Source of the DNA: an uncultured bacterium
GTDB lineage: Bacteria > Muiribacteriota > UBA9980
NCBI GenBank assembly: GCA_964421195.1
Contig: CAYQWL010000003.1
Coordinates: 74-64,073, forward strand
Direction: 5' to 3'
DNA length: 64,000 bases
Shown here: positions 1 to 64,000 of the stretch, one piece after another
How the letters are laid out: each line of letters opens with the position of its first letter
Position numbering within the stretch: the stretch's first letter is position 1
Notes under the pieces: generated by a model
Seen by the model: only the letters and a program-made list of their open reading frames with translations
What the model was told of the DNA's origin: nothing
Database searches by the model: none
Position numbers and translations under genes: made by a program

Positions 1-18
1 ATATAAAATGAACTTTCG

Positions 19-1281
19 TTAAATAAAATTACGCGGGTCGGTAATTTTTCCGGTAATAGCCGAAGCCGCTACCATGGCCGGCGATCCTAAATAAACTCCC
101 GCCGAGGAAGAGCCCATTCTGCCTTTAAAATTTCTATTTGACGATGCGATCGCGTTTTCGCCGTCGGCAAGAAGGCCTTCGTGCGCGCCAAGGCACGGGC
201 CGCATCCGGGATTCATTACGAGCGCTCCAGCGCTTACCAGATCGGTAATATAGCCTTTTTCGAGCGCCTGTAAAAGAACGGCTCGTGAAGCGGGAAATAC
301 AAGTAATCTTACTGATTTTGCGACTTTTTTTCCTTTTAATATCGATGCCGCTATGGCGATATCGTCGAGCCTGCCGTTGGTGCAGGAGCCAAGCAACGCT
401 TGATGTACAACCGTTTCGGGCATATCGCTTATGTTTTTAACGTTATCTACATTATGCGGGCAGGCTACCTGAGGCTCGATCGCGGCCGCATCGATATCGA
501 GTGTTTGCTCGTATCGTGCGTCCGGGTCGGAATAAACTATTTTTGAAGAATCGTAAGACAGGCCGTTTAATTTAAAAAATTCTTCGCATACTCTGTCGAA
601 CGGTATTAATGCGCATTTTGCGCCCATTTCCATCGAAAGGTTCGCGAGCGTCATGCGTTCTGAAACGCTCATGCCTTCGATCGCTTTTCCATAAAATTCG
701 ACCGATTTATAGTTCGCGCCTTCAACTGTGAGCCGGCCTATTATATATAAAATAAGGTCTTTGGCGTAAACGCCTTTTCTGAATGAGCCGTTAACCGTTA
801 TTTTCAGGGTTTCGGGAACGCGCAGCCATATTTTGCCGGTAGCCCATATAGCGGCCATTTCAGTGGCGCCTATTCCCGTGGAAAGGCAGCTGACCGCGCC
901 GTAGGTTGTCGTGTGTGAATCCGTGCCGACAACGAGTTCACCGGGGCGCGCATGCCCTTTTTCGACCATTACCTGGTGGCATATGCCTTCTATTATATCG
1001 TAAAAATAAGTTATACCCTGTAATTTTACGAATTCACGGATTTCTTTGTGTATGTTCGCTGATTCAACGGATTCAGCTGGAGTTCTATGATCGAGAGGAA
1101 TTACGATTTTATCTTTAGCCCATACTTCTGGAAGTCCGAATTGCTTGAATTGCTTTATGACCAGACCGGCGTTATCATGCGACATGGCAAAATCCGGTTC
1201 CACGGTAACTATCTGACCGGGAACCACGTTTGTGAGTCCGGCCTTTCCGGCTAATATTTTTTCGGCCATTGTCATCCCCAT
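19..1281 (-). CDS. leuC: 3-isopropylmalate dehydratase / homoaconitase large subunit (aconitase family, ~420 aa archaeal-type LeuC)
   Basis: 420 aa ORF with aconitase-family catalytic motifs. Cys ligands appear in CPHNVDN, GSCTNGRLDD and NPGCGPCLGAHEG, and the substrate-binding motif GTDSHTTTYGA is present. The length fits the short LeuC type. Confidence 0.8.
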   Translation of the reverse strand: MGMTMAEKILAGKAGLTNVVPGQIVTVEPDFAMSHDNAGLVIKQFKQFGLPEVWAKDKIVIPLDHRTPAESVESANIHKEIREFVKLQGITYFYDIIEGICHQVMVEKGHARPGELVVGTDSHTTTYGAVSCLSTGIGATEMAAIWATGKIWLRVPETLKITVNGSFRKGVYAKDLILYIIGRLTVEGANYKSVEFYGKAIEGMSVSERMTLANLSMEMGAKCALIPFDRVCEEFFKLNGLSYDSSKIVYSDPDARYEQTLDIDAAAIEPQVACPHNVDNVKNISDMPETVVHQALLGSCTNGRLDDIAIAASILKGKKVAKSVRLLVFPASRAVLLQALEKGYITDLVSAGALVMNPGCGPCLGAHEGLLADGENAIASSNRNFKGRMGSSSAGVYLGSPAMVAASAITGKITDPRNFI

Positions 1282-1510
1282 ATTATTTCACCTCATTCAT
1301 ATTTTTATGTTAATTATTTCTGAAAAAGTGCAATTAAAAAGAAAACAATTAAAAATAAAAAAATTTACTGTTAATTATTTGTATCTGTATGAGTCCATTT
1401 AAAAAAAGTTAATTCTAAAAAATTCATAATATGTTTATAAAAATTTTCATGCTTAATTTTTAGTATTTTTTAATTTTTTATAGCGGGCTTATTTATTACT
1501 TGATGAAACA

Positions 1511-2056
1511 TTATTTATGGAACGGTTCAAAATTAGCGAAATCGGCGTGATTAATGATATATCCTTCAGCGGTTCGTCTTCCGAGATCGCCTTCTTTAGC
1601 GTGAACGGCTATCATATGAGCGATTTCTTCGGGCATATCAAATTTCGCGCAGAGCATTACTCCTGAAAATGGGTGCCGTAAAAGTTCGCCTGAACGGCTT
1701 TTTGCGTATCCGGCTTCGGTTTTTTTATATTCGAGAAGTTTTCCGATATCGTGTAAGAGCGCTCCGGCCGTTAAATAATTTTTATTTAACTTTATTCTTT
1801 CGCCATAAGTTGATGAGATAGCTTCGGCCATAGCTGCGGCCGTTTTAGTTACGCCCCTCGTATGTTCGAGAAAGCTGATGTTGCATTCTTTGATTAAGAG
1901 CGTGAATGGAATTTTATCCAGGTCATCGATTGTCCAGCCGCCGCGTTGAATCGCTTCCTGCCAGACCATAATCACTTTTTTGCGAAGAGTTTGATCGGTT
2001 ATCCAGTCAATTTCAGGTATTTTTTTTATAAGTTCAGCGTTTTCGAAAACAGCCAT
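1511..2056 (-). CDS. HD-domain (HDIG) metal-dependent phosphohydrolase
   Basis: 181 aa. Carries the LLHDIGK motif and His/Asp residues typical of the HD superfamily. Confidence 0.65.
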   Translation of the reverse strand: MAVFENAELIKKIPEIDWITDQTLRKKVIMVWQEAIQRGGWTIDDLDKIPFTLLIKECNISFLEHTRGVTKTAAAMAEAISSTYGERIKLNKNYLTAGALLHDIGKLLEYKKTEAGYAKSRSGELLRHPFSGVMLCAKFDMPEEIAHMIAVHAKEGDLGRRTAEGYIINHADFANFEPFHK

Positions 2057-2269
2057 ATATACATACCCCTTTCTTTGCTTCTTTTTTTATATATTCGGGA
2101 TTATACATTAATTACATTTTTTTGTCAACGATTTATGGTTGAATGTTATTCGAGTTATTTCGTAATATATTAATTTAACATATTTAACTTGAACAAATAA
2201 AAATCATGATGTATAATAAATTACATAACACGTTAAATAGTGAAAATTTTTGAATGAATCGAGATATAA

Positions 2270-3382
2270 ATGACTGATATGAGTATTATTAAAGAAAAAA
2301 AAATATTTTTTTTGATTTCACATCTGGCTGACGGCGGCGCCGAACGAGTGGCGGCAAACCTTTCAAAAATATTTCCTCAAAATATTCAAACGGTTTTTGT
2401 TTTATTTGAAAATAGTGTTGAATATAGCTATAACGGTAGAATTGTATCTTTCGATTTAAAGCCGGCCCGCGGTTTTTTTAATAAGATTATTAATATCATA
2501 AAAAGAGCCGTGAAATTAAAAAAACTTATTAATTCAGAAAAACCTGATGCCATAGTAAGTTTTATGGAAAGCGCTAATTTGATAAATATAATTTGTAATC
2601 CCCGCCGGGCGATCGTGAGCGTTCATATACATCCATCCACCAATTATAAAAATGATTTTTTCAGCCGTTCAATAATAAAATTATATAACGCCGCATTTAA
2701 GGTTATTTGCGTGTCTAACGGCATTAAAGAAGATCTCGCTTCTAATTATTTCGTAAATAAAAATAAAATCGAAGTGATTTATAATCCGATCGATGATGAT
2801 GAGATTAAGCATAAAATGTCTGAACCGCTCGAACCCGAATATGATAATATTTTTAAAAATAACGGTGTTATATTAACCTGCGGCCGGCTCAGCGCGCAAA
2901 AAGATCATGCTTCGCTTTTAAAGGCGTTTGCTCTGGCGCGCGGCCATATAAGCGATGCGCGTTTAATTTTACTGGGACGCGGTGAACTCGAAGAAGATTT
3001 AAAAAGATTAACGTTCGAATTAAATATTTCTGATAAAGTATTTTTTGCCGGATTTCAACGAAACCCCTTTAAATTTATCGCGCGCAGCCGATTATTCGTG
3101 TTATCGAGCATTTTCGAAGGACTCGGCAACACGCTTATAGAAGCTATGATATGCGGCGTTCCGGTTATCAGTTCTGATTGCCCGTGCGGACCGGCCGAAC
3201 TATTCAGCGGCACGCCGGTAAATAATCTTTTCGCTCCGCGCGATATTGGCGCAATGGCTTCAAAGATTATTTCTTTTTATAAAAGAAATAATGCGGACCT
3301 TTTTGAATTTTATAAAAAAAGACTCGAATCTTTATCTAAAGAAAAAATAGCGGCGGCATATCTTAAAGTTTGCGGATGCTAA
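2270..3382 (+). CDS. glycosyltransferase family 4 (GT-B, retaining)
   Basis: C-terminal EGLGNTLIEAMICGVPVISSD motif (E-x7-E GT4 signature). First gene of the glycan cluster. Confidence 0.8.
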   Translation: MTDMSIIKEKKIFFLISHLADGGAERVAANLSKIFPQNIQTVFVLFENSVEYSYNGRIVSFDLKPARGFFNKIINIIKRAVKLKKLINSEKPDAIVSFMESANLINIICNPRRAIVSVHIHPSTNYKNDFFSRSIIKLYNAAFKVICVSNGIKEDLASNYFVNKNKIEVIYNPIDDDEIKHKMSEPLEPEYDNIFKNNGVILTCGRLSAQKDHASLLKAFALARGHISDARLILLGRGELEEDLKRLTFELNISDKVFFAGFQRNPFKFIARSRLFVLSSIFEGLGNTLIEAMICGVPVISSDCPCGPAELFSGTPVNNLFAPRDIGAMASKIISFYKRNNADLFEFYKKRLESLSKEKIAAAYLKVCGC

Positions 3383-3438
3383 TATAAGCAGATTTATAAA
3401 AAATTTATAAATCGAAATACAGGAATGCGGAGAAAAAT

Positions 3439-4359
3439 ATGAACGACGGCAGTTTGAAACTTGAAGGCGGATTAAAATTGACGGGAAAAAGCCGTATTTA
3501 TCTGGAAAATTTTTGCCCGGCTCCAGGCGGCGGCGCAAAAAAACAACCTCCCCTGGTAAGTATTATAACGATAGTATATAACGGCGCGCGTTATTTAGAA
3601 AGTACTTTAGAAAGCGTTTTAACGCAAAATTATAAACGGCTTGAATATATAATAATCGACGGCGGTTCTACCGACGGCACGATCGATATAATAAAAAAAT
3701 ACGAAGATCGTATCGATTACTGGTTAAGCGAAAAAGACGGCGGTATAAGCGATGCTATGAACAAAGGAATAGCGCTCGCAACGGGAGAAATTATAGGCAT
3801 GATACACGCGGGCGACTGGTATGAACCCGGAGTTATAAGCGTTATCGCGGGAACGTATATGAAATATTCGCCCGATATTATATGCGGTTCGCTCAGGCTA
3901 TGGCAGGATGGAAAGCCTTACTATGAAAGCGATTCAGATACGGACGGGCTTGATTATGCAATGAGCGTCTGGCATCCGACCGTCTTTGTACGTTCTTCAG
4001 TGTACAAACAATATGGCGTTTTTAATCTAAAGTATAAAATCGCTATGGACTATGATATTATGCTGCGTTTTAAAAAATCAGGACGTCGATTTTTGAATAT
4101 GCCCGGTTTTTTTATATCAAATATGAGCCGCGGCGGAGTTTCCGAAACTTCCCGCGCGCACGGCCTCGCCGAAGAATATGAAATAAAATTGAAATACGGC
4201 GTAAACCGGTTGAAAGTTTTATATGACAGCATTGAAAAATATTTTTTGTGCTGTACTCTGCAGTCTATAAAACGGACGGTAATTAGCGCTGGAGGCGGCC
4301 CGATAATTGATTTATTAAAGAAAATAAGAAATAGATACGATAAAAGATTTATTAATTAA
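3439..4359 (+). CDS. glycosyltransferase family 2
   Basis: VSIITIVYNGARYLE...IIIDGGSTDGT is a GT-A N-terminal signature with a DxD-type motif. Confidence 0.8.
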   Translation: MNDGSLKLEGGLKLTGKSRIYLENFCPAPGGGAKKQPPLVSIITIVYNGARYLESTLESVLTQNYKRLEYIIIDGGSTDGTIDIIKKYEDRIDYWLSEKDGGISDAMNKGIALATGEIIGMIHAGDWYEPGVISVIAGTYMKYSPDIICGSLRLWQDGKPYYESDSDTDGLDYAMSVWHPTVFVRSSVYKQYGVFNLKYKIAMDYDIMLRFKKSGRRFLNMPGFFISNMSRGGVSETSRAHGLAEEYEIKLKYGVNRLKVLYDSIEKYFLCCTLQSIKRTVISAGGGPIIDLLKKIRNRYDKRFIN

Positions 4360-4430
4360 TAAAATTTTAATTTATTACCGGGCTTTTTTTGAGCCTTTAT
4401 TAAAGATAAAGTGGAGCGAAATGTAATTAT

Positions 4431-6410
4431 ATGTGCAGGATCAACGGTTTCTGGGATTTTCATGAAAATTTACGTTACGACGAAAAAAAAGTCAATGAAT
4501 CGATGCGCGATACCATGATTTATGGCGGCCCGGACGATTCGGGAGCGTTTTATGCCGCAAATGCGCCCGGACGCCTTGCGTTCGCACACCGGCGTCTTTC
4601 CATTATCGATCTTTCTTCGTCGGGCCGCCAGCCGATGATGGCGAACGATTATACCATCGTTTTCAACGGGGAAATTTATAATTATGCTGAAATTAAAGCG
4701 GAGCTTTTAAAAAAAGGCCATACCTTTATTTCTTCGAGCGATACGGAGGTGATTCTTAAATCTTTTATTGAATGGGGCCGAAAAGCGGTCGATAAATTCA
4801 GAGGTATGTGGGCTTTTGCTCTATGGGACGCTAAAAATAAAATTTTAACGCTTTCGCGAGACCGCGTGGGAGTTAAACCGCTGTACTGGTATTATAAAGA
4901 CGGTTTATTTATGTTTTCCTCTGAATTAAAGGCTTTTCATGCGCATCCGGCATTCGATAAAAAAATTGATGAAACATCGCTCGCTCTTTACCTTCAGTAC
5001 GGTTATATAACCGCGCCGCGCACTATATTTCAAAATACTCATAAACTCGAACCCGGAAGTTTTTTAACCATAAATTCGATCCGTGATATTTCCATATTTA
5101 AGTACTGGAGCGTCGAAGAACATTTTCTTCGGGGCGCGCAAACTGAAACGGAATTCCTGACATCCGGCGGAGAAAAAATGGACGAAGAAGCGGCGGCCGA
5201 TGAACTGGAAGCGCTTTTGCTTGAAAGTTTTAATTTAAGAATGGTTTCCGACGTACCCGTCGGAATGTTTTTAAGCGGCGGCGTAGATTCTTCTTTATTG
5301 ACGGCGCTTCTATCAAAAAATCGCTCCGGAGGCCGGACCCTTAAAACTTTTACAATCGGTTTTCGTGAAAAAGAATATGACGAGGCGGCGGACGCGAAAA
5401 AAGTGGCTTCGTTTCTCGGAACCACGCATACCGAAGCTTATTGCGGCCCGCGTGAGGCTTTTGACGTTATAGAAAAATTGCCCGGTATATACGACGAGCC
5501 GCTTGGCGATGTTTCAACGGTTCCGACTTATCTCGTTTCGAAACTCGCGCGCGGCGAAGTAAAAGTATCTCTTTCGGCCGACGGCGGCGATGAACTGTTT
5601 TTTGGATACGGCCGTTACACGATGATGCTCGAACGGATATGCCGCTTCGATTCAAATCCTTTTTTATCGCTTGCGGCAGGCGCGCTTAATTATATAAGCC
5701 CCGGCGCCGCTTATTCCATTTATAAAAATATATTATCGCCGTTTTTGCCGCGCTGGAATAATTTTTATGATAAATTCATTAAGCTGAAAAAAGTATTGAA
5801 TACCCGTGATAAAATAACCCAATATGATATTTCAAATAAGTATTTTATGGATGATTCTCTTCGCGATTTCGGCTATGACGCTTCATCCTGCGCGGCCGGG
5901 CAGCTTTTTAAATACGACCGCGCGCTCGATAAATTAAATATCGCCGCGCGTATGTCATGTTTTGATATAAAAACTTATTTACCCGACGATATTCTCGTTA
6001 AAATCGACCGTGCGGCGATGAGCGTGGCGCTTGAAGGACGCGACCCGTTTCTCGATCATAAAATTATAGAATATGCCGCTCGTCTGCCTTTTTGCCTGAA
6101 ATATAAAAACGGCGTTCAAAAATATATACTTAAAAAAATTCTTTACAGGCATGTTCCGCGCGAATTAATAGACAGGCCGAAGCAGGGATTCGGCATGCCG
6201 GTTTATGAATGGTTCCGCGGCGAATTGCAATCCTGTTATAAAGAGCGCCTCGCTTTTGATAAAATTAAACGTGAGGGAGTTTTCGACGCCGCGGCGGTGA
6301 CACGCCTGCTTGACGATTATTTAAACGGCAGGGGCGTCAATGCTCATAAACTCTGGTTTTTATTCGTGTTTGAATTATGGTATGAAAAGTATATGAATTT
6401 TAAAAATTAA
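4431..6410 (+). CDS. asnB: asparagine synthetase (glutamine-hydrolysing) family amidotransferase
   Basis: N-terminal Met-Cys nucleophile (MCRINGF). A class-II GATase domain is followed by the synthetase domain with SGGVDSS (PP-loop). Length is 659 aa. Confidence 0.85.
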   Translation: MCRINGFWDFHENLRYDEKKVNESMRDTMIYGGPDDSGAFYAANAPGRLAFAHRRLSIIDLSSSGRQPMMANDYTIVFNGEIYNYAEIKAELLKKGHTFISSSDTEVILKSFIEWGRKAVDKFRGMWAFALWDAKNKILTLSRDRVGVKPLYWYYKDGLFMFSSELKAFHAHPAFDKKIDETSLALYLQYGYITAPRTIFQNTHKLEPGSFLTINSIRDISIFKYWSVEEHFLRGAQTETEFLTSGGEKMDEEAAADELEALLLESFNLRMVSDVPVGMFLSGGVDSSLLTALLSKNRSGGRTLKTFTIGFREKEYDEAADAKKVASFLGTTHTEAYCGPREAFDVIEKLPGIYDEPLGDVSTVPTYLVSKLARGEVKVSLSADGGDELFFGYGRYTMMLERICRFDSNPFLSLAAGALNYISPGAAYSIYKNILSPFLPRWNNFYDKFIKLKKVLNTRDKITQYDISNKYFMDDSLRDFGYDASSCAAGQLFKYDRALDKLNIAARMSCFDIKTYLPDDILVKIDRAAMSVALEGRDPFLDHKIIEYAARLPFCLKYKNGVQKYILKKILYRHVPRELIDRPKQGFGMPVYEWFRGELQSCYKERLAFDKIKREGVFDAAAVTRLLDDYLNGRGVNAHKLWFLFVFELWYEKYMNFKN

Positions 6411-6512
6411 GGATAAAAAGCGCAAAATGAACGTTAAACATGAAAACCTTATAACGGCTATTACATTCGCGTTTTTGCGCGCTCATATCCGATAACCCGG
6501 AGTAAAATTATC

Positions 6513-6542
6513 TTGACTAACAGGTCGTAACTGGATTATAAT
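6513..6542 (+). promoter_or_regulatory. candidate sigma70-type promoter upstream of wzm (TTGACT - 18 nt - TATAAT)
   Basis: TTGACT at 6513-6518 and TATAAT at 6537-6542, in the 167-nt AT-rich gap between asnB and wzm. Confidence 0.4.
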
Positions 6543-6577
6543 GGAATGTTATTATTAATTAACATTATACAATAAAC

Positions 6578-7459
6578 ATGTATGTGATATATGCGATGAA
6601 AGGCGATACGGAAGTGTCCGATGCGAGTGAAAGTAAATATAGTCTTCATATCAGTCCTGGCAAGGCCGGCATAAATTATTATAAAGATTTATGGCGCTAC
6701 AGAGAGCTTTTTTTATTTCTTGCCTGGCGCGACGTTCTGGTCCGATATAAACAGACCGTTATAGGCGTTTTATGGAGCGTACTGCGTCCGCTTATAACCA
6801 TGATTATTTTTACTATCGTATTCAGCCGGCTCGCTAATTTGCCTTCTAACGGCGCGCCTTATGGAGTCATGGTTTTCGCGGGGGTTTTACCCTGGCAGTT
6901 TTTTTCGAACTCGCTTGCCGATACCGGCAACAGTCTTGTGGCTAACGCGCACCTGGTATCTAAAGTTTATTTTCCGCGCATTATAATACCGGCTTCCTCG
7001 GTTATCGTGGGTTTTATCGATTTTTTAATCGCATTTATCATCATGCTGGTTTTAATGATATTCTGGTATTCGTTTATTCCGCCCGTATCTATTTTTTTTA
7101 TATTGCCGTTTCTCGTGCCGGCTTTTTTATCTTCTCTCGGACTCGGATTTCTTGTTTCGGCCCTTACCGTTAAATATCGTGATTTTCGTTATATAGTTCC
7201 TTTTATAGTTCAATTCGGCCTTTATATTTCGCCGGTCGGTTTTATGAGTTCGATAGTGCCTGAAAAGTGGCGTTTATTATATTCTTTAAATCCGATAGTC
7301 GGCGTTATAGACGGGTTTCGCTGGGCGATACTCGGCGGCGGTTCTCAACCTTTATGGTGGCCGGGCGTAGCGGTTTCAACCGCGGTCTCGATTATATTAT
7401 TCATGATAGGTTTCGGTTATTTTCGAAATACCGAAAAGGCTTTTGCTGATGTTATTTAA
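6578..7459 (+). CDS. wzm: ABC-2 type polysaccharide exporter permease (Wzm/TagG/KpsM-like)
   Basis: About 6 TM helices and the conserved N-terminal YKDLWRYRELFLFLAWRDVLVRYKQTVIGVLWSVLRPL motif of ABC-2 permeases. The true start may be the internal Met at 6596. Confidence 0.8.
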   Translation: MYVIYAMKGDTEVSDASESKYSLHISPGKAGINYYKDLWRYRELFLFLAWRDVLVRYKQTVIGVLWSVLRPLITMIIFTIVFSRLANLPSNGAPYGVMVFAGVLPWQFFSNSLADTGNSLVANAHLVSKVYFPRIIIPASSVIVGFIDFLIAFIIMLVLMIFWYSFIPPVSIFFILPFLVPAFLSSLGLGFLVSALTVKYRDFRYIVPFIVQFGLYISPVGFMSSIVPEKWRLLYSLNPIVGVIDGFRWAILGGGSQPLWWPGVAVSTAVSIILFMIGFGYFRNTEKAFADVI

Positions 7460-7576
7460 TACAATTATTTTCGGAACATAACAAAGAAAATTATTTATTT
7501 ACATGATTATTTATTCATATAATTAATTATTGTGTTATGCAGCTAAAAAAAGATGATGATAAAGTGAGCTTTATTT

Positions 7577-8890
7577 ATGCCTGATTATGCTATTAAAATA
7601 GATAACCTCGGTAAAAAATATATAATAGGCCATCAAAATCAGGCCGGTTATAAAACATTCCGCGACGCTTTAGTCGAAAAAGTTAAAGCCGCCGCTAATT
7701 TATTGCGGCATCCGTTTTCAGACGGCGCAAATTTTTCTTCTTCTGATTATGAAGAATTCTGGGCGATTCGCGATATCTGTTTAGAAATTAAGGCAGGCGA
7801 GCGCGTAGGGATTATCGGCCGCAATGGCGCCGGTAAATCGACGCTTCTTAAAATTTTAAGTCGCATAACCGACCCTTCCGCCGGCGACATCCGGATAAAC
7901 GGTCGTGTGGCAAGCCTTCTCGAAGTCGGAACCGGGTTTCATCCGGAATTGACCGGACGCGAAAATATTTATTTAAACGGCGCCATTCTCGGCATGGGCC
8001 GCGAAGAGATAAAACGGAAATTCGATGAGATAGTCTCGTTTTCCGAAGTGGAAAAGTTTCTCGATACGCCTGTCAAGCGCTATTCATCAGGCATGTATGT
8101 ACGGCTTGCCTTTGCCGTAGCCGCTCATCTCGAACCTGAAATACTTATCGTCGATGAAGTGCTCGCCGTAGGCGACGCCGCGTTTCAAAAAAAATGCCTC
8201 GGAAAGATGGAAGATGTCGGCAAATCAGGCCGTACCGTGCTTTTTGTAAGCCATAATATGGGAGCTATAATGAGGCTTTGTGAAAAAGCGGCGCTTATGG
8301 ATAACGGCCGACTATTAAAATATGCTATGGCCGAAGATACCGTAGCCGATTATTTAAAATCAGGCGTCGGCAGCCCGGCGCTGCGTGAATGGGAAGAAAA
8401 TGAAGCGCCCGGAAATGAAATTGCGTCTCTTTTAAGCGTGGCGGTAATAGACGAATCGAATGAAATTAAAAGCTCGGCGGCTATTAATAAAAAGATAATT
8501 ATACGTATGAAATTTTTAGTTAAACTGTCAGGCTATGTGTTGACGCCGAATTTTCATTTTTATAACGGCGAAGGCGTCTGCGCTTTTGTGGTTTCTGAAG
8601 TGAAAGGCGAATGGAAACGTAAAGCGCGGCCGGCCGGATATTATATTACGGAAGTTGAAGTTCCGCCAAATTTTTTAAGTGAAGGTACATATTTAGTCGG
8701 CGCGGCCCTGAGCACCATGTCGCCTCTTAACGTTCATTTTTTTGAAAGAGATGCGGTTTCGTTTCAGGTCGCGGACAACGATTCCGGCGAAACCGCGCGC
8801 GGCGATTATTCCGGGCCGATTCCGGGAGTTTTAAGACCGATTTTAAACTGGAAAACAATATTTGAAGATAAATATAAACCGGCGGTTTAA
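7577..8890 (+). CDS. wzt: polysaccharide ABC transporter ATP-binding protein with C-terminal glycan-binding extension (Wzt-like)
   Basis: Walker A GRNGAGKST and an ABC signature. About 190 aa of C-terminal extension lie beyond the NBD, as in Wzt proteins that recognise a terminally modified glycan. Confidence 0.85.
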   Translation: MPDYAIKIDNLGKKYIIGHQNQAGYKTFRDALVEKVKAAANLLRHPFSDGANFSSSDYEEFWAIRDICLEIKAGERVGIIGRNGAGKSTLLKILSRITDPSAGDIRINGRVASLLEVGTGFHPELTGRENIYLNGAILGMGREEIKRKFDEIVSFSEVEKFLDTPVKRYSSGMYVRLAFAVAAHLEPEILIVDEVLAVGDAAFQKKCLGKMEDVGKSGRTVLFVSHNMGAIMRLCEKAALMDNGRLLKYAMAEDTVADYLKSGVGSPALREWEENEAPGNEIASLLSVAVIDESNEIKSSAAINKKIIIRMKFLVKLSGYVLTPNFHFYNGEGVCAFVVSEVKGEWKRKARPAGYYITEVEVPPNFLSEGTYLVGAALSTMSPLNVHFFERDAVSFQVADNDSGETARGDYSGPIPGVLRPILNWKTIFEDKYKPAV

Positions 8891-8913
8891 TTCGTATAAT
8901 TTCGATCGAAAGG

Positions 8914-9699
8914 ATGTCGATAATGAAAGTTGTTATTTTTTGCGGCGGCATAGGAACGCGCCTTAAAGAAGAAACTGAATTCAAGCCTAAACCGATGGTT
9001 AAAATAGGGGATAAACCTATTTTATGGCATATCATGAAGATATTTTCTTATTACGGGTTTGAAGATTTCGTGCTCTGCCTTGGCTATAAAGGCGAAATGA
9101 TACGCGAGTATTTTTATAATTATGAACTTTTTAACAGCGACGTTACTGTCGAGCTCGGAAAGAAAGATAAAATAGCCATACATAAAGGCCATGCCGAAGC
9201 CGGATGGCGCATAACCATGGTGGATACCGGCGAAAAAACTCTGAAAGGCGGACGTTTAAAACAGGTCGAAAACTATATAGATGGTGAAAATTTTTTTCTT
9301 ACCTATGGCGACGGTTTAGCTAATGTTAATATTTCTGAGTTGTTTAAATTTCATCAGGAACATGGAAAATTGGCTACGGTTACCGGCATCAGTCCCGCAT
9401 CGCGTTTCGGCGAGCTTGTCGTTGACGGCCTGAAAGTAACCGCGTTTAATGAAAAACCCGAAAAAAGTTCCGGGCTTATAAACGGCGGTTACATGGTTTT
9501 AAATAAAGGCATTTTTAATTATATAACAGCGGATGAAAATTGTGATTTCGAGATCGGGGCGATGGAAAATATAGCTCATAAAGGCGAATTGATGGTTTAT
9601 AAGCATGAAAAATCATGGGCGTGTATGGATAATATTCGCGACATGGATTATTTAAATAAATTATGGTCGGAAAGCAAAGCTTTCTGGAAGATATGGTAA
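8914..9699 (+). CDS. rfbF: glucose-1-phosphate cytidylyltransferase
   Basis: N-terminus MKVVIFCGGIGTRLKEETEFKPKPMVKIGDKPILWHIMK is nearly the canonical RfbF/DdhA signature. Length 261 aa. Confidence 0.85.
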   Translation: MSIMKVVIFCGGIGTRLKEETEFKPKPMVKIGDKPILWHIMKIFSYYGFEDFVLCLGYKGEMIREYFYNYELFNSDVTVELGKKDKIAIHKGHAEAGWRITMVDTGEKTLKGGRLKQVENYIDGENFFLTYGDGLANVNISELFKFHQEHGKLATVTGISPASRFGELVVDGLKVTAFNEKPEKSSGLINGGYMVLNKGIFNYITADENCDFEIGAMENIAHKGELMVYKHEKSWACMDNIRDMDYLNKLWSESKAFWKIW

Positions 9700-9703
9700 T
9701 AAA

Positions 9704-10795
9704 ATGAATCTTGATTTGAACATATATAAATCTAAAAAAATTTTTGTGACCGGCGATAGCGGATTTAAAGGATCATGGCTTTCAATATGGCTTTTAATGC
9801 TCGGCGCGGAGATCACGGGTTATTCGCTTGAACCGCGTACGGCCGGAGATAATTATTGCATTTGCGGCCTTAAAGATAAATATCACAGGATAAACGCGGA
9901 TGTAAGGGATTACGACAGGTTGAGCAATGAGATTAATAAATTTAAACCTGACTTTATTTTTCATCTCGCAGCGCAGCCTCTCGTACTGGATTCTTATCAA
10001 ATCCCAAGAGAAACATTCGATATTAATGTTATTGGAACGCTTAACGTTCTTGAAGCCGCCAGAAAAACGGATTCGGTGAGAACGGTCATTGTCGTTACCA
10101 GCGATAAATGTTATGATAATAAAGAAACTATATACGCCTATCGTGAAATAGACGCGCTCGGAGGAAAAGATCCTTATAGCGCATCGAAAGGGGCCGCGGA
10201 AATAATAACGGCCTCTTACGCCGCTTCATTTTTTTCGGGTCCGGATACCGCCGCCGTCGCCTCCGTTCGCGCGGGTAATGTTTTCGGCGGGGGCGATTGG
10301 GCGCCAAATAGAATATTTCCTGATTGTATAAGATCGATTTCAGAAGACCGCGAGATTCAGGTCAGAAATCCCGGAGCGGTTCGCCCATGGCAGCATGTTC
10401 TGGAACCGCTCGCGGGCTACCTTGATTTAGGTTCCGCTTTATATAATAATAAATTAAAATATACAGGCGCATGGAATTTCGGCCCTTATTACGATAATAT
10501 CAAACAGGTCGGAGTTCTCGTAAAATATATCATAGAAGCGGCGGGACGAGGCAGCGCGGCGTATTCTGCGCAATTATCTTCACGGTCTGAAGCCGGATTG
10601 CTCTATCTCGATATAGCTAAATCAATAAATTATCTTGGATGGCGGCCCGTTTTCGATTTAAAACAGGCGGTCGCGCTCGCCGTCGAAGAGTATTATGGCG
10701 CCGCGGCATGCGGGACGCCCGAAGAAACTTTTTCACAACGCGTCGAACATATTAAAAAATACATAGAAAACAGGGCAATTAAAAAAATAGAATAA
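9704..10795 (+). CDS. rfbG: CDP-glucose 4,6-dehydratase
   Basis: Extended SDR with VTGDSGFKGSW Rossmann motif and YSASK catalytic dyad. Lies immediately after rfbF. Confidence 0.8.
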   Translation: MNLDLNIYKSKKIFVTGDSGFKGSWLSIWLLMLGAEITGYSLEPRTAGDNYCICGLKDKYHRINADVRDYDRLSNEINKFKPDFIFHLAAQPLVLDSYQIPRETFDINVIGTLNVLEAARKTDSVRTVIVVTSDKCYDNKETIYAYREIDALGGKDPYSASKGAAEIITASYAASFFSGPDTAAVASVRAGNVFGGGDWAPNRIFPDCIRSISEDREIQVRNPGAVRPWQHVLEPLAGYLDLGSALYNNKLKYTGAWNFGPYYDNIKQVGVLVKYIIEAAGRGSAAYSAQLSSRSEAGLLYLDIAKSINYLGWRPVFDLKQAVALAVEEYYGAAACGTPEETFSQRVEHIKKYIENRAIKKIE

Positions 10796-10808
10796 TTGGA
10801 GTCATAAT

Positions 10809-12035
10809 ATGAAATGTAGAAATTGCGGGGCAATTATAAATCAGCCTTTTTTATCGCTCGGCGTTTCGCCGCTTTCTAACTCTTATTTAAAAGCCGGGCA
10901 GTTAAATGTTATGGAACCGTTTTATCCTTTAGAAGTTTATGTCTGCGAATCGTGTTATCTGGTACAATTAGATGAGTTTGAAAAGGCGTCAAATATTTTC
11001 AGCGATGATTATGCATATTATTCGTCTTATTCGGAAAGCTGGCTCGAACATTGCCGTAATTATGCTCTTACGGTTATAAAAAAATTCGGTCTGGACCGTG
11101 AATCATTTGTAGTAGAGGTCGCGAGCAACGACGGTTATTTGCTGCAATATTTTAAGCAGGCGGGCATAGATGTTCTGGGAATAGAGCCGGCGGCGGGAAC
11201 CGCGCAGGCCGCAATGGATAAAGGCGTTAAAACCGATGTAGCTTTTTTTAATTCAGACTATGCCGAAAAAAAATTCGTTAAAGGCAAATGCGCCGATTTA
11301 ATCATCGCTAATAATGTTCTCGCGCATAATCCCGATCTTCTTAATTTCGCGGGCGGCTTTGTAAAAGCCCTTAAGCCTCATGGCGTTTTAACTGTTGAAT
11401 TTCCGCATTTAATGAATTTAATCGCTTATAATCAGTTTGACACGATTTATCATGAGCATTTTTCATATTTCAGCCTTTATAGCGTCTCCGATCTTTTTAA
11501 ACGCTGCGGCCTCGCGGTTTTTGACGTGGAACGAATACCGACTCACGGCGGTTCTTTGAGAATTTATGCGCAAAAAGAAAGCGGCGGCATTCATACGGTA
11601 TCTGAAAATGTCGAAAAGCTTATCGACGAAGAAAAAAGTTTCGGCTTAATGGATAAAAATTTTTATAATTTATTTTCTGAAAAAGTAAAGAAAGTTAAAA
11701 GAGATTTTTTAGCTTTATTAATTGAAATAAAAAATAAAGGCGGTAAAATAGCCGGGTACGGAGCTCCGGCTAAAGGTAATACTTTGCTTAATTATTGCGG
11801 GATAAGAACGGATTTTATAGACTATACGGTAGATTTAAATCCTTATAAACAGAATAAATATCTTCCGGGCACCCGCATACCCGTGAAAGCGCCTGATTTT
11901 TTATTGAAAGACAGGCCGGATTATGTTATAATATTACCGTGGAATATTAAAGATGAAATAATTCAGCAAATAAGTTATGTCCGGGAATGGGGCGCGAAAT
12001 TTATAGTATCCGTTCCCGGCGTAGAGGTTTTTTAA
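10809..12035 (+). CDS. NDP-hexose C-methyltransferase-like class I SAM methyltransferase (N-terminal Zn ribbon)
   Basis: N-terminal CxxC...CxxC zinc-ribbon (CRNCGA...CESCYLVQ). A central SAM-binding fold and C-terminal domain are arranged as in TylCIII-type sugar C-methyltransferases. Confidence 0.65.
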   Translation: MKCRNCGAIINQPFLSLGVSPLSNSYLKAGQLNVMEPFYPLEVYVCESCYLVQLDEFEKASNIFSDDYAYYSSYSESWLEHCRNYALTVIKKFGLDRESFVVEVASNDGYLLQYFKQAGIDVLGIEPAAGTAQAAMDKGVKTDVAFFNSDYAEKKFVKGKCADLIIANNVLAHNPDLLNFAGGFVKALKPHGVLTVEFPHLMNLIAYNQFDTIYHEHFSYFSLYSVSDLFKRCGLAVFDVERIPTHGGSLRIYAQKESGGIHTVSENVEKLIDEEKSFGLMDKNFYNLFSEKVKKVKRDFLALLIEIKNKGGKIAGYGAPAKGNTLLNYCGIRTDFIDYTVDLNPYKQNKYLPGTRIPVKAPDFLLKDRPDYVIILPWNIKDEIIQQISYVREWGAKFIVSVPGVEVF

Positions 12036-12036
12036 C

Positions 12037-12570
12037 GTGAAATTTATTGAAACGGAGCTGAAAGGCGCCTATATTATCGATATTGAAAAAATAGAAGATG
12101 AAAGAGGTTTTTTTGCGAGGGCGTTTTGTAAAAATGAATTCGTAAATTACGGCCTCGAATCGGAATTTGTTCAACATAACGTGTCATTTAATAAAAAAGC
12201 CGGTACTCTCAGGGGAATGCATTTACAGCTCGCCCCGTCCGGTGAAGCAAAGGTTGTTTCATGCATTAAAGGCGCTATTTATGATGTAATAATCGATTTG
12301 CGGCGTCAGTCTCCCACTTTTATGAAATGGATTTCGATTGAATTACACGGCGATAGCGGCAGAATGCTTTATATACCGAAAGATTTCGCGCATGGTTTCC
12401 AGACGCTCGAAGATGAAACCGCGGTATATTACTGGATGTCAGAATTTTATAAACCGGACAGCGCTTTTACGATTAATTTTAACGATCCGTTGTTTTCGAT
12501 AAAATGGCCTGTTAAAAATATCACGGTATCTTCTAAAGACAGTCAGGCTGCATTTATAAAGGAATTTTAA
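12037..12570 (+). CDS. dTDP/CDP-4-keto-6-deoxyhexose 3,5-epimerase (RmlC-like cupin)
   Basis: 177 aa. The IIDIEKIEDERGFFARAF and HGFQTLEDET motifs are typical of RmlC-family cupins. Uses a GTG start. Confidence 0.75.
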   Translation: MKFIETELKGAYIIDIEKIEDERGFFARAFCKNEFVNYGLESEFVQHNVSFNKKAGTLRGMHLQLAPSGEAKVVSCIKGAIYDVIIDLRRQSPTFMKWISIELHGDSGRMLYIPKDFAHGFQTLEDETAVYYWMSEFYKPDSAFTINFNDPLFSIKWPVKNITVSSKDSQAAFIKEF

Positions 12571-12626
12571 ATGGCGGTTTTTGATTTTAACGCATATATT
12601 AGAGCGCCGCTGAGAATCGATATGGA

Positions 12627-13205
12627 GTGATTGTCATGGATCCGCGTCTTACGCGTAATACATTGATCGATGAAGAAAATAAAAATATAAGGGTGTTTTT
12701 GAAACCTTTAGATCCTTCCGACGCTTCACTTATCGTTAAGTGGCGTAACAGTCCTGAGGCAATGGCTAATTTTTTTTCAGATAATCCCGCGACGATCGAA
12801 ACGCATCGGCGCTGGTATGAAAATTATATAAAATCATTTACAAGGCATGAATACATTATTCAAATAAAGGAAAACAACGTTAAAATAGGCACGATAGGAC
12901 TCGATTCCATTGATTTAATCAATATGAGCGCCGAATACGGCAGTGTTATGATCGGCGAGGAAGAATACAAAGGCAGGTCTTACGCTTATGATGCGTCAGT
13001 AGTTCTTTTAAAACATGCGTTTGGTCCGATGGGGCTTAACCGTGTTTTCTTAAGAGTTTTTATCGATAACGCGCCGGCCGCTAAACTGTATAATAAATTA
13101 GGGTTCCGGCATGAAGGAGTTCTCAGAAAAAGTATTAAAAAATTCGGTGAATATCGTGATGTAGCGGTTATGTCGTTAATTAACGGCGAATTTAATATTA
13201 TATAA
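12627..13205 (+). CDS. GNAT family N-acetyltransferase
   Basis: 192 aa. Has an acetyl-CoA-binding segment (RVFLRVFIDNAPAAKLYNKLGF) and overall GNAT topology. Confidence 0.65.
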   Translation: MIVMDPRLTRNTLIDEENKNIRVFLKPLDPSDASLIVKWRNSPEAMANFFSDNPATIETHRRWYENYIKSFTRHEYIIQIKENNVKIGTIGLDSIDLINMSAEYGSVMIGEEEYKGRSYAYDASVVLLKHAFGPMGLNRVFLRVFIDNAPAAKLYNKLGFRHEGVLRKSIKKFGEYRDVAVMSLINGEFNII

Positions 13206-13297
13206 ATACCATACGTTTTTATTTTTTTGTCAGCTGTATGGTATCTTAATATTTTTGTACAATATAATTAAACATCGAATTATTGGAGGAATAATTT

Positions 13298-14029
13298 TTG
13301 AATATTGAATTTGAAAATATGAAAAAAAATATGATAGAGAGCGTTGGCACCGATCCGCACGCGAAAGAGCTTGGAGTAGAATTTATCGATTATACGGCTA
13401 AATATAAATATTCCTACAATTTTACATGGCTCGGCCGGCCTATTATACAATTTCCGCAGGACATCGTCGCCATGCAGGAAATTATATGGAATATCAAACC
13501 CGATTTAATAATAGAAACCGGAATAGCGCATGGCGGTTCATTGATTTTTTATGCTTCCATTCTTGAGTTAATCGGTGAGGACGGCCTGGTTCTTGGTATC
13601 GATATCGATATTCGCGAACATAATCGTATCGAGATTGAAAAACATAAGTTATTTAAAAGAATTAAAATGATACAGGGCTCGTCGATCGATGAACGGGTGG
13701 TAGAGCAAGCGGCTTCCATAGCAAAAGATAAATCCCGCATTCTCGTAGTTTTAGATTCGAACCATACTCATGATCATGTTTTAAAAGAACTTTCACTTTA
13801 CTCCGGTTTCGTTACCAGGGGAAGTTATTTAGTCGTTTTTGACACGGTAGTCGAAGATATGGCCGAGAGTAATTTTGCTGATCGTCCGTGGGGTAAAGGA
13901 AATAATCCAAAAACAGCGGTTCGTGAATTTTTAAAAACAAACGATAGTTTTGAAATAGATTCAATGATCGAAAATAAACTTTTAATAACTGTAGCGCCGC
14001 AGGGCTATTTGAGGCGAATTAAGGAGTGA
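13298..14029 (+). CDS. CmcI/cephalosporin-hydroxylase-family SAM-dependent (sugar O-)methyltransferase
   Basis: The QFPQDIVAMQEIIWNIKPDLIIETGIAHGGSLIFYA motif is characteristic of the CmcI / rhamnosyl O-methyltransferase family. TTG start with a GGAGGA RBS 7 nt upstream. Confidence 0.7.
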   Translation: MNIEFENMKKNMIESVGTDPHAKELGVEFIDYTAKYKYSYNFTWLGRPIIQFPQDIVAMQEIIWNIKPDLIIETGIAHGGSLIFYASILELIGEDGLVLGIDIDIREHNRIEIEKHKLFKRIKMIQGSSIDERVVEQAASIAKDKSRILVVLDSNHTHDHVLKELSLYSGFVTRGSYLVVFDTVVEDMAESNFADRPWGKGNNPKTAVREFLKTNDSFEIDSMIENKLLITVAPQGYLRRIKE

Positions 14030-14033
14030 GATA

Positions 14034-15161
14034 ATGGAAAGAATACCTGTTGCGGGTCCCTGGATTACTCAAAAAGAAATAGATTATGTAAACGATGCCG
14101 TGAGCGGCGGTTGGTACGCTAATGCCAGTAATTATATAAATAAGTTTGAAGCGGCTTTCGCTTCTTATACAGGCGTAAAATATGCCGTGGCGATGCCGTC
14201 ATGTACCGCGGCGATACATATAGCCCTTTTAACATTAAACATAAATGCCGGCGATGAGGTTATAGTTCCCGATATAACGTGGATAGCCACTGCCGCGCCT
14301 ATTAATTATGTCGGCGCCGTTCCGGTATTCGTCGATATCGATAAAAAGACATGGTGTATATCGCCCGAAGCGTTCGAAGCCGCTATTACACCGAAAACTA
14401 AGGCCGTTATTATCGTCGATCTGTACGGCAATGTTTGCGATATGGATAAAATAAAAGAAATAGCGCGTAAAAACGGAATAAAAATAATCGAAGATGCCGC
14501 CCAGGCCGTTGGGGCGGAGTATAAAGGCCGCCGGGCGGGATCGTTCGGCGATGCCGGAGTTTTTAGTTTTCACGGCACTAAAACGCTTACTACCGGCGAA
14601 GGCGGCATGTTTCTTACTGATAGCGATGAAATTTATCAAAGATGTATTTTTTTAAGGGACCACGGGCGGAATACACAGTCGGGAAAAATGTTCTGGAATG
14701 ATGAAGTGGCTTATAAATATAAAATGTCGAACATGCAGGCGGCGCTCGGATTGGCGCAGTTAGAGCGGATCGATGAGTTGATTAAAAGAAAAATCGAAAT
14801 TTTTGAAATGTATGCCGAATTATTATCATCATATAATATGATTACTTTAAATTATCAGGCGGCCGGCACGCGAAGCGCTTACTGGATGGTAACGGCCGTT
14901 CTAAATAAGAAGATCGGCCTGACTAAAGAAGATATAATCAAAAACATGTCTTCTCAAAATATAGATTGCCGGCCGTTTTTTTATCCTTTAAGCAGTATGC
15001 CGGCTTATGAAGGCGTGCCGGGAATCGAAAAAGCGCGGGCAAATAATACCGTCAGTTACGAATTATCGCCGTATGCGGTGAATTTGCCTGGCGCATTAAC
15101 TCTAACTAAGGAAAAAATAGCCTGTGTCTGCGATTCTTTAATTAAAATGTGTAATTTTTAA
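14034..15161 (+). CDS. DegT/DnrJ/EryC1/StrS family PLP-dependent sugar aminotransferase
   Basis: SFHGTKTLTTGEGGM contains the PLP-binding Lys, so this is an aminotransferase rather than an E1 dehydrase. Fold-I AAT features throughout. Confidence 0.85.
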   Translation: MERIPVAGPWITQKEIDYVNDAVSGGWYANASNYINKFEAAFASYTGVKYAVAMPSCTAAIHIALLTLNINAGDEVIVPDITWIATAAPINYVGAVPVFVDIDKKTWCISPEAFEAAITPKTKAVIIVDLYGNVCDMDKIKEIARKNGIKIIEDAAQAVGAEYKGRRAGSFGDAGVFSFHGTKTLTTGEGGMFLTDSDEIYQRCIFLRDHGRNTQSGKMFWNDEVAYKYKMSNMQAALGLAQLERIDELIKRKIEIFEMYAELLSSYNMITLNYQAAGTRSAYWMVTAVLNKKIGLTKEDIIKNMSSQNIDCRPFFYPLSSMPAYEGVPGIEKARANNTVSYELSPYAVNLPGALTLTKEKIACVCDSLIKMCNF

Positions 15162-15256
15162 TGTCAGGATTTCTTAAAAATAAAATTAATGTTTTAATAA
15201 ATTTAACGTTAAAAAATTAAAATAAAATATATTAAATTTGTTATAATAAATGAATT

Positions 15257-16192
15257 ATGATGAATAATCCACTTATAAGCGTTGGAATACCTACTTATAA
15301 TAGACCGTCTGGATTACGCCGCGTTCTTGAAAATATTTGCGCTCAAACGTATGAAAATTTAGAAATAATAATTTCAGATAATTGTTCTGATAACAAAGAC
15401 GTTAAGAAAATAGTACGGGAGTTTATTAAAAACGACAAAAGAATCCGGTATTATTGTCATGAGTGTAATATGGGACCGGTTTATAATTTTAATTTTGCGC
15501 TGCGTAAAGCGCGCGGCGATTATTTTATGTGGGCCGCCGATGATGATGAGTGGCCGCAAAAGAATTATATTTTAAAATGTTTTGAGTTTTTGCGCGATAA
15601 TTCTGATTATTCTTTAGTATGCGGCGAGGTGAAATATTATAATAATAAAATTTATTTCGGCGAGGGTGTAAAAATAAATTTAACCTCGGCAAATCGTTTT
15701 GAAAGAGTTGCTGATTACTATTCACAGGTTATGGATAATTCAACCTTTTACGGCCTTTATGATCTAAAAAAGATTGAAAATTTTTATTTAAAAAATAACC
15801 TCGGCGGCGATTGGTTTTTTATAGCGGCCGCGGCCTTTAAGGGAAAAATTGGATTCTTACCCGATATTTATTTTATAAGAAATTGCGGCGGAGCGACAGT
15901 TAGTTTTGAAAAAATCACGGCTACATTAAACCTTGATTCTATTAATTCAAAATATCCCAATCTAATGATAGCTTTTAATGCGCTTTGCGACATTATGTTC
16001 AGCGCTGAAATATATAAAGCAATTAGTATTTTTGAAAGAATGTATTTTTCATCTATTATTTTCTGGAAAATTTTTTATGCAAGAGCTTTTATGCCATGGT
16101 TCTTAAAACGTCCTTCTTTTATTATAAATACTGCTGTAACAGCAAAAAAAATTATTAAAAATATAGTTTGCTTTAAAATTTTTAAACATTGA
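15257..16192 (+). CDS. glycosyltransferase family 2
   Basis: ISVGIPTYNRPSGLRRVLENICAQTYENLEIIISDNCSD is a GT2 signature. Confidence 0.75.
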   Translation: MMNNPLISVGIPTYNRPSGLRRVLENICAQTYENLEIIISDNCSDNKDVKKIVREFIKNDKRIRYYCHECNMGPVYNFNFALRKARGDYFMWAADDDEWPQKNYILKCFEFLRDNSDYSLVCGEVKYYNNKIYFGEGVKINLTSANRFERVADYYSQVMDNSTFYGLYDLKKIENFYLKNNLGGDWFFIAAAAFKGKIGFLPDIYFIRNCGGATVSFEKITATLNLDSINSKYPNLMIAFNALCDIMFSAEIYKAISIFERMYFSSIIFWKIFYARAFMPWFLKRPSFIINTAVTAKKIIKNIVCFKIFKH

Positions 16193-16263
16193 ATGATAAA
16201 AATAACGGATGCTTCATTTATAACGAACTATTAAAAACTTGATGCACTAATTAAAAGGCTGAT

Positions 16264-17439
16264 ATGAAAATATTATACGATCATCAAATATTCGCTTCGC
16301 AGGTTTATGGCGGCATATCAAGGTATTTTTACGAACTGGCGCATTCGTTATGTTCGCAGTATCAGGACGTGCGCTGTTTGCTGTCTTTGATTTATTCTAA
16401 CAATCATTACTTAAAAGGCGGTAAAACTGTTTTTACTCATAGCGGCGATTATAAACGGATTATCGATTACGATAATTTTTGCGCGGGGTTTAATTTTAAA
16501 GGCAAGTGGAAGTTATTTCAAATAGCGAAAAAAATAAGTTATATTAAAGATTATAGCGCCGCTAATAAAGCGTGCGGCGTTAAAGCCGTTGAAGCAGGCG
16601 ATTATGATATATTTCATCCGACTTATTACGATAATTATTTTTTAAAACATATAGGGCATAAACCTTATGTGCTTACGGTTTACGATATGATACACGAATT
16701 ATTTCCTCATGAATTTCTTCGTGATGAATCTATATGTTATCAAAAGAAAATTTTAATCGAAAATGCCTCGAAAGTAATAGCTATATCTGAAAATACAAAA
16801 AAAGACATAGTAAAATTTTATGGCTGCGAAGAAAAAATAGAGGTCGTACATCTTGGAAATTCACTTATGCCGCCTGAGGCAAATTACGCGGGCGGTAAGG
16901 CCCCGCCGGAAAAATATATTTTATTCGTAGGAAGCCGCCAGAAATATAAAAATTTCGATTTTTTTATTAAATCGGCCGCTCCCATTTTAAAAGATCATAA
17001 TGACCTGAAATTGGTGTGCGCGGGCGGCGGATTATTTAGCATTGATGAAATAAATTTGTTAAAATCACTTGGTGTCGCCGAAAAAGTAACGCAGATGTCT
17101 TTAAGCGACGACGGGCTCGCTTTATTTTATAAAAACGCGCTGGCTTTTATTTTTCCGTCTCTATACGAGGGTTTTGGAATACCGGTTCTTGAATCTTTCG
17201 CGTCAGGCTGTCCTCTTATCGTCAGTAATTCGAGTTCTTTGCCAGAAGTGGCGGGAGACGCCGCTATATATATCGATCCACAGTCCGCCGTTTCGATTCA
17301 AACAGCCGTAGAAAAAGCCGTTACGGATAAAAAACTTCGAGACGAATTACAAGCGAAAGGATTTGAGCAGTTAAAAAAGTTTTCATGGAATATTACCGCT
17401 CAAAAAACGAAAAAAATTTATGAACGAATACTTAATTAA
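16264..17439 (+). CDS. glycosyltransferase family 4
   Basis: EGFGIPVLESFASGCPLIVSNSSSLPEVAG is the GT4 C-terminal motif. Confidence 0.8.
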   Translation: MKILYDHQIFASQVYGGISRYFYELAHSLCSQYQDVRCLLSLIYSNNHYLKGGKTVFTHSGDYKRIIDYDNFCAGFNFKGKWKLFQIAKKISYIKDYSAANKACGVKAVEAGDYDIFHPTYYDNYFLKHIGHKPYVLTVYDMIHELFPHEFLRDESICYQKKILIENASKVIAISENTKKDIVKFYGCEEKIEVVHLGNSLMPPEANYAGGKAPPEKYILFVGSRQKYKNFDFFIKSAAPILKDHNDLKLVCAGGGLFSIDEINLLKSLGVAEKVTQMSLSDDGLALFYKNALAFIFPSLYEGFGIPVLESFASGCPLIVSNSSSLPEVAGDAAIYIDPQSAVSIQTAVEKAVTDKKLRDELQAKGFEQLKKFSWNITAQKTKKIYERILN

Positions 17440-17456
17440 ATTATAAGGCGGCGTTT

Positions 17457-18413
17457 ATGGTTAAAATAATGATTACGGGTTATAACGGGTTTGTCGGCCG
17501 GCACCTTGTGCGTGAATTATATAAAGCCAGGCGCGGCTCAATTGAAGTAATCGGCATCGATAAAACTATAGATTCAGCGGATAATTTGCCGGCCTCCGTC
17601 GAAGAATGTAATTTTCTCGATTTTGCCAATGTGTTTGAAATAATAAAAAAATACTCGCCGGAAGTGATTTTTCATTTCGCCGCTGAAAGTTCCGTCGCGT
17701 CAAGCTGGCATTCACCTTCGTTTATGGTTTCAAATAACGTTAATTCGCAGATTAATCTTTTCGAGGCGCTGCGCAAGCTCGATAAATTAAAAACGCGCGT
17801 GATAATCGCCGGTTCCTCAGAGGAATACGGCGAGGTCGATCCCGAAATGCTGCCGGCAAGCGAAAACTGCGCGTTCCGGCCGCTCAGTTCTTATGCGGTA
17901 AGTAAAATAGCCCAGGATATGACGGCGTTTCAATATTTTAAAAGCTATGGCATGGATGTAATCAGGGTAAGATGCTTTAATCTTTGCGGACCGGGACAGC
18001 TTTCTAAGTACGTTCTCAGTTCGTTCGCGCGTCAGACTGCTCAAATCGAAGCGTCCGGAGCGCGTTCAGGCGTCATAAAAGTCGGAAATCTCGAAATCGC
18101 AAGAGATTATACCGACGTTCGCGACGCTTCTAATTACTATATCGAGTTAGCTGAAAAAGCAGTTTCCGGCGAGGTATATAATCTTTGCTCCGGCAAAATT
18201 TATTATTTAAAAGACTTATTGAATATTTTAATTAAAAAATCTAAAATTGATATTCGAGTTGAAACCGATCCCGAAAAATTAAGGCCCTCCGATTTAAAAT
18301 TAATTTATGGCGATAATTCTAAGTTAAACGCATTATGTAATTACAGGCCGCGTTATAATATCGAAACTACTTTAACTGAAATGCTCGATTATTGGCGAGA
18401 AAATATATCATAA
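17457..18413 (+). CDS. NAD-dependent epimerase/dehydratase (extended SDR; GDP-6-deoxyhexose reductase-like)
   Basis: ITGYNGFVGRHL Rossmann motif and a YAVSK catalytic motif. 318 aa. Confidence 0.7.
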   Translation: MVKIMITGYNGFVGRHLVRELYKARRGSIEVIGIDKTIDSADNLPASVEECNFLDFANVFEIIKKYSPEVIFHFAAESSVASSWHSPSFMVSNNVNSQINLFEALRKLDKLKTRVIIAGSSEEYGEVDPEMLPASENCAFRPLSSYAVSKIAQDMTAFQYFKSYGMDVIRVRCFNLCGPGQLSKYVLSSFARQTAQIEASGARSGVIKVGNLEIARDYTDVRDASNYYIELAEKAVSGEVYNLCSGKIYYLKDLLNILIKKSKIDIRVETDPEKLRPSDLKLIYGDNSKLNALCNYRPRYNIETTLTEMLDYWRENIS

Positions 18414-18533
18414 GAAGGTATAGCGTTTAAAGCGGCTTTTTAAAAACCGCACAAATCGATTTTTGGTTTGATACAGTATGAACAAAATCAATGTCAGGCA
18501 AATTGAATAATGAATGGGAATTAATTATTTTTT

Positions 18534-19397
18534 ATGAACGATACGAAACTACATATAATCCTTCCGGTCCACAACCGCAGGAGCGTGACCGAAAAGTTCA
18601 TAAATTGCCTTGCCGCGCAGTCGTATCAAAACTATCATCTTATATTGGTAGATGACGGTTCGACCGACGGCACGGCTGAAATGGTGCGCGCGAAGATTAA
18701 AAGCCTCACCATTATCCGCGGCGGCGGAAATCTCTGGTGGGGAGGCGCGCTGCATAAAGGGTATTTATGGCTTAAAAATCATGACGCTTTGCTTTCGGAT
18801 GCGGTTTTAATCTGTAACGATGACGTAACGTTCGATAATGATTATCTCGAAACCGGCCTTGAATTTTTAGAGAAAACGCCGGATGCGATGATATTATCTA
18901 CGGTTTATACTTCCGATGGCGAATTTCACGAAGCCGGCGCTGTAGCGGATTTTAAAAACTTTACTTTTAAAAATGCGGCGCCGGGTGAAATAATCAATTG
19001 CGCTACAACGCGCGGCCTGTTTTTTACCGTGTCATCTTTTTTTAAGACGGGCGGATTTTATCCGTTTTTGCTGCCGCATTATCTTTCTGATTTTGAATTT
19101 ACTATCAGGGCTCACCGGCGCGGAATAAAAATTACCGCCTGCAATAAATTAAAGCTTTATATAGATATGTCTTCCACGGGATATTTCGGCTCTATCGACG
19201 ACGAAGGATTTTTAATTTTTTTAAAAAAGTTTTTTTCGATTAAATATCCGAATAATCCGGTATATAAATTAATATTCGTTTTTCTGGCGTGTCCCTGGCG
19301 TTATATAGCGCAAAATACGTTAAAAGTATTATGGACGGCATTCAAGCATATATTTTTTCACGTCAGAAAATCGTTTAAGAATTATTTTAAAAAATGA
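18534..19397 (+). CDS. glycosyltransferase family 2
   Basis: HIILPVHNRRSVTEKFINCLAAQSYQNYHLILVDDGSTDGT is a GT2 signature. Confidence 0.75.
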   Translation: MNDTKLHIILPVHNRRSVTEKFINCLAAQSYQNYHLILVDDGSTDGTAEMVRAKIKSLTIIRGGGNLWWGGALHKGYLWLKNHDALLSDAVLICNDDVTFDNDYLETGLEFLEKTPDAMILSTVYTSDGEFHEAGAVADFKNFTFKNAAPGEIINCATTRGLFFTVSSFFKTGGFYPFLLPHYLSDFEFTIRAHRRGIKITACNKLKLYIDMSSTGYFGSIDDEGFLIFLKKFFSIKYPNNPVYKLIFVFLACPWRYIAQNTLKVLWTAFKHIFFHVRKSFKNYFKK

Positions 19398-19489
19398 CTT
19401 TTTAGCGTTAAAAATAAGTATTAAAAGCTTAAATTTGATTTATAGATTAAATTATGTAAATAAACGAATAAGTAAAGGAAGAAAAAAAT

Positions 19490-20452
19490 ATGAAACCGTT
19501 AAGAATACTTGTAACCGGCGGGGCAGGGTTTATAGGAAGCCATCTTTGTGAGAAACTTTTAAAAGAAGGGCATGAAGTAATATGTCTTGATAATTTTTTT
19601 ACGGGGCGTAAAAAAAATGTCAGTCATTTACTCGATGATAAAAAATTCGAACTGATAAGGCATGATATTACCGAAGAAATAAGGCTTGAATCAGATCGTA
19701 TATATAATCTGGCGTGTCCGGCGTCGCCCGTTCATTATCAGTATAACGCGATTAAAACCGTTAAAACTAATGTAATGGGCGCTCTGATCACTCTCGGCAT
19801 GGCTAAAAGGGTGAAAGCGAGAATATTGCAAGCATCTACCAGCGAGGTTTATGGCGATCCGGCCGTCCACCCGCAGGTTGAAGGATACTGGGGCAACGTC
19901 AATCCGATCGGCATCAGAAGCTGCTATGATGAAGGAAAGCGCGTCGCCGAAACTTTATTCATGGATTATCACAGACAGAATAATGTTCAGGTGAGAATCG
20001 TACGTATTTTCAATACTTACGGTCCGCGTATGCTTGAAAACGACGGCCGCGTGGTGTCTAATTTTATCGTGCAGGCCCTTAAAAATGAAGATATAACTAT
20101 TTATGGCAGCGGAGAGCAGACACGTAGTTTTTGTTTCGTAAGCGATTTGATAGACGGCATGGTCCGTATGATGGAAAATACCGAAGATTTTATCGGACCG
20201 GTTAATCTCGGCAATCCTCAGGAATATACCATACTTGAGCTTGCTAAAACCATTATAGAATTAACCGGCTCGAAATCAAAACTGGTTTTCAAGCCATTAC
20301 CAGAAGACGATCCGTGCCGCAGAAAGCCCGATATATCACTTGCTCAAACAAAGCTTGGCGGATGGTCGCCGCAGGTTCCGGTGAAAGATGGTTTGCTTCG
20401 GACTATAGAATATTTTGAAAATGAATTAAAAGACGTGCATGACGCAAAGTAA
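19490..20452 (+). CDS. uxs: UDP-glucuronate decarboxylase (UDP-xylose synthase)
   Basis: [38 protein letters not shown] is the hallmark N-terminus of UXS. A YDEGK catalytic motif is present. 320 aa. Confidence 0.85.
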
Positions 20453-20556
20453 TGACCTGTTGATTGCAATCGCGAATAGCGCGGTATAAATTTTTATAAA
20501 AGATATTTCAGGATTCGAGGCCGCAATAATTGCCAACATAATGTTATGATATAAAT

Positions 20557-21510
20557 ATGGGAGATGCTATGAATGAAATTACATTACATGTGCCGGTTTT
20601 ATTTTTAGTTTTCAATCGGCCTGATACGACCGGACGGGTTTTTGAGCGTATAAGGGCGGCACGGCCGGCGAAGCTTTTTATTGCCGCGGATGGCCCGCGT
20701 GCCGGACGTAAAGACGATATTGAAAAATGCGGAGCGGTTAAAAAAATCGTGTCCGAAATTGATTGGCCGTGTAATGTCGAAACGCTTTTTCGTGATAAAA
20801 ATCTCGGCTGCGGACGGGCGGTAAGTTCAGCTATTTCATGGTTTTTTGAAAAAAACGAAGCTGGCATTATACTCGAAGATGATTGCCTGCCTGATATTAC
20901 GTTTTTTAGCTATGCGTCCGAGCTGCTTGAAAAATATAAGGAAGACGAACGCATGGGCATAATTTGCGGCGCGAATTTTCAGTTCGGCAAAAGGCGCGGC
21001 ACGGCCGGTTATTATTTTTCGCGTTATCCGCATATATGGGGCTGGGCTTCATGGCGGCGAGTATGGCATAGTTATGATTTCGGCATGAATAATTGGGAAA
21101 ATATAAAAAACGGCGGCTGGCTTATGGATTATTTTGGCGATGCCGTTCGCTGTAAATATTGGAGCGGCATTTTTGACGCGGTCCGCACGGGTAAAATAAA
21201 CACGTGGGACTATCAACTGTTTTTAACGTTCATAGCCAATAATTATTTATCTATAGTGCCTGCTGTAAATATGATATCTAATTTAGGATATTGCGGTGAA
21301 GCTACCCATACGGCTGGCGGAAACGACAGACTTTCCGAAATCGCCGCCGGTGCGTTTGAATTCCCGATAGTGCATCCCGATTTTATAATCCGGGATTCGG
21401 CAGCCGATAAAAGGACTGAAAAGCTTTTTTTTAAACCGCACGGAACATTAGAATTACTCAAACATAATATAAAAACTTCTATAAAGCGAATGTTAAAGAT
21501 TAAAAAATAA
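20557..21510 (+). CDS. putative GT-A fold nucleotide-sugar transferase (HlpA-like family)
   Basis: An N-terminal beta-alpha fold (HVPVLFLVFNRPD...LFIAADGP) with the ILEDDCLPD acidic motif resembles GT-A transferases. The family assignment is uncertain. Confidence 0.45.
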   Translation: MGDAMNEITLHVPVLFLVFNRPDTTGRVFERIRAARPAKLFIAADGPRAGRKDDIEKCGAVKKIVSEIDWPCNVETLFRDKNLGCGRAVSSAISWFFEKNEAGIILEDDCLPDITFFSYASELLEKYKEDERMGIICGANFQFGKRRGTAGYYFSRYPHIWGWASWRRVWHSYDFGMNNWENIKNGGWLMDYFGDAVRCKYWSGIFDAVRTGKINTWDYQLFLTFIANNYLSIVPAVNMISNLGYCGEATHTAGGNDRLSEIAAGAFEFPIVHPDFIIRDSAADKRTEKLFFKPHGTLELLKHNIKTSIKRMLKIKK

Positions 21511-21633
21511 CATCGTTACAAATTATAAAAATTGTTATCTGGCCTGTAATAAAATATGCCGGATGCCAGATATAAATAAAGATAAAGATATTTAACATTA
21601 ATACATAGTAAAATTTAAAAATAACGGTAATTT

Positions 21634-22458
21634 ATGAAAAAAGAAAAATGCGCTGTTTGCGGCGGCGTTTCTGAAAAAATATTTTCATCTAAAATAATGG
21701 AAAAATATGATATTTCATATTTTTATTGTTCGCGTTGTTGTTTTTTACAAACTGAAAGGCCTTACTGGCTTGATGAAGCTTATAAAAGCCCTATCAATGA
21801 AGCTGATACCGGTCTTATTGCGCGTAATTTACAAAACGCCTCATTAACGGCTCCATTATTATATCATTATTTTGGAACGCCGAAGCTGAAAAGGCCTTTT
21901 TTTCTTGACTATGCCGGAGGATACGGCGTATTTGTCAGGCTGATGCGCGATGCCGGCTTTGATTTTTATTGGAATGATCCATATACCAATAATATTTTTG
22001 CAAAAGGTTTTGATTATGCGCCGCATGCCGATGATTTAAAAATATCCGCCCTGACGGCGTTTGAAGTTTTTGAACATTTTTCCGACCCGCTTATAGAGAT
22101 AGAAAAAATGCTTAATATATCCCGTAATATTATATTCAGTACATTTCTCATTCCGGCCTCATTTCCTCCGCAACCTTCGCACTGGTGGTATTATGGACTT
22201 GATCACGGCCAGCATATTTCATTTTATTCGAAGAAAACTCTGGAATTTATAGCTTCCAGGTACGGACTTTTTTTTCATTCTTATAATTCTTGCTTTCATA
22301 TATTTACTGAATTTAAAATATCATCCGCCGTCTTTTATTGTTTATGCAGGTTTAATAAATATTATAATTCGCTTGTTATTAACAGGCGTTTGAAAAGTCT
22401 TATAACGTCAGATGCTTTAAAACTTATACAAAAAAAAGGCGGCAAATTTGATGAGTGA
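21634..22458 (+). CDS. class I SAM-dependent methyltransferase with N-terminal Zn-ribbon
   Basis: CAVCGG...CSRCC zinc ribbon and motif I FLDYAGGYG. Confidence 0.6.
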   Translation: MKKEKCAVCGGVSEKIFSSKIMEKYDISYFYCSRCCFLQTERPYWLDEAYKSPINEADTGLIARNLQNASLTAPLLYHYFGTPKLKRPFFLDYAGGYGVFVRLMRDAGFDFYWNDPYTNNIFAKGFDYAPHADDLKISALTAFEVFEHFSDPLIEIEKMLNISRNIIFSTFLIPASFPPQPSHWWYYGLDHGQHISFYSKKTLEFIASRYGLFFHSYNSCFHIFTEFKISSAVFYCLCRFNKYYNSLVINRRLKSLITSDALKLIQKKGGKFDE

Positions 22459-23167
22459 AGATATGTATCGTTCTTATTTTGAAAATCATTGTGTTTCATT
22501 TGATGAGTATCGTGATTTTAAAATTCCCGGTTATCTTATCGAAGAACTTCCGTGCTCGAAAGATTCCGCTATACTTGACATTGGCTGCGGCCCCGGACAT
22601 TTTCTTTCCAGCTTGAAAAAAATGGGCTATGCTAATTTAAACGGAGTAGATATTTCAGATGAGGCGGTAGAATATGGCAAAAAAAATGGGCTTAATATAA
22701 CGAAAATTTCCAGCGTTATAAAATATTGCAGAGAAACCCGGAATCGTTATGATTTTATTATAATGAGCCATGTCGCCGAACATATAGATAAAAATGAAAT
22801 TATTCCAACTTTAAAAGCCGTGCGTGAAAATCTAATGAAAGCCGGCGCATGTTTTTTTATAGCCGTACCCAATGCGCAGTCTAATACAGGATGTTATTGG
22901 GCCTATGAAGATTTTACACATACGACGCTTTTTACCGCCGGAAGCCTTCTTTTTGTTTTAAAGACCGCCGGGTTTAAAACAATTAAATTTCTCGATCCGC
23001 TCGGTATTTATAACAGCGGATTTTTGGCTCGTATTTTTAAAAAAATACTGTTTCGCGTTTATAAATGTAACATTGAATTCTGGAACAGAGTCACCGGAAG
23101 TTCGTATCATAAACAAAGCCCATCTATATATACTTTTGATATAAAATGTACGGCTAAAAATGATTAA
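22448..23167 (+). CDS. class I SAM-dependent methyltransferase
   Basis: ILDIGCGPGHF motif I and the acidic motif II DFIIMSHVAEH. Confidence 0.65.
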   Translation: MMSEDMYRSYFENHCVSFDEYRDFKIPGYLIEELPCSKDSAILDIGCGPGHFLSSLKKMGYANLNGVDISDEAVEYGKKNGLNITKISSVIKYCRETRNRYDFIIMSHVAEHIDKNEIIPTLKAVRENLMKAGACFFIAVPNAQSNTGCYWAYEDFTHTTLFTAGSLLFVLKTAGFKTIKFLDPLGIYNSGFLARIFKKILFRVYKCNIEFWNRVTGSSYHKQSPSIYTFDIKCTAKND

Positions 23168-24353
23168 ATTTATTAAAAAAATAATAAAATATGATTTTAT
23201 TTCTCTTTCGCTAACGGATTATCTGGCCGCTCGAAAAGGCGCTAAGATTCGTCTGGCGGCAAAAAAAAACGGCTTTGATGTAAAACGGCTTTTAATAATA
23301 AAACTTGATCATCTCGGAGATTATATTCTTTTTCGAAATTTTTTAAAAAGAATAAGAGAAAGTGAAAAGTTTAAAAATTATAAAATCACATTTCTGGGAA
23401 ATATTATTTTAAAAGAACTGGCGGAAAAGCTGGATTCAAAATATGTCGATGAATTTATATGGATAAATTTAAAGGATTTTTTTACCGAATATAAATCCGG
23501 ATATCGTTATAATGTTATTAAAAAAGTTTCTTCACTTTATTACGATATAGCTTTTCAGCCTTCGTACTCAAGAAATTATTTCTGGGGCGATTCTATTATG
23601 CGCGCCGTTGATGCAGGGGAAAAAATAGGCTTTGATGGTGATTTGAATAATTTAAAGGGCGTTTTGAAAAAAAAAGCCGATAGTTTTTATTCGCGGCTTA
23701 TTAAATTGCCTGATAATGTAGTTTTTGAATTTGATAAAAACAGATTCATAGTTGATGAATTACTTAAAAATAATTCGCATAATATTAATTTACCATTTAT
23801 TGAAACCGTCCCGGCGTTTTTAAAGCATGAGAGCGGCGAATACTGCGTAATTTTTGCCGGCGCCAGTTCCGCCAGGCGCCGATGGGGAATTGAAAAATTT
23901 GCTAAAGTCGCTGATTATATAGTTGAAAATTCTGGCTATAAGATTTTTCTTGCCGGAAGTACGGCGGAAGAAAATTTAGCTTTTGAAGTCTCGGCGGCCA
24001 TGAAAAGTGAAAAAAAGGAAATAATATGCCGTACCGCGGGGCTTTTTGACACAGCATGCCTGCTTGCCGGCGCCGCCGTGGTTATATGCGGCGATACGGG
24101 AGCCGTTCACATGGCGATGGCGGCCGGGGCCGCAAAAGTAATTTGTATTTCTAACGCCAATCACTATTTACGCTTTGTTCCTTATCCTGCCGGCCTTGAC
24201 GACAGGTTATTTTGTGTATTTCCAGACGTCATAGACGATATGATAGTTAAAAAAGGCGTCGCGGCTGTCATCGAAGCGTTTAAATACGGTTCTGATATAG
24301 ACATAAATCTTGTTTCGGCGGATAAGGTTATACGCATTTTAAACGAAAAATAA
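23160..24353 (+). CDS. glycosyltransferase family 9 (heptosyltransferase-like)
   Basis: LDHLGDYILF N-terminal motif and C-terminal CGDTGAVHMAMAAGA, which matches the GT9 GxDSGxxHLAAA signature. Confidence 0.7.
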   Translation: MIKFIKKIIKYDFISLSLTDYLAARKGAKIRLAAKKNGFDVKRLLIIKLDHLGDYILFRNFLKRIRESEKFKNYKITFLGNIILKELAEKLDSKYVDEFIWINLKDFFTEYKSGYRYNVIKKVSSLYYDIAFQPSYSRNYFWGDSIMRAVDAGEKIGFDGDLNNLKGVLKKKADSFYSRLIKLPDNVVFEFDKNRFIVDELLKNNSHNINLPFIETVPAFLKHESGEYCVIFAGASSARRRWGIEKFAKVADYIVENSGYKIFLAGSTAEENLAFEVSAAMKSEKKEIICRTAGLFDTACLLAGAAVVICGDTGAVHMAMAAGAAKVICISNANHYLRFVPYPAGLDDRLFCVFPDVIDDMIVKKGVAAVIEAFKYGSDIDINLVSADKVIRILNEK

Positions 24354-24424
24354 AGTTACTTGTTTTTTTAAAAATTTATGTGAATGAAAAATGAAATTTG
24401 TTATATTAAAAATAGAGGTTTATA

Positions 24425-25378
24425 ATGAAATGCCCTGCGTGTTTTTCTGAGAATTTAACCGTTAAATATAAAGATTTATTATATGACGACAGGTATGCTT
24501 ATCCGGGAAGGTTTTCTCTTCTCGTGTGCGGGCAATGCGGTCACGGCCGGCTTGACAGAGAATTTTCCGGCCATGAAATAACAAATTTATATACAGGGTA
24601 TTATCCCCGGTCTTCATATAGCATATCGGATTATAAACCGGTATGTATCGCTTCGGGCCTGGACGCTTTATTTGACGCGTCGGGCAGTTTTGCGTATAAA
24701 TATGTGCCGGAGCGTGTTCGTGTGCTTGATATTGGTTGCGGTTATTGCGAAACGTTAGGATATCATGAAAGCAGGGGATGCGATGCGTATGGCTGCGAGG
24801 CCGATGCCAATGTAAGAATGGTAGCTGAAAAATATGGGTTTAAAGTGCATATAGGGGTGTTTGATCATTCGGCTTATGAAGCGGGGTTTTTTGATTATAT
24901 CACAATGGATCAACTTATAGAACATATCGGCAATCCGGCCGAAATATTAATGGGGGCTTCACGTATTTTAAAAAAAGGCGGCCGGCTGATTATAAGCACG
25001 CCTAATATGAATGGCTTTTTCGCCCGCCTGCTTAAAGCTCGATGGCTGCACTGGCATGTTCCTTATCATATGAATTTTTTTACAAAGGAATCCATGACGG
25101 CTTTAGCGGAAAGAGCGGTTTTAAAATTAGTGTCATGGCGTACCATAACGGACCCTTCCTGGCTTACTCATCAGCAGATACATTTTACGGCCAGGCCGAT
25201 CGAAGGCGAAGCTTCTATATTCTGGTCGCCGGCGGCAAAACGCGGATTACTTGATAAAATAAAACATAAATTATTTCCTTATGCGTTTCATAAATTTTAT
25301 ATAAATCATTTATTAACAAAAATGCTCGATACCGCGGGTATTGGCGATAATCAATTGTTTATATTTGAAAAGCAATGA
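24425..25378 (+). CDS. class I SAM-dependent methyltransferase with N-terminal Zn-ribbon
   Basis: CPACF...CGQCGHG zinc ribbon and VLDIGCGYCETLG motif I. Confidence 0.6.
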   Translation: MKCPACFSENLTVKYKDLLYDDRYAYPGRFSLLVCGQCGHGRLDREFSGHEITNLYTGYYPRSSYSISDYKPVCIASGLDALFDASGSFAYKYVPERVRVLDIGCGYCETLGYHESRGCDAYGCEADANVRMVAEKYGFKVHIGVFDHSAYEAGFFDYITMDQLIEHIGNPAEILMGASRILKKGGRLIISTPNMNGFFARLLKARWLHWHVPYHMNFFTKESMTALAERAVLKLVSWRTITDPSWLTHQQIHFTARPIEGEASIFWSPAAKRGLLDKIKHKLFPYAFHKFYINHLLTKMLDTAGIGDNQLFIFEKQ

Positions 25379-25594
25379 ATGCGCGGCCGTTTAATAAAAT
25401 TTATCCGTACCGATGAATAATAAATTTATTCAGGCCGGCAGATGAATTTAAAATATTTTTAAAATTTAAAATTTAATTATAATTGATTTTATAATTGAAT
25501 TATGTTATGATAATGTGCAAAAGCATTCGTTTAATAATAATATTTTTATTAACTGAATCTTTTAAGGTTCTAAAATTATCGACGGAGGTATTTT

Positions 25595-26062
25595 ATGAAA
25601 GGCAATAAAAAATTAGTAGAAACGTTAAACAGCCTTCTTGCGGATGAACTAACCGCTATCAATCAGTATATGGTGCATTCAGAAATGTGCGACGACTGGG
25701 GTTATGAAAAACTCCATAAACATTTTGAAAAACGCGCTATCGATGAAATGAAACATGCGGAAAAGCTTATCGGCCGTATTTTATTTTTAGAAGGTACGCC
25801 TGTCGTAAGCGAGCTTAAAAAGATATTTATCGGTTCCGACGTGGAAAAGCAGTTCACTAACGATCATAAAGCCGAAGCGGAAGCTATAAAAGCTTATAAC
25901 GATGCGATAAAACTCGCGGGTGAAGTCGGCGATTTCGCTACTCGCGATCTGCTCGATTCAATTTTAAAAGACGAAGACGCTCATATCGACGATATAGAAT
26001 CGATGCAGAGCCGTATTGAACAGATGAGCCTGCCAATATTTTTAACTACTCAGGTAGGCTAA
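25595..26062 (+). CDS. bfr: bacterioferritin
   Basis: 155 aa. LNSLLADELTAINQYMVHSEMC...DEMKHAEKLIGRILFLEG holds ferroxidase-centre Glu/His and the heme-ligand Met. GGAGG RBS 8 nt upstream. Confidence 0.85.
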   Translation: MKGNKKLVETLNSLLADELTAINQYMVHSEMCDDWGYEKLHKHFEKRAIDEMKHAEKLIGRILFLEGTPVVSELKKIFIGSDVEKQFTNDHKAEAEAIKAYNDAIKLAGEVGDFATRDLLDSILKDEDAHIDDIESMQSRIEQMSLPIFLTTQVG

Positions 26063-26144
26063 TTGATTGGTTTCATTTTTTCTATTTTAAAAAATTGTTT
26101 TTAAATGTTATATTAGTTGAAATTAATATATTTGTTTTGAGTTC

Positions 26145-26190
26145 AAAGGGTTGTTCATAAAAATAAAATTGGACAGCCCTTTCTAATTTC
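26145..26190 (+). terminator. candidate intrinsic terminator after bfr
   Basis: AAAGGGTTGT (26145-26154) pairs with ACAGCCCTTT (26173-26182). This gives a 10-bp stem with one G-U pair and an 18-nt loop, followed by tTcTaaTTTcTTTT. Confidence 0.3.
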
Positions 26191-26352
26191 TTTTGAGCAG
26201 GTATCGTTAACCGGAGAATACATTAAAATTTTTATTATTTTATTTACTTTTCGTAAAATTTTAAGGCGTATAACTTATAAAAATTAAAATTTAAAATTCG
26301 CTAATTATATAAACTTTAAAATGATATTATATTAAAATATTCATTTAATTGA

Positions 26353-27996
26353 CTATTCAGCAAAAAGATAATGTATTATGAAAATAATAGCAGTTGCGGT
26401 AATGAAACCGAATAAATAAGAAGCGGCCATGCCGGCGATAAAGTAGCCGGCGGCGCTTGCTATTATAGCGCATATCACATTTAAAAATTGCGTTTTAACA
26501 TGGTAAATGGGCGTAATTTTACATGCGGCGGCCGTCATGACACTTTTATCGGAGTAAGGCACTAAATGAGCGCCTGATATCGCGCCGGTAACTACCGCGC
26601 CTGATATCACCGGTATAAGCGTGGTTCCGGCATGCGCCGCGGCCATTTGATAAGCGACGGGCATCATTATAGCCATAGAACTCCAGCTAAAACCTGTCGC
26701 TACCGTAATTAACATGGAAGTAATAAAAATTATAGCCGGCAGAATAGCTTCGGTTACAAAACCGCCCGCCATGCCCGTTATATATTGCCCGGTGCCAAGA
26801 TCGTTCGATATTTTCGCCAGGCCGTTAGAAAGCATTATTATAAGCGCGGCATGAGACATGCCGAATTTTCCGATTAAAAATATTTTAAAATAAGATTTTC
26901 CGGCCAGCACGCCGTCTTTTTTCATAAGATAAACGCAAAGGATAGTGGCTGCTATGGCGGAAAAAAGAAGCACTTCTATCGTAGGAGATTTCGATAATAT
27001 GTTAATTAGAGTGGCGGGTTCATTTCCATCACGTCTTAACAAAAAATATCCGCTTATAAAAAGTCCGCCAAATGCAATGGCGATAAGAGAGAGTATCGGA
27101 ACTAAAAAATGGTGCGTTCTGACGCATTTATCCATGCCGTCTTTATCATTACTACGCTCCGTTTCGGTTATAAATTCATCATTATGTAATGAACCGGTAA
27201 CTGCATTTATTTCATTAATCACATTTATCGTATTTGTTTTTTTTGCTTTTATTTCGATCAGGTTTTTTGCTTGATATTCAGGGCTTTTTTCTTTTTTTGC
27301 GTCTATTATTGTTTTAGTTTCCGCATCAGGGCGTTCAAAGCGAGTTCCGAGCCATTTGCCGCTGTATGCCGTTAAAAACGTAAAAATTATTCCAAGATAA
27401 GTATAAAAATGATATGGCAGCGAGGCAATAAGCAGTTCCATAGAACTTTTTTTCAGGCCAAATTTAAGCGAAGCTTCAAGCATGAGCGATCCTTCGTATG
27501 CGGCCCAGGTTGAGATTATAGCTACTGACGCTATTTCCGAAACGATATCCACTATATAACCCGCCTGCGCGATAGATACACGGTTAATAAAATTTATTTT
27601 TCTCATGGAAGAACCGGCGATAAGCACGTTGGCATAATCATCGAAGAAAATGAAAATTCCAATTAACCAGGTAGCCAGACGCGATTTCACGGCCGTGTCT
27701 AATTTGCGAGAAAGCGTGTCGGCAAGCATATAGTACGCGCCCGATGCCGACATTATTTCAAGCAGCCCGCCTATAAGCATCACGAATATAGATATTTCTA
27801 TACGTTCAGCGTCCGCGAAGGTAGCTTCGATGTAATGAAAAGTTTTTTCGAATATTATAGCCGCGTTTGCGCCGGATATTACAATAACGCCCGAAAATAT
27901 TCCAAGCGCGAGCGCGGCAATTACATTATGCGTTGCGACCGATACGATAATAGTAACTATCGCAGGCATTAATGAATGGAATGAATAATCCTGCAT
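26353..27996 (-). CDS. NhaC-family antiporter (Na+/H+ antiporter NhaC-like); candidate substrate/product antiporter for the adjacent decarboxylase
   Basis: 547 aa with about 12 TM segments in two halves around a hydrophilic central loop, which matches NhaC topology. Its start overlaps the decarboxylase stop by 1 nt. Confidence 0.7.
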   Translation of the reverse strand: MQDYSFHSLMPAIVTIIVSVATHNVIAALALGIFSGVIVISGANAAIIFEKTFHYIEATFADAERIEISIFVMLIGGLLEIMSASGAYYMLADTLSRKLDTAVKSRLATWLIGIFIFFDDYANVLIAGSSMRKINFINRVSIAQAGYIVDIVSEIASVAIISTWAAYEGSLMLEASLKFGLKKSSMELLIASLPYHFYTYLGIIFTFLTAYSGKWLGTRFERPDAETKTIIDAKKEKSPEYQAKNLIEIKAKKTNTINVINEINAVTGSLHNDEFITETERSNDKDGMDKCVRTHHFLVPILSLIAIAFGGLFISGYFLLRRDGNEPATLINILSKSPTIEVLLFSAIAATILCVYLMKKDGVLAGKSYFKIFLIGKFGMSHAALIIMLSNGLAKISNDLGTGQYITGMAGGFVTEAILPAIIFITSMLITVATGFSWSSMAIMMPVAYQMAAAHAGTTLIPVISGAVVTGAISGAHLVPYSDKSVMTAAACKITPIYHVKTQFLNVICAIIASAAGYFIAGMAASYLFGFITATAIIFIIHYLFAE

Positions 27997-29933
27997 TAGA
28001 ACAAAACATCCTTTATGTTAATTCCACGCCGTGTAAGTTCGTCTTCTTCGTCTTTTTTCATAACGCTTATTTCGCCGTTATTTAATCCATGAATTTCAAC
28101 GCCGTAATCTCTGTAAAAATCAAGTATTTCAATGATTTCGGCGGTAATAAGCTGGCCTGGAACTAAAAGCGGGATGCCCGGCGGATAAGGCACTATCATG
28201 GCGGTTGATACACGATTTACTGAATCTTTGAGCATAATTTTTTCTCCGGTGCAATAAAAGAACGCATAGCGCGGTCTAAAGCACATAGGTGAAAGCGTGA
28301 GCCTGAAATCGTCGAGAATTTTACCTTTAGATCGCGGACTGCCGTTACCGCTGTTTTTTTCGATGTTTTCAAGCGCAAAGTAAAGCCTGTTTATTTTAGA
28401 TTGCGTTGCGCCTATGGTGATTAAAATGGATATAGTGTTAAATGTGGTTTTTTCAATTTGTATGTTATATTTATTAGACAGGATATGTTCAATTTCGCGC
28501 GCGGTCATTCCCGTTTGCGAAACATCTATTGTTAATTTTGTTTTATCGAGACGAACACGATCGTTTTTTATTTCATCTGAAATAAGATCTTTTAATTCGA
28601 GCACCCTGAATTTTTTTAATGAGTTAACGGCCTTTGTAAGTGAATCTGACATTTCGAGCGCATGTGAAAGCAGCGTATATCCTTCAAGCGCCATTTGCTT
28701 GCGCGCGGCGTCAAGCGAGGCGATCATTGGATATTGCGGCGAAGTGGATGTGTGCATATTTAAATTTTCCATAAAAAAATCTTCGATTTGCTCGAAATCA
28801 GGATCATTAACGTGAATCATTGACGCCTGGCTGAATGCGCTCATGGTTTTATGCGTCGATTGCGTGGCGTAATCGGCGCCGGCGGCCATAGCGCAGGGAT
28901 AAAATTCATGATGAAAACGCGCGTACCCGAACCATGCCTCGTCAACTATAACTTTAATGCGGCGTTTATGAGCTTCTTTTACGATATCGGCGATATCATA
29001 AATAAGACCGTCATAAGTGCAGTTGGTAAGAAGGAGCACTTTTACTTTTTTTCCGGCGGCGATGGCCCTGTCCATAGTTTCGATAATCCGTTTTTTAGGA
29101 ACGGGGCCAAATATTCCATATTTGTTATTTACGGAAGGCATTAAATAAACAGGCTCGGCGCCGCTGATTATAATGCCGTAATGTACCGATTTATGACAAT
29201 TCCGGTCTAAGATAACGGATTCGCCTGGTTTGATAAGCGTTTGCAGCAATATTTTATTTGACGTAGAAGTGCCGTTGGTCGAAAAAAAAGTGCGCCGGGC
29301 GCTGAACGCCCTTGCCGCGAGTTCCTGCGCTTCTTTAATCACGCCTTTAGGATTGAGCAATGAGTCGAGCATTGGCACCGATACCGAAATATCGGATGTA
29401 AAAAGGTTCTGGCCGAAGAAATTAAAGTAATCGTTCATCCAGGGCGAGTTTTTAACCGAATATCCCGATGCATGGCCTGGCGTGTGCCATGCGTCGCTTG
29501 CTTTTTTAGAATATTCGACGAGTTTTTCGAAAAACGGCGCCCGAAATTTAGAGTTAATAAATTCAGATTTTACCTTAACGGCTATGTCGTCAAAATCCCG
29601 ATCGCCTTTATAAAAATAACCGTTAAGATTTTCACCGTTAAGCACTTTTTGCGCGTTTCGTTCGGCGGTATATAAAAATATGTTAATATCGTAACGAATT
29701 TTTAAAAATTCGTTTATCATTTCACGGCCGCTGATTTTTCGAGCTTTTCTTTGCTCGGTAATTAATTCCCATTCGGTAAGAAGGGTATGTATATTGCCGT
29801 CATTTTTAAGATATTCAAACGCTTCGTCGAAATTCGAAGCGGTGACTATTTTCAAACCGCGCGTCGTCAATTCCTTTTCTTCTTCTAATAGATCGCTTAA
29901 ATTCGGGTTTATTAGTAAAACTTTATATTGCAT
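27996..29933 (-). CDS. fold-I Orn/Lys/Arg decarboxylase (LdcI/AdiA/SpeF-type, with N-terminal wing domain)
   Basis: N-terminal receiver-like wing domain, an HTPGH motif, and the PLP-Lys motif STHKTMSAFSQASMIHV, which closely matches the LdcI/CadA SxHK...SQxSxIH signature. 645 aa. Confidence 0.85.
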   Translation of the reverse strand: MQYKVLLINPNLSDLLEEEKELTTRGLKIVTASNFDEAFEYLKNDGNIHTLLTEWELITEQRKARKISGREMINEFLKIRYDINIFLYTAERNAQKVLNGENLNGYFYKGDRDFDDIAVKVKSEFINSKFRAPFFEKLVEYSKKASDAWHTPGHASGYSVKNSPWMNDYFNFFGQNLFTSDISVSVPMLDSLLNPKGVIKEAQELAARAFSARRTFFSTNGTSTSNKILLQTLIKPGESVILDRNCHKSVHYGIIISGAEPVYLMPSVNNKYGIFGPVPKKRIIETMDRAIAAGKKVKVLLLTNCTYDGLIYDIADIVKEAHKRRIKVIVDEAWFGYARFHHEFYPCAMAAGADYATQSTHKTMSAFSQASMIHVNDPDFEQIEDFFMENLNMHTSTSPQYPMIASLDAARKQMALEGYTLLSHALEMSDSLTKAVNSLKKFRVLELKDLISDEIKNDRVRLDKTKLTIDVSQTGMTAREIEHILSNKYNIQIEKTTFNTISILITIGATQSKINRLYFALENIEKNSGNGSPRSKGKILDDFRLTLSPMCFRPRYAFFYCTGEKIMLKDSVNRVSTAMIVPYPPGIPLLVPGQLITAEIIEILDFYRDYGVEIHGLNNGEISVMKKDEEDELTRRGINIKDVLF

Positions 29934-30086
29934 TTTTTCCTCGCAAGACTTTATTTATGTTATTATACATCGCCATTATTTGTGAAAAATAAAATAAGCA
30001 GCGCGGCGGCCTGCGCCCGCTACTTACGAATATCGTTTACTTAAAAAAATTAATCTGGTAAAATTAAATAACTATTTATGGTTCAA

Positions 30087-30111
30087 ACGGCCCGGCGGCC
30101 GTCATATTTTT
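30087..30111 (+). terminator. orphan GC-rich hairpin + T-tract (terminator-like) in the decarboxylase upstream region
   Basis: ACGGCC-CGGC-GGCCGT forms a perfect 6-bp GC stem with a 4-nt loop (30087-30102), followed by CATATTTTT. No + strand ORF lies upstream. Confidence 0.25.
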
Positions 30112-30491
30112 AAATAAAAAACTTTTAAAAACGATTTTTAAAGTATAAAAATACATATTGATATTGATTGTTTAACCGTTTTTATTTTATATAATAAAAA
30201 TCGTCATAAAAATCATTAGTAATTTAAAAAGTATTATATAATAATTTTAATTAAATATCAATAGCGTTTAATAAATATTATAAAATTCCAGGAAACAAAA
30301 AGCCGTTTTATTATTTATAACACTAATTTTTCTTAAATTCTTGAGTATAGTTAATTTTAATTATTTTTATTTATAATTATTTGAGTTTTTTTCAAACAAT
30401 TATAATTTTAAAATGGTATAACCTTAAAACCGATTATCATGGAAATAAATTTAAATGGAGATAAATCGAGGTAAATGGAGGTAAATTTAAA

Positions 30492-31496
30492 ATGAAAAAA
30501 ATATTTATTTTGTCAGTAGCTTTTGCGCTTTTATCATACGTTTCGATTTGTTTTGCGGGTGATGCGAATACCGCGGCGGCAAAATCAAGTGTTTCAACCA
30601 CTTATAATACCGATATAATGGGCAATCAGATAATCCACCACGATATTAATCATACCCCGGAAGAAAGTTATAAAGAAGGAATTTCCAGAGGCCGGTATAA
30701 ACAATACTGCAATTATTCAGAGCTTTTTTCAAATCTTACTATAAATGATGGACTTATTGATGAAATGATCGCTTATCCTGAAACTTCTATGGCAAAAAAA
30801 ATTAATGCTGCCGGTAATATACAAAACAAATCATCATCGAATAATAAAATGATTTTTGTTGAAAACGATCATCATTACGATGAAAAATCCTTGAATAAAG
30901 GAATTAAAGATGGCATGGCTGAATATGAACACGAACTTCTTCACGATACTGAAAATGGATCGCTTTTAACAATTGAACAGCATTTTAATATGGGGTTAAC
31001 TTATATTAATTCAAAAAATTTCGAAAACGCCCTGTTGCATTTTAATGTTATAGTAAAAAACGGCGGCGAATCCAATCCGTATTATTATAAAGCTATCTGG
31101 TATAACGCATATTCAAACATGAATATAAAATATAATGAACGTATTGCTCTTAAAGTATTAATAACATATTTTAATCATTTTGATAAAGAAATAAAAGCTG
31201 ATTCGATTTTTTATGCAGGTAAGCTTTTAGTAGATATTTCCTGGAATAATGAAAACATGTCGAAAAAATATTATGAAAAAGCTGTGTTATTGCTTTCCTC
31301 ATGGACAAATAAATATGAAAAAAATAAAAATTATCTTGAAGCGTTATTAAAATTAGCTACGGCGCAAGAAAAAATTAAAGAATACGGGGCGGCGTATAAT
31401 ACTTATAAAAAAATTGTACGTTTGTTCCCCAATTCTACGATTGCAAAAGAGGCTGAAAAAAGAATGGAATATCTTGCAGTTTACTTTCCATACTAA
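30492..31496 (+). CDS. secreted TPR-like repeat protein (signal peptide)
   Basis: N-terminal signal peptide (KKIFILSVAFALLSYVSICFAG). The C-terminal half has helical repeats with TPR-like spacing. No catalytic motif was recognised. Confidence 0.45.
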   Translation: MKKIFILSVAFALLSYVSICFAGDANTAAAKSSVSTTYNTDIMGNQIIHHDINHTPEESYKEGISRGRYKQYCNYSELFSNLTINDGLIDEMIAYPETSMAKKINAAGNIQNKSSSNNKMIFVENDHHYDEKSLNKGIKDGMAEYEHELLHDTENGSLLTIEQHFNMGLTYINSKNFENALLHFNVIVKNGGESNPYYYKAIWYNAYSNMNIKYNERIALKVLITYFNHFDKEIKADSIFYAGKLLVDISWNNENMSKKYYEKAVLLLSSWTNKYEKNKNYLEALLKLATAQEKIKEYGAAYNTYKKIVRLFPNSTIAKEAEKRMEYLAVYFPY

Positions 31497-31534
31497 ATAT
31501 AATGCCTCATGTATAAAACCCGAAAATTTACCTC

Positions 31535-31939
31535 TCAAACAGTCCGTTTTAAAAAAGGTATTTTTTTTAGTTCGTCAACGGCCGAATCAAAATCATTGTT
31601 AGCTTTAACGATTTTACGAAGCAGTTTAACAGCGGCCGGCGTTTTATTCATCCACCAGACGATGTCAGATACATCCATATCGTTTTTATCATCTTCTTTA
31701 ATTAATCGAGCATCAAGCCCGCCTTCAAGAAACCAATCGATATCAACGCCAAATTTTCTCTTAAGTGAAATCAAAAGATCGCAACCCGGAGCTTTTTTTC
31801 CCGCTTCAATTTCACAGATAAAACTAACCGAAGTTTCAAGTGCATCAGCAAAACGTTGCTGCGTTAATTTTCTCGTTAATCTGATTTCTTTTAACCGCTC
31901 CCCCAGCCCGATAAGTTCTTCTTTAGATAAACGGCTCAA
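31535..31939 (-). CDS. XRE-family helix-turn-helix transcriptional regulator
   Basis: LKEIRLTRKLTQQRFADALETSVSFICEIEAGKKAP is a canonical Cro/C1-type HTH. Confidence 0.7.
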   Translation of the reverse strand: MSRLSKEELIGLGERLKEIRLTRKLTQQRFADALETSVSFICEIEAGKKAPGCDLLISLKRKFGVDIDWFLEGGLDARLIKEDDKNDMDVSDIVWWMNKTPAAVKLLRKIVKANNDFDSAVDELKKIPFLKRTV

Positions 31940-31967
31940 ATTATTTCCTCATTTTTTAAAATTTTTC

Positions 31968-31996
31968 TTGACATTTTTCTCTTAAGCGAGTAGAAT
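31968..31996 (+). promoter_or_regulatory. candidate sigma70-type promoter (TTGACA - 17 nt - TAGAAT) reading toward the chemotaxis operon
   Basis: TTGACA at 31968-31973 and TAGAAT at 31991-31996, immediately beyond the start of the divergent XRE regulator gene. Confidence 0.35.
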
Positions 31997-32494
31997 AAAA
32001 AAGAAAAACGACAAATAAAAGAAATTAGAAAATATTTTTTTCGCTAAAACGAAAAAAATAAATTCACATCGGCGGCATAAAAACCCAAAAATAACTACCC
32101 GCTAAAAATTATTTTTCATGCGTCCGAATGGTTATTTTTTATTTTTGAAAAATACTATACCATAATTCATTCAATAAATAAAGTAAATTATTGTAAAAAT
32201 TGAAAAACGACGCGCTTTATGAAGAAATTTTCACTCTCTATATTATAAATTACAGCTACATTAAATAAACGAAAAAAAATTATTCCAGACCGTCTTTAAA
32301 AAGTATTAAAAATACGTTATTTTTTTACATAAATCAGCCTTTTTTTACTCTTTAAAAACAAATCGATTATATTTTTATTCCAGACGATTATAAATCATTT
32401 ATAAACCTACGGTAAAAGATTAAAATCAGAACGGCAAAACGGCATTTTTAACTTAATAAATAAGCGAATACAGACGAAAAGAGGCAGCTGCATA

Positions 32495-32941
32495 ATGAAT
32501 AATATTATAAATAACGAAAAAAGAAAATTAATATCTGAAAACATCAATACCGGCAATAAACTTTTAAATGATATAGAATCTTCGGAAATCGCCGGCGAAG
32601 AAAACTACATTTCATACAATAAAACAACCCCTGAAGTTTTAAATGCTATTTTTAGAATTTTTTATGCCGTCAAAGGTACGGCTTTTTTTATCGATTCACA
32701 AACGATTACCAATATAACCTATGAAACCAAAATTCTTCTCGCTATTTTTAAAAAAGAAAAAATCGTTCTTTGCTCCGAACATTTATCCCTTCTTTATCGA
32801 ACGAGCGATTTCATTAAAAACATTCTTAACATCATAGAAAAACAACTCATTAAAAAAACAACTCTTGTTTGTGATCACGCCGCTAAAATAAATAACGACA
32901 TACTTCATTTTTGTACTGAACCGTCCAAAAATGAACCATAA
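32495..32941 (+). CDS. stand-alone degenerate Hpt (CheA P1-like) domain protein; phospho-acceptor His replaced by Tyr
   Basis: 148 aa paralog of CheA residues 1-130 in this window. It has EVLNAIFRIFYAVKGTAFF where CheA has EILNTIFRLFHTLKGTASF, giving Tyr57 (codon 32663-32665, TAT) at the CheA His57 position. Confidence 0.6.
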   Translation: MNNIINNEKRKLISENINTGNKLLNDIESSEIAGEENYISYNKTTPEVLNAIFRIFYAVKGTAFFIDSQTITNITYETKILLAIFKKEKIVLCSEHLSLLYRTSDFIKNILNIIEKQLIKKTTLVCDHAAKINNDILHFCTEPSKNEP

Positions 32942-33069
32942 CATCCATTAAATGAACCGTTTGGTTCATATTTTTATTGACCGATGTACCATGAAATACA
33001 TAAACATTTCTAATTATTGCATTCCAGCCCGATGGCACATTAATTGCTTTTTAAAATAACGTTTTAATA

Positions 33070-33597
33070 ATGGCCATTGTTAAAAACAGGAGGCTGATTA
33101 AATTGAATATTTTGATAATCGATGATGATCCCGGCTGTCTCGACAGTTTGAGCAGTTCACTACAACTTTATTCACACAACTGCGAAGCGCATACCAACGC
33201 GCTAAACGCTCTTAAAATATACAAAGAAAATCATTCAAAGTACGATCTCGTTATTACCGACATGAAAATGCCTGCCATAAGCGGGATTGAAGTTTTAAAA
33301 AGGGCGCTTGAAATAAACCGCAACGCAAAAGTAATTATTATCACGGCTTACGGTGACGTAGAAACGGCTATTTCCGCCGTCAACAATCACGCTTATGCAT
33401 TTTTTGGAAAACCGATTAATTTTCAAGAATTACTCGAAACAATCGAAAAAATCGAAAATGAAAACTCGATCAAAAAATTACCGGAAGAAGAACTGAAAAA
33501 AATAATCGACGAATACGCTAAATTGAAAAAAGCCTATGAAGAACTTCGGTCGTTGTTAAGTAAAAAAAATAACGACGGGGAGGGCAATAAGAAATGA
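33070..33597 (+). CDS. single-domain response regulator (CheY-like receiver) with C-terminal coiled coil
   Basis: The REC residues are intact: IIDDDP, VITDMKMP (phospho-Asp), IITAYG (Thr) and FFGKP (Lys). A 45 aa charged C-terminal helix follows. The stop overlaps the cheA ATG (ATGA). Confidence 0.8.
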   Translation: MAIVKNRRLIKLNILIIDDDPGCLDSLSSSLQLYSHNCEAHTNALNALKIYKENHSKYDLVITDMKMPAISGIEVLKRALEINRNAKVIIITAYGDVETAISAVNNHAYAFFGKPINFQELLETIEKIENENSIKKLPEEELKKIIDEYAKLKKAYEELRSLLSKKNNDGEGNKK

Positions 33598-35891
33598 GTA
33601 GTATAATAAATGACGAAAAAATGGAATTCATTGCTGAATTTGTAAATTCAAGCCGTGAACTTCTCGACGATGTAGAACCGCAAATAATCGCTTTAGAAAA
33701 AAGTTCCAATGCATACGGCGAGGTAGATCCGGAAATTTTAAACACTATTTTCAGATTATTTCACACATTAAAAGGCACCGCTTCTTTCGTCGATTTACAA
33801 ACTATAACAAGCGTAACTCACGAAGCTGAAACACTTCTCGACATCTTCAGAAAAGAAAAAATCAGCCTTCGCACCGAGCATATCGATCTGCTCTGCCGCA
33901 CAAATGATTTCATCCGTAACATTCTCGATACGGTCGAGCGCCAGCTCGACGATAAAGGATTCGAAAGCATTGCCACGCAAATCGTAGGAGATTTAAAAAG
34001 CACCATAGCCGCAGTTTCTTCCGAAAACACGCCTCAAAATTTATCTCCAAATAATTTCAGCGGCGCATCTACATTAAAAGCTTCCAACGCGGACGGCGAA
34101 ACTTTTCAAAACGCGCCAGACGGCGATAAAACAGCCGAAGAATTCGAGGAAGAGCTTAAATTAATTATTTCACCAGAAATGAAAACGCGCTTTACTCAAG
34201 AAACCGGGGAATTATGTGAAGAAGCCGAAATGATGCTTCTTGCTTTTGAAAGAGTGCCCGACAATCTTGAACTTGCCGCCAACGCATTCAGAGCTCTTCA
34301 CAGTATTAAAGGAAACGCAGGATTTTTTGGCTTCGTAGAACTTGAAAAAATCAGTCATGCCACTGAAAATATACTTGACTCTCTCAGAAACGCATCACGC
34401 AAACCCGACAAAAACTTAATGTCCGTAATATTAACAGCCATAGATTATTTAAGAAATGGCGCAAAAAAAATCAACGAAGGGCTTCGTATAAATGAATCCG
34501 AAACTACCAATTTATTATCATCTCTTGAATCTCTTAACCCTTCAAATCCGGACAACGGCAAATCAAATACCGAAACTATCGCAACGCAGGACGGCATAAA
34601 TAATATCGGAAATACCGGAAACGATTTAAAAATCGAAAAAACGGAAACTGCGCCAAATGAAGAAACCGCGCGCGACGCTTCAAAAAATTCCGTCCCGGCT
34701 TCATCAGTACCACAAACATCGCAATATATTCGTATCGACACCGATAAACTCGATTCTCTTCTCGATCTCGTGGGCGAAATGGTAATCGCCGAATCGATGG
34801 TAGCTAACTGTCCGGAATTAAAAGGATTTCAGCTTGAAAAATTTGAAAAGGCAATACACCATTTAAATAAAATCACCCGTGATATTCAGGAAACCGCTCT
34901 TGCCATGAGAATGATACCATTATCATCTACTTTCCATAAAATGGAAAGGCTCGTACGCGACCTATCGAATAAATTCAATAAAAAAATTAAACTCGAAATC
35001 GCAGGTGAAGAAACCGAAGTAGATAAAACTATAATCGAACAAATATCCGATCCTCTTGTTCATATAATCCGCAATTCCATCGACCACGGACTCGAATCAA
35101 ACGAAGAACGCATAAAATCGGGCAAACCCGCCGCGGGAACCATAAAAATCGAAGCCCGCCACTCCGCCGGAGAAGTCTGGATTATTATCGAAGATGACGG
35201 ACGCGGACTCGACCGGGATAAAATAATTAAAAAAGCGATAGAAAATTCACTTATTAAAAGCGACGGTTCAGATCTTAAAGACGAAGAAATATGGAAACTA
35301 ATATTCGAACCGGGCTTTTCAACCGCCGAAAAAGTATCGAATATTTCGGGACGCGGCGTCGGAATGGACGTAGTAAAACGAAATATAGAAAAACTTCGCG
35401 GCAGAGTAGATATCAGAACTCAAAAAAACGCCGGAACCATTATAATTTTAAGAATACCGCTCACGCTGGCTATAATCGACGGAATGGAAATAGCCGTAGG
35501 CAAAGCGCGTTATATAATTCCCATAAATTCGATAAGACAATCATTTAAAACAGTCCAAAATAAAATATCGCATACACCCGATGGTAATGAAATAGTCAAT
35601 GTACGCGGCGAACTGCTTCCCGTAATCAGACTTCATAAAATGTATGATATAGTTCCGCTTTACACTAAACTCGAAGACGGACTTTTAATAATAGTCGAAA
35701 ACAACGAACAAAAATGCTGCCTTTTCGTCGATGAATTAATCGGACAACAGCAGATAGTAATTAAAGGGCTTTCTAACTATCTTGGAAGAGTGCGGGGCGT
35801 TTCCGGCTGCGCTATAATGGGCGACGGCGAAATAAGCCTGATCCTCGATATAGGCGATCTTATAAGCAGCATCGAAACGGCGGCAATATAA
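33594..35891 (+). CDS. cheA: chemotaxis histidine kinase CheA with two N-terminal Hpt domains
   Basis: Hpt-1 carries FRLFHTLKG. Hpt-2 carries FRALHSIKGNAGFFGF, close to the E. coli P1 motif. A Ser/Asn/Thr-rich linker follows, then P3 (IRIDTDKLDSLLDLVGEMVI), an HATPase_c domain (IRNSIDHGLE...GRGVGMDVV) and a CheW-like P5 domain. Confidence 0.9.
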   Translation: MSSIINDEKMEFIAEFVNSSRELLDDVEPQIIALEKSSNAYGEVDPEILNTIFRLFHTLKGTASFVDLQTITSVTHEAETLLDIFRKEKISLRTEHIDLLCRTNDFIRNILDTVERQLDDKGFESIATQIVGDLKSTIAAVSSENTPQNLSPNNFSGASTLKASNADGETFQNAPDGDKTAEEFEEELKLIISPEMKTRFTQETGELCEEAEMMLLAFERVPDNLELAANAFRALHSIKGNAGFFGFVELEKISHATENILDSLRNASRKPDKNLMSVILTAIDYLRNGAKKINEGLRINESETTNLLSSLESLNPSNPDNGKSNTETIATQDGINNIGNTGNDLKIEKTETAPNEETARDASKNSVPASSVPQTSQYIRIDTDKLDSLLDLVGEMVIAESMVANCPELKGFQLEKFEKAIHHLNKITRDIQETALAMRMIPLSSTFHKMERLVRDLSNKFNKKIKLEIAGEETEVDKTIIEQISDPLVHIIRNSIDHGLESNEERIKSGKPAAGTIKIEARHSAGEVWIIIEDDGRGLDRDKIIKKAIENSLIKSDGSDLKDEEIWKLIFEPGFSTAEKVSNISGRGVGMDVVKRNIEKLRGRVDIRTQKNAGTIIILRIPLTLAIIDGMEIAVGKARYIIPINSIRQSFKTVQNKISHTPDGNEIVNVRGELLPVIRLHKMYDIVPLYTKLEDGLLIIVENNEQKCCLFVDELIGQQQIVIKGLSNYLGRVRGVSGCAIMGDGEISLILDIGDLISSIETAAI

Positions 35892-36059
35892 TGCACGGTT
35901 GAAATTAATAAAATAACATTTTTATGAATCAATTTAAAAATCAATACTATAAACAATAATAAATTCATTAAATAGCAACGCGATACTTATAAATAAATAA
36001 TTAAATTAAAATTCGTTAAGCCGCCTCTTACCATATTGAGTTTAATTAAACATAACGTA

Positions 36060-36230
36060 CACAAAATATAAAATAGTATAATATTATATAGTATAACATT
36101 ATATAGTATATTTTAATGCACTTTATATTACGGCATATATAGTTTAGTATAATATAGCGTTGTATAATATAGTATAGTGTTGTATAGTGTAGTGTAGTAT
36201 GATTAAAATCAATATTTATTATAGACACAT
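36060..36230. repeat. AT-rich degenerate tandem repeat (TATAGTATA / TGTATAGTG units) upstream of the first MCP gene
   Basis: Reiterated units ...aaatagtataatattatatagtataacattatatagtatatttta...gtataatatagcgttgtataatatagtatagtgttgtatagtgtagtgtagtatg. The ORF-track 60 aa ORF here is translated low-complexity sequence. Confidence 0.5.
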
Positions 36231-36254
36231 TTTTAAAAAAAGAGGTGGAGTTTT

Positions 36255-38753
36255 ATGTTGAGTAATTTTACAATAGGAGCGAAGTTAAGACTCAGTTTTT
36301 TAGTGCTGACCTGCATGTGTATTTTCGTGGGTTATTCGGGTTATAAAGGATTAAGCTACACCACGGCGTCATTGAATAAGATGGCCAGCCAGAATGTACC
36401 TTCAATGGCCGCTATAGCCGATATGAAAGAAGGATTGATGGGCGTTATAGTCGGAGAGCGCGGCCTTATAAACCACAGAATGACGGGCGACGTCAGAACC
36501 GCCCAGTACGCATACATAGAAAAAAACACGGAATTGGTAACGAACGGATTTGAAAATTATAAAAAAATCCCCCGCTCGTCAAATGAAGAAGTTATATTTC
36601 AGGAACTCAGCGCGGGCTGGGAACCCTGGAAAACCGCGAGCAACAAAGTGGTAACGATGTCCCGTGAAAAAGACGCGACGCTCGCGCGCGGCGTAAGCAG
36701 CGAAGACGCCTCTATAAACGATTTCGATCAAAAAGTATTCGACGCATCTCTTGAATCAAAATCTAAATTTTTAGCTCTCGATAATACGCTTAACAAAATA
36801 AAAGCCGAAATAATCAACCGCACCAATAACGATTCTAAATCCGCATCGGAAAACGCGGCGAATAACATTTTAAAAATAATATATGTTATAATCGCGGCTG
36901 TAATTCTGGCGATAATAATCGGCGAAGTTCTTTCGCGCGGCGTAAAATCCATTTTAGACGCGCTTATGAGCGAGACGCGCGCCATAATATCGAGCGCGCT
37001 TAACGGCGATCTTTCAGCCAGAGCAAATGTTTCAAAAATCAACTTTGAATTCAGGCCCATAGCCGAAGGAATCAACAATCTTCTCGAAGCGCTTATAAAA
37101 CCTTTAAACATAGCCGCGGATTATGTCGATAAAATAGCGAAAGGCAACTTACCTGAAAAGATAACCGAAAATTACAACGGCGATTTCAATAAGCTCAAAA
37201 ATAACCTCAATCAGTGTATCGACGCCATAAACGCGCTTATAAAAGACGCCGGTATGCTTGCGTCCGCGGCGGTCAACGGCGATTTCAGCGTAAGGGCTGA
37301 TTCGTCGAAACATCAGGGAGATTACGCGAAAATCATCGACGGAATGAATGAAACCACCGGAGCTTTTGTAGGCGTACTCAACCGCACCATAGAACATCTC
37401 GAAAATATAAGCAAAGGCGCGATCGACGAAAATATTACACGCGAATATAAAGGCGAATTTAACCGCCTGAAAGTTAGTTTTAATAAATGCTTCGAAGCCG
37501 TAAGGCGCCTGACGGCGGATTCAAATATGCTTGTAGAAGCCGCGCTCGACGGTAAATTAGCGACTCGCGCGGACATAACGAAACACGAAGGCGATTTTCA
37601 AAAAATAGTTGACGGAGTAAATAAAACCCTCGACGCGGTAATTAAACCGGTAGAAGAAGCTTCCGGATGCCTGGAACAGATGGCGGCGGGCAACCTCGAC
37701 GTATCCATGAAAGGCGATTATAAAGGCGATCACGCGAAAATTAAAGACGCTTTAAATAAAACCATAGATTCAATGAATGAAATACTATCACAGGTGGCTA
37801 TCGCCGTCGATCAGGTCGATACCGGTTCACGCCAGGTATCCGACGCCAGCCAGTCGCTTTCGCAATCGGCCACCGAATCGGCCAGCTCTATCGAAGAAAT
37901 CAGCGCCACGATGCAGGAAATCAATTCGCAGACCAGACAGAATGCGGAAAACGCTACTCAGGCAAATAAACTTTCAGGCGATGCGCGCAATTCAGCCGAA
38001 GAAGGGAACGATAAAATGCGCGATATGAAAAAAGCCATGGCGGAAATAAACGAAGCGTCGGCGAACGTGGCAAAAATTATTAAAGCCATAGACGAAATAG
38101 CGTTTCAAACCAACCTGCTCGCGCTTAACGCCGCCGTAGAAGCGGCGCGCGCCGGAAAACACGGCAAAGGCTTTACGGTAGTAGCTGAAGAAGTCCGCAA
38201 CCTCGCCCAGCGCAGCGCGAAAGCCGCAAAGGAAACCGCTGAAATGATAGAAGGCTCGATCAAAAAAGCTGAAAATGGCGCTAAAATAGCCGAAGATACG
38301 GCGAAGTCACTCGAAATAATCGTCGCTGGCTCCGCGAAAGTAACCGATTTAATAGGTGAAATAGCCGCCGCGGCCCGCGAACAGGAAAAAGCCGTAACGC
38401 AGGTAAATCAGGGACTCACGCAAATCGATCAGGTAACCCAGCAAAATACCGCTACGGCGGAAGAAGCCGCTGCCGCTTCAGAAGAATTATCAAGCCAGGC
38501 AGCCGAGTTAAAAGGAATGCTCGCTAAATTCTCGCTCAAAAAATCCGCTTCGACGGTAAATGCGTACGTAGCCAAACAACCGGCAGCGGCTAATTCACAG
38601 CGCGCCATCATTAAACAGATAGCACATAAACCCGAAAAAAACAAACCGGCCGCAAAAATGCCCACGGCAGCCCCGGCCGATAACCGCAAAAAAGAAAAAA
38701 TAAACCCTGAAGATGTAATTTCATTAGACGATAACGAATTTGGAAAATTTTAA
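36255..38753 (+). CDS. methyl-accepting chemotaxis protein (4-helix-bundle-like periplasmic domain, poly-HAMP array)
   Basis: Two TM segments flank a ~170 aa periplasmic domain. Repeated HAMP-like units follow (NGDxSxRA motifs). The MA domain carries the highly conserved [41 protein letters not shown] core. Confidence 0.9.
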
Positions 38754-38770
38754 TGAACGGAGGTTAAATT

Positions 38771-39292
38771 ATGTCAATAAACGATAAAATCAAAAACAAT
38801 AATACGATGCTCGATGATGATATGGATGAAGAAATGGAAGACACTCAGGAAGACAAGTATTTAACTTTCGTTCTTAACCGCGAAGAATATGGCATTGAAA
38901 TCAAGCATGTAATCGAAATAATCGGAATTCAAAACATTACAAGTATTCCGGATATGCCTCACTATATAAAAGGCGTCATTAACCTTCGCGGAAAAGTAAT
39001 ACCGGTAATGGACGTGCGCATGCGTTTTAATATCAGCGAACAGGCCTATAACGAACGTACCTGCATAATAGTCATAACCGTCAGCGAACAGCTTGTCGGC
39101 CTTATAGTCGATGAAGTTTCCGAAGTGCTCGATATTCCCAAAACCAGCGTCGAACCCTCGCCAAAAGTTAATAAAGGCGAAGGAAGCAAATTCGTTCAGG
39201 GAATGGGAAAAATAGGCGACGCCGTTAAAATACTGCTCAACGTAGATAAACTTTTATTCGAAGAAGACCTCGAAAAAATAGCGGCGTTGTAA
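38771..39292 (+). CDS. cheW: chemotaxis coupling protein CheW
   Basis: 173 aa single CheW domain (YLTFVLNREEYGIEIKHVIEII...GVINLRGKVIPVMDVR). Confidence 0.85.
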   Translation: MSINDKIKNNNTMLDDDMDEEMEDTQEDKYLTFVLNREEYGIEIKHVIEIIGIQNITSIPDMPHYIKGVINLRGKVIPVMDVRMRFNISEQAYNERTCIIVITVSEQLVGLIVDEVSEVLDIPKTSVEPSPKVNKGEGSKFVQGMGKIGDAVKILLNVDKLLFEEDLEKIAAL

Positions 39293-39332
39293 ACCGGAAT
39301 CATTCATAATAAAAAATAGCGAGAGGTGAAAT

Positions 39333-42248
39333 ATGTTAAAAACGATAAAATCTAAAATAATTTTCGCGGGAATTTTAGCCGTCATAATACCCGTAGTTTT
39401 TATATTGACGCTCGTCAATAAAGAAAAAACGGAAATATCCACGACCGTAATAAACGAAGCGGCCAAACAGCTTAACGATCACATGCGAAGCGTAGCGCTG
39501 GACGCTTATTCATTATGTGAAAGTCAGCAGGAACTTCTTGAAAAAGTTATGCGCGCTAATATGAACGTACTTTTAGATAAAATCGAAACGCACGGCGGCC
39601 TCTCGCTCACGTCAAATACGGCGGAATGGCGTGCCGTAAATCAGGATAACCTTACGGAAACAATTACCGTCCTTCCCGAAATGAAATACGGAAAAACCGA
39701 AAACGGCTGGCTCGATCAAAGCGATCCGGCGAACGCCGGTTCGATAATTAAATCAAATTACGAACCCGGCGTTCCCACCGAAGTTATAGACGAAGTCGCG
39801 AACCTTGTCGGAGGCACCTGCACAATATTTCAGCGTATGAACGAAGCTGGCGACATGCTTCGAATAGCGACGAACGTTTTAACTAAAGACGGCAAACGCG
39901 CCATAGGCACATATATACCGGCCGTTAACGCATCCGGCGTCAAAAACATTATAATACAAAACATTCTCGCGTCAAAACCATATTCAGGAAGAGCGTTCGT
40001 CGTAAATGCCTGGTATGCGGCAAATTATACGCCCATCAAAGATCATACCGGTAAAATTATCGGCATGGCCTATGTGGGAGTAAAGCAGGAATCGGTCGAA
40101 AGCCTTAGAAAAGCCGTAATGGACATAAAAATAGGCGAAAGCGGATACGTATTCGTTCTGGGCGGCAGCGGCTCGCACATGGGAAACTACATAATATCAT
40201 ATAAAGGCGCGGCGGACGGGAAAAATATTTACGATACGAAAGATCCGTCCGGCCGCCAGGTCATCAAAGAAATGATAGAACTTTCTAAAAACGCGAACGG
40301 CAAGCCTGTATTTTATCAATACCAATGGCAAAACAAAGGCGAAGCCGCGCCGCGCCTTAAAATGGCTTCGGTCGTCTATTTTGAAAAATGGGACTGGGTA
40401 ATCGGCGCAAGCGCATATCTCGACGAATTCACCCGAACTACGGACATAATTAACGGCAATATAGATAAACTATTCGTTCATTCGATTTACGCGGCTTTAT
40501 TCTCGTTAATCCTCGCGCTTATACTGACCGTCACAATCGGCAACGGCGTCGGAAAAAATATCGCCGCGATATTATCTACCATAAAAAATCTTACCGACAA
40601 TATAGCCGCCGGAAAACTCGCCATACGCGGCGACAAAAATTCAGTCACCGATGAATTCGCGCCCGTCGTCGAAGGAGTAAACCGCGTTATGGACGCGTAT
40701 AAAAAACCCGTAGAACTCGCCGTAAGCTATATAAGCAGCGTATCTCAGGGTGTTTTACCCGAAAAAATATCCGAAACATATCACGGCGATTTTAATAAAA
40801 TTAAAGACAGCCTTAACAATTTAATCGATACTCTCGGCGATTTCTCGTCTCAGATGAAAAACATATTTAAAGACCATAGCGCGGGCGAAATCGACGTTAA
40901 ATTAAACCTTGATAAGTTTAAAGGCATTTATCTCGATATCGGCGAAAGCGTTTCTAAAACGATTAACTATCATATAAGCGCAATGCTGAAAGTGCTTTCT
41001 ATAATCGAAGAATACGGCGTAAAAGGCGATTTTGCCAGAAACCTCGAAAAATTTCCGGGTAAACAGATCATCGCCAATCAAATGGTTGACGCGCTTAAAG
41101 ACAATTTGAAAAACGTTATCGCCGAAACAAAAATGCTCGCCGCGGCCGGCATCGAAGGAAGGCTTAAAATCAGAGGCGACGCTTCCAGATTCGTGGGCGA
41201 TTACAGCGAAATAATAAAAGGCATTAACCACACGCTCGATTCGGTTATTAAACCCGTAGAAGAAGCCACAAAAACTCTCGAAGCTATGGCGCGCGGAGAT
41301 TTAAGCGTCGAAATGAAAGGTAATTACGCCGGAGACCACGCTATATTGAAAAATTCACTTAACGCGACCCTCGATTCAATGAATGATATAATCGCGCAGG
41401 TTCTTATAGCCGCCGATCAGGTCGAATCAGGATCTACACAGGTAGCCGATGCAAGCCAATCGCTCTCGCAGGCCGCCACGGAACAGGCAAGCTCGCTCGA
41501 AGAAATAAGCGCCACCATGCAGCAAATCAATTCTCAGGCCGGACGTAATGAACAAAGCGCGGGACAGGCTTCCTCGCTCGCCGTCGAAACAAGAAAATCA
41601 GCCGAGGAAGGCAATATGAAAATGGCGAATATGCAAAAAGCCATGGCCGAAATCAACGAAGCTTCGGCAAGCGTCGCTAAAATAATAAAAGCTATCGACG
41701 AAATAGCTTTTCAAACCAACCTTCTCGCCCTCAACGCCGCGGTAGAAGCCGCCCGCGCCGGCAAGCACGGAAAAGGCTTTACCGTCGTGGCCGAAGAAGT
41801 GCGTAATCTCGCGCAGCGCAGCGCAAAAGCGGCTAAAGAAACCGCTGAAATGATAGAAGGCTCCATCACGAAAGCCGAAGCGGGCTCTAAAATCGCCGAA
41901 GACACATCGAAATCGCTCGCCGAAATAAATAACAGCGTAACTAAAGTAACCGATTTAATAGGCGAAATAGCCGCGGCCTCAAAAGAACAAACTACAGGCA
42001 CTGTGCAGGTAAATCAGGGGCTTACTCAAATTGATCAGGTAACTCAGCAAAACACCGCGACAGCGGAAGAAGCGGCTGCCGCTTCGGAAGAGCTTTCAAG
42101 CCAGGCGCGCGAACTTAAAGGCATGCTTACTAAATTCAAATTAAAAAACAAAACTGACGGCGGAAAGACTTATAACGCCTATTTAAAAACCGACACTATA
42201 AACCATAAAAATAATAAAAATAAAAATAAACCTGAAATGTTAAAATAA
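39333..42248 (+). CDS. methyl-accepting chemotaxis protein with Cache-type periplasmic sensor and poly-HAMP array
   Basis: N-terminal TM, then a ~350 aa periplasmic region with a Cache-like fold (GTYIPAV...[28 protein letters not shown]). A TM segment, HAMP repeats and an MA domain follow. The MA core is identical to that of the first MCP. Confidence 0.9.
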
Positions 42249-42283
42249 AAACTTGACTATTATAGTAACGATGGTGGTATAAT

Positions 42284-43120
42284 ATGAGTATGGTCGGAAT
42301 AACGGAAGAAGAATTTAAAACTATAAGCGGATTTGTCTATGATAAATTCGGAATAAAGCTCGGCGATCAAAAGAAGACTTTGATCATCGAACGGCTTCAA
42401 AAAATATTACGCACCGGCGGGTTCGATAGCTTCAAACAATATTTTGAACACATCATCAGCGAACCCACCGGAGAAGCCATTCTCACTTTCATAGATAAAG
42501 TATCCACACATCATACATTTTTTTTCAGAGAAAACGACCATTTCGAGTTTTTAAGTAACCACGCGCTTCCTTATTTACTCGATAAATGCACACGCTCCGG
42601 AGAAAGCCCCGACATTAGAATCTGGTGCGCCGGCTGCTCTTCGGGCGAAGAGCCTTACACCGTCGCTATATGCGCAAACGAATTCATCCAGAATAATAAA
42701 TTAAAAATTTCAGATATATCCATCCTCGCCACCGATATTTCAGTCACATCCATATCCAGAGCGTCAAACGGCATATATCCGGCCGCATCGCTCGCCCATG
42801 TTCCGCCGCTGTACAGGCAAAAATATTTCACGCCGGGTCAGGAAGGCGAATTTATAATAAAACCTTTTTTAAAAGACATTATCTTATTCAGACGCCTTAA
42901 TTTAATGCGCGAAAATTATCCATTTAAAGGGCGCTTCGATATAATTTTCTGCCGCAACGTAATGATCTATTTCGATTCGCCCACGCGCGCGGCGCTCATA
43001 AATCGATTCCACCATTATACTAAAGATGGAGGTTATTTATTTATAGGCCATTCAGAATCCATAAACAGAACGACTTCCATTTATAAATATATTAAACCGG
43101 CGGTTTATCAAAAATTATAG
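42284..43120 (+). CDS. cheR: chemotaxis protein methyltransferase CheR
   Basis: An N-terminal helical domain is followed by a SAM-MT fold with IRIWCAGCSSGEEPYTVAI and FCRNVMIYFD motifs. Confidence 0.85.
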   Translation: MSMVGITEEEFKTISGFVYDKFGIKLGDQKKTLIIERLQKILRTGGFDSFKQYFEHIISEPTGEAILTFIDKVSTHHTFFFRENDHFEFLSNHALPYLLDKCTRSGESPDIRIWCAGCSSGEEPYTVAICANEFIQNNKLKISDISILATDISVTSISRASNGIYPAASLAHVPPLYRQKYFTPGQEGEFIIKPFLKDIILFRRLNLMRENYPFKGRFDIIFCRNVMIYFDSPTRAALINRFHHYTKDGGYLFIGHSESINRTTSIYKYIKPAVYQKL

Positions 43121-43252
43121 CAAAATAATATATTAATGCAATGGTTGTAATGTAGTGCATTATGGTGTAAATACAGATATTATATTATGTAGCATAATAA
43201 CCGCACCGCATTATTGTGATGAATACAACATAATTAGTAATAAAAAATAAAA

Positions 43253-44317
43253 ATGCTTATGAATGAAAAACGAATAAAAGTCTTAATAATAGATGATTCA
43301 GCGTTGGTCCGCGAAATCCTTTCAAAAGGGCTCGCGCTCGACAAAGAGCTCGAAATAGTCGGAACGGCTTCCGACCCTTTTATCGCTCGCGATAAAATCA
43401 TTGAATTAAAACCCGATGTTTTAACGCTCGATGTTGAAATGCCGCGTATGGACGGGGTCGAATTTTTAAAAAAACTAATGCCGCAATACCCGCTTCCGGT
43501 AGTAATCGTAAGCGCATTAACTAAAAAAGGCGCCCGGATAACTTTAGAAGCTTTTGAAGCCGGCGCCGTCGAAGTCGTTACCAAACCTTCAAGCGATGTC
43601 GCCCGCGGCCTTACCGCCATGCTCAACGATCTTCGGGCCAAAATAAAAATAGCCGCCGGCACTAACGTATCGGCATGGAAAATAAATAAAAAACCCTCCG
43701 CCGTTATTAAAGCCGACAGTAAAGCGCTTGCCGAATCAACCGATAAAGTAATAGCGATAGGCGCTTCTACAGGCGGCACGGAAGCTATCCGTAAAATTTT
43801 AAAAACTTTTCCAGCCTCGATGCCGGGCGTAATTATCGTTCAGCACATGCCGGCTGGTTTTACGGCGCATTTCGCCGAAAGTCTCAACGCGAACTGCGCT
43901 ATGGAAGTTAAAGAGGCCGTCCATGGCGACCGCATTATGCCCGGCAGAGTGCTCGTAGCGCCAGGCGGCGAAAAACAATGCAGAGTTTTACGTTCCGGCG
44001 GTATTTATATAGCCGATTTAAAACAGGGCGAAAAAGTATGCGGCCATTGTCCGTCGGTAGAAGTAATGTTCGAATCCGTCGCTAAATACGCAGGAGCTAA
44101 CGCTATAGGAATCATTCTCACGGGTATGGGAAGCGACGGCGCCGGCGGAATGCTTATGATGCGTCAGGCGGGTGCGCGAACCATAGCGCAGGACGAACAG
44201 AGCTCGGTGGTTTTCGGCATGCCGAAAGTAGCTTATGAACGCGGCGGCGCCGAAAAATTAGTTCCGCTTTCAGATATAACGCAACGGGTTATATCTATTT
44301 TAGAAGGCCGCGAATAA
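43253..44317 (+). CDS. cheB: chemotaxis response regulator protein-glutamate methylesterase CheB
   Basis: REC domain (VLIIDDSALVRE...VLTLDVEMPRMDG) plus a methylesterase domain with IAIGASTGGTEA and HMPAGFT motifs. Confidence 0.9.
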   Translation: MLMNEKRIKVLIIDDSALVREILSKGLALDKELEIVGTASDPFIARDKIIELKPDVLTLDVEMPRMDGVEFLKKLMPQYPLPVVIVSALTKKGARITLEAFEAGAVEVVTKPSSDVARGLTAMLNDLRAKIKIAAGTNVSAWKINKKPSAVIKADSKALAESTDKVIAIGASTGGTEAIRKILKTFPASMPGVIIVQHMPAGFTAHFAESLNANCAMEVKEAVHGDRIMPGRVLVAPGGEKQCRVLRSGGIYIADLKQGEKVCGHCPSVEVMFESVAKYAGANAIGIILTGMGSDGAGGMLMMRQAGARTIAQDEQSSVVFGMPKVAYERGGAEKLVPLSDITQRVISILEGRE

Positions 44318-44361
44318 GGCTGTGAATAAAGTTTCCATTTATTAAATATAAGGAACAAATT

Positions 44362-44847
44362 ATGAATAATATAATCGTAGGCATAGGCGGAATAGGAATT
44401 TCAAATAAACCGGGCGATATAATAAAAACACTGGCGCTCGGTTCATGCGTGGGCGTTATGGTTTATTCGCCCAAACTATCGCTTGCCGGCCTGATTCACG
44501 TAGCACTGCCCGATTCAAAAATAAACGCCAGCCTCGCTCATGAAAAGCCATGTTATTTCGCGGATACCGGTATTCCTTTTTTACTGGCGGCGCTCGCTAA
44601 ATTCGGATGCCTGCTTTACAGCGATTTAATTATTAAATTAGCGGGAGGCGCTAATATAATGGATCCAGAACAGCGTTTTGATATAGGAACGCGCAATATT
44701 CTCGCCGTCAAAAAAAATCTGTGGCGTTATAAACTCGGACCGCTCGCAGAAGACACCGCCGATACGATCAGCCGTACGGTAAAACTCGAAGTCGCTACGG
44801 GACGGGTTATTTTATCTTCGCCTTCAATTGGGGAGTGGGAAATATGA
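44362..44847 (+). CDS. cheD: chemoreceptor glutamine deamidase CheD
   Basis: 161 aa. LGSCVGVMVYSP matches the CheD catalytic Cys region. The 3' end overlaps cheY. Confidence 0.8.
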   Translation: MNNIIVGIGGIGISNKPGDIIKTLALGSCVGVMVYSPKLSLAGLIHVALPDSKINASLAHEKPCYFADTGIPFLLAALAKFGCLLYSDLIIKLAGGANIMDPEQRFDIGTRNILAVKKNLWRYKLGPLAEDTADTISRTVKLEVATGRVILSSPSIGEWEI

Positions 44848-45215
44848 GCATAGAAACCATAATGATAGTAGATGATTCAGCTATGGCAAGGCTTATCATG
44901 AAACAATGCCTTGAAATAGCCGGATACCGCGGCAAACAATTTATCGAAGCGATCAACGGAAAAGACGCGCTCGAAAAATTAATTAAACAAAAAGCGGACC
45001 TCGTCGTTACTGACCTTAATATGCCGGTAATGGAAGGAAACGCTTTATTAGACAATATAAAAAATACGCCGGAGCTCAAAGAAACACCGGTGATAATAAT
45101 TACAAGCAACAGCAATTCCGCGCGTGAAACGGAATTAAAAAATAAAGGGGCCTTCGCGGTTATCAACAAACCGATTTCACCGGCCGTAATCCATAAAATA
45201 TGTTCTCAATTATAA
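44835..45215 (+). CDS. cheY: chemotaxis response regulator CheY
   Basis: 126 aa REC domain with IMIVDDSAMAR, VVTDLNMPVMEG, IIITSNS and VINKP. Confidence 0.85.
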   Translation: MGNMSIETIMIVDDSAMARLIMKQCLEIAGYRGKQFIEAINGKDALEKLIKQKADLVVTDLNMPVMEGNALLDNIKNTPELKETPVIIITSNSNSARETELKNKGAFAVINKPISPAVIHKICSQL

Positions 45216-45227
45216 AGGAGGAAAACC

Positions 45228-45701
45228 GTGAATCAGTCCTGCGATTATAAAAAAATACTGACGGATTCAATAATGCGCACTCTCGAAGAAATCGCCTTCA
45301 TCCAGCTTATCGAAATTCAGACGGAAACGCTCGATACGACGAGCCCCGATTACATGCAGGACATGCTTTCCGTATATATGCCGGTTAAAGCCAAATATGG
45401 CATTTTAATAATGAGCGCTTCAAGTGAAATATTAGAAGAAACGGCGTGCAACATATTTGCATTAGAACCCGGAACACGGCCTGGACCCGAAATGATCAAC
45501 GACACTCTTTCAGAATTATTAAATACGATTTCCGGACAATTCATGAGGGCCATAACTCCCGTAAACGAATTTTACGAACTCGGACTTCCGGTAACTGGAA
45601 ATTTTGATCTAAAAACGATCGAAGGCGAAGCCGTCAACTGCGCTTTTGAAAACGAAAACGGCGCGAAACTTTTAATTTCTTATATAAAAATATCGAAATA
45701 A
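45228..45701 (+). CDS. cheX: CheX/CheC-family CheY-P phosphatase (single-motif, CheX-like)
   Basis: 157 aa. LSELLNTISGQF fits the CheC/CheX-family E-x2-N active motif. Size and single motif favour CheX, and the gene lies directly after cheY. Confidence 0.55.
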   Translation: MNQSCDYKKILTDSIMRTLEEIAFIQLIEIQTETLDTTSPDYMQDMLSVYMPVKAKYGILIMSASSEILEETACNIFALEPGTRPGPEMINDTLSELLNTISGQFMRAITPVNEFYELGLPVTGNFDLKTIEGEAVNCAFENENGAKLLISYIKISK

Positions 45702-45803
45702 CCGTTAAAAATATTTCTTTATTAACCTTATAAATAATCAAAAACGGGCGTAAAAAAGCGATATTATACTTTTTTAATAATATAAATGTAATTATTTTTA
45801 AAA

Positions 45804-47696
45804 TTAAAAATTAGCGGCCGATGAAGTTCCGAGCGCCGCCGCTCCTATAGCGCCCATAAACTGCGCGTCGGGCGGAACTATTATTTTTTTAAAACCTGAG
45901 TTAGATTTTAGTATTTCTAAAAAAGCTTTATTATGGCTTATACCCGATGTTACTACGAGAATTCCCGACTGCGAACGATGCGCTTCAAGAAGAGGAGCGA
46001 TACGGGCATAAACGGTATAATTAACGCCCGCCATTATTTTTTTAATATCCACTCCGGCTATTAATTTAGCGATCAGTTCAGTCTCTCCAAATGTCGCACA
46101 GGTTATAGAAAGCGGTTCAGGATCAAGATAATGTTTTGATATTTCACCAAGATCCGCCTTTAAAATTCGAGCCATATTTTCTATATACCTTCCTGAACCG
46201 GCGGCGCACTTATCGTTCATTGAAAAACCTTCAACGGCGCCTCCGCTCACTTCCATTACCTTAATATCCTGTCCGCCGACGTCAAGAAGCGTAAAGTTTT
46301 TAAGGCCTGATGCGTAAACCGCGCCAGCCGCATGACATTCTATTTCGGAAAAAGGCATTGCATCGAAAATTGAAGCCCTATAACGGCCGTATCCGGTAGA
46401 AAAATATTCCATTTTATTAATATTTTCAATATTTTTTTCACCCGATGTCTCAAAAAGATTCAAAATATCCGAATTAAATCTTTCGAAAGCGTTATGTTTA
46501 TTTTCTACGCTTAAATATTTAATTATAAAATCCATAGTTTCATAAATTTCTAAAAATTTGCGGCCGTTTACGAAACAGGCTATTTTAACCGAACGAGATC
46601 CAAGATCTATTCCGGCGGCGCAACGAATACGATTCATTAAATCGATCTTTTTCGATTTCCGTCTATATTTTTTCTTTTCAACGTTTAAAATAAAGCTTTC
46701 AATTTTAAGCCGGTCATTTTCATTAAGCGGCGCCGGACGATCACCTTCGATCGTAAGCACGGGAAAATCGCCAAGCTCGTTTTTTAAAATTCCATCTTCT
46801 ATTTGATGAAAACAAAAACTTTGAACATAATGTATCAAACAATCGAGCCGTCTTTCGTCAACGGCTTTTTTTATATCTTTCAGACGGTTGCTAAAAGAAT
46901 AAGGATATGTATAATTACGGTACGTTTCGCAAAGATCGAGTCCTATACAGTCTATCAACGAAAACTGCTTTTGAGTTTCGTTATAAATAATTTCTGAACC
47001 GAACGAAGAAATATAATCATAATAATCGCTGAAAACCGGAGGTATTCCGACATGGCCGATGCGCAGTGAAACGCTTTTAGACGGCCGCGCTTCGACTTGT
47101 TTTAAAAACGATTTCATGTCTTCATAAAATACAGCCGGATTACGATTAAAATCAGAAGCCGAAATTAAATTGAGATGGTTTTCAAATCCGCTCACCTTAA
47201 GTTCTTTATAAGTAAGTTCATCCATACGCTTTAATATTAAGCGGCAGCGATCAAATTCCGATTTGATTTTTTCGCATGAATCAATATCGGCGCCATAATA
47301 ATTTATAAACCGCATAATTTCATTTTCAAGCCTTTTACGGTCGCCGTTCAAAGGATACTCGAACGAAAATATTTTAATATTATGATAAGCTAATATATCT
47401 GAAATTGGAATGGTGTGAGCGCAATCGCCTTCGGTAACGATTACCGCGTTTTTTAATTTTAAAAACACGGCCGCCGCCATTACGCCGCGCGTCCAGCAGC
47501 ATACCGCGCGAGGCGCAAGCCCCGAAGAAAGTTTTAACAGCTCATCCGGCGAGCGGGACGCTATAAAAATATTATTTAAATCGACCGGGATCAGGCCGGC
47601 CGAATAAATAACTTCGATTGGTACAGTAGAACTTATACCTACAAGCTTTTCAATATCGTTTTTTAATTCGGAATAATTCGAAAGGATATCTATCAT
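45804..47696 (-). CDS. fusion protein: 2-hydroxyacyl-CoA dehydratase D/beta-component-like domain + BadF/BadG/BcrA/BcrD (HgdC-like) ATPase activator
   Basis: The N-terminal ~360 aa has Cys motifs (CCWTRG, GDCAH) as in HgdB-like dehydratase components. The C-terminal ~270 aa has the actin-fold start AAGIDLGSRSVKIA and the cluster-bridging NDKCAAGSGRY motif of dehydratase activators. Confidence 0.65.
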   Translation of the reverse strand: MIDILSNYSELKNDIEKLVGISSTVPIEVIYSAGLIPVDLNNIFIASRSPDELLKLSSGLAPRAVCCWTRGVMAAAVFLKLKNAVIVTEGDCAHTIPISDILAYHNIKIFSFEYPLNGDRKRLENEIMRFINYYGADIDSCEKIKSEFDRCRLILKRMDELTYKELKVSGFENHLNLISASDFNRNPAVFYEDMKSFLKQVEARPSKSVSLRIGHVGIPPVFSDYYDYISSFGSEIIYNETQKQFSLIDCIGLDLCETYRNYTYPYSFSNRLKDIKKAVDERRLDCLIHYVQSFCFHQIEDGILKNELGDFPVLTIEGDRPAPLNENDRLKIESFILNVEKKKYRRKSKKIDLMNRIRCAAGIDLGSRSVKIACFVNGRKFLEIYETMDFIIKYLSVENKHNAFERFNSDILNLFETSGEKNIENINKMEYFSTGYGRYRASIFDAMPFSEIECHAAGAVYASGLKNFTLLDVGGQDIKVMEVSGGAVEGFSMNDKCAAGSGRYIENMARILKADLGEISKHYLDPEPLSITCATFGETELIAKLIAGVDIKKIMAGVNYTVYARIAPLLEAHRSQSGILVVTSGISHNKAFLEILKSNSGFKKIIVPPDAQFMGAIGAAALGTSSAANF

Positions 47697-47813
47697 TTAT
47701 TTATAATAGCATCAGATAAAATAACAAAACCTACCTGCCATAATATATATTATGTAGATAGCAACATAAATTATTAAATTTTTCAATGCGTATTTTTAAA
47801 AAATAAAAATTAT

Positions 47814-48077
47814 TTATTTTCCGCTCTGAACTATAAATTTAATCGCCGTTTTTTCTTCGTTATTAATTTCAATTTTATAAAAAGCTATAACAGTAACTAA
47901 ATTTATACCTTTTGGCGCCACAAATCCCCGCGCTATAGCGATAGCTTTTACCGCCTGATTTACCGCCGCCGCTCCGACCGCATGAAGTTCGACTTCTTTG
48001 TCTTTTTCAACCACTGCTGCAAGAGCGCCAGCGACCGCTTTTGAATTCGACTGTGCTGCGACTTTAAGCTGTTCCAC
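47814..48077 (-). CDS. spoVS: SpoVS-family protein (stage V sporulation protein S homolog)
   Basis: 87 aa. LKVAAQSNSKAVAGALAAVV...AVGAAAVNQAVKAIAIARGFVAPKGINLV is near-identical in pattern to Bacillus SpoVS. Confidence 0.8.
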   Translation of the reverse strand: MEQLKVAAQSNSKAVAGALAAVVEKDKEVELHAVGAAAVNQAVKAIAIARGFVAPKGINLVTVIAFYKIEINNEEKTAIKFIVQSGK

Positions 48078-48106
48078 TTAGATGCCTCCTTACTAACGAT
48101 TGGCCG

Positions 48107-49225
48107 TTATATTAATTTTTTAATATAGCGCATTAAAACGCCCGGCCGGGTTAATGCGTATGCTGGTTCATTATTTTCTGCCGATATTAGTATATAATCC
48201 ATTATGTCGTTATTATATAACATTTTATTTTTAAATTCAAGAAATAAATCATTATTTTTAATAATATTATTTTTTTTATACCCTACTAAATAATTCAAGA
48301 TTTTTTCTTCAAGAACGGAAATTATAATTTTATATTTTATATCGAATTTTTCACGAATTATATCATAAACCACTGAATGGATAAGTCCTTCGGCGATTTC
48401 TCTTAAATTAGGATAAGCCGGACCCGCAAGCGCCTGCTTGCGAAAATTATCATTTTCTAATATTCCAGCTCTTATTACCTTAATTTTATTTAATTCAAAT
48501 ACCGCCATCGCATAAGCGGTTTCTTCTATAAGTTCATCGTCCGGACGCGGTTTAAATTTACCTTCATTAAAAAGTCCGCCAAGTTTAGAGCCCGAAAGAA
48601 CGCATAACGGATGAATTCTTACATAATCAGGCGAAAGAGCGACGGTTCTGGCCACGTCATCTTTAAAAATAAGACGGTCCTGTCCGGGCAGGCCGCACAT
48701 TAAATGAACGCTTAATTCAAAGCCGTATCGTTTTATAGATTCACATGCGCCGGCGGCCGTTTGCGGGCCGTAACCGCGTCCCGATTTTTCAAGCACGCCG
48801 GCGTTAAAAGATTCTACTCCTATTTCAATAATTTTAACCATATTTTTTTTTAAATAAGACAATATTTCATCGTTTATATAATCCGGTCTGGTAGCGACAC
48901 GAAATCCTTTAAATTCGATGCCGTGTTTTGTAATATCCGCCAGATTCATAGCGGCGTTAGCCGATTCAAAATACAAACCCTGACGTTTTATGGAAAGCGC
49001 CGTAAACGTGCCTCCATAAAAAGCGATTTCAATATCACATCTTTTTTTCTCATGACCGTCCTTAATAAGAGCGGATATAAAATTTTCAATATAAGCTTTT
49101 ACATCTTCAGCCTCGCAGGGCGCGCCGCCGGACGCCGCCTGGTTACAAAATACGCACCTGCCGGCATCCGGGCATCCGGCATTATTCAAAAAAATGGGTA
49201 TAATAATATAATTAAGACGGCCCAT
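48107..49225 (-). CDS. radical SAM protein (ELP3/YhcC-like core with C-terminal extension)
   Basis: GCPDAGRCVFCN is a Cx5Cx2C cluster motif near the N-terminus. A TIM-barrel-like radical SAM core follows (FYGGTFTA, IEIGVESF), then ~90 aa of extension. The stop lies 29 nt upstream of spoVS. Confidence 0.65.
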   Translation of the reverse strand: MGRLNYIIIPIFLNNAGCPDAGRCVFCNQAASGGAPCEAEDVKAYIENFISALIKDGHEKKRCDIEIAFYGGTFTALSIKRQGLYFESANAAMNLADITKHGIEFKGFRVATRPDYINDEILSYLKKNMVKIIEIGVESFNAGVLEKSGRGYGPQTAAGACESIKRYGFELSVHLMCGLPGQDRLIFKDDVARTVALSPDYVRIHPLCVLSGSKLGGLFNEGKFKPRPDDELIEETAYAMAVFELNKIKVIRAGILENDNFRKQALAGPAYPNLREIAEGLIHSVVYDIIREKFDIKYKIIISVLEEKILNYLVGYKKNNIIKNNDLFLEFKNKMLYNNDIMDYILISAENNEPAYALTRPGVLMRYIKKLI

Positions 49226-49395
49226 TCAGGACACATCCTCTCTATCCAATCAAAAATTTAATGCTTTATCGCCTATATCCATTATAATTTTGAGAGTTTT
49301 GATAAATAGCTCCGAACATATACAATAAAAAATAAGCTCTTTTTTATTTTGTATGGGTAGTCGGGTGCCAGAAAATATATTCATAATAAACTTTT

Positions 49396-50136
49396 TTATT
49401 TTTCGTGGCGGGAATTTTTATAATCGCTTTCGACTTCCATAATATGTTTATAAGCATTAGCAGCGGATATTTGCTCGGCCTCTTTTCTGACTCTGGCCAT
49501 ACCGGTTCCAAGCTGAATTTCATTTATTTCAACGGCCACTATAAATGTTTTGTCATGTTCAGGGCCGAGAGTTTTAATAAGCCGGTAATCAGGCTTGACT
49601 CCGTAATTTTTTAAAGCATACTCCTGAAGAATGGATTTATGGTTTACGCCTTCGTCTTTACGGGTAAATTTCACTATTTCCGGATAAAGATTATGTATAA
49701 CAAATTCATAAGCGAAATCAATTTTTTTTGAATCGAGATAAATAGCCGAAACTATGGCTTCAAATACATCCGCAAGTATCGACGGCTTGTTTTTACCGCC
49801 GTTTTGTTCTTCACCCCTGCCCAATTGTATATATTCATTGATATTAATTTTAGCCGCGGCCTTCGCCAGAGCAGCTTCAGACACTACAAAATTCTTTATT
49901 TTCGAAATTTCGCCTTCTTTTAACTCCGAATTCGAATTAAACAAAAAATCGACCACGATAAAACCGAGAAGAGAATCACCAAGTACTTCGAGCCTCTCGT
50001 AATCGTAATCGATTTTATGTTCATTCGCGAACGAAGCGTGCGTTAACGCTTCGTTCAATAAAGACAGATCGTTAAATTTATAATTTAAATTGCATTCAAA
50101 AGTATGAAGCGTGGTTCTTCTTATAAAATCATCCAT
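49396..50136 (-). CDS. rnc: ribonuclease III
   Basis: EALTHASFANE...ERLEVLGDSLL is the RNase III signature. A C-terminal dsRBD is present. 246 aa. Confidence 0.9.
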   Translation of the reverse strand: MDDFIRRTTLHTFECNLNYKFNDLSLLNEALTHASFANEHKIDYDYERLEVLGDSLLGFIVVDFLFNSNSELKEGEISKIKNFVVSEAALAKAAAKININEYIQLGRGEEQNGGKNKPSILADVFEAIVSAIYLDSKKIDFAYEFVIHNLYPEIVKFTRKDEGVNHKSILQEYALKNYGVKPDYRLIKTLGPEHDKTFIVAVEINEIQLGTGMARVRKEAEQISAANAYKHIMEVESDYKNSRHEK

Positions 50137-50142
50137 TAACGG

Positions 50143-51381
50143 TTAAACGTATTTCTTCAAACAAATCGTAGCATTATGACCGCCGAATCCGAATGAATTC
50201 GAAATAGCGAAATTAATTATCCGTTCTTTAACCGTATTGGGTGTATAATCGAGATCGAGTTCGGGATCGGGATTAATATAATTAATCGTCGGCGGTATTT
50301 TATTTTCTTTAATAGCCATAGCGGAAGCTATAGCCTCGACCGCCGCTGCCGCTCCAAGTAAATGGCCCGTCATGGATTTAGTCGAAGAAATAGACACTTT
50401 CTTCGCATAATCGCCAAATACCGCTTTAATAGCCATAGTTTCGTATTTATCGTTAAGATCGGTCGATGTTCCATGAGCGTTTATATAATCGATTTTATCA
50501 GGTTGTATCCGGGCTTCTTTTAAAGCGAGCTGCATACATTTAATCGCGCCCGCGCCGCTGTCGCTCGGAGCGGTTATATGAAACGCGTCACAGGTTGCGC
50601 CATATCCAATAATTTCGGCATATATTTTAGCGCCGCGCGCTTTCGCGTGTTCTAACTCTTCGAGTATCAAAACCCCGGCTCCCTCGCCGATAACAAAACC
50701 ATCGCGGTCTTTATTAAAAGGACGCGACGCGGTTTTAACGTCGTCGTTTCTCTGTGAAAACGCACGCAGCGAAGAAAAACCGGCATAAGTCAGCGGAGTG
50801 ATAGCGGCTTCCGAGCCGCCTGTAAACATTATATCCTGGGCCCCTCGTTTAATAGTTTCAAAAGCCTCGCCGATAGCATGATTTGCAGACGCGCAGGCCG
50901 TAACCGTAGTAAAGTTAACGCCGCGCGCGCCTAATTGAATGGCGATCTGCCCGGCGGCCATATTTCCTATCATCATCGGCACTAAAAGAGGCGAAACGCG
51001 TCCAGGTCCTTTAGCTTTTAAAACCTCGTACTGCGCTTCAAAAGTCTGTATTCCGCCGATACCCGAACCGAGAATAACGCCAAGCATATCCCGGTCGATG
51101 GAATCGAGATTAATGCCCGAATCAGCGAGCGCCATTTTAGCGGCCGCGACGCCGAATTGAGTAAAACGGTCCATTCTTTTAGCGTCTTTTTTTTCTATAA
51201 ATTCTTCGCAGTTGAAGTCTTTAACTTCAGCCGCCATTTTTGACGAATAATTCGTTATATCGAAGGCTTTAACCACATCCACGCCATTAGCGCCGGTTAA
51301 AAGGCCGTTCCAGAATTTTTCGAGACCGGTTCCGATAGGGCTTACTACGCCCATACCTGTTATTACCACCCTGCGGGACAT
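50143..51381 (-). CDS. fabF: 3-oxoacyl-[ACP] synthase II
   Basis: 412 aa KAS II. Active-site Cys is in TVTACASANHAI and the His/His are in YINAHGTST and GHLLGAAAA. Confidence 0.9.
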   Translation of the reverse strand: MSRRVVITGMGVVSPIGTGLEKFWNGLLTGANGVDVVKAFDITNYSSKMAAEVKDFNCEEFIEKKDAKRMDRFTQFGVAAAKMALADSGINLDSIDRDMLGVILGSGIGGIQTFEAQYEVLKAKGPGRVSPLLVPMMIGNMAAGQIAIQLGARGVNFTTVTACASANHAIGEAFETIKRGAQDIMFTGGSEAAITPLTYAGFSSLRAFSQRNDDVKTASRPFNKDRDGFVIGEGAGVLILEELEHAKARGAKIYAEIIGYGATCDAFHITAPSDSGAGAIKCMQLALKEARIQPDKIDYINAHGTSTDLNDKYETMAIKAVFGDYAKKVSISSTKSMTGHLLGAAAAVEAIASAMAIKENKIPPTINYINPDPELDLDYTPNTVKERIINFAISNSFGFGGHNATICLKKYV

Positions 51382-51491
51382 CTTATCGTTTCCTCCAATC
51401 GTTTTTTACGCTCATCAAATAACATAGCCCGATTATCAATCATATACCGGAAGGTAAACATTGATAAAAGGGCTATCAAGTCGTTCTATGA

Positions 51492-51749
51492 TTAAGCTTT
51501 TGCTTTCATTATATATTCTACGGCCTGATGAACGGTCCTGATTTTTTCAGATTCATCATCAGGTATGTTAATGTCGAATTCTTCTTCGAGCTTCATTATG
51601 ATTTCAACTAACGCTAACGAATCAGCGTTGAGATCTTCCTGAAAATTAGATTCTTTTTTTATCGATGATTCTTCGACACCCAGTTCTTCGACAGCTATTT
51701 TTACCACTTTTTCATAAACGCTTTCGTAGGTAAGACTCACTTGCGTCAC
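51492..51749 (-). CDS. acpP: acyl carrier protein
   Basis: 85 aa with the phosphopantetheine-attachment motif DLNADSLALVEIIM. Confidence 0.85.
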   Translation of the reverse strand: MTQVSLTYESVYEKVVKIAVEELGVEESSIKKESNFQEDLNADSLALVEIIMKLEEEFDINIPDDESEKIRTVHQAVEYIMKAKA

Positions 51750-51754
51750 CCCCT

Positions 51755-52486
51755 TTACATATACATTCCGCCATCTATAGTTAAAACCTGGCCCGTTATG
51801 TAAGACGCCTTTTCGGACGCTAAAAAAACGCAGGCAGACGCCACGTCTTCAGCTTTGCCAAAACGCTTCATAGGTATTTGTTTTTGATATTCTTTTTTTA
51901 TATCTTCACCGAGAGCGGCGGTCATATCGGTTTCGATAAAACCCGGCGCTACGGCGTTTACTCGAATACCGCGAGATCCGTATTCTTTAGCGATAGATTT
52001 GGTAAGTCCAAGCATTCCGGCCTTGGATGAGCAATAATTAGCCTGACCGGCATTTCCCATAAGGCCTACGACCGAACTTACGTTTACGATCGCCCCGCCG
52101 GCGCGGCCCATTACTTTTATAGCATTTTTGCAGGTAAGAAAACATGAATTCAAGTTTGTATTAATGACTTTTGTAAAATCTTCAAAAGTCATTCTTAAAA
52201 GTAACTTATCATTGGTTATACCTGCATTATTAATTAACACATCAAGACGATTATATTTATCTTCGAGCTGCTTAAACAAAGCCGTAACTTCCGTTTCGTT
52301 CGTAACGTCGCATTTAACGGCAAGAGCCTGAACTCCATACGTTTTTAATTCATCGATAACGCCGTCAGGCACGCTCGAATTATATGTAAAAACTACATCA
52401 TAACCGGATTTAGCGAATTCAAAAACTATGGCTTTTCCAATGCCGCGCGCGCCACCGGTTATTAAAGCGACTTTTCTACCTTCCAT
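51755..52486 (-). CDS. fabG: 3-oxoacyl-[ACP] reductase
   Basis: SDR with TGGARGIGKAI, NNAGI and the YCSSKAG catalytic motif. 243 aa. Confidence 0.9.
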   Translation of the reverse strand: MEGRKVALITGGARGIGKAIVFEFAKSGYDVVFTYNSSVPDGVIDELKTYGVQALAVKCDVTNETEVTALFKQLEDKYNRLDVLINNAGITNDKLLLRMTFEDFTKVINTNLNSCFLTCKNAIKVMGRAGGAIVNVSSVVGLMGNAGQANYCSSKAGMLGLTKSIAKEYGSRGIRVNAVAPGFIETDMTAALGEDIKKEYQKQIPMKRFGKAEDVASACVFLASEKASYITGQVLTIDGGMYM

Positions 52487-53459
52487 CGGTCATATCTCCC
52501 ATACGAGTATTTTCGAGAACTTCGAGAGTTTTTTCAAAAGTTTTTATATCTTCAATATTAAGAACGTTAATTTCACGATTTATCTTTCTTACAAGGCCCT
52601 TCAATACAGTTTTAGGCCCGAGTTCTATCATGGTGCGCACACCCATATCGTAAAGCGCGTTAACGCAATTCACCCATAATAAAGGCTGATAAATTTGACG
52701 AATAATAGCATCGGCTATAGTAGCAGTATCGTCGGTAAGATTACCGGGAACATTCATCGCTATCGGATAATCCGGCTGATAAAAATTAATTTCTTCCATA
52801 GTCTTCATAAGATTATCAGCCGCACCCTTCATTATATTCGAATGGAAAGCGCCGGAAACTGAAAGTGGAAATACCGATGCCCCTTCGGCTTTAGCTTTTT
52901 CGCCGGCCGCACGGACGCCCTCGACGGTTCCCGAAATTACAATCTGTTCAGGCGAATTAAATATAGCGACTGCAACATAATTACCCGATTCAGTGATTTC
53001 AAGACATAATTTATCGAGCTGCGGCTTTGTCATTCCCACTATCGCCGACATGGTGCCGTTCGTATTCTGGCCGGCTTCATGCATAAATTTTGCCCTGTTA
53101 TAAACAAATTTCAAGCCATCGGCGAAAGAATAGACATTCGCCGCGCATAAAGCGCTATATTCGCCAAGGCTATGGCCCGCTACGGCCGCCGGAACAATTT
53201 TTTTACCGTTGATTTCACGGGCGGTCAATAATCTATGGCATGCAGCCGACATGGTGTAAATCGCAGGCTGCGCATTAATGGTCTGCGTCAAAACTTCGTT
53301 CGGCGCTTCAAAGCACATTTTAGCAAGGTCATAGCCTAAAACCGACTGCGCTTCGTTAAATACATCGCGCACTTCGTTATATGCCGCATAAAGTTCGGCG
53401 CACATTCCACTGTACTGAGAACCCTGGCCTGGAAATATAAAAGCAATCCTGTTATTCAT
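52476..53459 (-). CDS. fabD: malonyl-CoA:ACP transacylase
   Basis: IAFIFPGQGSQYSGM and the GHSLGEYSAL active-site Ser motif. Confidence 0.9.
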   Translation of the reverse strand: MNNRIAFIFPGQGSQYSGMCAELYAAYNEVRDVFNEAQSVLGYDLAKMCFEAPNEVLTQTINAQPAIYTMSAACHRLLTAREINGKKIVPAAVAGHSLGEYSALCAANVYSFADGLKFVYNRAKFMHEAGQNTNGTMSAIVGMTKPQLDKLCLEITESGNYVAVAIFNSPEQIVISGTVEGVRAAGEKAKAEGASVFPLSVSGAFHSNIMKGAADNLMKTMEEINFYQPDYPIAMNVPGNLTDDTATIADAIIRQIYQPLLWVNCVNALYDMGVRTMIELGPKTVLKGLVRKINREINVLNIEDIKTFEKTLEVLENTRMGDMTDGR

Positions 53460-53560
53460 GATAATCCGGTAAAACTCCCTTCGTAAGTATCGCGCACATT
53501 ATGCGCGGATAAAAACCGCGGCTGTGCTGTAAAACTGCATAAAAAAAGCAAGACCGGGGA

Positions 53561-54565
53561 TTAAAAAAGCCCTGCTATGTCCTGCTTTATTTTTTCATTG
53601 ATTTTTTCGGCTACGAATTTTTCAGCCACGCCAATCGCGTTTTTAATAGCCTTAGCCCGCGAAGAGCCGTGTGAAATAATACACGTTCCCGGAACGCCGA
53701 GCAGCGGAGCGCCGCCATATTCGGCATAATCTAATTTTTTCTGCATATCGTCTATTACTTTCATAACCGGGCCGCCCCGGACGGTCTGATCGTTCGAGCC
53801 ATGCATATCTTTTTCTGAAGCGGCGCTTATAATTTTTTTCGCGGTCGATATAATCATTTCACATGTCGATTCAATGCTTTTAAGCATTATATTACCGGCG
53901 AACCCATCGCACACGATAACATCGCACATATTTTTAAAAACGCTCGAACCTTCTACGTTGCCTATAAAATTTAACTTAGAGTTTTTTAACAGCCCGAAAG
54001 TTTCGAGCGTGAGTTTATTTCCCTTACGATCTTCGGTGCCGTTAGAAAGCAGGCCGATTCGCGGGCTTTTACGGCCGAATATACGCTCGCTATAAATAGA
54101 GCCCATAATGGCAAATTGATAAAGATTTAAAGGTTTACAATCAGCCGTAGCTCCGGCATCGATTAATATCACCTCGCCATGCGGCGTGGGTATAGGCGTT
54201 GGAATGGCCGGCCGGTCGATACCGTCGATTTTTTTCCAGTTAATAACCGCGGCGGCCATACAGGCGCCTGTATTTCCAGCCGAAACATAAGCGTCGGCGG
54301 CATTTTCTTTTACAAGATTACAGCAGGCCGCGATGGTATTTTCACGCGAACGGGAAACCGGGCCGTCGTTAAATGAAATCACCCCGGTAACATGATGGAT
54401 CGATAAATTAGAAAGCTCTTTATAACCTTCGACTTTTTTAATCGCTTCTTCATCGCCGACTAAAATTATTTCAATGCCCGCCGAATTTTCAGCGGCCCCG
54501 ATTGCGCCTTTAACGATCTGTTCCGGAGCATAATCGCCGCCCATTGCATCAACCGCTATTTTCAC
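53561..54565 (-). CDS. plsX: phosphate acyltransferase PlsX
   Basis: MKIAVDAMGGDYAPE N-terminus and a conserved PlsX core. 334 aa. Confidence 0.9.
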   Translation of the reverse strand: MKIAVDAMGGDYAPEQIVKGAIGAAENSAGIEIILVGDEEAIKKVEGYKELSNLSIHHVTGVISFNDGPVSRSRENTIAACCNLVKENAADAYVSAGNTGACMAAAVINWKKIDGIDRPAIPTPIPTPHGEVILIDAGATADCKPLNLYQFAIMGSIYSERIFGRKSPRIGLLSNGTEDRKGNKLTLETFGLLKNSKLNFIGNVEGSSVFKNMCDVIVCDGFAGNIMLKSIESTCEMIISTAKKIISAASEKDMHGSNDQTVRGGPVMKVIDDMQKKLDYAEYGGAPLLGVPGTCIISHGSSRAKAIKNAIGVAEKFVAEKINEKIKQDIAGLF

Positions 54566-54627
54566 AAAGACCCTTCCCTTATATTAAATTTTACTTCAAA
54601 AAAGCAAAAACAGGCCTGACTATAAAT

Positions 54628-54828
54628 TTACTTTTTTTCCTTAATTTCAATAACTTTTTTTCCGCCGTAATTACCGCATGCAAGGCATACATGATGAGGA
54701 AGAACCGGTTGTTTGCATTCAGGATTAGAGCAAACTGAAATAGTTTTAGCGGTTTCTATTCTTTTCGACCATACCGCTCTGTCACGTCTGTTTCTGGTTT
54801 TACTATGTTTATGCTTTGGATTAGGCAT
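54628..54828 (-). CDS. rpmF: 50S ribosomal protein L32
   Basis: 66 aa. MPNPKHKHSKTRNRRDR N-terminus and a C4 zinc motif (CSNPEC...CLACG). Confidence 0.85.
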   Translation of the reverse strand: MPNPKHKHSKTRNRRDRAVWSKRIETAKTISVCSNPECKQPVLPHHVCLACGNYGGKKVIEIKEKK

Positions 54829-54865
54829 AATTCACTCTCCTGTCAAATTAATTTTAGGTCAGTAA

Positions 54866-54895
54866 ATTATATAATAAAAATCATTCAATTGTCAA
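54866..54895 (-). promoter_or_regulatory. candidate sigma70-type promoter for rpmF-plsX-fab operon (TTGACA - 18 nt - TATAAT on minus strand)
   Basis: The minus-strand sequence reads agttcTTGACAattgaatgatttttattaTATAATttact, divergent from the pel promoter. Confidence 0.3.
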
Positions 54896-54953
54896 GAACT
54901 GTTTTTATTTGTTTTTTATTTTATAAAAAATTATTATCTTCAAAACTTAATCG

Positions 54954-54982
54954 TTGACATTAAATTGTTGTTAATGTATTAT
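54954..54982 (+). promoter_or_regulatory. candidate sigma70-type promoter for the pel-like locus (TTGACA - 17 nt - TATTAT)
   Basis: TTGACA at 54954-54959 and TATTAT at 54977-54982, about 120 nt upstream of the first pel-locus ORF. Confidence 0.4.
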
Positions 54983-55102
54983 AAGCATGTTTATTTAGTT
55001 TATTATATTTTTATTTTTATTAAACACTTATTAAATACAATAATACATCAATACAAATAATGGTGCGATAACGCATCAAAAAGGCATCATGAATATAACG
55101 CA

Positions 55103-56248
55103 ATGCAGTTTAATATTTTTTATTTATTTTTAAACGGATATTTCAAAGCGCGGCAAACCGGAAGCGAAGTAACCCTGACACCAAAAACTAATATCAATTT
55201 AACATTTTTAGCCAATCGTTTCTGGCGGTTTTTAATTATTTCGCCGGGAATGTATTTTTTATTTTTATGTTTTTTACTTTATTTTACCATAATGCCGGAT
55301 CGCGGCTCCGCATTCGCTCAAAATAATTTTCATTCTGACCTTTTCAACGATGTCAATTCTTATGCTAACGCTTATGGAAATTATAATACAAAAGCGCTTA
55401 ATAAATTTTTAAAATTCGATCTGATTATTATAGAACCGTACAATGTACCGGATATCGATTTTTTAAAAAAACTCAAAAAAAAGGGGATTAAAATCATAGC
55501 ATATATAAGCGTCGGCGAAGCCGACTATAACAGACGTTATTTAAAAAACTGGCGTTCTTATCACAACACTCCCGATAACCCGAATATTCCACGTTCAAAA
55601 ATCAGCCCCGGCAACGCCGTTTTTTTAGGCGAAAACCCTGGATGGCCGGGATCGTATTACGCAGACACATCAAATGAAAAATGGCATAATATAATATTAC
55701 GCGAAGAACTTCCTTACATTTTATGGCTTGGAGGAGGCATATATGACGGTTTTTTTCTTGACGTTCTCGATGCGGCCGAAGTTTATAAAACAAAAAATAA
55801 CGGACATGAAATGACGAACGGTCTTATAAAACTCATTAAGAAAATCAAAGAAACTTATCCTGATAAAATTTTAATAGCAAACCGCGGATTCTCTATTTTA
55901 AAAGAAATCGCCCCTTATATAGACGCTCTTAAATATGAAGAATTTACCTCCGCTTATGGAAATATAAAAAATGAAGCGCATTATAAAAAATATTATTTAA
56001 AAATCGATAAAAAAGGACGCCGTATTAATTCAGACGAAATCGAAATTATTAAAGAAGCGCTGAAAATAAACCCGCGAATACTCATACTTGTTTTAGATCA
56101 CATAAAAACAAAACCACGCAATATAAAAATCGCAAAACTTTGCTTTCGAGAATCTCAAAAATTAGCCGATAATTTAAATTGTAAGGTTTTATGGTACGCC
56201 AATGCGGTGGAGCAGGATCTGCCGCTCTGGCCGGAATTCAAAAAATAG
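55103..56248 (+). CDS. GH114-like (PelA hydrolase-domain-like) putative exopolysaccharide glycoside hydrolase, secreted or membrane-anchored
   Basis: FDLIIIEPYNVPDIDFLKKLKKKGIKIIAYISVGEADYNRRY resembles the Glyco_hydro_114 TIM-barrel core of PelA_h and TM1410. A hydrophobic N-terminus is present. The alternative start at 55250 (MYFLFLCFLLYFTIM...AFA) would give a signal peptide. Confidence 0.5.
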   Translation: MQFNIFYLFLNGYFKARQTGSEVTLTPKTNINLTFLANRFWRFLIISPGMYFLFLCFLLYFTIMPDRGSAFAQNNFHSDLFNDVNSYANAYGNYNTKALNKFLKFDLIIIEPYNVPDIDFLKKLKKKGIKIIAYISVGEADYNRRYLKNWRSYHNTPDNPNIPRSKISPGNAVFLGENPGWPGSYYADTSNEKWHNIILREELPYILWLGGGIYDGFFLDVLDAAEVYKTKNNGHEMTNGLIKLIKKIKETYPDKILIANRGFSILKEIAPYIDALKYEEFTSAYGNIKNEAHYKKYYLKIDKKGRRINSDEIEIIKEALKINPRILILVLDHIKTKPRNIKIAKLCFRESQKLADNLNCKVLWYANAVEQDLPLWPEFKK

Positions 56249-56363
56249 CGGCCTTCCGGCAATATCTAACAAATTAACCACGCCGCATCGTTCCATTTAT
56301 AAACTCAAGGATTTTTCAAGGATTTTAATGTAGCTTTTTAACATGAATTATGATATAATTCAT

Positions 56364-56400
56364 AGGTTACATTTATCGATTATGTTACAGGTTACATTTA
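56364..56400 (+). promoter_or_regulatory. 12-nt direct repeat AGGTTACATTTA x2 upstream of pelD
   Basis: Exact copies at 56364-56375 and 56389-56400, 13 nt apart, in the 295-nt gap between the pelA-like gene and pelD. Confidence 0.3.
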
Positions 56401-56543
56401 CGATAAAATTAGTAAACTTTTAAAAAAATATAATAATAATTAAAAAAATATGATAATAAGTGCCATAATTAAAAATATGCATAAAATAATGCATTTTATT
56501 ATTAAACAGATTACGACCAGAACTAGAACGAGAGACGCAAGAA

Positions 56544-57944
56544 GTGTATCTAATAGAATCCGTTATATTTTCGGTATTTATTGCCGCTATAAATTACTTT
56601 TATTATCCATTGTCTTTTTTATTTATTGGAGACGCGGCCAATCCATACCAGATTTTATCAATATGCATGGCGGTAAGATACGGCTCATCTAAAGGCTTTT
56701 TTTCTTTTATCATTATAATTTCAATGGCTATAACGGCTGGAACTTTAAACAGCTCGGCTGATAGGCTATTACAAAACGAATCGATATATTTCATGCTTTC
56801 GGTACTTCTTACAACGCATATAGCGGGACAATTAAAAGATCATCAGGACTATCAATATAACCGCCTTAAATCGAAACACGAAAAATTATCGGCCGATTTT
56901 GAAAAATGCGCGCTCAATAACCTTATGCTCGAAGACGCCAACAAAGAGCTCACAAAAAAAATAGTAACCCGCTTTCAATCGCTTTCGACGGTTTATGAAG
57001 CGGCAAAAAGGCTTGAAACCCTCGATTACGATAAATTATTCCCTGCGGTGCTTCAAATACTCGAAAACCATATAAACGTTAAATCAGCGGCGTTTTACAT
57101 AAGAGAAAACGAACAACTTATTTTAAAAGCCGTTTCGGGTTCGTTCGGCGAAGAATTAGAAAATCGAATTAATATTTCAAGCCGCGCTTTATTCAATTAC
57201 GTCATAAAAAACAAAAAAACCATTTCATTACTTGACGACCTTCTATTAAACGAATCGTTGCCGGACAAAAAAGAATTCGAACGTTTTACCGCCGTATCGC
57301 CCGTTATATTCAATGACGTAATTTATGGAATTATCGCCGTGAAAGACCTTTCCTTCGATAATTTAAACGACACGTCGATAAGGATGATCTCCATGGTCGC
57401 CGAATGGGCCGGAATGTGCCTTAATAAAATCAATAATTTTACTCAAATCGAATCTGAAGTTCCGTTCGACCAAAAAATAAAATGTTATAAACCCGGCCAT
57501 TTAAAGCAATTAATAAAATCAGAAATATATAAAGCCGTAAGATATAAGCTCGAATTATCAATATGCAAAATCAGTATAATTAGTAATGATGTTATACCCG
57601 ATAATATTAAAACTTCGGTATATTTTTCTATAGGTTATATAATTAAAAATTCGATAAGGGAAATCGATATTTACGGCGCGTGCATGCAAAACGGATGTTT
57701 TATAATAATACTTCCGGTAACGGATATAAAAGGGGCGGGCGTTCTTCTTTCACGTTTAATCTCCGAAATTAATAATTTTAAAATAAAGCCGTATCACACC
57801 GACGAAGAGTTACATTTCGAAGCGAGCGCTCATTCGCTTGATGAAATAGCCGGCGGCAAAAAAATCGAAAAAATGACTTTAGGAAATTTAAACGAAGAAT
57901 CATATAAAATTTACAAAAAAATGATAGAGTATATAAACATTTAA
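56544..57944 (+). CDS. pelD: PelD-like c-di-GMP receptor (N-terminal TM helices, GAF domain, degenerate GGDEF domain with intact RxxD I-site)
   Basis: About 4 TM helices are followed by a GAF-like region. The C-terminal IREIDIYGACMQNGCFIIILPVTDIKGAGVLLSRLISEI aligns to the GGDEF domain C-terminus, with QNGCF replacing GG(D/E)EF and an upstream REID (RxxD). It sits next to pelF and pelG homologs. Confidence 0.7.
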   Translation: MYLIESVIFSVFIAAINYFYYPLSFLFIGDAANPYQILSICMAVRYGSSKGFFSFIIIISMAITAGTLNSSADRLLQNESIYFMLSVLLTTHIAGQLKDHQDYQYNRLKSKHEKLSADFEKCALNNLMLEDANKELTKKIVTRFQSLSTVYEAAKRLETLDYDKLFPAVLQILENHINVKSAAFYIRENEQLILKAVSGSFGEELENRINISSRALFNYVIKNKKTISLLDDLLLNESLPDKKEFERFTAVSPVIFNDVIYGIIAVKDLSFDNLNDTSIRMISMVAEWAGMCLNKINNFTQIESEVPFDQKIKCYKPGHLKQLIKSEIYKAVRYKLELSICKISIISNDVIPDNIKTSVYFSIGYIIKNSIREIDIYGACMQNGCFIIILPVTDIKGAGVLLSRLISEINNFKIKPYHTDEELHFEASAHSLDEIAGGKKIEKMTLGNLNEESYKIYKKMIEYINI

Positions 57945-57985
57945 GGTAAAATACGTCAAATACATTTTCATGGTGGCCATAATTA

Positions 57986-60160
57986 ATGCTTCAGGATAAA
58001 ATTTATTATACATCAATATTTACATGGCTTTCGATAATGATGTTATTCGTTATTTTTTCGCTTTTAACAGGGCTGCCCCCGGCGGATATTTTTATTACGC
58101 GATTTATTTTGATTAACACAGCGGGAGCTATTATATTCCTGCTGACATACGAGTTAATATATTCGTTAAATTTTGATTTTAAAGACGAAAACAATTTCAC
58201 AAAAAAAGATCTCACTTTTTTATTTCTTCTTATATTCGGTCCGGCGGGTTTATTACCGGTCAGCTTCATAATTCTCGCCTGCCTCGACAAACCTTCAAGA
58301 AATTTCGATACTATTATGACTGAAGACATAATTAAAGAGACAATTAAAACATCTTTTAATTATATAGACGTAGCGGCTGAATATCAAAAACAGATGTTTA
58401 AAGAAGCGGTTATCGACTCGATAATGTCGGAAAATAATTTCAAAAAAAGAAACGCCATCGACATATTATCGAAAATGAAAAACAGACAGGCGATAGCCGC
58501 GCTAAAATTAATGGCAAAAGACAAAGATCATGAAATAAGATTTATGGCCATAAATAAACTTAACGCGATAGAAGACGAATACATGCATGAATTCGACTGG
58601 TACAAAACCGCTATAAAAGTATGCGGCGCGGTTCCCGAATTAGTCTTTCAATACGCGGCGCTTATTTTAAAATTTTGCCGCCTTGAAATAATGTATAACG
58701 ATCTTTCTTATTTATATTATAAAAAAGCGGCCGGCCTTTTTAAAGCGCTTATCGATGAAAATCATTACCCGGACGAATCTTTATACGCTTATGCGGTATG
58801 CCTCCGAAATACGTCAAATGCATCCGGCGCGGCGGCGCTTCTTGAAAAGCGCCTTAACGAATTAAGCGGCAAAGCCGTCGATGAACTTGCCGCATGTTAC
58901 TACGACATAAAAAATAATAACGGACTGAAATATTTAATCGATAAAGCCGGAAAAAATGAAATACAATACGGCCCGAAACTTGGAGGCATAATTTCTAAAA
59001 ATACCGACGAAAAGTCAGAAAACGACGAATACGACGGCAGCGGCAATGAAAACTCCAGTCAAAATGAATTATACAGTATTTACAATATAAACGAATTTCT
59101 TCAAATATTTAAAAGCTGCCAGAATCTAAATTTCGACCAATATTACGCGCGCCTTAAAACGGTAACAAATACAGCCATGTATCCCGCTATTTTTAATGAA
59201 ATTTACAAAATGCCAAAATTTTCTAAAATATTATATTTAAAGCTGTTGAAAGGTCAGCTCGAAACGGAAAACGCAAGAAATTTAAAATATTTTTTATATG
59301 ATCCCGACCCGGCGCTCGTTTTTTTTGCCGCCGATGTATTATGCACCACGGAATTACCTCTGCGCAATGAAATATTTACAGGCCTTATTTTACATCCGCT
59401 CGACGAAGTAAAAATACTGTCAGTAAAATTTGCCGGTTTGAAAAGAATGCGCAGAACCGTCAGACTTCTTATAAAATTATTAAAATCTTCAAAAACGCAA
59501 CCGCCTCTAAAAAAAGAAATAATTACCGCCCTGATTAAAATAGGCGATAATTATGCTAATTCAGCAATATCCGCGGGTTTAAAAAACGATGAAGATCATT
59601 TTAAAATTCATGCGCTCAACGAAATTAAAAATTTTAACGCCCGTTTATTTCTCGACGATATCATTCAATTAATAGATTCATCGCCGATCGCCATTAAAAT
59701 CGCCGGTTTGAACGCAGCCGCTTCTTTTGGAGGCGAACAGGTTTTTAAAAAATTAACGCGCTATCTTAAAGATGACTGCGATGATATTTTACGCGAAGCG
59801 GCAACCGCCGAATTCTGCCGTGCGATGCGTCCTGAAGCCATAGAATGCGCCGTTAAATATTATTCCCGCGCGGCGGATAATAAAAAAATCGAAATTTATA
59901 ATAATTATTTTTCTTATTTAAGTAAAACCGCCATAGAAAATTATATAAAAAAATTAATAGATTCAAAAAATTATATCGGAAATGATTTTTTAAATATAAT
60001 TTTTAAATTTCGTCATGAGCTTGTATCATCCATAGCGGAAAATAATAAAAAAGAAGATAACGCTTTTTACGAATATTGCGAACAATTCATAAGCCGGCCA
60101 AAAATAAAACCGAACAAAGATATGCCTGCAGGCGCAAAACCGGGTGAGCGCAATGGCTGA
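57986..60160 (+). CDS. PelE-like membrane-anchored TPR/HEAT-repeat protein (enlarged, 724 aa)
   Basis: Four predicted N-terminal TM helices are followed by ~600 aa of alpha-helical TPR/HEAT-like repeats (KLMAKDKDHEIRFMAINKL..., DPDPALVFFAADVL..., DILREAATAEF). Lies between the pelD and pelF homologs. Confidence 0.5.
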   Translation: MLQDKIYYTSIFTWLSIMMLFVIFSLLTGLPPADIFITRFILINTAGAIIFLLTYELIYSLNFDFKDENNFTKKDLTFLFLLIFGPAGLLPVSFIILACLDKPSRNFDTIMTEDIIKETIKTSFNYIDVAAEYQKQMFKEAVIDSIMSENNFKKRNAIDILSKMKNRQAIAALKLMAKDKDHEIRFMAINKLNAIEDEYMHEFDWYKTAIKVCGAVPELVFQYAALILKFCRLEIMYNDLSYLYYKKAAGLFKALIDENHYPDESLYAYAVCLRNTSNASGAAALLEKRLNELSGKAVDELAACYYDIKNNNGLKYLIDKAGKNEIQYGPKLGGIISKNTDEKSENDEYDGSGNENSSQNELYSIYNINEFLQIFKSCQNLNFDQYYARLKTVTNTAMYPAIFNEIYKMPKFSKILYLKLLKGQLETENARNLKYFLYDPDPALVFFAADVLCTTELPLRNEIFTGLILHPLDEVKILSVKFAGLKRMRRTVRLLIKLLKSSKTQPPLKKEIITALIKIGDNYANSAISAGLKNDEDHFKIHALNEIKNFNARLFLDDIIQLIDSSPIAIKIAGLNAAASFGGEQVFKKLTRYLKDDCDDILREAATAEFCRAMRPEAIECAVKYYSRAADNKKIEIYNNYFSYLSKTAIENYIKKLIDSKNYIGNDFLNIIFKFRHELVSSIAENNKKEDNAFYEYCEQFISRPKIKPNKDMPAGAKPGERNG

Positions 60161-61631
60161 TATATGTCTGATACTCGAAGGCACATATCCTTATATAACC
60201 GGAGGCGTATCGAGCTGGATACACGATATAATAACAAACCTCGATGATTTTACCTTCGATATTATAGCGATTTTACCTTCTAAAAATTATGTACGTGAAT
60301 ATAAATTTAAAATACCGCCAAACGTAAATACAATAAATAACCTTTATTTAAACGAAATAAATGATGAATCGAATAAAATATCAAGCTCTATTAAAAATCA
60401 AAATTTTTTTAATGAATTATCGGCATGTTTCATCGGGCAAAAAGAACTTAAATTAAATGAATTAAGCTCTATCGTTAATATTTTCGATAAATATAAACCA
60501 TCTCTCGGAGATTTTATAAATACAAAAGAAGGATGGAATTTTTTTTTAAAATTATATGAAACTTTCGATCCTGATTTTTCATTTATAGATTTTTTCTGGA
60601 CTACGCGTTTTATATTAGTTCCTATAATCAACATTATAAATTTTATACCGCCTGACTGCAAATGTTTTCACAGCGTTTCTACAGGCTATGCCGGCCTGTT
60701 AGCGGGACTTTCGCGGCTTCGTTTTAAAAAACCGCTTCTATTAACCGAACATGGTATTTATACGAATGAAAGGCTCCTCGAAATAATCAATGCCAGATGG
60801 ATATATGATCAGCATATAGATTCAATAGATATCAGCCGTGATCTATCGCCGCTAAAAAGATTGTGGATAAATCTTTTTATCTATATAGGAAAAATTACCT
60901 ATTACTGTTCTGACAAAATAATAACGCTTTTTAAAGAAAACATGCGGCTTCAAATTAAATTAGGCGCGCCGGCCGAAAAATGCGTAGTAATACCTAACGG
61001 CATCGATTGCGCGCGTTTTAACCAGAAAAGAACTAAAATACCATCAGCGCCTGATTATACGGTAGGTTTCGCGGGAAGAATAGTTCAAATTAAAGATATT
61101 AAAACCCTGTTATACGCCGCCAGATTTGTTATCGACAGACTGCCCGGCGCGAAATTTATATTAAAAGGGCCGATCGATGAAGAAAAATCATATTATAAAG
61201 AGTGCCGCGTGCTCGCCGAATTGCTTAACTTAAATAACGGAGTAATATTCGCGGGGCCGGGAGACGTAAGCGGTTTTTATAAAGATATAGATCTCTTAGT
61301 ACTTTCTTCCATTTCAGAAGCTCAACCGCTCGCGCTTTTAGAAGCTAATTTATGCAAAGTGCCAGTAGTTTCGACAGATACAGGCGCCGTGCGCGAACTC
61401 ATTTATGGAGCTGATGAAGAAGATGCCAGAATAGGCCCGTCAGGCGCCGTAGTACCCGTTAAATCACCCGAAGCGCTCGGCTTACAAATTATTAAATTAT
61501 TGACCGAACCCGATACGAACATCAAATTCGGAGAAAACGGAGAAAAAAGAGTAATGCGTTATTATAAAAAAGAAGATTTAATAAATAAATACCATAAAAT
61601 ATATAGTGAATTAATAGAGGAGCGCGATTAA
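60144..61631 (+). CDS. pelF: PelF-like cytoplasmic GT4 glycosyltransferase
   Basis: The N-terminus ADICLILEGTYPYITGGVSSWIHDII matches the PelF-specific N-terminal domain as recalled. The C-terminal GT4 E-x7-E region is PLALLEANLCKVPVVSTDTG. 495 aa. Confidence 0.8.
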   Translation: MSAMADICLILEGTYPYITGGVSSWIHDIITNLDDFTFDIIAILPSKNYVREYKFKIPPNVNTINNLYLNEINDESNKISSSIKNQNFFNELSACFIGQKELKLNELSSIVNIFDKYKPSLGDFINTKEGWNFFLKLYETFDPDFSFIDFFWTTRFILVPIINIINFIPPDCKCFHSVSTGYAGLLAGLSRLRFKKPLLLTEHGIYTNERLLEIINARWIYDQHIDSIDISRDLSPLKRLWINLFIYIGKITYYCSDKIITLFKENMRLQIKLGAPAEKCVVIPNGIDCARFNQKRTKIPSAPDYTVGFAGRIVQIKDIKTLLYAARFVIDRLPGAKFILKGPIDEEKSYYKECRVLAELLNLNNGVIFAGPGDVSGFYKDIDLLVLSSISEAQPLALLEANLCKVPVVSTDTGAVRELIYGADEEDARIGPSGAVVPVKSPEALGLQIIKLLTEPDTNIKFGENGEKRVMRYYKKEDLINKYHKIYSELIEERD

Positions 61632-61632
61632 A

Positions 61633-63117
61633 ATGGCGGGAATAGGGTTCAGATTTCGTGAAATAGCCGAAAACGGAAGCTATCTCGGCGCCGTAAAAAG
61701 CTATGCTTATTCTTCAATTTTCGCGGCGGGGCCGTGGATACTGACCATGATCACCATATCCGCGTTAAACGCCATAGCGCCTCCCGAAATAAGCGGAACC
61801 ACATTGCTCGAATTCCGCGCGCTTCTTTCATACATTTTTTCATTCAGCCTCATTCTTACCGGAACTTTTCAACTCGCGATAGTAAGATATATTGCAGATA
61901 AAATTTCCGACAAAGACCGCGAAGAACTATTATCGCTTTTCATAGGCACTAACTTTTTTTTCTCAATTTTATCCATAACATTCGGCGCATTTTTCTTTTC
62001 AGGCACGAACGGCTCCGCAATTTTAAGAATAACGGCGATAATGCTTTTTTGCGTAATCTGCCTTATATGGAACGGAATGGCTTTTTTAACCGCTATTAAA
62101 GATTATAAATTCATAATTTTCGTTTTTTCTTCCGGAACAATCGCTTCTATAATTTTATGCGCATATCTAAAAAATATTTATGGTTTAAATGGATATCTAT
62201 TCGGATTTTTTCTGGGACAATTATATGTTTTTTCAGGAATCACCGCCGAAATAACCCGCGAATTTTTTAATAAAAAAGGAGTAACCTATTATTTTTTCGG
62301 CTATTTTAAAAAATATTTTATTCTAATTATCGCGGGACTCGCTTATAATACCGGAATCTGGATAGATAAATTTATAATCTGGAATTCGGCTGAAAACCAG
62401 TGTTATCTTGGAAATTTAAGAGTATCGGGTAATTTCGATCTGGCGGTTTTCGTGGCATACTTATCCATAATACCCGCGCTTGGATATTTTTTCGCCCGAA
62501 TCGAAACCGACTTTTACGATCTTTATAAATCATATTTTAATTCAATATTTAATAAAGACAGCTTTCAAAAAATAAATCAAAAAAAAGATGATATTATAAA
62601 AATGGCCGACGAATCGATATTAAATCTCATTAAAATACAGGGAACACTGACTTTATTATGCTATTTAAATGCCGATATCATAATGAAACGGTTCGGAGGA
62701 GGAGGCGATGCCGTCTGCGCTTCCATTTATAAATTAGCCGTAATAGGAGTATTTTTTCATATTTTATTTTTATTTTTAACTATTTTTATGATGTATTTCG
62801 AATTTTACAGAGCCCTTTTAACGGCCAATTTATCTTTTTTAATACTCAACGCCGCGCTCACCCGGTATGCGTTATGTTATGATTACAATCCGGCGGCGGG
62901 CTATACGGTGGCGGCGGGCATATGCTGTTTACTTTCTTTTTTTCTTTTTCATTATAAAATTAAAGATCTTCCATTTTATACCTTCGTAGAACAACCGATA
63001 ACTCCGGCGCTCGAAGAAAAAGCAGTATTCGATGCTTTTAAAACCCTTGAAACGGCGGGCATCAAAAACGTATGTAAATCAGAAACGCTCAAAGGAGTAA
63101 ATATAGATGAGCTATAA
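61633..63117 (+). CDS. pelG: PelG-like polytopic membrane protein (MOP/MATE-like exporter family)
   Basis: MAGIGFRFREIAENGSYLGAVKSYAYSSIFAAGPW matches the characteristic PelG N-terminus (MAGIGFEL...). About 12 TM helices. 494 aa. Confidence 0.8.
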   Translation: MAGIGFRFREIAENGSYLGAVKSYAYSSIFAAGPWILTMITISALNAIAPPEISGTTLLEFRALLSYIFSFSLILTGTFQLAIVRYIADKISDKDREELLSLFIGTNFFFSILSITFGAFFFSGTNGSAILRITAIMLFCVICLIWNGMAFLTAIKDYKFIIFVFSSGTIASIILCAYLKNIYGLNGYLFGFFLGQLYVFSGITAEITREFFNKKGVTYYFFGYFKKYFILIIAGLAYNTGIWIDKFIIWNSAENQCYLGNLRVSGNFDLAVFVAYLSIIPALGYFFARIETDFYDLYKSYFNSIFNKDSFQKINQKKDDIIKMADESILNLIKIQGTLTLLCYLNADIIMKRFGGGGDAVCASIYKLAVIGVFFHILFLFLTIFMMYFEFYRALLTANLSFLILNAALTRYALCYDYNPAAGYTVAAGICCLLSFFLFHYKIKDLPFYTFVEQPITPALEEKAVFDAFKTLETAGIKNVCKSETLKGVNIDEL

Positions 63118-64000
63118 AAATAAAATTATATTATTATTTACACTATTTGAATTATCATCGGTTATATTTTTTTCCGCCGTCCCGCTTCGCGGCGAAGACA
63201 GTATTTACAGACAAAACGAATTAAACATAAGCCTCGATATAAAAAACGCTCTTTCAGATTATAAAAGTGCGGCGCAAACCGCTTTATATGCAGGTTCTCT
63301 TGAAATCGCCCTTAAATTCGGCAAAAAAAGTCTTGAAACAAAAGCGGACGACACAGCTACGGTTCTTATAGTGGCGCAGTCTCTCTTATGGACTTCGAAA
63401 GCGGACGAGGCGGAAAAATATTATAAAAAATACTTCAAACTAAAAGGAACGAAAACTGCTTCTATTTATTATCAGTTTGCCGAATGTCTTAATTCATCCG
63501 GCAAAGCCGATAAGGCTTTGCATTACTTTAACGAAGCCATGAAATTAGCCGGCACGGACGAAACGGAACTTAAAGGCAATATCAATATCGCTAAAGGTTA
63601 TTATTATCTCGAAAAAAACGATTTTATAAAAGCAAAAAATTATTTTTACAGCGCTCTTAAATATGATCTCAAAGCGAAATATCTTGAAGCGATGGGCGAT
63701 TATCACGTCAAATTAGCGGCCGTACAAATTCCTGAAATTTATTTCGATATCGAAACGAAAACCATAATTAAAAAATATTCAGATAAAGATACCAGGCGCG
63801 CTTATGATTATTATAAAAGAAGCCTGAACGAAAAACCCGATAATAAATACATTAAAATTAAAATAAGCGACGCGCGCTGGGCGCTCGGCAAAAAGAAACA
63901 GGCGGTAAGCCTGATGCGCGCCGCGGCGGACGAAACTTTATCTAACTACGCCTTTAGCAGGCTTTCATATTTTTTAAAAGAAGAAAATAAAACAAACGAA
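63107..64000 (+). CDS. secreted TPR-repeat protein, 3'-truncated by the window end (candidate PelB-like N-terminus)
   Basis: Read manually as 63107 ATG (AAGGAG RBS 8 nt upstream, 11-nt overlap with the pelG end) to 64000 with no stop. It shows MSYKNKIILLFTLFELSSVIFFSAVP (signal-peptide-like) followed by TPR-like helical repeats. It is absent from the ORF track because it lacks a stop. Confidence 0.45.
   Translation, partial: MSYKNKIILLFTLFELSSVIFFSAVPLRGEDSIYRQNELNISLDIKNALSDYKSAAQTALYAGSLEIALKFGKKSLETKADDTATVLIVAQSLLWTSKADEAEKYYKKYFKLKGTKTASIYYQFAECLNSSGKADKALHYFNEAMKLAGTDETELKGNINIAKGYYYLEKNDFIKAKNYFYSALKYDLKAKYLEAMGDYHVKLAAVQIPEIYFDIETKTIIKKYSDKDTRRAYDYYKRSLNEKPDNKYIKIKISDARWALGKKKQAVSLMRAAADETLSNYAFSRLSYFLKEENKTNE

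Follow-up and report, generated by a model that had tools for sequence, protein, structure and literature searches.

Which sugar do seven consecutive tailoring genes make from CDP-glucose, and is it one sugar or more? The question arose from a 64,000-nt stretch of DNA of an uncultured Muiribacteriota bacterium (contig CAYQWL010000003.1), here called the window. The initial annotation had predicted an amino sugar derived from CDP-4-keto-6-deoxyglucose, branched or C-methylated, N-acetylated and possibly methylated as well, and comparison with related cassettes supports this prediction. We consider it fairly likely, judging from the sequences, that a single pathway leads to a CDP-activated, C-methylated, aminated, N-acetylated and O-methylated sugar.

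The cassette and its glycan cluster

According to the ORF list and the gene calls, positions 8914-15161 are the exact extent of seven consecutive plus-strand ORFs (Table 1). Their profile and sequence matches span E 1e-18 to 1e-129, which excludes chance, and with the catalytic motifs they bear out all seven initial gene assignments. Since the intergenic gaps are only 1-95 nt and terminator-like sites are not in excess (22 observed vs 24.9 in shuffled sequence), the genes most likely form one operon and encode one nucleotide-sugar pathway.

The cassette lies inside a 23-kb glycan cluster. In order, it encodes GT4, GT2 and an AsnB-like amidotransferase, followed by wzm, wzt and the sugar cassette, with wzt ending 23 nt before it. 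After the cassette come GT2, GT4, SDR, GT2, SDR, an unknown ORF, two methyltransferases (MT), a GT9-like protein and a further MT. Wzm homologues adjoin C-methyltransferase (C-MT) cassettes at other loci. The C-terminus of Wzt scored 29.1 bits against PF14524 (Wzt_C), slightly below the cutoff of 30.4, and shares 30-40% identity (E 1e-20 to 1e-36) with that of Wzt from related cassettes at eight loci. In most related cassettes a GT2 gene comes after CmcI or DegT, and the GT2 directly 3' of our cassette is probably the dedicated transferase of the rare sugar.

Table 1. Features of the cassette and its surroundings (window coordinates)
Feature	Position	Strand	Match
Glycan cluster enclosing the cassette, ABC-transporter-dependent, co-directional	2270..25378	+	
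Wzm-type ABC-2 permease, glycan export context	6578..7459	+	PF01061, E 1e-17
Wzt-type ABC ATPase, C-terminal carbohydrate-binding-like domain	7577..8890	+	PF00005
Glucose-1-phosphate cytidylyltransferase (G1PCT), step 1	8914..9699	+	TIGR02623 equivalog, 339.7 bits > cutoff 300.25
CDP-glucose 4,6-dehydratase (DH), step 2	9704..10795	+	TIGR02622 equivalog, 430.6 bits > cutoff 278.45
SAM-dependent NDP-hexose C-MT (CMT), TylC3/TcaB9/KijD1 type, predicted step 3	10809..12035	+	PF08421 Zn-binding, PF13489 class-I MT, PF08484
RmlC-type 3,5- or 5-epimerase (EPI), predicted step 4 (to L-series)	12037..12570	+	TIGR01221, 173.9 bits > cutoff 155.75
GNAT N-acyltransferase, PseH-like, predicted step 6 (N-acetylation of 4-amino)	12636..13205	+	PF13302, E 7e-21
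CmcI/rhamnosyl-O-methyltransferase-family MT, predicted step 7	13298..14029	+	PF04989, 310 bits
PLP-dependent DegT-family sugar aminotransferase, perosamine-synthase-like, predicted step 5 (C-4 transamination)	14034..15161	+	PF01041, 403 bits
GT2 glycosyltransferase directly 3' of cassette	15257..16192	+	PF00535, E 7e-30
SDR gene downstream of cassette	17457..18413		
SDR gene downstream of cassette	19490..20452		

The predicted pathway

Steps 1 and 2 are established at the equivalog level. The cytidylyltransferase would make CDP-D-glucose, and the 4,6-dehydratase, with a YSASK motif at residue 158 and a GDSGFKG motif, would convert it into CDP-4-keto-6-deoxy-D-glucose. The C-MT carries the Zn ribbon (Cys3/6/46/49) and YHEH at residues 214-217. 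Its best PDB match is the D-mycarose 3-C-methyltransferase 4rv9 (1e-80), followed by 5t64 (1e-74) and TcaB9 3ndi (1e-70), all over the full length. Such a TylC3/TcaB9-type enzyme would use SAM to place a methyl branch beside the 4-keto group, with C-3 as the most likely site; counting against this proposal, the substrates of the characterised homologues TylC3, TcaB9 and KijD1 are all dTDP-2-deoxy sugars. The RmlC-type enzyme, which has the motifs RGMH and FAHGF and matches the RmlC structure 7pvi (4e-42), would then invert C-5, alone or together with C-3, and so yield an L-sugar.

The DegT protein (375 aa) keeps the PLP lysine, Lys183, within FHGTKT at residues 179-184, as the initial annotation had stressed when it called the protein an aminotransferase and not an E1 3-dehydrase. 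A grouping of DegT with E1, named there as one refuting outcome, was checked by scores: the top PDB match is GDP-perosamine synthase 3bn1 (1e-86), E1 3bb8 is far weaker (1e-41), and with the RfbH model (cutoff 423) the score was only 195 bits. The PseC model gave 291 bits, below the 423 cutoff, and the nearest characterised relatives (Per, LegC, PseC, ArnB and WecE) are all C-4 aminotransferases. Domain and profile searches of the cluster found neither an E3 reductase nor a thiamine-dependent YerE-like enzyme; a comparison with YerE/YerF, proposed earlier, is not relevant. With the PLP lysine kept, the RfbH cutoff missed and E3 absent, a role of DegT as E1 is effectively refuted. The classical CDP-3,6-dideoxyhexose pathway to abequose, tyvelose, paratose or ascarylose (DdhA-D, E1/E3) has the same first two enzymes, but the window lacks E1, an Fe-S dehydrase with His in place of Lys, as well as E3, and its branch departs after the 4-keto intermediate. 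We regard this pathway as highly improbable here. The perosamine-synthase-like DegT would convert the 4-keto group into a 4-amine, in place of the 4-ketoreductase of neutral sister cassettes.

The amine would then be acylated by the PseH-like GNAT, with acetyl as the predicted group. Among the curated models PseH (TIGR03585) fits this protein best, although its 79.3 bits lie below the cutoff of 93.1. The closest homologue (47%) occupies the PseH position of a pseudaminic-acid-like cluster, and homologues at 38% are located directly after a DegT gene. The ORF opens at GTG 12627, but its true start is most likely ATG 12636, which is preceded by GGAG and agrees with the NCBI call P0123 of 189 aa.

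The CmcI-family gene has a TTG start with GGAGG upstream. Amino cassettes contain orthologues with 66-71% identity, and those in ketoreductase (neutral) cassettes reach 55-65%. Since the gene is common to both, the target should be one that both sugars share, a hydroxyl rather than an amine, and O-methylation is the probable reaction. The family member Rv2959c has 2-O specificity, and O-2 is our best guess for the position; the methyl group could be added before glycosyl transfer, on the nucleotide sugar, or after it. The adjacent GT2 would transfer the sugar into the glycan, which Wzm/Wzt would export. The predicted product is CDP-4-acetamido-4,6-dideoxy-3-C-methyl-(2-O-methyl)-L-hexose, for which we infer both regio- and stereochemistry.

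Cassette types and alternative readings

We compared 80 C-MT loci from species-representative genomes. A G1P cytidylyltransferase (at least 44% identity) is present in 53 of them, the epimerase in 64, the dehydratase in 46 and CmcI in 31. Two types of cassette recur: a neutral one, G1PCT-DH-EPI-CMT-SDR(284 aa)-CmcI-GT2, and an amino one that ends in CMT-EPI-[slot]-CmcI-DegT-GT2. The five close DegT homologues that we looked up all stand at the 3' end of a cassette, with a CmcI gene before and a GT2 gene after. C-MT and RmlC genes are present in 4/4 of the contigs that reach far enough upstream, and these four cassettes lack a ketoreductase of the reference type; the fifth contig begins within the RmlC-like gene, so its C-MT region is off the contig. 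DegT and the putative 4-ketoreductase of the neutral cassettes did not co-occur at any of the 80 loci (hypergeometric P = 0.013-0.024). This mutual exclusion argues that DegT consumes the 4-keto group. The GNAT position is held in sister cassettes by an LbH acyltransferase, a formyltransferase, a GNAT, an ATP-grasp enzyme or a class-I MT. Such a variety of amine-modifying enzyme types suggests that the slot enzyme modifies the amine, and by sequence comparison the variation is a non-orthologous replacement of this step. The seven-gene order of the window recurs unchanged in Microcoleus vaginatus PCC 9802, where an LbH acyltransferase stands in place of GNAT.

The two downstream SDRs might in principle serve as 4-ketosugar reductases, which counts against a single product. 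The cluster might then make two sugars, a neutral vinelose-type one (G1PCT, dehydratase, C-MT, epimerase, CmcI and a downstream SDR) and a separate 4-acetamido-4,6-dideoxy sugar, bacillosamine- or QuiNAc4NAc-like, from DegT and GNAT, and DegT + GNAT pairs without a C-MT do exist elsewhere. However, the cassette ketoreductase orthologues share 44-86% identity with the reference ketoreductase (L014) but only about 21-25% with the window SDRs. For the other cassette proteins, identity between the window and the neutral-type loci is 46-65%. The exclusion of ketoreductase by DegT, the position of DegT next to CmcI in the ketoreductase-free cassettes and the 4-nt CmcI-DegT gap in the window also speak against two sugars, and we find this reading quite unlikely. 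Equally doubtful is the same composition with another regiochemistry, that is, a C-5 methyl (NovU-like) or a C-3 amine introduced before methylation (3-amino-3-C-methyl, vancosamine- or kijanose-like). Two of the three solved structures closest to the C-MT belong to TcaB9 and KijD1, which methylate 3-amino-4-keto sugars, and the family also contains C-5 methyltransferases such as NovU. Against this, the domain and profile searches found neither a 2,3-dehydratase nor a 3,4-ketoisomerase in the cluster, the cupin protein is confidently assigned to RmlC, and the characterised relatives of DegT act at C-4. Moreover, a 3-amino route leaves a 4-keto group that needs a ketoreductase, and this enzyme is missing exactly where DegT occurs.

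In another alternative, CmcI would methylate the nitrogen or, for example, the polymer terminus instead of a sugar hydroxyl, or the GNAT would transfer an acyl group other than acetyl. CmcI is tightly coupled to DegT (adjacent in 5/5 contexts), and with 106 bits it stays far under the cutoff of 400 of the curated rhamnosyl O-MT model NF045824. In addition, Rv2959c acts on a glycolipid-bound and not on a nucleotide sugar (PMC3594219). On the other hand, 10 cassettes with the ketoreductase but without an aminotransferase contain the 55-65% identical orthologues, which rules out an amine as the general substrate of CmcI. A separate class-I MT fills the slot where N-methylation seems intended (L054 and L006). 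Taken together, we consider these alternatives unlikely, and a single 4-acylamino, C-methylated and O-methylated sugar remains our preferred reading.

Chemical precedents and related systems

The predicted sugar has chemical precedents in N-acylkansosamine and CDP-vinelose. N-acylkansosamine of the Mycobacterium kansasii lipooligosaccharides (LOS) is 4-acylamino-4,6-dideoxy-3-C-methyl-2-O-methyl-L-mannose, and its composition matches that of our predicted product, with a C-methyl branch, a 4-amine, an N-acyl and an O-methyl group on a 6-deoxy sugar. CDP-vinelose of Azotobacter vinelandii is CDP-6-deoxy-3-C-methyl-2-O-methyl-L-talose and shares the CDP activation, C-methyl branch, L-series and O-methylation. 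By analogy, the window product may be described as an N-acylkansosamine-like sugar, the 4-amino counterpart of CDP-vinelose. The six activities of the neutral cassette G1PCT-DH-EPI-CMT-SDR-CmcI are exactly those required for vinelose. Five of these genes have orthologues in the window, which differs by an aminotransferase instead of the 4-ketoreductase and by an added N-acyltransferase. Our literature search found no publication that connects the cassette with vinelose. Among the species-specific genes of the LOS cluster that makes N-acylkansosamine are those for a G1P cytidylyltransferase, an NAD epimerase/dehydratase, a rhamnose epimerase and a methyltransferase (PMC4403928), a gene set that points to a CDP route to kansosamine; this comparison with the window is one of described gene content. 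The acyl group of kansosamine is of the 2-methoxypropionyl type and its carrier a glycolipid, whereas for the window acetyl and a Wzm/Wzt-exported polymer are predicted.

In gene order, the window matches Synechocystis PCC 6803 (slr0977-slr0985/slr1610), where wzm-wzt-rfbF-rfbG-rfbC-slr1610 encodes the transporter, G1PCT, 4,6-dehydratase, an RmlC-like protein and a putative C-3 methyltransferase; these genes are needed for the major EPS band, which is lost in the mutants (PMC3769361). DegT, GNAT and CmcI are not reported there, the authors read slr1610 as a chain-terminating methyltransferase, and they note rfbFGC genes in A. vinelandii (PMC3769361).

Actinomycete antibiotic pathways to dTDP-L-mycarose (TylC3/TylK/TylC2), dTDP-L-epivancosamine (EvaA-E) and tetronitrose/kijanose (TcaB9, KijD1) use C-MTs with the same fold, Zn ribbon and YHEH (1e-70 to 1e-80, full length). 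There, as proposed for the window, a 4-keto sugar is the substrate of the C-MT, and the next enzyme is an RmlC-type epimerase. They are dTDP-linked, 2-deoxy and part of secondary metabolism, whereas the window pathway would be CDP-linked, keep the 2-OH and serve a cell-surface glycan; the amine of the Eva, TcaB9 and KijD1 routes is at C-3, not at the predicted C-4. Amination and acetylation at C-4 of a 6-deoxyhexose are carried out by Per and PseC/PseH, with Per and PseH the best matches of DegT and GNAT, although on GDP and UDP carriers and other sugar substrates.

The initial annotation had called this sugar class rare for a CDP-linked pathway. This holds for characterised chemistry; for genomes it is overstated, because the cassette family is common there, with a CDP-type cytidylyltransferase at two thirds of the C-MT loci. 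We found no biochemical characterisation of the family in the literature. The locus is an ordinary but useful variant of the pathway.

Enzymes of the cassette

The seven consecutive ORFs of the cassette were found on the plus strand exactly where the initial annotation had placed them, separated by intergenic gaps of 1-95 nt. Profile searches bore out all seven enzyme assignments with unambiguous identities. The proposed gene set stood, with one correction: the GNAT gene probably starts at the ATG at 12636, which is preceded by GGAG and agrees with the 189-aa database call. Terminator-like sites were not enriched compared with shuffled sequence, and tRNA and Rfam scans across the window gave no matches. 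The first two enzymes, glucose-1-phosphate cytidylyltransferase (TIGR02623, 339.7 bits, cutoff 300.25) and CDP-glucose 4,6-dehydratase (TIGR02622, 430.6 bits, cutoff 278.45), scored above their cutoffs. Coordinates of the features are collected in the table, together with the proteins that occupy the GNAT position (here called the slot) in comparison loci, which carry L numbers.

Features of the window and occupants of the slot in comparison loci
Feature	Locus	Coordinates	Strand	Remarks
Glycan cluster	window	2270-25378		23 kb, co-directional, encloses the cassette
AsnB-type glutamine amidotransferase	window	4431-6410	+	XrtA/PEP-CTERM amidotransferase 521 bits, below cutoff 817; TIGR01536 456 bits
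Wzt, C-terminal domain (residues 266-437)	window	7577-8890
Seven-gene cassette	window	8914-15161	+
ORF without Pfam or NCBIfam match	window	20557-21510	+	317 aa, inside glycan cluster
Three class-I methyltransferases (PF13489) and GT9-like	window	21634-25378	+	3' end of glycan cluster
Chemotaxis operon	window	33594-45701	+	CheA-CheW fusion, two large MCPs with HAMP_2 arrays and Cache domains, CheR, CheB
FabF	window	50143-51381	-
Pel-like exopolysaccharide operon	window	55103-63117	+	GH114 PelA-like, PelF 425 bits, PelG 361 bits
Slot: GNAT	window, L058			26% identical to each other
Slot: LbH acyltransferase	L015, L076, L081, L083, L086
Slot: formyltransferase	L067
Slot: class-I methyltransferase	L054, L006
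Slot: ATP-grasp ligase and 409-425 aa SDR-like protein	L075	12373-15513		extra class-I methyltransferase (PF13489)
Slot: ATP-grasp ligase and 409-425 aa SDR-like protein	L084	4238-7277		extra TylF-type methyltransferase
Slot: ATP-grasp ligase and 409-425 aa SDR-like protein	L085	4194-7229		extra TylF-type methyltransferase
Slot: second, shortened C-methyltransferase-like protein	L005	12010-13095
Slot: second, shortened C-methyltransferase-like protein	L027	11763-12848

The C-methyltransferase has a three-part architecture, with a PF08421 Zn ribbon (75.7 bits), a PF13489 class-I SAM domain (49.2 bits) and a C-terminal PF08484 domain (217.3 bits). It aligned over its full length with the D-mycarose 3-C-methyltransferase 4rv9 (1e-80), with 5t64 (1e-74) and with TcaB9 3ndi (1e-70). 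The motifs behind its assignment were found (Cys3, Cys6, Cys46 and Cys49, and YHEH at residues 214-217) and line up with their counterparts in 4rv9. As in TcaB9, the four cysteines would bind zinc and YHEH would be the active-site motif. Judging by the nearest homologues and by the precedents of vinelose and kansosamine, the enzyme would methylate C-3 of an NDP-4-keto sugar. The epimerase (TIGR01221, 173.9 bits, cutoff 155.75; PDB match 7pvi, 4e-42) carries the catalytic motifs RGMH (His62) and FAHGF and a conserved Tyr131/132. It is a standard RmlC and would act on C-5 or on both C-3 and C-5.

The DegT protein (PF01041, 402.9 bits) contains the FHGTKT motif at residues 179-184, and the claimed PLP lysine, Lys183, aligns with the lysine of Per (FFGNK). 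E1 dehydrases are PMP enzymes of about 437 aa in which this lysine is replaced by histidine. The best PDB match was GDP-perosamine synthase 3bn1 (1e-86), followed by ArnB and other C-4 aminotransferases, whereas the E1 dehydrase 3bb8 reached 1e-41 only and the RfbH/E1 model gave 195 bits (cutoff 423). DegT therefore sides with Per and not with the E1 dehydrases, the grouping named by the initial annotation as the one that would contradict an aminotransferase. All of its nearest characterised relatives are C-4 enzymes. With Lys183 retained and the RfbH score far below the cutoff, we rejected the classical CDP-3,6-dideoxyhexose route. The cassette has the cytidylyltransferase and the dehydratase in common with that pathway, but E1 and E3 are missing from the cluster (no E3-type domain was found in 2270-25378), so it is not a member.

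The GNAT matches PF13302. PseH was the top curated match (TIGR03585), but its 79.3 bits fall short of the equivalog cutoff of 93.1, and the top PDB matches are AAC(6') and SpeG-type GNATs. The protein is rare, with only 21 homologues at E <= 1e-10. The nearest of them (47%) occupies the PseH position in a pseB-pseC-pseF-pseI-like cluster, and two others (38%) lie directly after a DegT gene in an RmlA/RmlB-containing cluster. These positions suggest that the GNAT works like a nucleotide-4-amino-6-deoxyhexose N-acetyltransferase, and it probably functions as PseH does although it is not filed as PseH. The CmcI-family methyltransferase (PF04989, 310.4 bits, cutoff 23.2) aligned weakly with the CmcI structure 2bm8 (8e-9), with the SAM-binding loop aligned. 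It is not an equivalog of the mycobacterial rhamnosyl O-methyltransferase (NF045824, 106.4 bits, cutoff 400).

Recurrence of the cassette and its two types

When one genome per species was scanned for the C-methyltransferase, 175 relatives were confirmed. Of these, the 80 best loci, 50-62% identical and spread over very many phyla, were analysed from -4.5 to +8.5 kb of the C-methyltransferase start. Among these best 80 of 175 loci, an epimerase was present in 64, a cytidylyltransferase of at least 44% identity in 53, a dehydratase of at least 40% identity in 46 and a CmcI homologue in 31. DegT was found in 16/80 at any identity and in 9/80 at 47% identity or higher. This means that CDP-linked C-methyl-sugar cassettes are common in genomes. 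The description of this sugar class as rare therefore holds for characterised chemistry but not for genomes, since 53 of the 80 loci have the cytidylyltransferase. In our literature search, CDP-linked C-methyltransferase cassettes appeared in no biochemical study and only in annotation-level mentions for Sinorhizobium (SMb21416-18) and Synechocystis; the search also found no paper on vinelose.

The commoner, neutral type has the order cytidylyltransferase, dehydratase, epimerase, C-methyltransferase, SDR (~284 aa), CmcI, GT2, and is without an aminotransferase (examples are L014, L023, L033, L034, L051, L062, L064, L071 and L080). Its carriers include Bacteroidota, Lentisphaerota, Tepidanaerobacter and a Methanosarcina MAG (L051), and it lies at about 7.6-12.9 kb within the 21-kb loci. 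The SDR, which we read as a 4-ketoreductase, belongs to the extended short-chain dehydrogenases and matches no curated equivalog. In the second, amino type, DegT stands in its place. The two genes did not occur together at any of the 80 loci, whether ketoreductase orthologues at 15 loci were compared with DegT at 16 (overlap 0, P = 0.024, hypergeometric) or, at other thresholds, 29 loci with 9 (overlap 0, P = 0.013). This mutual exclusion argues more strongly than any of the other evidence that the 4-keto group is what DegT consumes. Together with the C-4 relatives it indirectly points to the 4-keto group as the site where DegT would act.

Five close DegT homologues (62-65% identity) were examined, from Microcoleus vaginatus PCC 9802 (L081/L082), an ENA scaffold (L083), a JGI sediment contig (L084), a Bacillota MAG (L085) and a Thermoplasmata-labelled MAG (L086). 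The CmcI gene precedes and a GT2 follows DegT in all five. The C-methyltransferase and an RmlC-like gene lie upstream in all four contigs that reach far enough; the L086 contig begins inside the RmlC-like gene, which cuts off the C-methyltransferase region. L084 and L085 have wzt, cytidylyltransferase and dehydratase genes upstream, like the window. In M. vaginatus the order of the seven genes equals that of the window, with an LbH (hexapeptide) acyltransferase replacing the GNAT.

The slot is thus filled by non-orthologous proteins, all of them amine-modifying enzymes, which is good evidence that it derivatises the DegT product. From the ATP-grasp, SDR and methyltransferase combination of L075, L084 and L085, the substituent of the 4-amino group there would seem to be more elaborate and linked as an amide. 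The shortened protein of the cyanobacterial loci L005 and L027 has 361 aa, is 20-23% identical to the C-methyltransferase and gives weak Zn-ribbon and PF08484 matches. It might carry out N-methylation or a second C-methylation.

Predicted sugar and alternative readings

The pathway proposed in the initial annotation, a CDP-4-keto-6-deoxyglucose-derived sugar that is C-methylated, aminated, N-acetylated and possibly methylated, is supported by comparative genomics and by the nearest relatives of the enzymes. Glucose-1-phosphate and CTP give CDP-glucose and then CDP-4-keto-6-deoxy-D-glucose, as the equivalog scores show. The further steps would be C-3 methylation by the TylC3-type enzyme, epimerisation at C-5 or at C-3 and C-5, transamination at C-4, N-acetylation and O-methylation; the adjacent GT2 would transfer the sugar and Wzm/Wzt would serve export. 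The predicted product class is a 3-C-methyl, 2-O-methyl L-6-deoxyhexose with a 4-NHAcyl group, of the N-acylkansosamine/vinelose type.

The position of the O-methyl group follows from the distribution of CmcI. In amino cassettes, the CmcI orthologues share 66-71% identity with the window protein; in ketoreductase cassettes without an aminotransferase they share 55-65%. Since CmcI is present in both types, its target should be common to both, a hydroxyl and not an amine. This speaks against the enzyme being an N-methyltransferase or acting on a non-sugar substrate, which we disfavour because it is also found in cassettes that make no amine. In a 4-acylamino sugar only O-2 and the tertiary O-3 would be free, which makes O-2 the best guess. 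This guess agrees with vinelose and kansosamine, which both carry a 2-O-methyl group, and with Rv2959c, whose specificity is for the 2-O position of rhamnosyl residues. Rv2959c is the PGL sugar methyltransferase (PMC3594219). Since its substrate is a lipid-linked sugar, O-methylation after glycosyl transfer is possible.

The cassette could also be read as serving two sugars made independently of each other, one of which would have a downstream SDR as its ketoreductase. The SDRs of the window share no more than about 21-25% identity with the ketoreductase orthologues, which match the L014 reference at 44-86%, and were rejected as the ketoreductase of the cassette. The tight coupling of CmcI and DegT and the mutual exclusion of ketoreductase and DegT likewise disfavour two sugars. 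Another regiochemistry, with a C-5 methyl or a 3-amino-3-C-methyl arrangement, is disfavoured as well because there is no 2,3-dehydratase or ketoisomerase and the affinities of DegT are to C-4 enzymes. A yersiniose-type YerE/YerF branch was rejected since no thiamine-dependent enzyme is present in the cluster, and the comparison with YerE/YerF suggested in the initial annotation is inapplicable for the same reason.

Surface glycan locus and relation to known branched sugars

The order of genes in the glycan cluster is GT4, GT2, AsnB-like, wzm, wzt, the cassette, GT2, GT4, SDR, GT2, SDR and an ORF without a family match, followed at the 3' end by two class-I methyltransferases, a GT9-like gene and another methyltransferase. 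Both Wzm (PF01061) and Wzt (PF00005) are present, and the galactan/teichoic acid export ATPase models gave 188-193 bits. This gene content indicates an ABC-transporter-dependent surface polysaccharide locus. A possible role of the AsnB-type protein is the amidation of a uronic acid or some other carboxyl group in the polymer, and the methyltransferases and the GT9-like protein of the 3' end may modify the polymer or terminate the chain.

The wzt gene lies immediately upstream of the cytidylyltransferase gene in the window, L051, L067, L078, L080, L084, L085 and Synechocystis. With PF14524, the Wzt C-terminal domain scored 29.1 bits, slightly below the cutoff of 30.4. It showed 30-40% identity (E 1e-20 to 1e-36) to that of Wzt proteins in eight cassette-bearing loci from distant phyla; it was not conserved in L006 or L050. 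The C-methyl sugar is a possible ligand of this domain. Behind the cassette there is a single GT2. One reading, which we consider rather unlikely, is that the sugar is not part of the repeat unit but caps the non-reducing end, where the GT2 would attach it a single time and the C-terminal domain of Wzt would read it for export and chain length. It would explain the wzt position, the lone GT2 and the Wzt similarity, all of which are correlations only. If so, the variable slot would diversify a terminal epitope.

Elsewhere in the window, FabF, FabD, PlsX and PelF/PelG indicate a bacterial origin. FabF shares 80-97% identity with a small, tight group in which a Candidatus Wallbacteria MAG is the one named member, and Clostridia come next at about 65%; judged by this single marker, the source is probably an uncultured lineage resembling Wallbacteria. 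Over the chemotaxis operon the AT skew is strongly positive (0.15-0.30), and the Pel-like operon also holds two ORFs with weak or no matches.

Among known sugars, CDP-vinelose is the neutral counterpart of the predicted one. Vinelose is 6-deoxy-3-C-methyl-2-O-methyl-L-talose, and the neutral cassette, with exactly the six activities for its CDP form, could represent the gene set that has long been missing for this sugar. The closest product class is the N-acylkansosamine of M. kansasii. The LOS cluster of this species contains species-specific genes for a G1P cytidylyltransferase, an epimerase/dehydratase, a rhamnose epimerase and a methyltransferase (PMC4403928). The genetically studied relative is the wzm-wzt-rfbF-rfbG-rfbC-slr1610 cluster of Synechocystis. 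Mutants in this cluster lack the major EPS band, and the same study pointed out rfbFGC genes in Azotobacter vinelandii (PMC3769361). Mechanistic models are the pathways to dTDP-mycarose, epivancosamine and tetronitrose, which differ from the cassette in the nucleotide, 2-deoxygenation and amine position. The cassette is a new, uncharacterised version of the well-known tailoring of NDP-4-keto-6-deoxyhexoses.

The C-methyl sugar pathways of actinomycete antibiotics use dTDP. If our prediction is true, such pathways extend beyond these antibiotics, with CDP-linked ones occurring widely among environmental bacteria, cyanobacteria and some archaeal MAGs. Through its modular slot (GNAT, LbH, formyltransferase, ATP-grasp, methyltransferase), the cassette would then provide a natural toolkit for branched sugars with varied 4-N substituents. 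Taken by itself, this genome shows a routine surface-glycan operon. The cassette family matters more than the single genome because it could assign genes to kansosamine- and vinelose-type sugars, branched sugars that have been chemically known for decades.

Follow-up and report, generated by a model that had tools for sequence, protein, structure and literature searches.

A mid-size Orn/Lys/Arg-type decarboxylase encoded with an NhaC-family transporter in a gene pair conserved across phyla

SpeF-PotE, CadA-CadB and AdiA-AdiC each combine a winged decarboxylase of the OKR_DC_1 superfamily with a polytopic transporter encoded by a co-transcribed gene, and they work by exchange of precursor for product. 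We describe a gene pair of the same make-up in the window, the whole 64,000-nucleotide stretch of DNA analysed here. Its carrier is unrelated to the APC superfamily, which supplies the antiporters of the inducible E. coli systems, and belongs instead to the NhaC family of the ion-transporter superfamily.

The NhaC family includes MleN (YqkI) of B. subtilis (TC 2.A.35.1.2), which is not a plain Na+/H+ antiporter but a substrate/product exchanger of malate-2H+ against Na+-lactate (PMC7419537). MleN differs from the window transporter in its anionic substrates and unrelated enzyme partner, and a structural alignment puts the two at ~13% identity. The mleN gene adjoins that of a decarboxylating malic enzyme. 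Other family members carry amino acids, basic ones included: SAUSA300_0846 serves S. aureus as its chief histidine transporter (PMC10817146), LysW is a predicted lysine transporter under riboswitch control (PMC5584792), and T-box-controlled tyrosine carriers have been predicted. These carriers differ from the window transporter in being uptake systems that stand alone, regulated by amino-acid sensing and unlinked to decarboxylases. A further precedent is the tdcA-tyrP-nhaC-2 operon of E. faecalis, where an NhaC-family gene is co-transcribed with a tyrosine decarboxylase gene. That enzyme is a group II decarboxylase, however, and the operon also encodes the APC exchanger TyrP beside an nhaC-2 of undefined role, whereas the NhaC-type protein is the sole transporter of the window cassette.

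The original prediction presented the NhaC-type partner as an uncharacterised variant of decarboxylation-antiport. This holds for the pair itself, since no description of an OKR decarboxylase with an NhaC-type partner was found in the searchable literature. MleN, the amino-acid carriers and the enterococcal nhaC gene all precede it, though, and the idea is therefore less unprecedented than proposed.

On the enzyme side, the nearest relative, by solved structure as well as by characterised sequence, is Rv2531c of M. tuberculosis (PDB 9N0O), a ‘cloaked’ glutamate decarboxylase that matches the window enzyme with 303 bits and 44.7% identity over the core. In both proteins the catalytic and C-terminal domains come after a receiver-like domain. 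Rv2531c, at 947 aa, additionally has a four-helix bundle at its N terminus and large insertions inside the chain, whereas the window enzyme lacks such a bundle and begins directly with the receiver-like domain. No transporter partner is described in the literature found on Rv2531c. The ‘ancestral’ short arginine decarboxylases of the Bacillus SpeA type (~490 aa) have an equally compact core (33% core identity) but lack the N-terminal receiver-like domain, and in one Bacillus locus no transporter was linked to speA.

The two-gene locus and its transporter

The pair and its surroundings comprise the following features.

27996..29933, minus strand: decarboxylase gene, 645 aa, a fold-type-I PLP enzyme of the OKR_DC_1 superfamily
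26353..27996, minus strand: transporter gene, 547 aa, NhaC family (PF03553), ion-transporter superfamily
27994..27998, minus strand: TAATG stop/start overlap of the two genes
27133..27321, minus strand: ~52-aa Lys/Asn/Glu-rich insertion in the central loop of the transporter, from alignment, pLDDT and composition
29934..30491: divergent intergenic region of 558 bp
29985..30027, minus strand: GC-rich, terminator-like hairpin and following U-tract, ~50 nt upstream of the start codon within the 5′ leader
30233..30261, minus strand: best sigma-70-like promoter match, TTGATA-17-TATAAT (11/12), a consensus match only
30492-31496, plus strand: gene for a TPR protein, the divergent neighbour of the operon

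Both minus-strand reading frames, of 645 and 547 aa, were correctly placed in the original prediction, as was their overlap of 1 nt: in the junction ttcTAATGcag, the TAA stop of the decarboxylase gene (27996-27998) and the ATG of the transporter gene (27994-27996) have one nucleotide in common. The sequence AAGGA lies ~13-17 nt upstream of this ATG. The speF and potE genes of E. coli also overlap, by a few bases. The best explanation of the arrangement is a self-contained operon with the decarboxylase first and the transporter second.

The AT-rich DNA upstream had been taken as typical of an inducible acid or polyamine module, a reading that we do not retain. The region, which falls to 15% GC at 30100-30399 in a genome of 39% GC, is an ordinary divergent intergenic region between the decarboxylase and TPR-protein genes; it has no match to an Rfam family or riboswitch, and its promoter-like sites are not enriched over shuffled sequence. 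No regulator of the CadC, AdiY or SpeFL type was conserved beside the pair in the loci examined. The leader hairpin is conserved in three related contigs in which the remaining upstream DNA has diverged, and comparison of these contigs revealed no compensatory double changes within it. We consider it a putative structure and a candidate attenuator.

As predicted, the partner of the decarboxylase belongs to the NhaC and not the APC family: Pfam places a Na_H_antiporter domain (PF03553) in it with an E value of 7e-23 (81.7 bits, cutoff 23), and no APC family matched. Two narrower assignments were rejected, the NhaC Na+/H+ antiporter equivalog (TIGR00931; 24 bits, cutoff 370) and the Tet(35) tetracycline efflux protein (NF000013; 97 bits, cutoff 750), which matches the C-terminal half alone. 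The AlphaFold model of the transporter is all-helical with two repeats; among PDB entries it comes closest to 9a59, an integrative model of MleN from B. subtilis, and next to TRAP, DASS and AbgT transporters. Some 40 positions set the paired transporter subfamily apart from unpaired relatives, and among them there is no evident acquisition of acidic residues of the sort that would suggest a diamine. The central-loop insertion was absent from all homologues aligned, even those at 70% identity; it is encoded by DNA of low GC and skewed composition and lies inside a low-confidence stretch of the model (residues ~226-288, pLDDT 33-58).

The decarboxylase subfamily and its substrate pocket

Three features of the enzyme are used below.

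29553..29933, minus strand: receiver-like ‘wing’, residues 1-127, from AlphaFold topology, with the OKR_DC_1_N score under cutoff
28848..28850, minus strand: K362 codon (motif QSTHK), the lysine predicted from alignment to form the PLP Schiff base
28452..28454, minus strand: codon of the pocket residue E494 (IQIEKT), from alignments and PMC13506015

Pfam detects the OKR_DC_1 domain (PF01276) at an E value of 1e-102 (344.5 bits, cutoff 27) and OKR_DC_1_C (PF03711) at 2e-8 (35.2 bits, cutoff 24.2), the latter match spanning only positions 62-111 of the 132 in the model. For the wing domain that had been proposed, structure prediction and Pfam differ: residues 1-127 adopt a confident (beta-alpha)5 topology in the AlphaFold model (pLDDT ~80-91), whereas OKR_DC_1_N (PF03709) scores 20-24 bits, under its curated cutoff of 29.3. 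The model also aligned over its full length with the winged structures of LdcI, AdiA and Rv2531c in Foldseek. Within the wing, E54 (LTEWELP) occupies what we take to be the position of the CheY phospho-acceptor Asp, the acidic pair after strand 1 is absent, and T89 and K109 are invariant across the clade to which the enzyme belongs (clade A, below).

Both catalytic motifs named in the original prediction are present, WHTPGHASG at residues 149-157 and QSTHKTMSAFSQASMIHV at residues 358-375. K362 aligned with the PLP-lysine of E. coli CadA, LdcC, AdiA, SpeC and SpeF, with that of Bacillus SpeA and with K570 of Rv2531c, and the H-K pair H247 and K248 (DRNCHKS) aligned with all reference enzymes, corresponding to H405 and K406 of Rv2531c. 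The window enzyme and the Lys/Orn enzymes have in common the PLP-lysine motif, this H-K pair and the E-K pocket residues. The AlphaFold monomer is poor near the active site, with pLDDT <50 at residues 129-192 and 396-422. Homologues in other phyla are 63-93% identical.

The enzyme had been noted as shorter than LdcI and AdiA, and the alignment accounts for this: eight insertion runs, amounting to 82 alignment columns and present in at least four of five E. coli enzymes, are missing from it; Bacillus SpeA and the members of clades A and B lack them too. Compared with short forms, extended LAOdc groups have been described (Li et al. 2021, PMC8503589) as carrying at least eight conserved core insertions. 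In a neighbour-joining tree of a 306-column catalytic segment (200 bootstraps), clade A and its betaproteobacterial sister, clade B, split from six reference enzymes at 100% bootstrap. Identity to clade B was 54-56% over the full core and 61-63% over the 306-column segment, and identity to E. coli enzymes of the CadA/AdiA/SpeF type was 28-35% over the core. Scores against NCBIfam models were all far under their cutoffs (LdcC, for example, 277 against 968). As judged from sequence and predicted fold, the window decarboxylase is a member of a mid-size clade, clade A, that combines a receiver-like wing with a compact core free of E. coli-type insertions, a subfamily previously uncharacterised. 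On a more speculative view, to which we give only limited credence, such an enzyme might represent the intermediate, so far missing, in which winged decarboxylases had gained the receiver domain but not yet the insertions.

It had been suggested that the substrate could be read from placement among the LdcI/AdiA/SpeF/SpeC clades. The enzyme lies outside the LdcI/LdcC, AdiA and SpeC/SpeF clades and outside that of LdcA as well, and phylogenetic placement therefore cannot give the substrate. Nor can ‘Orn/Lys/Arg’ be assumed from family membership, because Rv2531c, the nearest relative with a solved structure, decarboxylates glutamate and showed no activity on Lys, Orn and Arg. The authors of that work argue that activities have gone unrecognised in many members of the family (PMC13506015). 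The OKR_DC_1 superfamily is now known to cover more functions than its name suggests.

This best PDB match raises the question of a non-basic substrate, either glutamate decarboxylated to GABA as by Rv2531c or some other compound, with the transporter handling the corresponding pair. We consider this very unlikely, as the residues proposed to recognise glutamate in Rv2531c, R576, R718 and N731 (PMC13506015), align in the window enzyme with S368, a gap and E494, and clade A is invariant at these positions. The four-helix domain is absent too, and the PGH motif is kept, as in the E. coli enzymes and P. aeruginosa LdcA, against LPVARG in Rv2531c. The position of E494 is E in CadA, LdcC, SpeC, SpeF, LdcA, H. 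alvei LdcI and Bacillus SpeA, T in AdiA and N731 in Rv2531c, and so sets basic-amino-acid enzymes apart from the glutamate decarboxylase. The ‘Orn/Lys/Arg’ label of the original prediction thus finds support in the pocket residues, if not in family membership alone, and we infer that the enzyme acts on a basic amino acid. E494 does not tell Orn, Lys and Arg apart, as the arginine decarboxylase SpeA of Bacillus has E as well; ornithine is slightly favoured, with arginine and lysine also possible.

Conservation of the pair

Linkage is unprovable from a single window, and the pairing might in principle be a fortuitous adjacency or an annotation artefact. A survey of genome context for decarboxylase-NhaC pairs, as first proposed, refuted this explanation, to which we attach practically no probability. 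The pair is kept in more than 20 loci from many phyla, including MAGs of Wallbacteria, Riflebacteria, Bacteroidales, Marinimicrobia, Aminicenantes, Holophaga and Myxococcales. In each of 19 distinct loci the decarboxylase gene preceded the transporter gene on one strand; the gaps between them ranged from -1 to 84 nt, apart from one of 273 nt. The flanking genes are entirely different among Wallbacteria, Myxococcales, Aminicenantes, Bacteroidota-like and other MAGs, so that the pair behaves as a cassette. In addition, the pairwise identities of the two proteins are correlated (r = 0.854, Mantel p <= 0.0005). This correlated divergence, together with conservation across phyla, excludes chance adjacency.

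In a decarboxylase-seeded scan with one genome per species, the transporter gene lay directly downstream in 12 of the 18 clade-A loci with readable downstream DNA; a third of these genes therefore have no adjacent transporter, and the enzyme can be retained without the linkage. One exception has the transporter ~36 kb from the decarboxylase on the same contig. In a transporter-seeded metagenome scan, the decarboxylase was found at both loci (2/2) with at least 33% identity and readable upstream DNA, and at none of 76 loci of 25-31% identity. In all cases examined, transporters of at least 33% identity had the decarboxylase adjacent or, once, on the same contig. Because the pairing is conserved, specific and co-evolving, the decarboxylase and the NhaC-type transporter are very likely functionally linked.

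This co-evolution also bears on whether the transporter might be a genuine antiporter of Na+(K+) and H+ that serves ion and pH balance only, the amino acid and amine crossing the membrane by other carriers. Its Pfam family is indeed named for Na+/H+ antiport, its FFDDYAN motif also occurs in unpaired homologues, and a role in ion/pH balance has been assumed for enterococcal nhaC-2. The transporter nevertheless falls far short of the NhaC equivalog cutoff, and such tight co-evolution with one enzyme is unexpected of a housekeeping ion antiporter. Moreover, the tdc operon has an APC exchanger in addition, whereas no other transporter was conserved beside the window-type pair in the loci examined. 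We regard an antiporter of this kind as improbable.

Proposed function

On balance, we favour a model in which an Orn/Lys/Arg-type decarboxylase works with a cognate NhaC-type substrate/product transporter, a pair that would resemble SpeF-PotE in function. The cytoplasmic PLP-dependent enzyme would decarboxylate a basic amino acid, which the transporter would import while exporting the resulting amine, most simply as an exchange of precursor for product. With every turnover a cytoplasmic proton would be consumed and the exported product would bear more positive charge, so that the cell interior would become more alkaline, a membrane potential would build up, or both.

The characterised amino-acid carriers of the NhaC family are importers and not exchangers, which counts against the exchange step. 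The histidine carrier SAUSA300_0846, LysW and the T-box tyrosine carriers are, by the same token, points in favour of a biosynthetic module, in which a cation-coupled importer would feed Orn, Arg or Lys to a decarboxylase making putrescine, agmatine or cadaverine for the cell’s own polyamine pool; the amine would stay inside and bring no energy or pH benefit. Anaerobes that rely on their neighbours’ ornithine were described by Li et al., and an acid-response regulator was linked to the pair in no locus examined. Sister clade B looks biosynthetic, given that its genes lie beside arginine-biosynthesis genes (argD downstream in 38/59 loci, argF in 42/59 and argG in 35/59). The same gene context is among the points for the favoured model as well. 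If the transporter were a general importer for a proteinogenic amino acid, however, it should also turn up without the decarboxylase, and the transporters of at least 33% identity do not. Genes for agmatinase, carboxyspermidine enzymes or other downstream polyamine steps were also linked to the pair in no locus examined. A biosynthetic module thus seems unlikely to us, although it deserves to be kept in view.

Beyond the SpeF-PotE-like model that we favour, the pair could represent a new decarboxylation-driven device for energy or ion homeostasis, or a pair with a substrate outside Lys, Orn and Arg, a more speculative proposal to which we give only limited credence. As such a device, the NhaC-type carrier would swap a basic amino acid for its amine and move Na+ and H+ as well, in the manner of MleN. 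If this were true, decarboxylation would be converted into both sodium-motive and proton-motive force in strictly anaerobic, uncultivated phyla.

The decarboxylase-transporter pair, its conservation and its upstream region

The decarboxylase and transporter genes form an isolated unit on the minus strand. Both lie at the coordinates of the original prediction and meet, as it had also stated, in a 1-nt overlap at which one base is common to the stop and start codons (junction ttcTAATGcag).

27996..29933, minus strand: decarboxylase ORF, 645 aa, OKR_DC_1 family
26353..27996, minus strand: transporter ORF, 547 aa, PF03553

One flank of the pair holds a polysaccharide/methyltransferase cluster and a ferritin gene, and the other holds a TPR gene and a chemotaxis cluster encoding a receiver protein, CheA, two MCPs, CheW, CheR and CheB. 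No polyamine-pathway genes were found near the pair in the annotated span of the window (~19.5-49 kb) or in related loci. A mobile-element origin was rejected, as neither gene has a close homologue on PLSDB plasmids (best 28% and 35% identity).

Three further features of the neighbourhood were recorded. The chemotaxis cluster opens, 650 bp upstream of the CheA gene (33594-35891, plus strand), with a stand-alone 148-aa protein (32495-32941, plus strand) that shares 51% identity with the Hpt domain at the N terminus of CheA; carrying Tyr (FYAVKG) at the site of CheA’s presumed phospho-His (FHTLKG), it is apparently a degenerate Hpt paralogue. A gene at 45804-47696 (minus strand) fuses a 2-hydroxyglutaryl-CoA dehydratase D-component-like domain to a BcrAD/BadFG activator ATPase domain, a strict-anaerobe type that fits the inferred lifestyle. 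Lastly, a 158-aa ORF (31509-31985, plus strand) is wholly antisense to a Pfam-supported XRE-type HTH gene (31535-31939, minus strand) and is probably a mechanical ORF.

We scanned one genome per GTDB species with an alignment of 20 decarboxylase homologues (alignment A1), and then searched the returned loci for the window transporter. Two groups were recovered. Clade A, which includes the window enzyme, spans Ozemobacteraceae, Rifleibacterium, Bacteroidales, Salinivirgaceae, Holophaga, Neomarinimicrobiota and Mcinerneyibacteriota, in MAGs only, at 58-70% identity. Its sister, clade B, is betaproteobacterial (45-53% identity by tblastn) and includes cultured Chromobacterium, Vogesella and Chitinimonas. 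The transporter gene lies directly downstream of the decarboxylase in 12 of the 18 clade A loci with readable downstream DNA, and it is absent from every clade B locus. In annotated look-ups the pair also turned up in Wallbacteria, in one MAG each of Myxococcales and Aminicenantes, on a contig with a Hyphomicrobiales label and in several further genomes, with wholly different flanking genes at each of these loci. In all 19 distinct loci compared, the decarboxylase precedes the transporter, the intergenic gap runs from -1 to 84 nt apart from one of 273, and the pairwise identities of the two proteins are correlated (r = 0.854, Mantel p ≤ 0.0005; median identity of the enzyme 65%, of the transporter 41%). 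This constant order, together with the short gaps and correlated identities, reveals a conserved, co-inherited cassette that defines a transporter subfamily, and the pairing proposed from this one genome is thus a conserved one.

A reciprocal scan of metagenome contigs was seeded with the transporter (alignment A2) and followed by a decarboxylase search. The four transporter matches at 33% identity or more either had a decarboxylase immediately upstream (loci L091 and L092) or started at a contig edge, and none of the 76 matches at 25-31% identity was accompanied by a decarboxylase. The homologue lists of the two proteins also have about two dozen ‘longest contig’ values in common. Linkage of the two genes is nevertheless non-obligatory, since one third of clade A genes stand alone. 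On contig CALOFP010000002.1 of GCA_942492635.1, the decarboxylase (L006) and a transporter homologue (P0058, at L170) lie on the same strand ~36 kb apart, showing that the genes co-occur without linkage in this genome. Two near-identical metagenome contigs differ in that the decarboxylase is split into two ORFs (174 and 477 aa) in L172 (6035-7961) and is a single ORF of 641 aa in L173 (6036-7961); the split reflects a frameshift, which may be genuine or may come from misassembly.

The DNA upstream of the decarboxylase holds the following features.

Upstream of the decarboxylase: divergent intergenic spacer, 558 bp, GC down to 15%
30233-30261, minus strand: best promoter-like site, upstream of the hairpin
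29985-30027, minus strand: terminator-like GC-rich hairpin with U-tract in the 5′ leader, between the promoter-like site and the ribosome-binding site

The AT-richness of this region had been taken as a sign of acid or polyamine control, a reading that was not borne out: its low GC is unremarkable beside the other intergenic stretches of this genome, at 25-27% GC. A riboswitch or other known RNA was rejected, as an Rfam gathering scan of the window gave no family match and matches in 29800-30600 under permissive settings were no better than chance. No recurrent regulator was found among the loci examined, and the XRE-type protein encoded at 31535-31939 was rejected as a conserved regulator, as a generic HTH is all that it has in common with the XRE-type protein encoded upstream in the Aminicenantes locus. 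The hairpin is kept in L001 (~6010-6050), L179 (~335-375) and L180 (~650-690) amid diverged upstream DNA. Its resemblance to a leader terminator suggests attenuation by a candidate terminator, a lead rather than a finding because the comparison covers four close sequences with no compensatory base changes in the hairpin.

Lineage and wing domain of the decarboxylase

The original assignment of the enzyme as a fold-I Orn/Lys/Arg-type decarboxylase with HTPGH and PLP-lysine motifs was upheld by its matches to PF01276 (E 1e-102) and PF03711 (E 2e-8) and by the motifs WHTPGHASG and QSTHKTMSAFSQASMIHV. In alignments, K362 of the enzyme coincides with the Schiff-base lysine of CadA, LdcC, AdiA, SpeC, SpeF and Bacillus SpeA. 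The nearest solved proteins by sequence are Rv2531c of M. tuberculosis (303 bits) and P. aeruginosa LdcA (264 bits), followed by LdcI and AdiA, with the ornithine decarboxylases last. In a neighbour-joining tree of 306 core columns (200 bootstraps), clade A (99%) and clade B (100%) form one group at 100%, split at 100% from LdcI/LdcC, AdiA, LdcA and SpeC/SpeF, with Rv2531c between. Judged from its sequence, the enzyme belongs by descent to the OKR_DC_1 superfamily, yet to none of its characterised groups, and its clade is missing from existing classifications. Phylogenetic placement, which had been put forward as a route to the substrate, therefore yielded none.

For the N-terminal wing (residues 1-127), AlphaFold confidently predicts a (beta-alpha)5 domain, and the Pfam score of 24 bits falls under the threshold of 29.3. 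The wing keeps T89 and K109. At what we take to be the CheY phospho-acceptor Asp site, clade A carries Glu (LTEWELP; E54, codon 29772-29774, minus strand), and the CheY-type acidic pair that we would expect after strand 1 is missing. Clade B, whose wing matches PF00072 weakly, has D-E after strand 1 and D at the presumed phospho-acceptor site. The clade A wing may thus be a phosphomimetic pseudo-receiver, and that of clade B is possibly a phosphorylatable receiver.

Eight runs of at least three residues (82 columns in total), each shared by four or all five of the E. coli proteins, are missing from the window enzyme and throughout clades A and B. The 490-aa short form SpeA of Bacillus velezensis (PLSDB record) is likewise empty at all eight, and the two clades (L005-L084) make up a family of mid-size decarboxylases of 640-660 aa (652-659 aa in eight clade B loci checked) with a core as compact as that of Bacillus SpeA. 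All receiver-bearing forms have been described as sharing at least eight insertions that total at least 67 residues, and the same authors ask whether the wing or the insertions arose first (Li et al. 2021, PMC8503589). A receiver-like wing joined to an insertion-free core contradicts the rule that all winged forms carry them and bears directly on that question.

The substrate of the decarboxylase

The closest solved relative of the window enzyme, Rv2531c (PDB 9N0O), is a glutamate decarboxylase that is inactive on Lys, Orn and Arg, with a proposed side-chain pocket of R576, R718 and N731 (PMC13506015). Since this 2026 result, the whole superfamily has been suspected to hide new activities. In HMMER alignments (native numbering being that of 9N0O plus 14, as checked with K570), the window enzyme has S368 in place of R576, a gap at R718 and E494 in place of N731. 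Both S368 and E494 are invariant within clade A. Ser occupies the R576-equivalent site in all five E. coli enzymes, and the E494-equivalent site is Glu in CadA, LdcC, SpeC, SpeF, LdcA, H. alvei LdcI and Bacillus SpeA, and Thr in AdiA. The window enzyme also keeps the PGH motif, whereas Rv2531c has LPVARG at that place. Because the pocket residues are unlike those of Rv2531c and PGH is kept, we infer that the substrate side chain is cationic. A non-basic substrate comes third in weight among the rival explanations of the module, and the pocket residues argue against glutamate in particular.

As aligned, the pocket residues cannot separate Orn, Lys and Arg. We had considered E-K at E494 as a mark of ‘Lys/Orn, not Arg’, AdiA having T-R, and rejected it, as the arginine decarboxylase Bacillus SpeA also has Glu; read from these alignments, the position separates only basic-type enzymes from the Rv2531c glutamate enzyme. 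Active-site modelling was dropped because the AlphaFold monomer model is too poor there. The genomic context of clade B, which is 54-56% identical to the window enzyme over the full core and 61-63% over the 306-column catalytic segment, offers a hint. Downstream of its decarboxylase, argD, argF and argG follow on the same strand in 38, 42 and 35 of 59 loci (L026-L084), many of the loci without them being truncated contigs, and these genes tie the nearest relatives to the ornithine/arginine node. As a rough split, ornithine would be the leading, still tentative, candidate, with arginine possible, lysine slightly less so and any other substrate unlikely. The cluster is present in cultured species (for example L067, Chromobacterium haemolyticum, and L054, Vogesella alkaliphila; L033 is Pelomicrobium), making a genetic test of the substrate possible.

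The transporter and the role of the cassette

The NhaC-family assignment of the transporter held (PF03553, E 7e-23), and both the NhaC equivalog (24 bits against 370) and Tet(35) (97 bits against 750) were rejected. No sequence relatives of it were found in the PDB. Among the structures compared with its AlphaFold model (pLDDT 83.8), an integrative model of B. subtilis MleN ranks first, and TRAP, DASS/INDY and AbgT transporters follow; we take the fold to be that of elevator-type carriers of the ion-transporter superfamily. About 40 alignment positions distinguish paired from unpaired transporters, and no clear gain of acidic residues was seen among them. The window transporter also has a ~52-aa Lys/Asn/Glu-rich insertion in a central loop (27133-27321, minus strand), predicted by AlphaFold to be disordered and missing in all homologues, even at 70% identity.

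The NhaC family includes an exchanger, MleN, which moves malate-2H+ against Na+-lactate (PMC7419537), and amino-acid carriers, among them a S. aureus histidine transporter (PMC10817146), LysW, for which lysine transport is predicted (PMC5584792), and predicted T-box tyrosine carriers; the enterococcal tdc operon also holds an NhaC-family gene. By analogy with these members, an amino acid or amine is a plausible substrate of the window transporter. Because a compact operon holds a strictly associated, co-evolving transporter, the simplest account would be that it moves the substrate and/or product of the enzyme, and with precursor/product exchange the module would operate on the same principle as SpeF-PotE, CadA-CadB and AdiA-AdiC. 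Heaviest among the rivals is an import-only, biosynthetic module; strict association with the decarboxylase speaks against a general importer. Second in weight is a true Na+/H+ antiporter in a supporting role, and the same association argues against a housekeeping ion antiporter. Transport of the enzyme’s substrate and/or product would place the APC-based decarboxylase/antiporter pairs as the functionally closest systems.

Such amino-acid decarboxylase/antiporter pairs are the textbook model of bacterial acid resistance and of proton-motive force by secondary transport, and to our knowledge every characterised decarboxylase system for basic amino acids uses an APC exchanger. Full-text literature searches for linkage of a decarboxylase to nhaC found only the tdc type. 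The concept itself is already known, and NhaC-family amino-acid transport has precedent; here the logic of a decarboxylase with its cognate carrier is realised with an enzyme from an uncharacterised clade and a transporter from a non-homologous family. The cassette is widespread and the case for it is well supported bioinformatically. The conservation in many candidate phyla of a cassette whose carrier is unrelated would amount to non-orthologous replacement, and it would offer an initial clue to the function of a large NhaC subfamily. Pipelines currently annotate the transporter subfamily as ‘Na+/H+ antiporter’, ‘tetracycline efflux pump’ or ‘NhaC family protein’ and the decarboxylase as ‘aminotransferase class I/II-fold enzyme’, names that conceal what is probably a capacity for amine production in anaerobes of sediment, groundwater and gut.

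Follow-up and report, generated by a model that had tools for sequence, protein, structure and literature searches.

In eukaryotic signalling, pseudo-enzymes and pseudo-phosphotransfer proteins have an established role as regulators. In plants, pseudo-HPt proteins arose twice, through duplication of true HPts, and were shown to inhibit the phosphorelay (PMC11497342). These proteins, AHP6 in Arabidopsis (His replaced by Asn) and PHP1-3 in rice (His replaced by Gln), are stand-alone HPt homologs without the acceptor histidine, conserved across clades and genetically validated.

In the bacterial chemotaxis kinase CheA, Glu70 and His67 (E. coli numbering) form the activating catalytic network of the P1 domain. 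When free, P1 binds the P4 domain and CheY weakly, in the hundreds of micromolar range. In Rhodobacter sphaeroides, CheA3 (P1-P5) is phosphorylated in trans by CheA4. This system shows that P1 can act from a polypeptide other than the kinase core. The CheA3P1-CheY6 complex (PDB 3KYJ) shows that P1 without P2 suffices to dock CheY, via helices A and B together with the B-C loop (PMC2817712). The glycine at position H+4 is needed for phosphotransfer between HPt domains and receivers, including G52 of CheA (PMC6341664). P1-type domains in which His is replaced also occur in the chemosensory kinase family. ChpA from Pseudomonas aeruginosa carries Ser/Thr 'Xpt' domains, embedded in the kinase beside working Hpt domains, and their phosphorylation was not observed (PMC12632253). 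The literature searched gave no case of a stand-alone P1 that lacks the His and acts on a bacterial chemotaxis kinase.

Here, we describe a gene for a stand-alone His-less P1, found in a 64,000-nucleotide stretch of DNA from an uncultured bacterium of the Muiribacteriota (hereafter, the window).

A free-standing P1 paralog beside a che operon

The open reading frame (32495..32941, + strand, 148 aa, ATG start) will be called psi-P1, for a stand-alone His-less P1 paralog. It lies on the same strand as a che operon, 161 nt before it. Its stop codon is 653 nt before the start of cheA, close to the 650 nt given in an initial, sequence-only reading of the locus. The features concerned are the following:

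32478..32484, + strand: Shine-Dalgarno-like AAAGAGG, read from the sequence, 10 nt 5' of the psi-P1 ATG
33103..33597, + strand: CheY-like receiver with a C-terminal helical extension (Pfam Response_reg, E 2e-23)
33594..35891, + strand: CheA, 765 aa, with the Pfam order Hpt, Hpt, dimerisation, HATPase, CheW-like; orthologs are 75-78% identical
36255..45701, + strand: rest of the chemosensory cluster (Pfam), comprising MCP, CheW, MCP, CheR, CheB (43253-44317), CheD, CheY (44835-45215) and CheX

Residues 1-121 of psi-P1 align without gaps to residues 1-121 of the window CheA (51% identity, 77% positives, E 2e-39, BLASTP), and the start codons of the two genes coincide in the alignment (MNNIIN versus MSSIIN). 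The initial reading of psi-P1 as a stand-alone homolog of the first Hpt domain of the downstream CheA is borne out by this comparison, which indicates that the parent is indeed that domain (about 33594-34028). Psi-P1 is a lineage-specific partial duplicate of cheA that comprises the first P1/Hpt domain alone, roughly cheA codons 1-140. An exhaustive HMMER search likewise returns CheA N-termini. The size of the frame is far beyond chance, since the longest ORF in the 555-nt AT-rich spacer directly 5' of psi-P1 has 49 aa. As for the kinase itself, the Pfam scan of the window CheA gives two Hpt domains and no P2 match, in keeping with the initial description of a CheA devoid of P2.

The relationship to P1 escapes the Hpt profile of Pfam. 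With E values up to 0.1 allowed, PF01627 gives no match to psi-P1, while its score for the neighbouring CheA is 89 bits. A sequence search of the PDB gave one marginal match, a designed P1-derived protein, so that a fold search was needed to show the relationship there. The AlphaFold2 model, of moderate confidence (mean pLDDT 67), has five helices (7-38, 46-66, 69-88, 94-119 and 126-141), and the six best PDB matches found with it by Foldseek are all CheA P1 structures (TM 0.6-0.7), 3KYJ being the second. Psi-P1 is therefore predicted to fold into a bundle of four helices with a fifth helix. It shares its ancestry, and would share the five-helix architecture, with the CheA P1 domains of E. coli/Salmonella (1I5N, 2LP4, 8C5V) and T. 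maritima (1TQG, 2LD6). However, CheA P1 is the strongly acidic N-terminus of a kinase, whereas psi-P1 is a separate 148-aa protein, neutral to basic.

Loss of the active site and remodelling of the domain

Residue numbering was set against E. coli and Salmonella CheA (H57=H48, K60=K51, H76=H67, E79=E70). Three segments of psi-P1 deserve attention:

32663..32665, + strand: codon 57, TAT (Tyr), replacing the phospho-accepting His (E. coli CheA H48)
32672..32677, + strand: codons 60-61, Lys-Gly (H+3 and H+4; E. coli K51 and G52), kept
32720..32731, + strand: codons 76-79, TAT GAA ACC AAA (Tyr-Glu-Thr-Lys), replacing His-Glu-Ala-Glu

The codon at position 57 is CAC in the window CheA and in four orthologs and TAT in psi-P1, which confirms the replacement of the phosphorylatable histidine by Tyr noticed at the outset. 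Among the best matches, 226 of 229 Hpt domains have His in the acceptor column. The flanking Lys and Glu had also been described as conserved. This holds for Lys60 but not for the glutamate: the residue that had been seen is E77 and not the conserved, catalytic E79, which is Lys79 in psi-P1. Residues Y76 and K79 occupy the positions of E. coli H67 and E70, through the codon changes CAC to TAT and GAA to AAA, respectively. In 93 N-terminal P1 homologs, H57, H76 and E79 are conserved at 98-100% (100% for H76 and for E79), and all three are replaced in psi-P1, as expected of the phosphorylation-incompetent paralog initially proposed. With neither the acceptor His nor the activating Glu70/His67 network, psi-P1 has lost its phospho-histidine apparatus entirely (H48 to Y, H67 to Y and E70 to K, E. 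coli numbering) and, to judge from its sequence, should be unable to serve in His phosphotransfer.

Helix B of psi-P1 keeps the motif FR.F.x.KG.A, including the H+3 Lys and the H+4 Gly; most conserved residues of this helix and the hydrophobic-core pattern are preserved. The residues kept include K60, G61, R54 and F53, which belong to the P1 active face. Divergence is strongest in helix A (38% identity), one half of the face on which receivers dock, and E11 and F16 are lost there. The active-site motif of helix C, THEAETLLD in CheA, became TYETKILLA. The net charge passes from -11 in CheA P1 to +2, and 17 of the 31 family-conserved positions are kept, no better than positions overall. At the nucleotide level, psi-P1 has the lowest GC content among the 52 ORFs of the window, and GC-to-AT changes outnumber AT-to-GC changes by 47 to 13. 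Together, the GC content and this bias indicate a strongly relaxed constraint. The resemblance to CheA3 of R. sphaeroides is limited: the P1 of CheA3 retains the His and is a genuine phosphotransfer domain, whereas psi-P1 has neither the His network nor a conserved helix A.

A change from His to Tyr is the mutationally expected outcome of such a strong GC-to-AT drift, so that the tyrosine itself needs no functional explanation. Could Tyr57 nevertheless be a phospho-acceptor, making psi-P1 a 'Ypt' variant phosphotransfer protein by analogy with the Xpt domains? His-less domains of this type do exist inside ChpA, but their phosphorylation was not seen (PMC12632253). Tyr recurs at the acceptor position in a second lineage (see below), yet CAC to TAT is what drift would produce, and His76 was hit by the identical change. 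As the acceptor-activating H67 and E70 positions are also lost, a role for Tyr57 as acceptor appears very improbable. Psi-P1 also differs from the ChpA domains in being a free-standing gene, with its own start and stop and with Tyr rather than Ser/Thr.

Genomic context

The region between psi-P1 and the che genes contains three elements:

32932..32947, + strand: degenerate first copy of the palindrome TGAAC-N6-GTTCA, TGAACCATAACATCCA, recognised by alignment with the cheY-upstream regions of the related loci L001, L002 and L004
32953..32968, + strand: palindrome TGAACCGTTTGGTTCA, intact and with a T-run after it; putative site for an enhancer-binding protein at the che promoter
33033..33048, + strand: sigma-54-type promoter of the che operon, TGGCAC-N5-TTGCT (TGGCACATTAATTGCT), exact consensus, 55 nt before the start of the receiver gene

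The promoter is the sole match in the 64 kb when up to one mismatch is allowed, and its GGCAY-N5-TTGC core is conserved in L001, L002, L004 and L012. The intact palindrome is also unique in the window and is conserved at the corresponding position in L001-L004 and L012, and two exact copies, 23 nt apart, are present in relatives. In the window, the 3' end of psi-P1, from its last codons to its stop codon (32939-32941), overlaps the degenerate copy. A weak terminator-like hairpin (32952-32969) was considered as an intrinsic terminator after psi-P1 and rejected, the palindrome being conserved in genomes without psi-P1. The 161 nt from the psi-P1 stop to the receiver start (TTG 33103, set by homology; the mechanical ORF start is 33070) share homology with the promoter region of relatives in which psi-P1 is missing. 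In L001 and L002, receiver orthologs directly precede cheA, and the receiver is the first gene of the ancestral operon. Since a conserved promoter and palindromes intervene, and since the operon of relatives starts with the receiver gene, psi-P1 does not belong to the ancestral che operon. The initial description of psi-P1 as first gene of this operon is therefore not supported.

On its 3' side, psi-P1 is flanked by DNA colinear with sister genomes. The gene itself is part of a non-syntenic, AT-rich block that also encodes a TPR protein and an HTH regulator. An XRE-type regulator (31535-31939) is divergently transcribed from psi-P1. Beside the regulator gene, a near-consensus sigma-70-like promoter points toward psi-P1; such matches are no commoner than in shuffled sequences. 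Rfam and repeat scans of 31.4-34.2 kb gave nothing meaningful. Outside psi-P1, DNA homology was not significant against shuffles, either between the upstream spacer and cheY or between the ORF tail and the rest of cheA. The same holds for the 40-100 nt preceding the psi-P1 ATG when compared with those preceding the cheA ATG; hence, no duplication of the ribosome-binding site along with the gene is claimed here.

This setting raises the possibility that psi-P1 is a neofunctionalised helical bundle that no longer works with CheA, and whose partner would be, for instance, another receiver or two-component system, or the XRE-type regulator. The reversed charge and the remodelled helices A and C would fit such a change of partner. 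So would the separation of psi-P1 from the che operon by the operon's own sigma-54 promoter and upstream sites, the AT-rich non-syntenic block and the sigma-70-like promoter that faces the gene. Nothing positive, however, points to another partner, and the simplest account of a same-strand place beside the parent operon is a local duplication with a related role. The retained K60, G61, R54 and F53, as residues of the P1 active face, also speak against it. We consider this explanation unlikely.

Distribution and other His-less P1 proteins

Psi-P1 is absent from the four sister species in which the region upstream of cheA is readable. No psi-P1 is found at L001, L002/L012 and L004, though the CheA P1 domains there are 89-93% identical to that of the window. 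Among about 15 billion proteins, no ortholog was found: a word-indexed search of 5.8 billion clusters returned psi-P1 alone, and in an exhaustive HMMER search of 1.84 billion representatives the next-best match was at 37% identity. A scan of JGI metagenomes gave no relative, and an exact-sequence contig look-up gave no match. A DNA pattern scan for the che promoter had as its sole match a contig of the L002 species, without psi-P1. Thus, unlike the plant proteins, which are conserved across clades, psi-P1 is a singleton in these searches, which give no sign that the gene or its Tyr is maintained across a clade. The two cases differ further in that psi-P1 has Tyr at the acceptor position and has lost the Glu/His network, and they have no common descent, the nearest relative of psi-P1 being the neighbouring cheA.

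The sole source of psi-P1 is a single metagenome-assembled contig, so that an artefact of assembly or sequencing (chimeric contig or miscalled base) has to be envisaged. It is hardly credible: psi-P1 differs from cheA at 36% of its nucleotides and not at one base, its 3' flank is colinear with sister genomes, and the ORF is intact and has a ribosome-binding site.

Two other stand-alone P1-like proteins with Tyr at the acceptor position, P0152 and P0149 (144 aa; loci L011 and L009), were found in two genomes of roughly 3.8 Mb that encode proteins with T9SS (Por) sorting-tail domains. The dN/dS of the two proteins' genes is about 0.25. Like psi-P1, they are short and P1-only; they form an independent case and lie among CheY-like receivers and CheX. 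However, their origin is in another CheA lineage (27-31% identity to psi-P1), they keep the THEAET motif (H67 and E70) and they have a frame-shifted tail. There is no CheA close by, and the locus has the look of a collapsed CheA-receiver gene. A broader Tyr-Hpt family was considered and rejected, these two being its only members. A family around P0047, with Arg at the acceptor position, was also discarded: its 91% and 71% relatives carry His, and it is an isolated variant on a 691-nt contig.

Selection and decay

Codon-position identities between psi-P1 and cheA are 0.64, 0.77 and 0.51, second positions being far better conserved than third ones. For this one pair of sequences, dN is 0.335 and dS at least 2.29 (saturated), giving a dN/dS of at most about 0.15. 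The frame is open, with no indels across the 121 aligned codons. Neutral evolution was simulated in 5000 replicates, run to the observed nucleotide divergence. Only 0.16-1.3% of the replicates were stop-free. The simulated amino acid identity was 0.36 +/- 0.03 (maximum 0.48), as compared with 0.51 observed, and the positives reached 0.52 (maximum 0.645), as compared with 0.77. When all three catalytic residues had been replaced in a run, the frame was still open in 1-3% of cases.

These results are not those of a decaying pseudogene. The open frame, the lack of indels and the low dN/dS argue that psi-P1 is maintained rather than decaying. The sequence-only reading had set its proposal against a sequencing variant and against a recent inactivating mutation or pseudogene. 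A sequencing variant of one base does not fit, since psi-P1 differs from its parent at 49% of its residues, and neutral drift is rejected. Psi-P1 has evolved under purifying selection at the protein level, about 5-10 times weaker than that on the parental P1, while drifting strongly to A+T. The duplication could not be dated: dS is saturated, and no consistent signal came from the positions at which the window CheA departs from its orthologs.

With a constraint so relaxed, psi-P1 might be a relic on its way out, that is, a duplicated P1 that was long functional or tolerated and is now a purposeless open ORF drifting to A+T. Its occurrence as a singleton absent from all sister genomes, its GC content and its 47:13 bias are consistent with this, as are the loss of every catalytic residue, the lack of preferential retention of conserved sites and the failure of Pfam to see the domain. 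The parallel His-to-Tyr P1 remnant, moreover, sits in an apparent collapsed CheA-receiver gene. Against this, neutral simulations seldom stay open and never attain the observed identity or positives, and neutral loss of the three catalytic residues leaves few ORFs open. A purposeless ORF would also fit poorly with 121 codons free of indels, with second codon positions conserved well above third ones, and with a preserved hydrophobic core and helix B. A relic is in our opinion rather unlikely.

Possible function

The reading that we tentatively prefer makes psi-P1 a lineage-specific P1 paralog, dead for phosphorylation, that has been retained as a small helical-bundle protein and would act as a pseudo-phosphotransfer protein on the neighbouring pathway. 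In favour of it are the good translation signals and the place of the gene, on the same strand and 161 nt before the che operon. It can be proposed that psi-P1 is transcribed from its own upstream promoter and yields a small soluble protein that is not phosphorylatable. Its helix B surface (N50, F53, R54, F56, K60 and G61) would contact a natural P1 partner non-productively. Candidates for this partner are the receiver domains of the leading CheY-like regulator, of CheB and of CheY, and the P4 domain of CheA. Psi-P1 may in this way damp or re-route the flow of phosphate in a CheA without P2, whose receivers would have to dock on P1. By analogy, the mechanism would resemble that of the plant AHP6/PHP proteins.

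How such contacts would affect the pathway can be conjectured. Psi-P1 might conceivably be a decoy that competes for P4 or for CheY/CheB, as initially suggested. A faithful P1 mimic would, however, be expected to keep the charge, helix A and the helix C motif. The change in charge, the divergence of helix A, the rewriting of helix C and the retention of 17 of 31 conserved positions all weaken the decoy mechanism. Moreover, against a tethered P1, a free decoy would be a poor competitor without high abundance or an improved affinity. A bacterial counterpart of AHP6 in the full sense, namely a free P1, dead for phosphorylation, whose binding to a receiver or to the CheA catalytic domain sets gain or routing in a P2-less, double-Hpt CheA, is possible but doubtful. 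If it were true, pseudo-phosphotransfer regulators would evolve repeatedly from CheA by P1-only duplication, P0152/P0149 being another instance.

The weight of the case is limited, as psi-P1 is a single gene in one uncultured genome and its constraint is strongly relaxed. Nevertheless, if psi-P1 binds CheA or its receivers, it would be a natural probe, encoded by a gene of its own, for the weak P1-P4 and P1-CheY contacts by which kinase output is controlled. It would also show how phosphate is routed in a CheA with two Hpt domains and no P2, and it would provide an example of a new pathway regulator that arose by partial gene duplication.

A His-less paralog of the CheA P1 domain

The ORF and its neighbors in the che region are as follows:

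32495-32941, forward strand: psi-P1, an ORF of 148 aa, whose ATG is preceded at 10 nt by AAAGAGG
33103-33597: CheY-like receiver gene, between psi-P1 and cheA, first gene of the operon
33594-35891, forward strand: CheA, Hpt-Hpt-dimerisation-HATPase-CheW-like, with no match to P2

Over residues 1-121 of each protein, psi-P1 aligns without gaps to the window CheA (51% identity, 77% positives, E 2e-39), and the two starts coincide (MNNIIN vs MSSIIN). Codon 57 is TAT (32663-32665) in psi-P1 and CAC in the window CheA and four orthologs, which bears out the replacement of His57 by Tyr57 proposed in the sequence-only reading. The Pfam Hpt model no longer detects psi-P1. The AlphaFold2 model, built from a 17-sequence alignment, contains five helices with moderate confidence (pLDDT 67), and the six best matches in a PDB fold search with this model are all CheA P1 structures (TM 0.6-0.7). 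psi-P1 is a P1-derived helical bundle.

Loss of the active site and divergence from the parent

Setting the window CheA against the E. coli and Salmonella CheA chains gives the equivalences H57=H48, K60=K51, H76=H67 and E79=E70. In P1, the second His and the Glu serve to activate the acceptor His; among 93 N-terminal P1 homologs both are conserved at 100%, and the acceptor His at 98%. psi-P1 carries Y57, K60, Y76 and K79, and has neither the acceptor His nor the His/Glu network that His phosphotransfer domains conserve. The Lys and the Glu flanking the acceptor had both been thought conserved; this holds for K60 (H+3), retained together with G61 (H+4), but not for the Glu, since the residue seen earlier is E77, which differs from the conserved catalytic Glu (E79 in the window CheA).

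Counted at the positions that do not vary among five cheA genes, the changes in psi-P1 comprise 47 GC-to-AT, 13 AT-to-GC and 8 AT-to-AT substitutions; His57 and His76 each went from CAC to TAT, and Glu79 from GAA to AAA. In view of this GC-to-AT drift, His-to-Tyr replacement is mutationally expected and no special role for Tyr is needed; that Tyr itself serves as a phospho-acceptor is very improbable. The net charge of the 121 aligned residues shifted from -11 in the parent to +2, and the pI from 4.5 to 6.8. Identity to the parent is down to 38% in helix A, where E11 and F16 are lost, and amounts to 58-62% in helices B, C and D. In helix B, 8 of 10 family-conserved residues are kept (N50, F53, R54, F56, K60, G61, A63, F65), and the helix C motif THEAETLLD became TYETKILLA. 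Overall, 17 of 31 family-conserved positions are kept, no better than the general identity.

Origin and distribution

Four MAGs of uncultured candidate-phylum organisms, among them UBP16_UBA6123 and ADurb.Bin243, are the nearest genomes, with 75-78% identity to the window over whole CheA and 89-93% over P1. No second P1 copy was found upstream of the receiver-cheA pair in the sister loci L001, L002/L012 (one species) and L004; the sequence of a further sister, L003, extends only ~240 nt past the receiver gene. psi-P1 shares 51% identity with P1 of its own clade and only 32.5% with the P1 domains of L005 and L006, the next relatives; those P1 domains are 53-56% identical to that of the window CheA. 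psi-P1 was therefore copied from the cheA of its own clade. Synonymous sites between psi-P1 and cheA are saturated, with a third-position identity (0.51) equal to that between orthologous cheA genes, so the duplication is not recent; the sites that set the window CheA apart from its orthologs do not assign psi-P1 to the window branch. No ortholog was detected in a word-indexed search of 5.8 billion clusters, in an exhaustive HMMER scan of 1.84 billion representatives (next-best match 37% identical) or in JGI metagenomes, and the database cluster of psi-P1 has one member.

Selection versus decay

Identities between psi-P1 and its parent are 0.64, 0.77 and 0.51 at the three codon positions. The Nei-Gojobori method gives dN 0.335 and a saturated dS of 2.29, hence dN/dS of at most ~0.15, to be compared with dN ~0.06 and dN/dS 0.03-0.05 for orthologous P1 pairs. 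Parental P1 DNA was also evolved neutrally to the observed 64% nucleotide identity, with 5000 replicates for each of three base compositions.

Neutral simulation compared with psi-P1
Stop-free over 121 codons: neutral, 0.16-1.3% of replicates; psi-P1, stop-free
Amino-acid identity: neutral, 0.36 +/- 0.03 (maximum 0.48); psi-P1, 0.51
BLOSUM positives: neutral, 0.52 +/- 0.035 (maximum 0.645); psi-P1, 0.77

In a second simulation, run until H57, H76 and E79 were lost together, just 1-3% of sequences remained stop-free. For comparison, the longest ORF on the two strands of the 555-nt spacer upstream of psi-P1 measures 49 aa. From the dN/dS value and the simulations, psi-P1 has therefore been under purifying selection through most of its history, ~5-10 times weaker than its parent, as estimated from one sequence pair. 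This estimate averages over the entire history and is compatible with a recent loss of function; a relic whose role was lost recently is an unlikely explanation, yet one to be taken seriously. An artefact is hardly credible. psi-P1 is real and has been maintained, and is at the same time a singleton from an uncultured organism, under strongly relaxed constraint.

The che operon and its control region

The cluster runs receiver, CheA, MCP, CheW, MCP, CheR, CheB, CheD, CheY, CheX. The first receiver bears a C-terminal helical extension of ~50 aa, and its stop and the start of cheA overlap (ATGA; 33103-33597 and 33594-35891). A CheA with two His-containing Hpt domains and without P2 is an architecture common to the sister genomes. 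The control region contains:

32932-32947: degenerate first copy of the palindrome TGAAC-N6-GTTCA, into which psi-P1 extends with its final codons and its stop
32953-32968: single exact copy of this palindrome in the window
33033-33048: exact sigma-54 consensus TGGCACATTAATTGCT (TGGCAC-N5-TTGCT), inside the conserved receiver-upstream region
33089-33093: SD motif GGAGG
33103: TTG start of the receiver gene

The 161 nt from the psi-P1 stop to TTG 33103 align with the receiver-upstream region of relatives that have no psi-P1. Two exact palindromes 23 nt apart occur in each of L001 (5332-5370), L002 (5336-5374), L003 (68-106), L004 (2637-2674) and L012 (2074-2112); the location in L005 is 4961-4976. 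Only one intact copy is left in the window because the 3' end of psi-P1 overlaps the other. A terminator-like hairpin considered 3' of psi-P1 proved to be this conserved palindrome. The che operon thus appears to be sigma-54 dependent, and the tandem palindromes look like sites for an enhancer-binding protein. psi-P1 had been taken for the first gene of the operon; ancestrally it was not, since a sigma-54 site and palindromes conserved in relatives lacking the ORF separate it from the receiver gene. It is encoded beside the ancestral che transcription unit, but outside it.

The left flank of the operon

Features of the flanking regions are:

30492-31496: TPR protein, in an AT-rich block
31535-31939, reverse strand: XRE-type HTH regulator, in the same block and adjoining psi-P1
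31968-31996, forward strand: near-consensus sigma-70-like promoter TTGACA-17-TAGAAT (11/12), beside the start of the divergent HTH gene
45804-47696, reverse strand: gene with HGD-D and BcrAD/BadFG ATPase domains, just downstream of the che cluster on the opposite strand

With a GC content of 0.29, psi-P1 is the lowest of the 52 window ORFs (mean 0.40, sd 0.043). No coding block of the window is richer in AT than the three adjacent genes at 30492-32941 (GC 0.29-0.36). The sigma-70-like promoter points toward psi-P1 from ~500 nt away, and no forward-strand ORF longer than 22 aa lies between them. The genes upstream of the receiver-cheA pair differ from genome to genome among the sisters, which suggests that this flank is a rearrangement-prone or accessory region. 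In L002 (3422-5281) and L012 (160-2019), the che operon is directly preceded by a gene of the 2-hydroxyglutaryl-CoA dehydratase D-component family (HGD-D/BcrAD-BadFG, assigned by eye), and the window gene at 45804-47696 is of similar length. If these genes correspond, their positions suggest that DNA around the che cluster was inverted or rearranged locally.

Other His-less P1 proteins

Among the 150 best HMMER matches, the acceptor position is His in 226 of 229 Hpt domains, the exceptions being the psi-P1 query and two short proteins. P0047, a P1-only protein of 142 aa (L008 27-455, on a 691-nt contig), has Arg at this position. An Arg family was rejected, as relatives of 91% (P0153) and 71% (P0151) have His, and P0047 is probably a single variant or error. 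P0149 and P0152, both of 144 aa and 85% identical to each other (dN/dS ~0.25), have Tyr. They come from two genomes of roughly 3.8 Mb encoding proteins with T9SS (Por) sorting-tail domains, and are the only members of their family. The loci (L011 5932-9695; L009 4076-7735; L010) have the order NtrC-type regulator, receiver, Tyr-Hpt, truncated receiver fragment, CheY, CheX, with no CheA near the Tyr-Hpt genes, and look like a collapsed CheA-receiver gene. The tail of both proteins arises from a frame shift common to the two genomes. In L009 (contig labelled 13x), several genes intact in L011, including those for the NtrC-type regulator and CheY, appear split within 4035-7300, most likely by assembly indel errors; the 144-aa Tyr-Hpt of L009 is identical in the independent short contig L010. 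P0149 and P0152 keep the THEAET motif and stem from a different CheA lineage than psi-P1, so stand-alone His-to-Tyr P1 proteins arose at least twice.

Known systems and possible function

In R. sphaeroides, the P1 domain of CheA3 receives its phosphate in trans from another kinase, CheA4. The affinity of free P1 for P4 and CheY is weak; a decoy acting as a free protein would need to be abundant or improved, which speaks against a decoy role of psi-P1. Already known, besides P1 phosphorylation in trans, are the His-less, non-phosphorylated Xpt domains inside ChpA (PMC12632253) and plant pseudo-HPts, inhibitors of signalling that evolved from true HPts on two occasions (PMC11497342). A literature search found no free-standing His-less P1 paralog adjoining a che operon.

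psi-P1 has reversed its charge, diverged in helix A and acquired a rewritten helix C, all of which makes it a poor candidate for a faithful P1 mimic. Neofunctionalisation away from CheA can be considered, and is rather doubtful. The plant pseudo-HPts support a pseudo-phosphotransfer reading, as do two further observations: in the P2-less CheA3, P1 docks CheY6 by itself, using helix A, helix B and the loop between B and C (PMC2817712), and an H+4 Gly, CheA G52 included, is required for HPt-receiver transfer (PMC6341664). With a likelihood that we place somewhat short of even, psi-P1 would act on the adjacent pathway as a pseudo-phosphotransfer protein, binding a natural partner of P1 non-productively.
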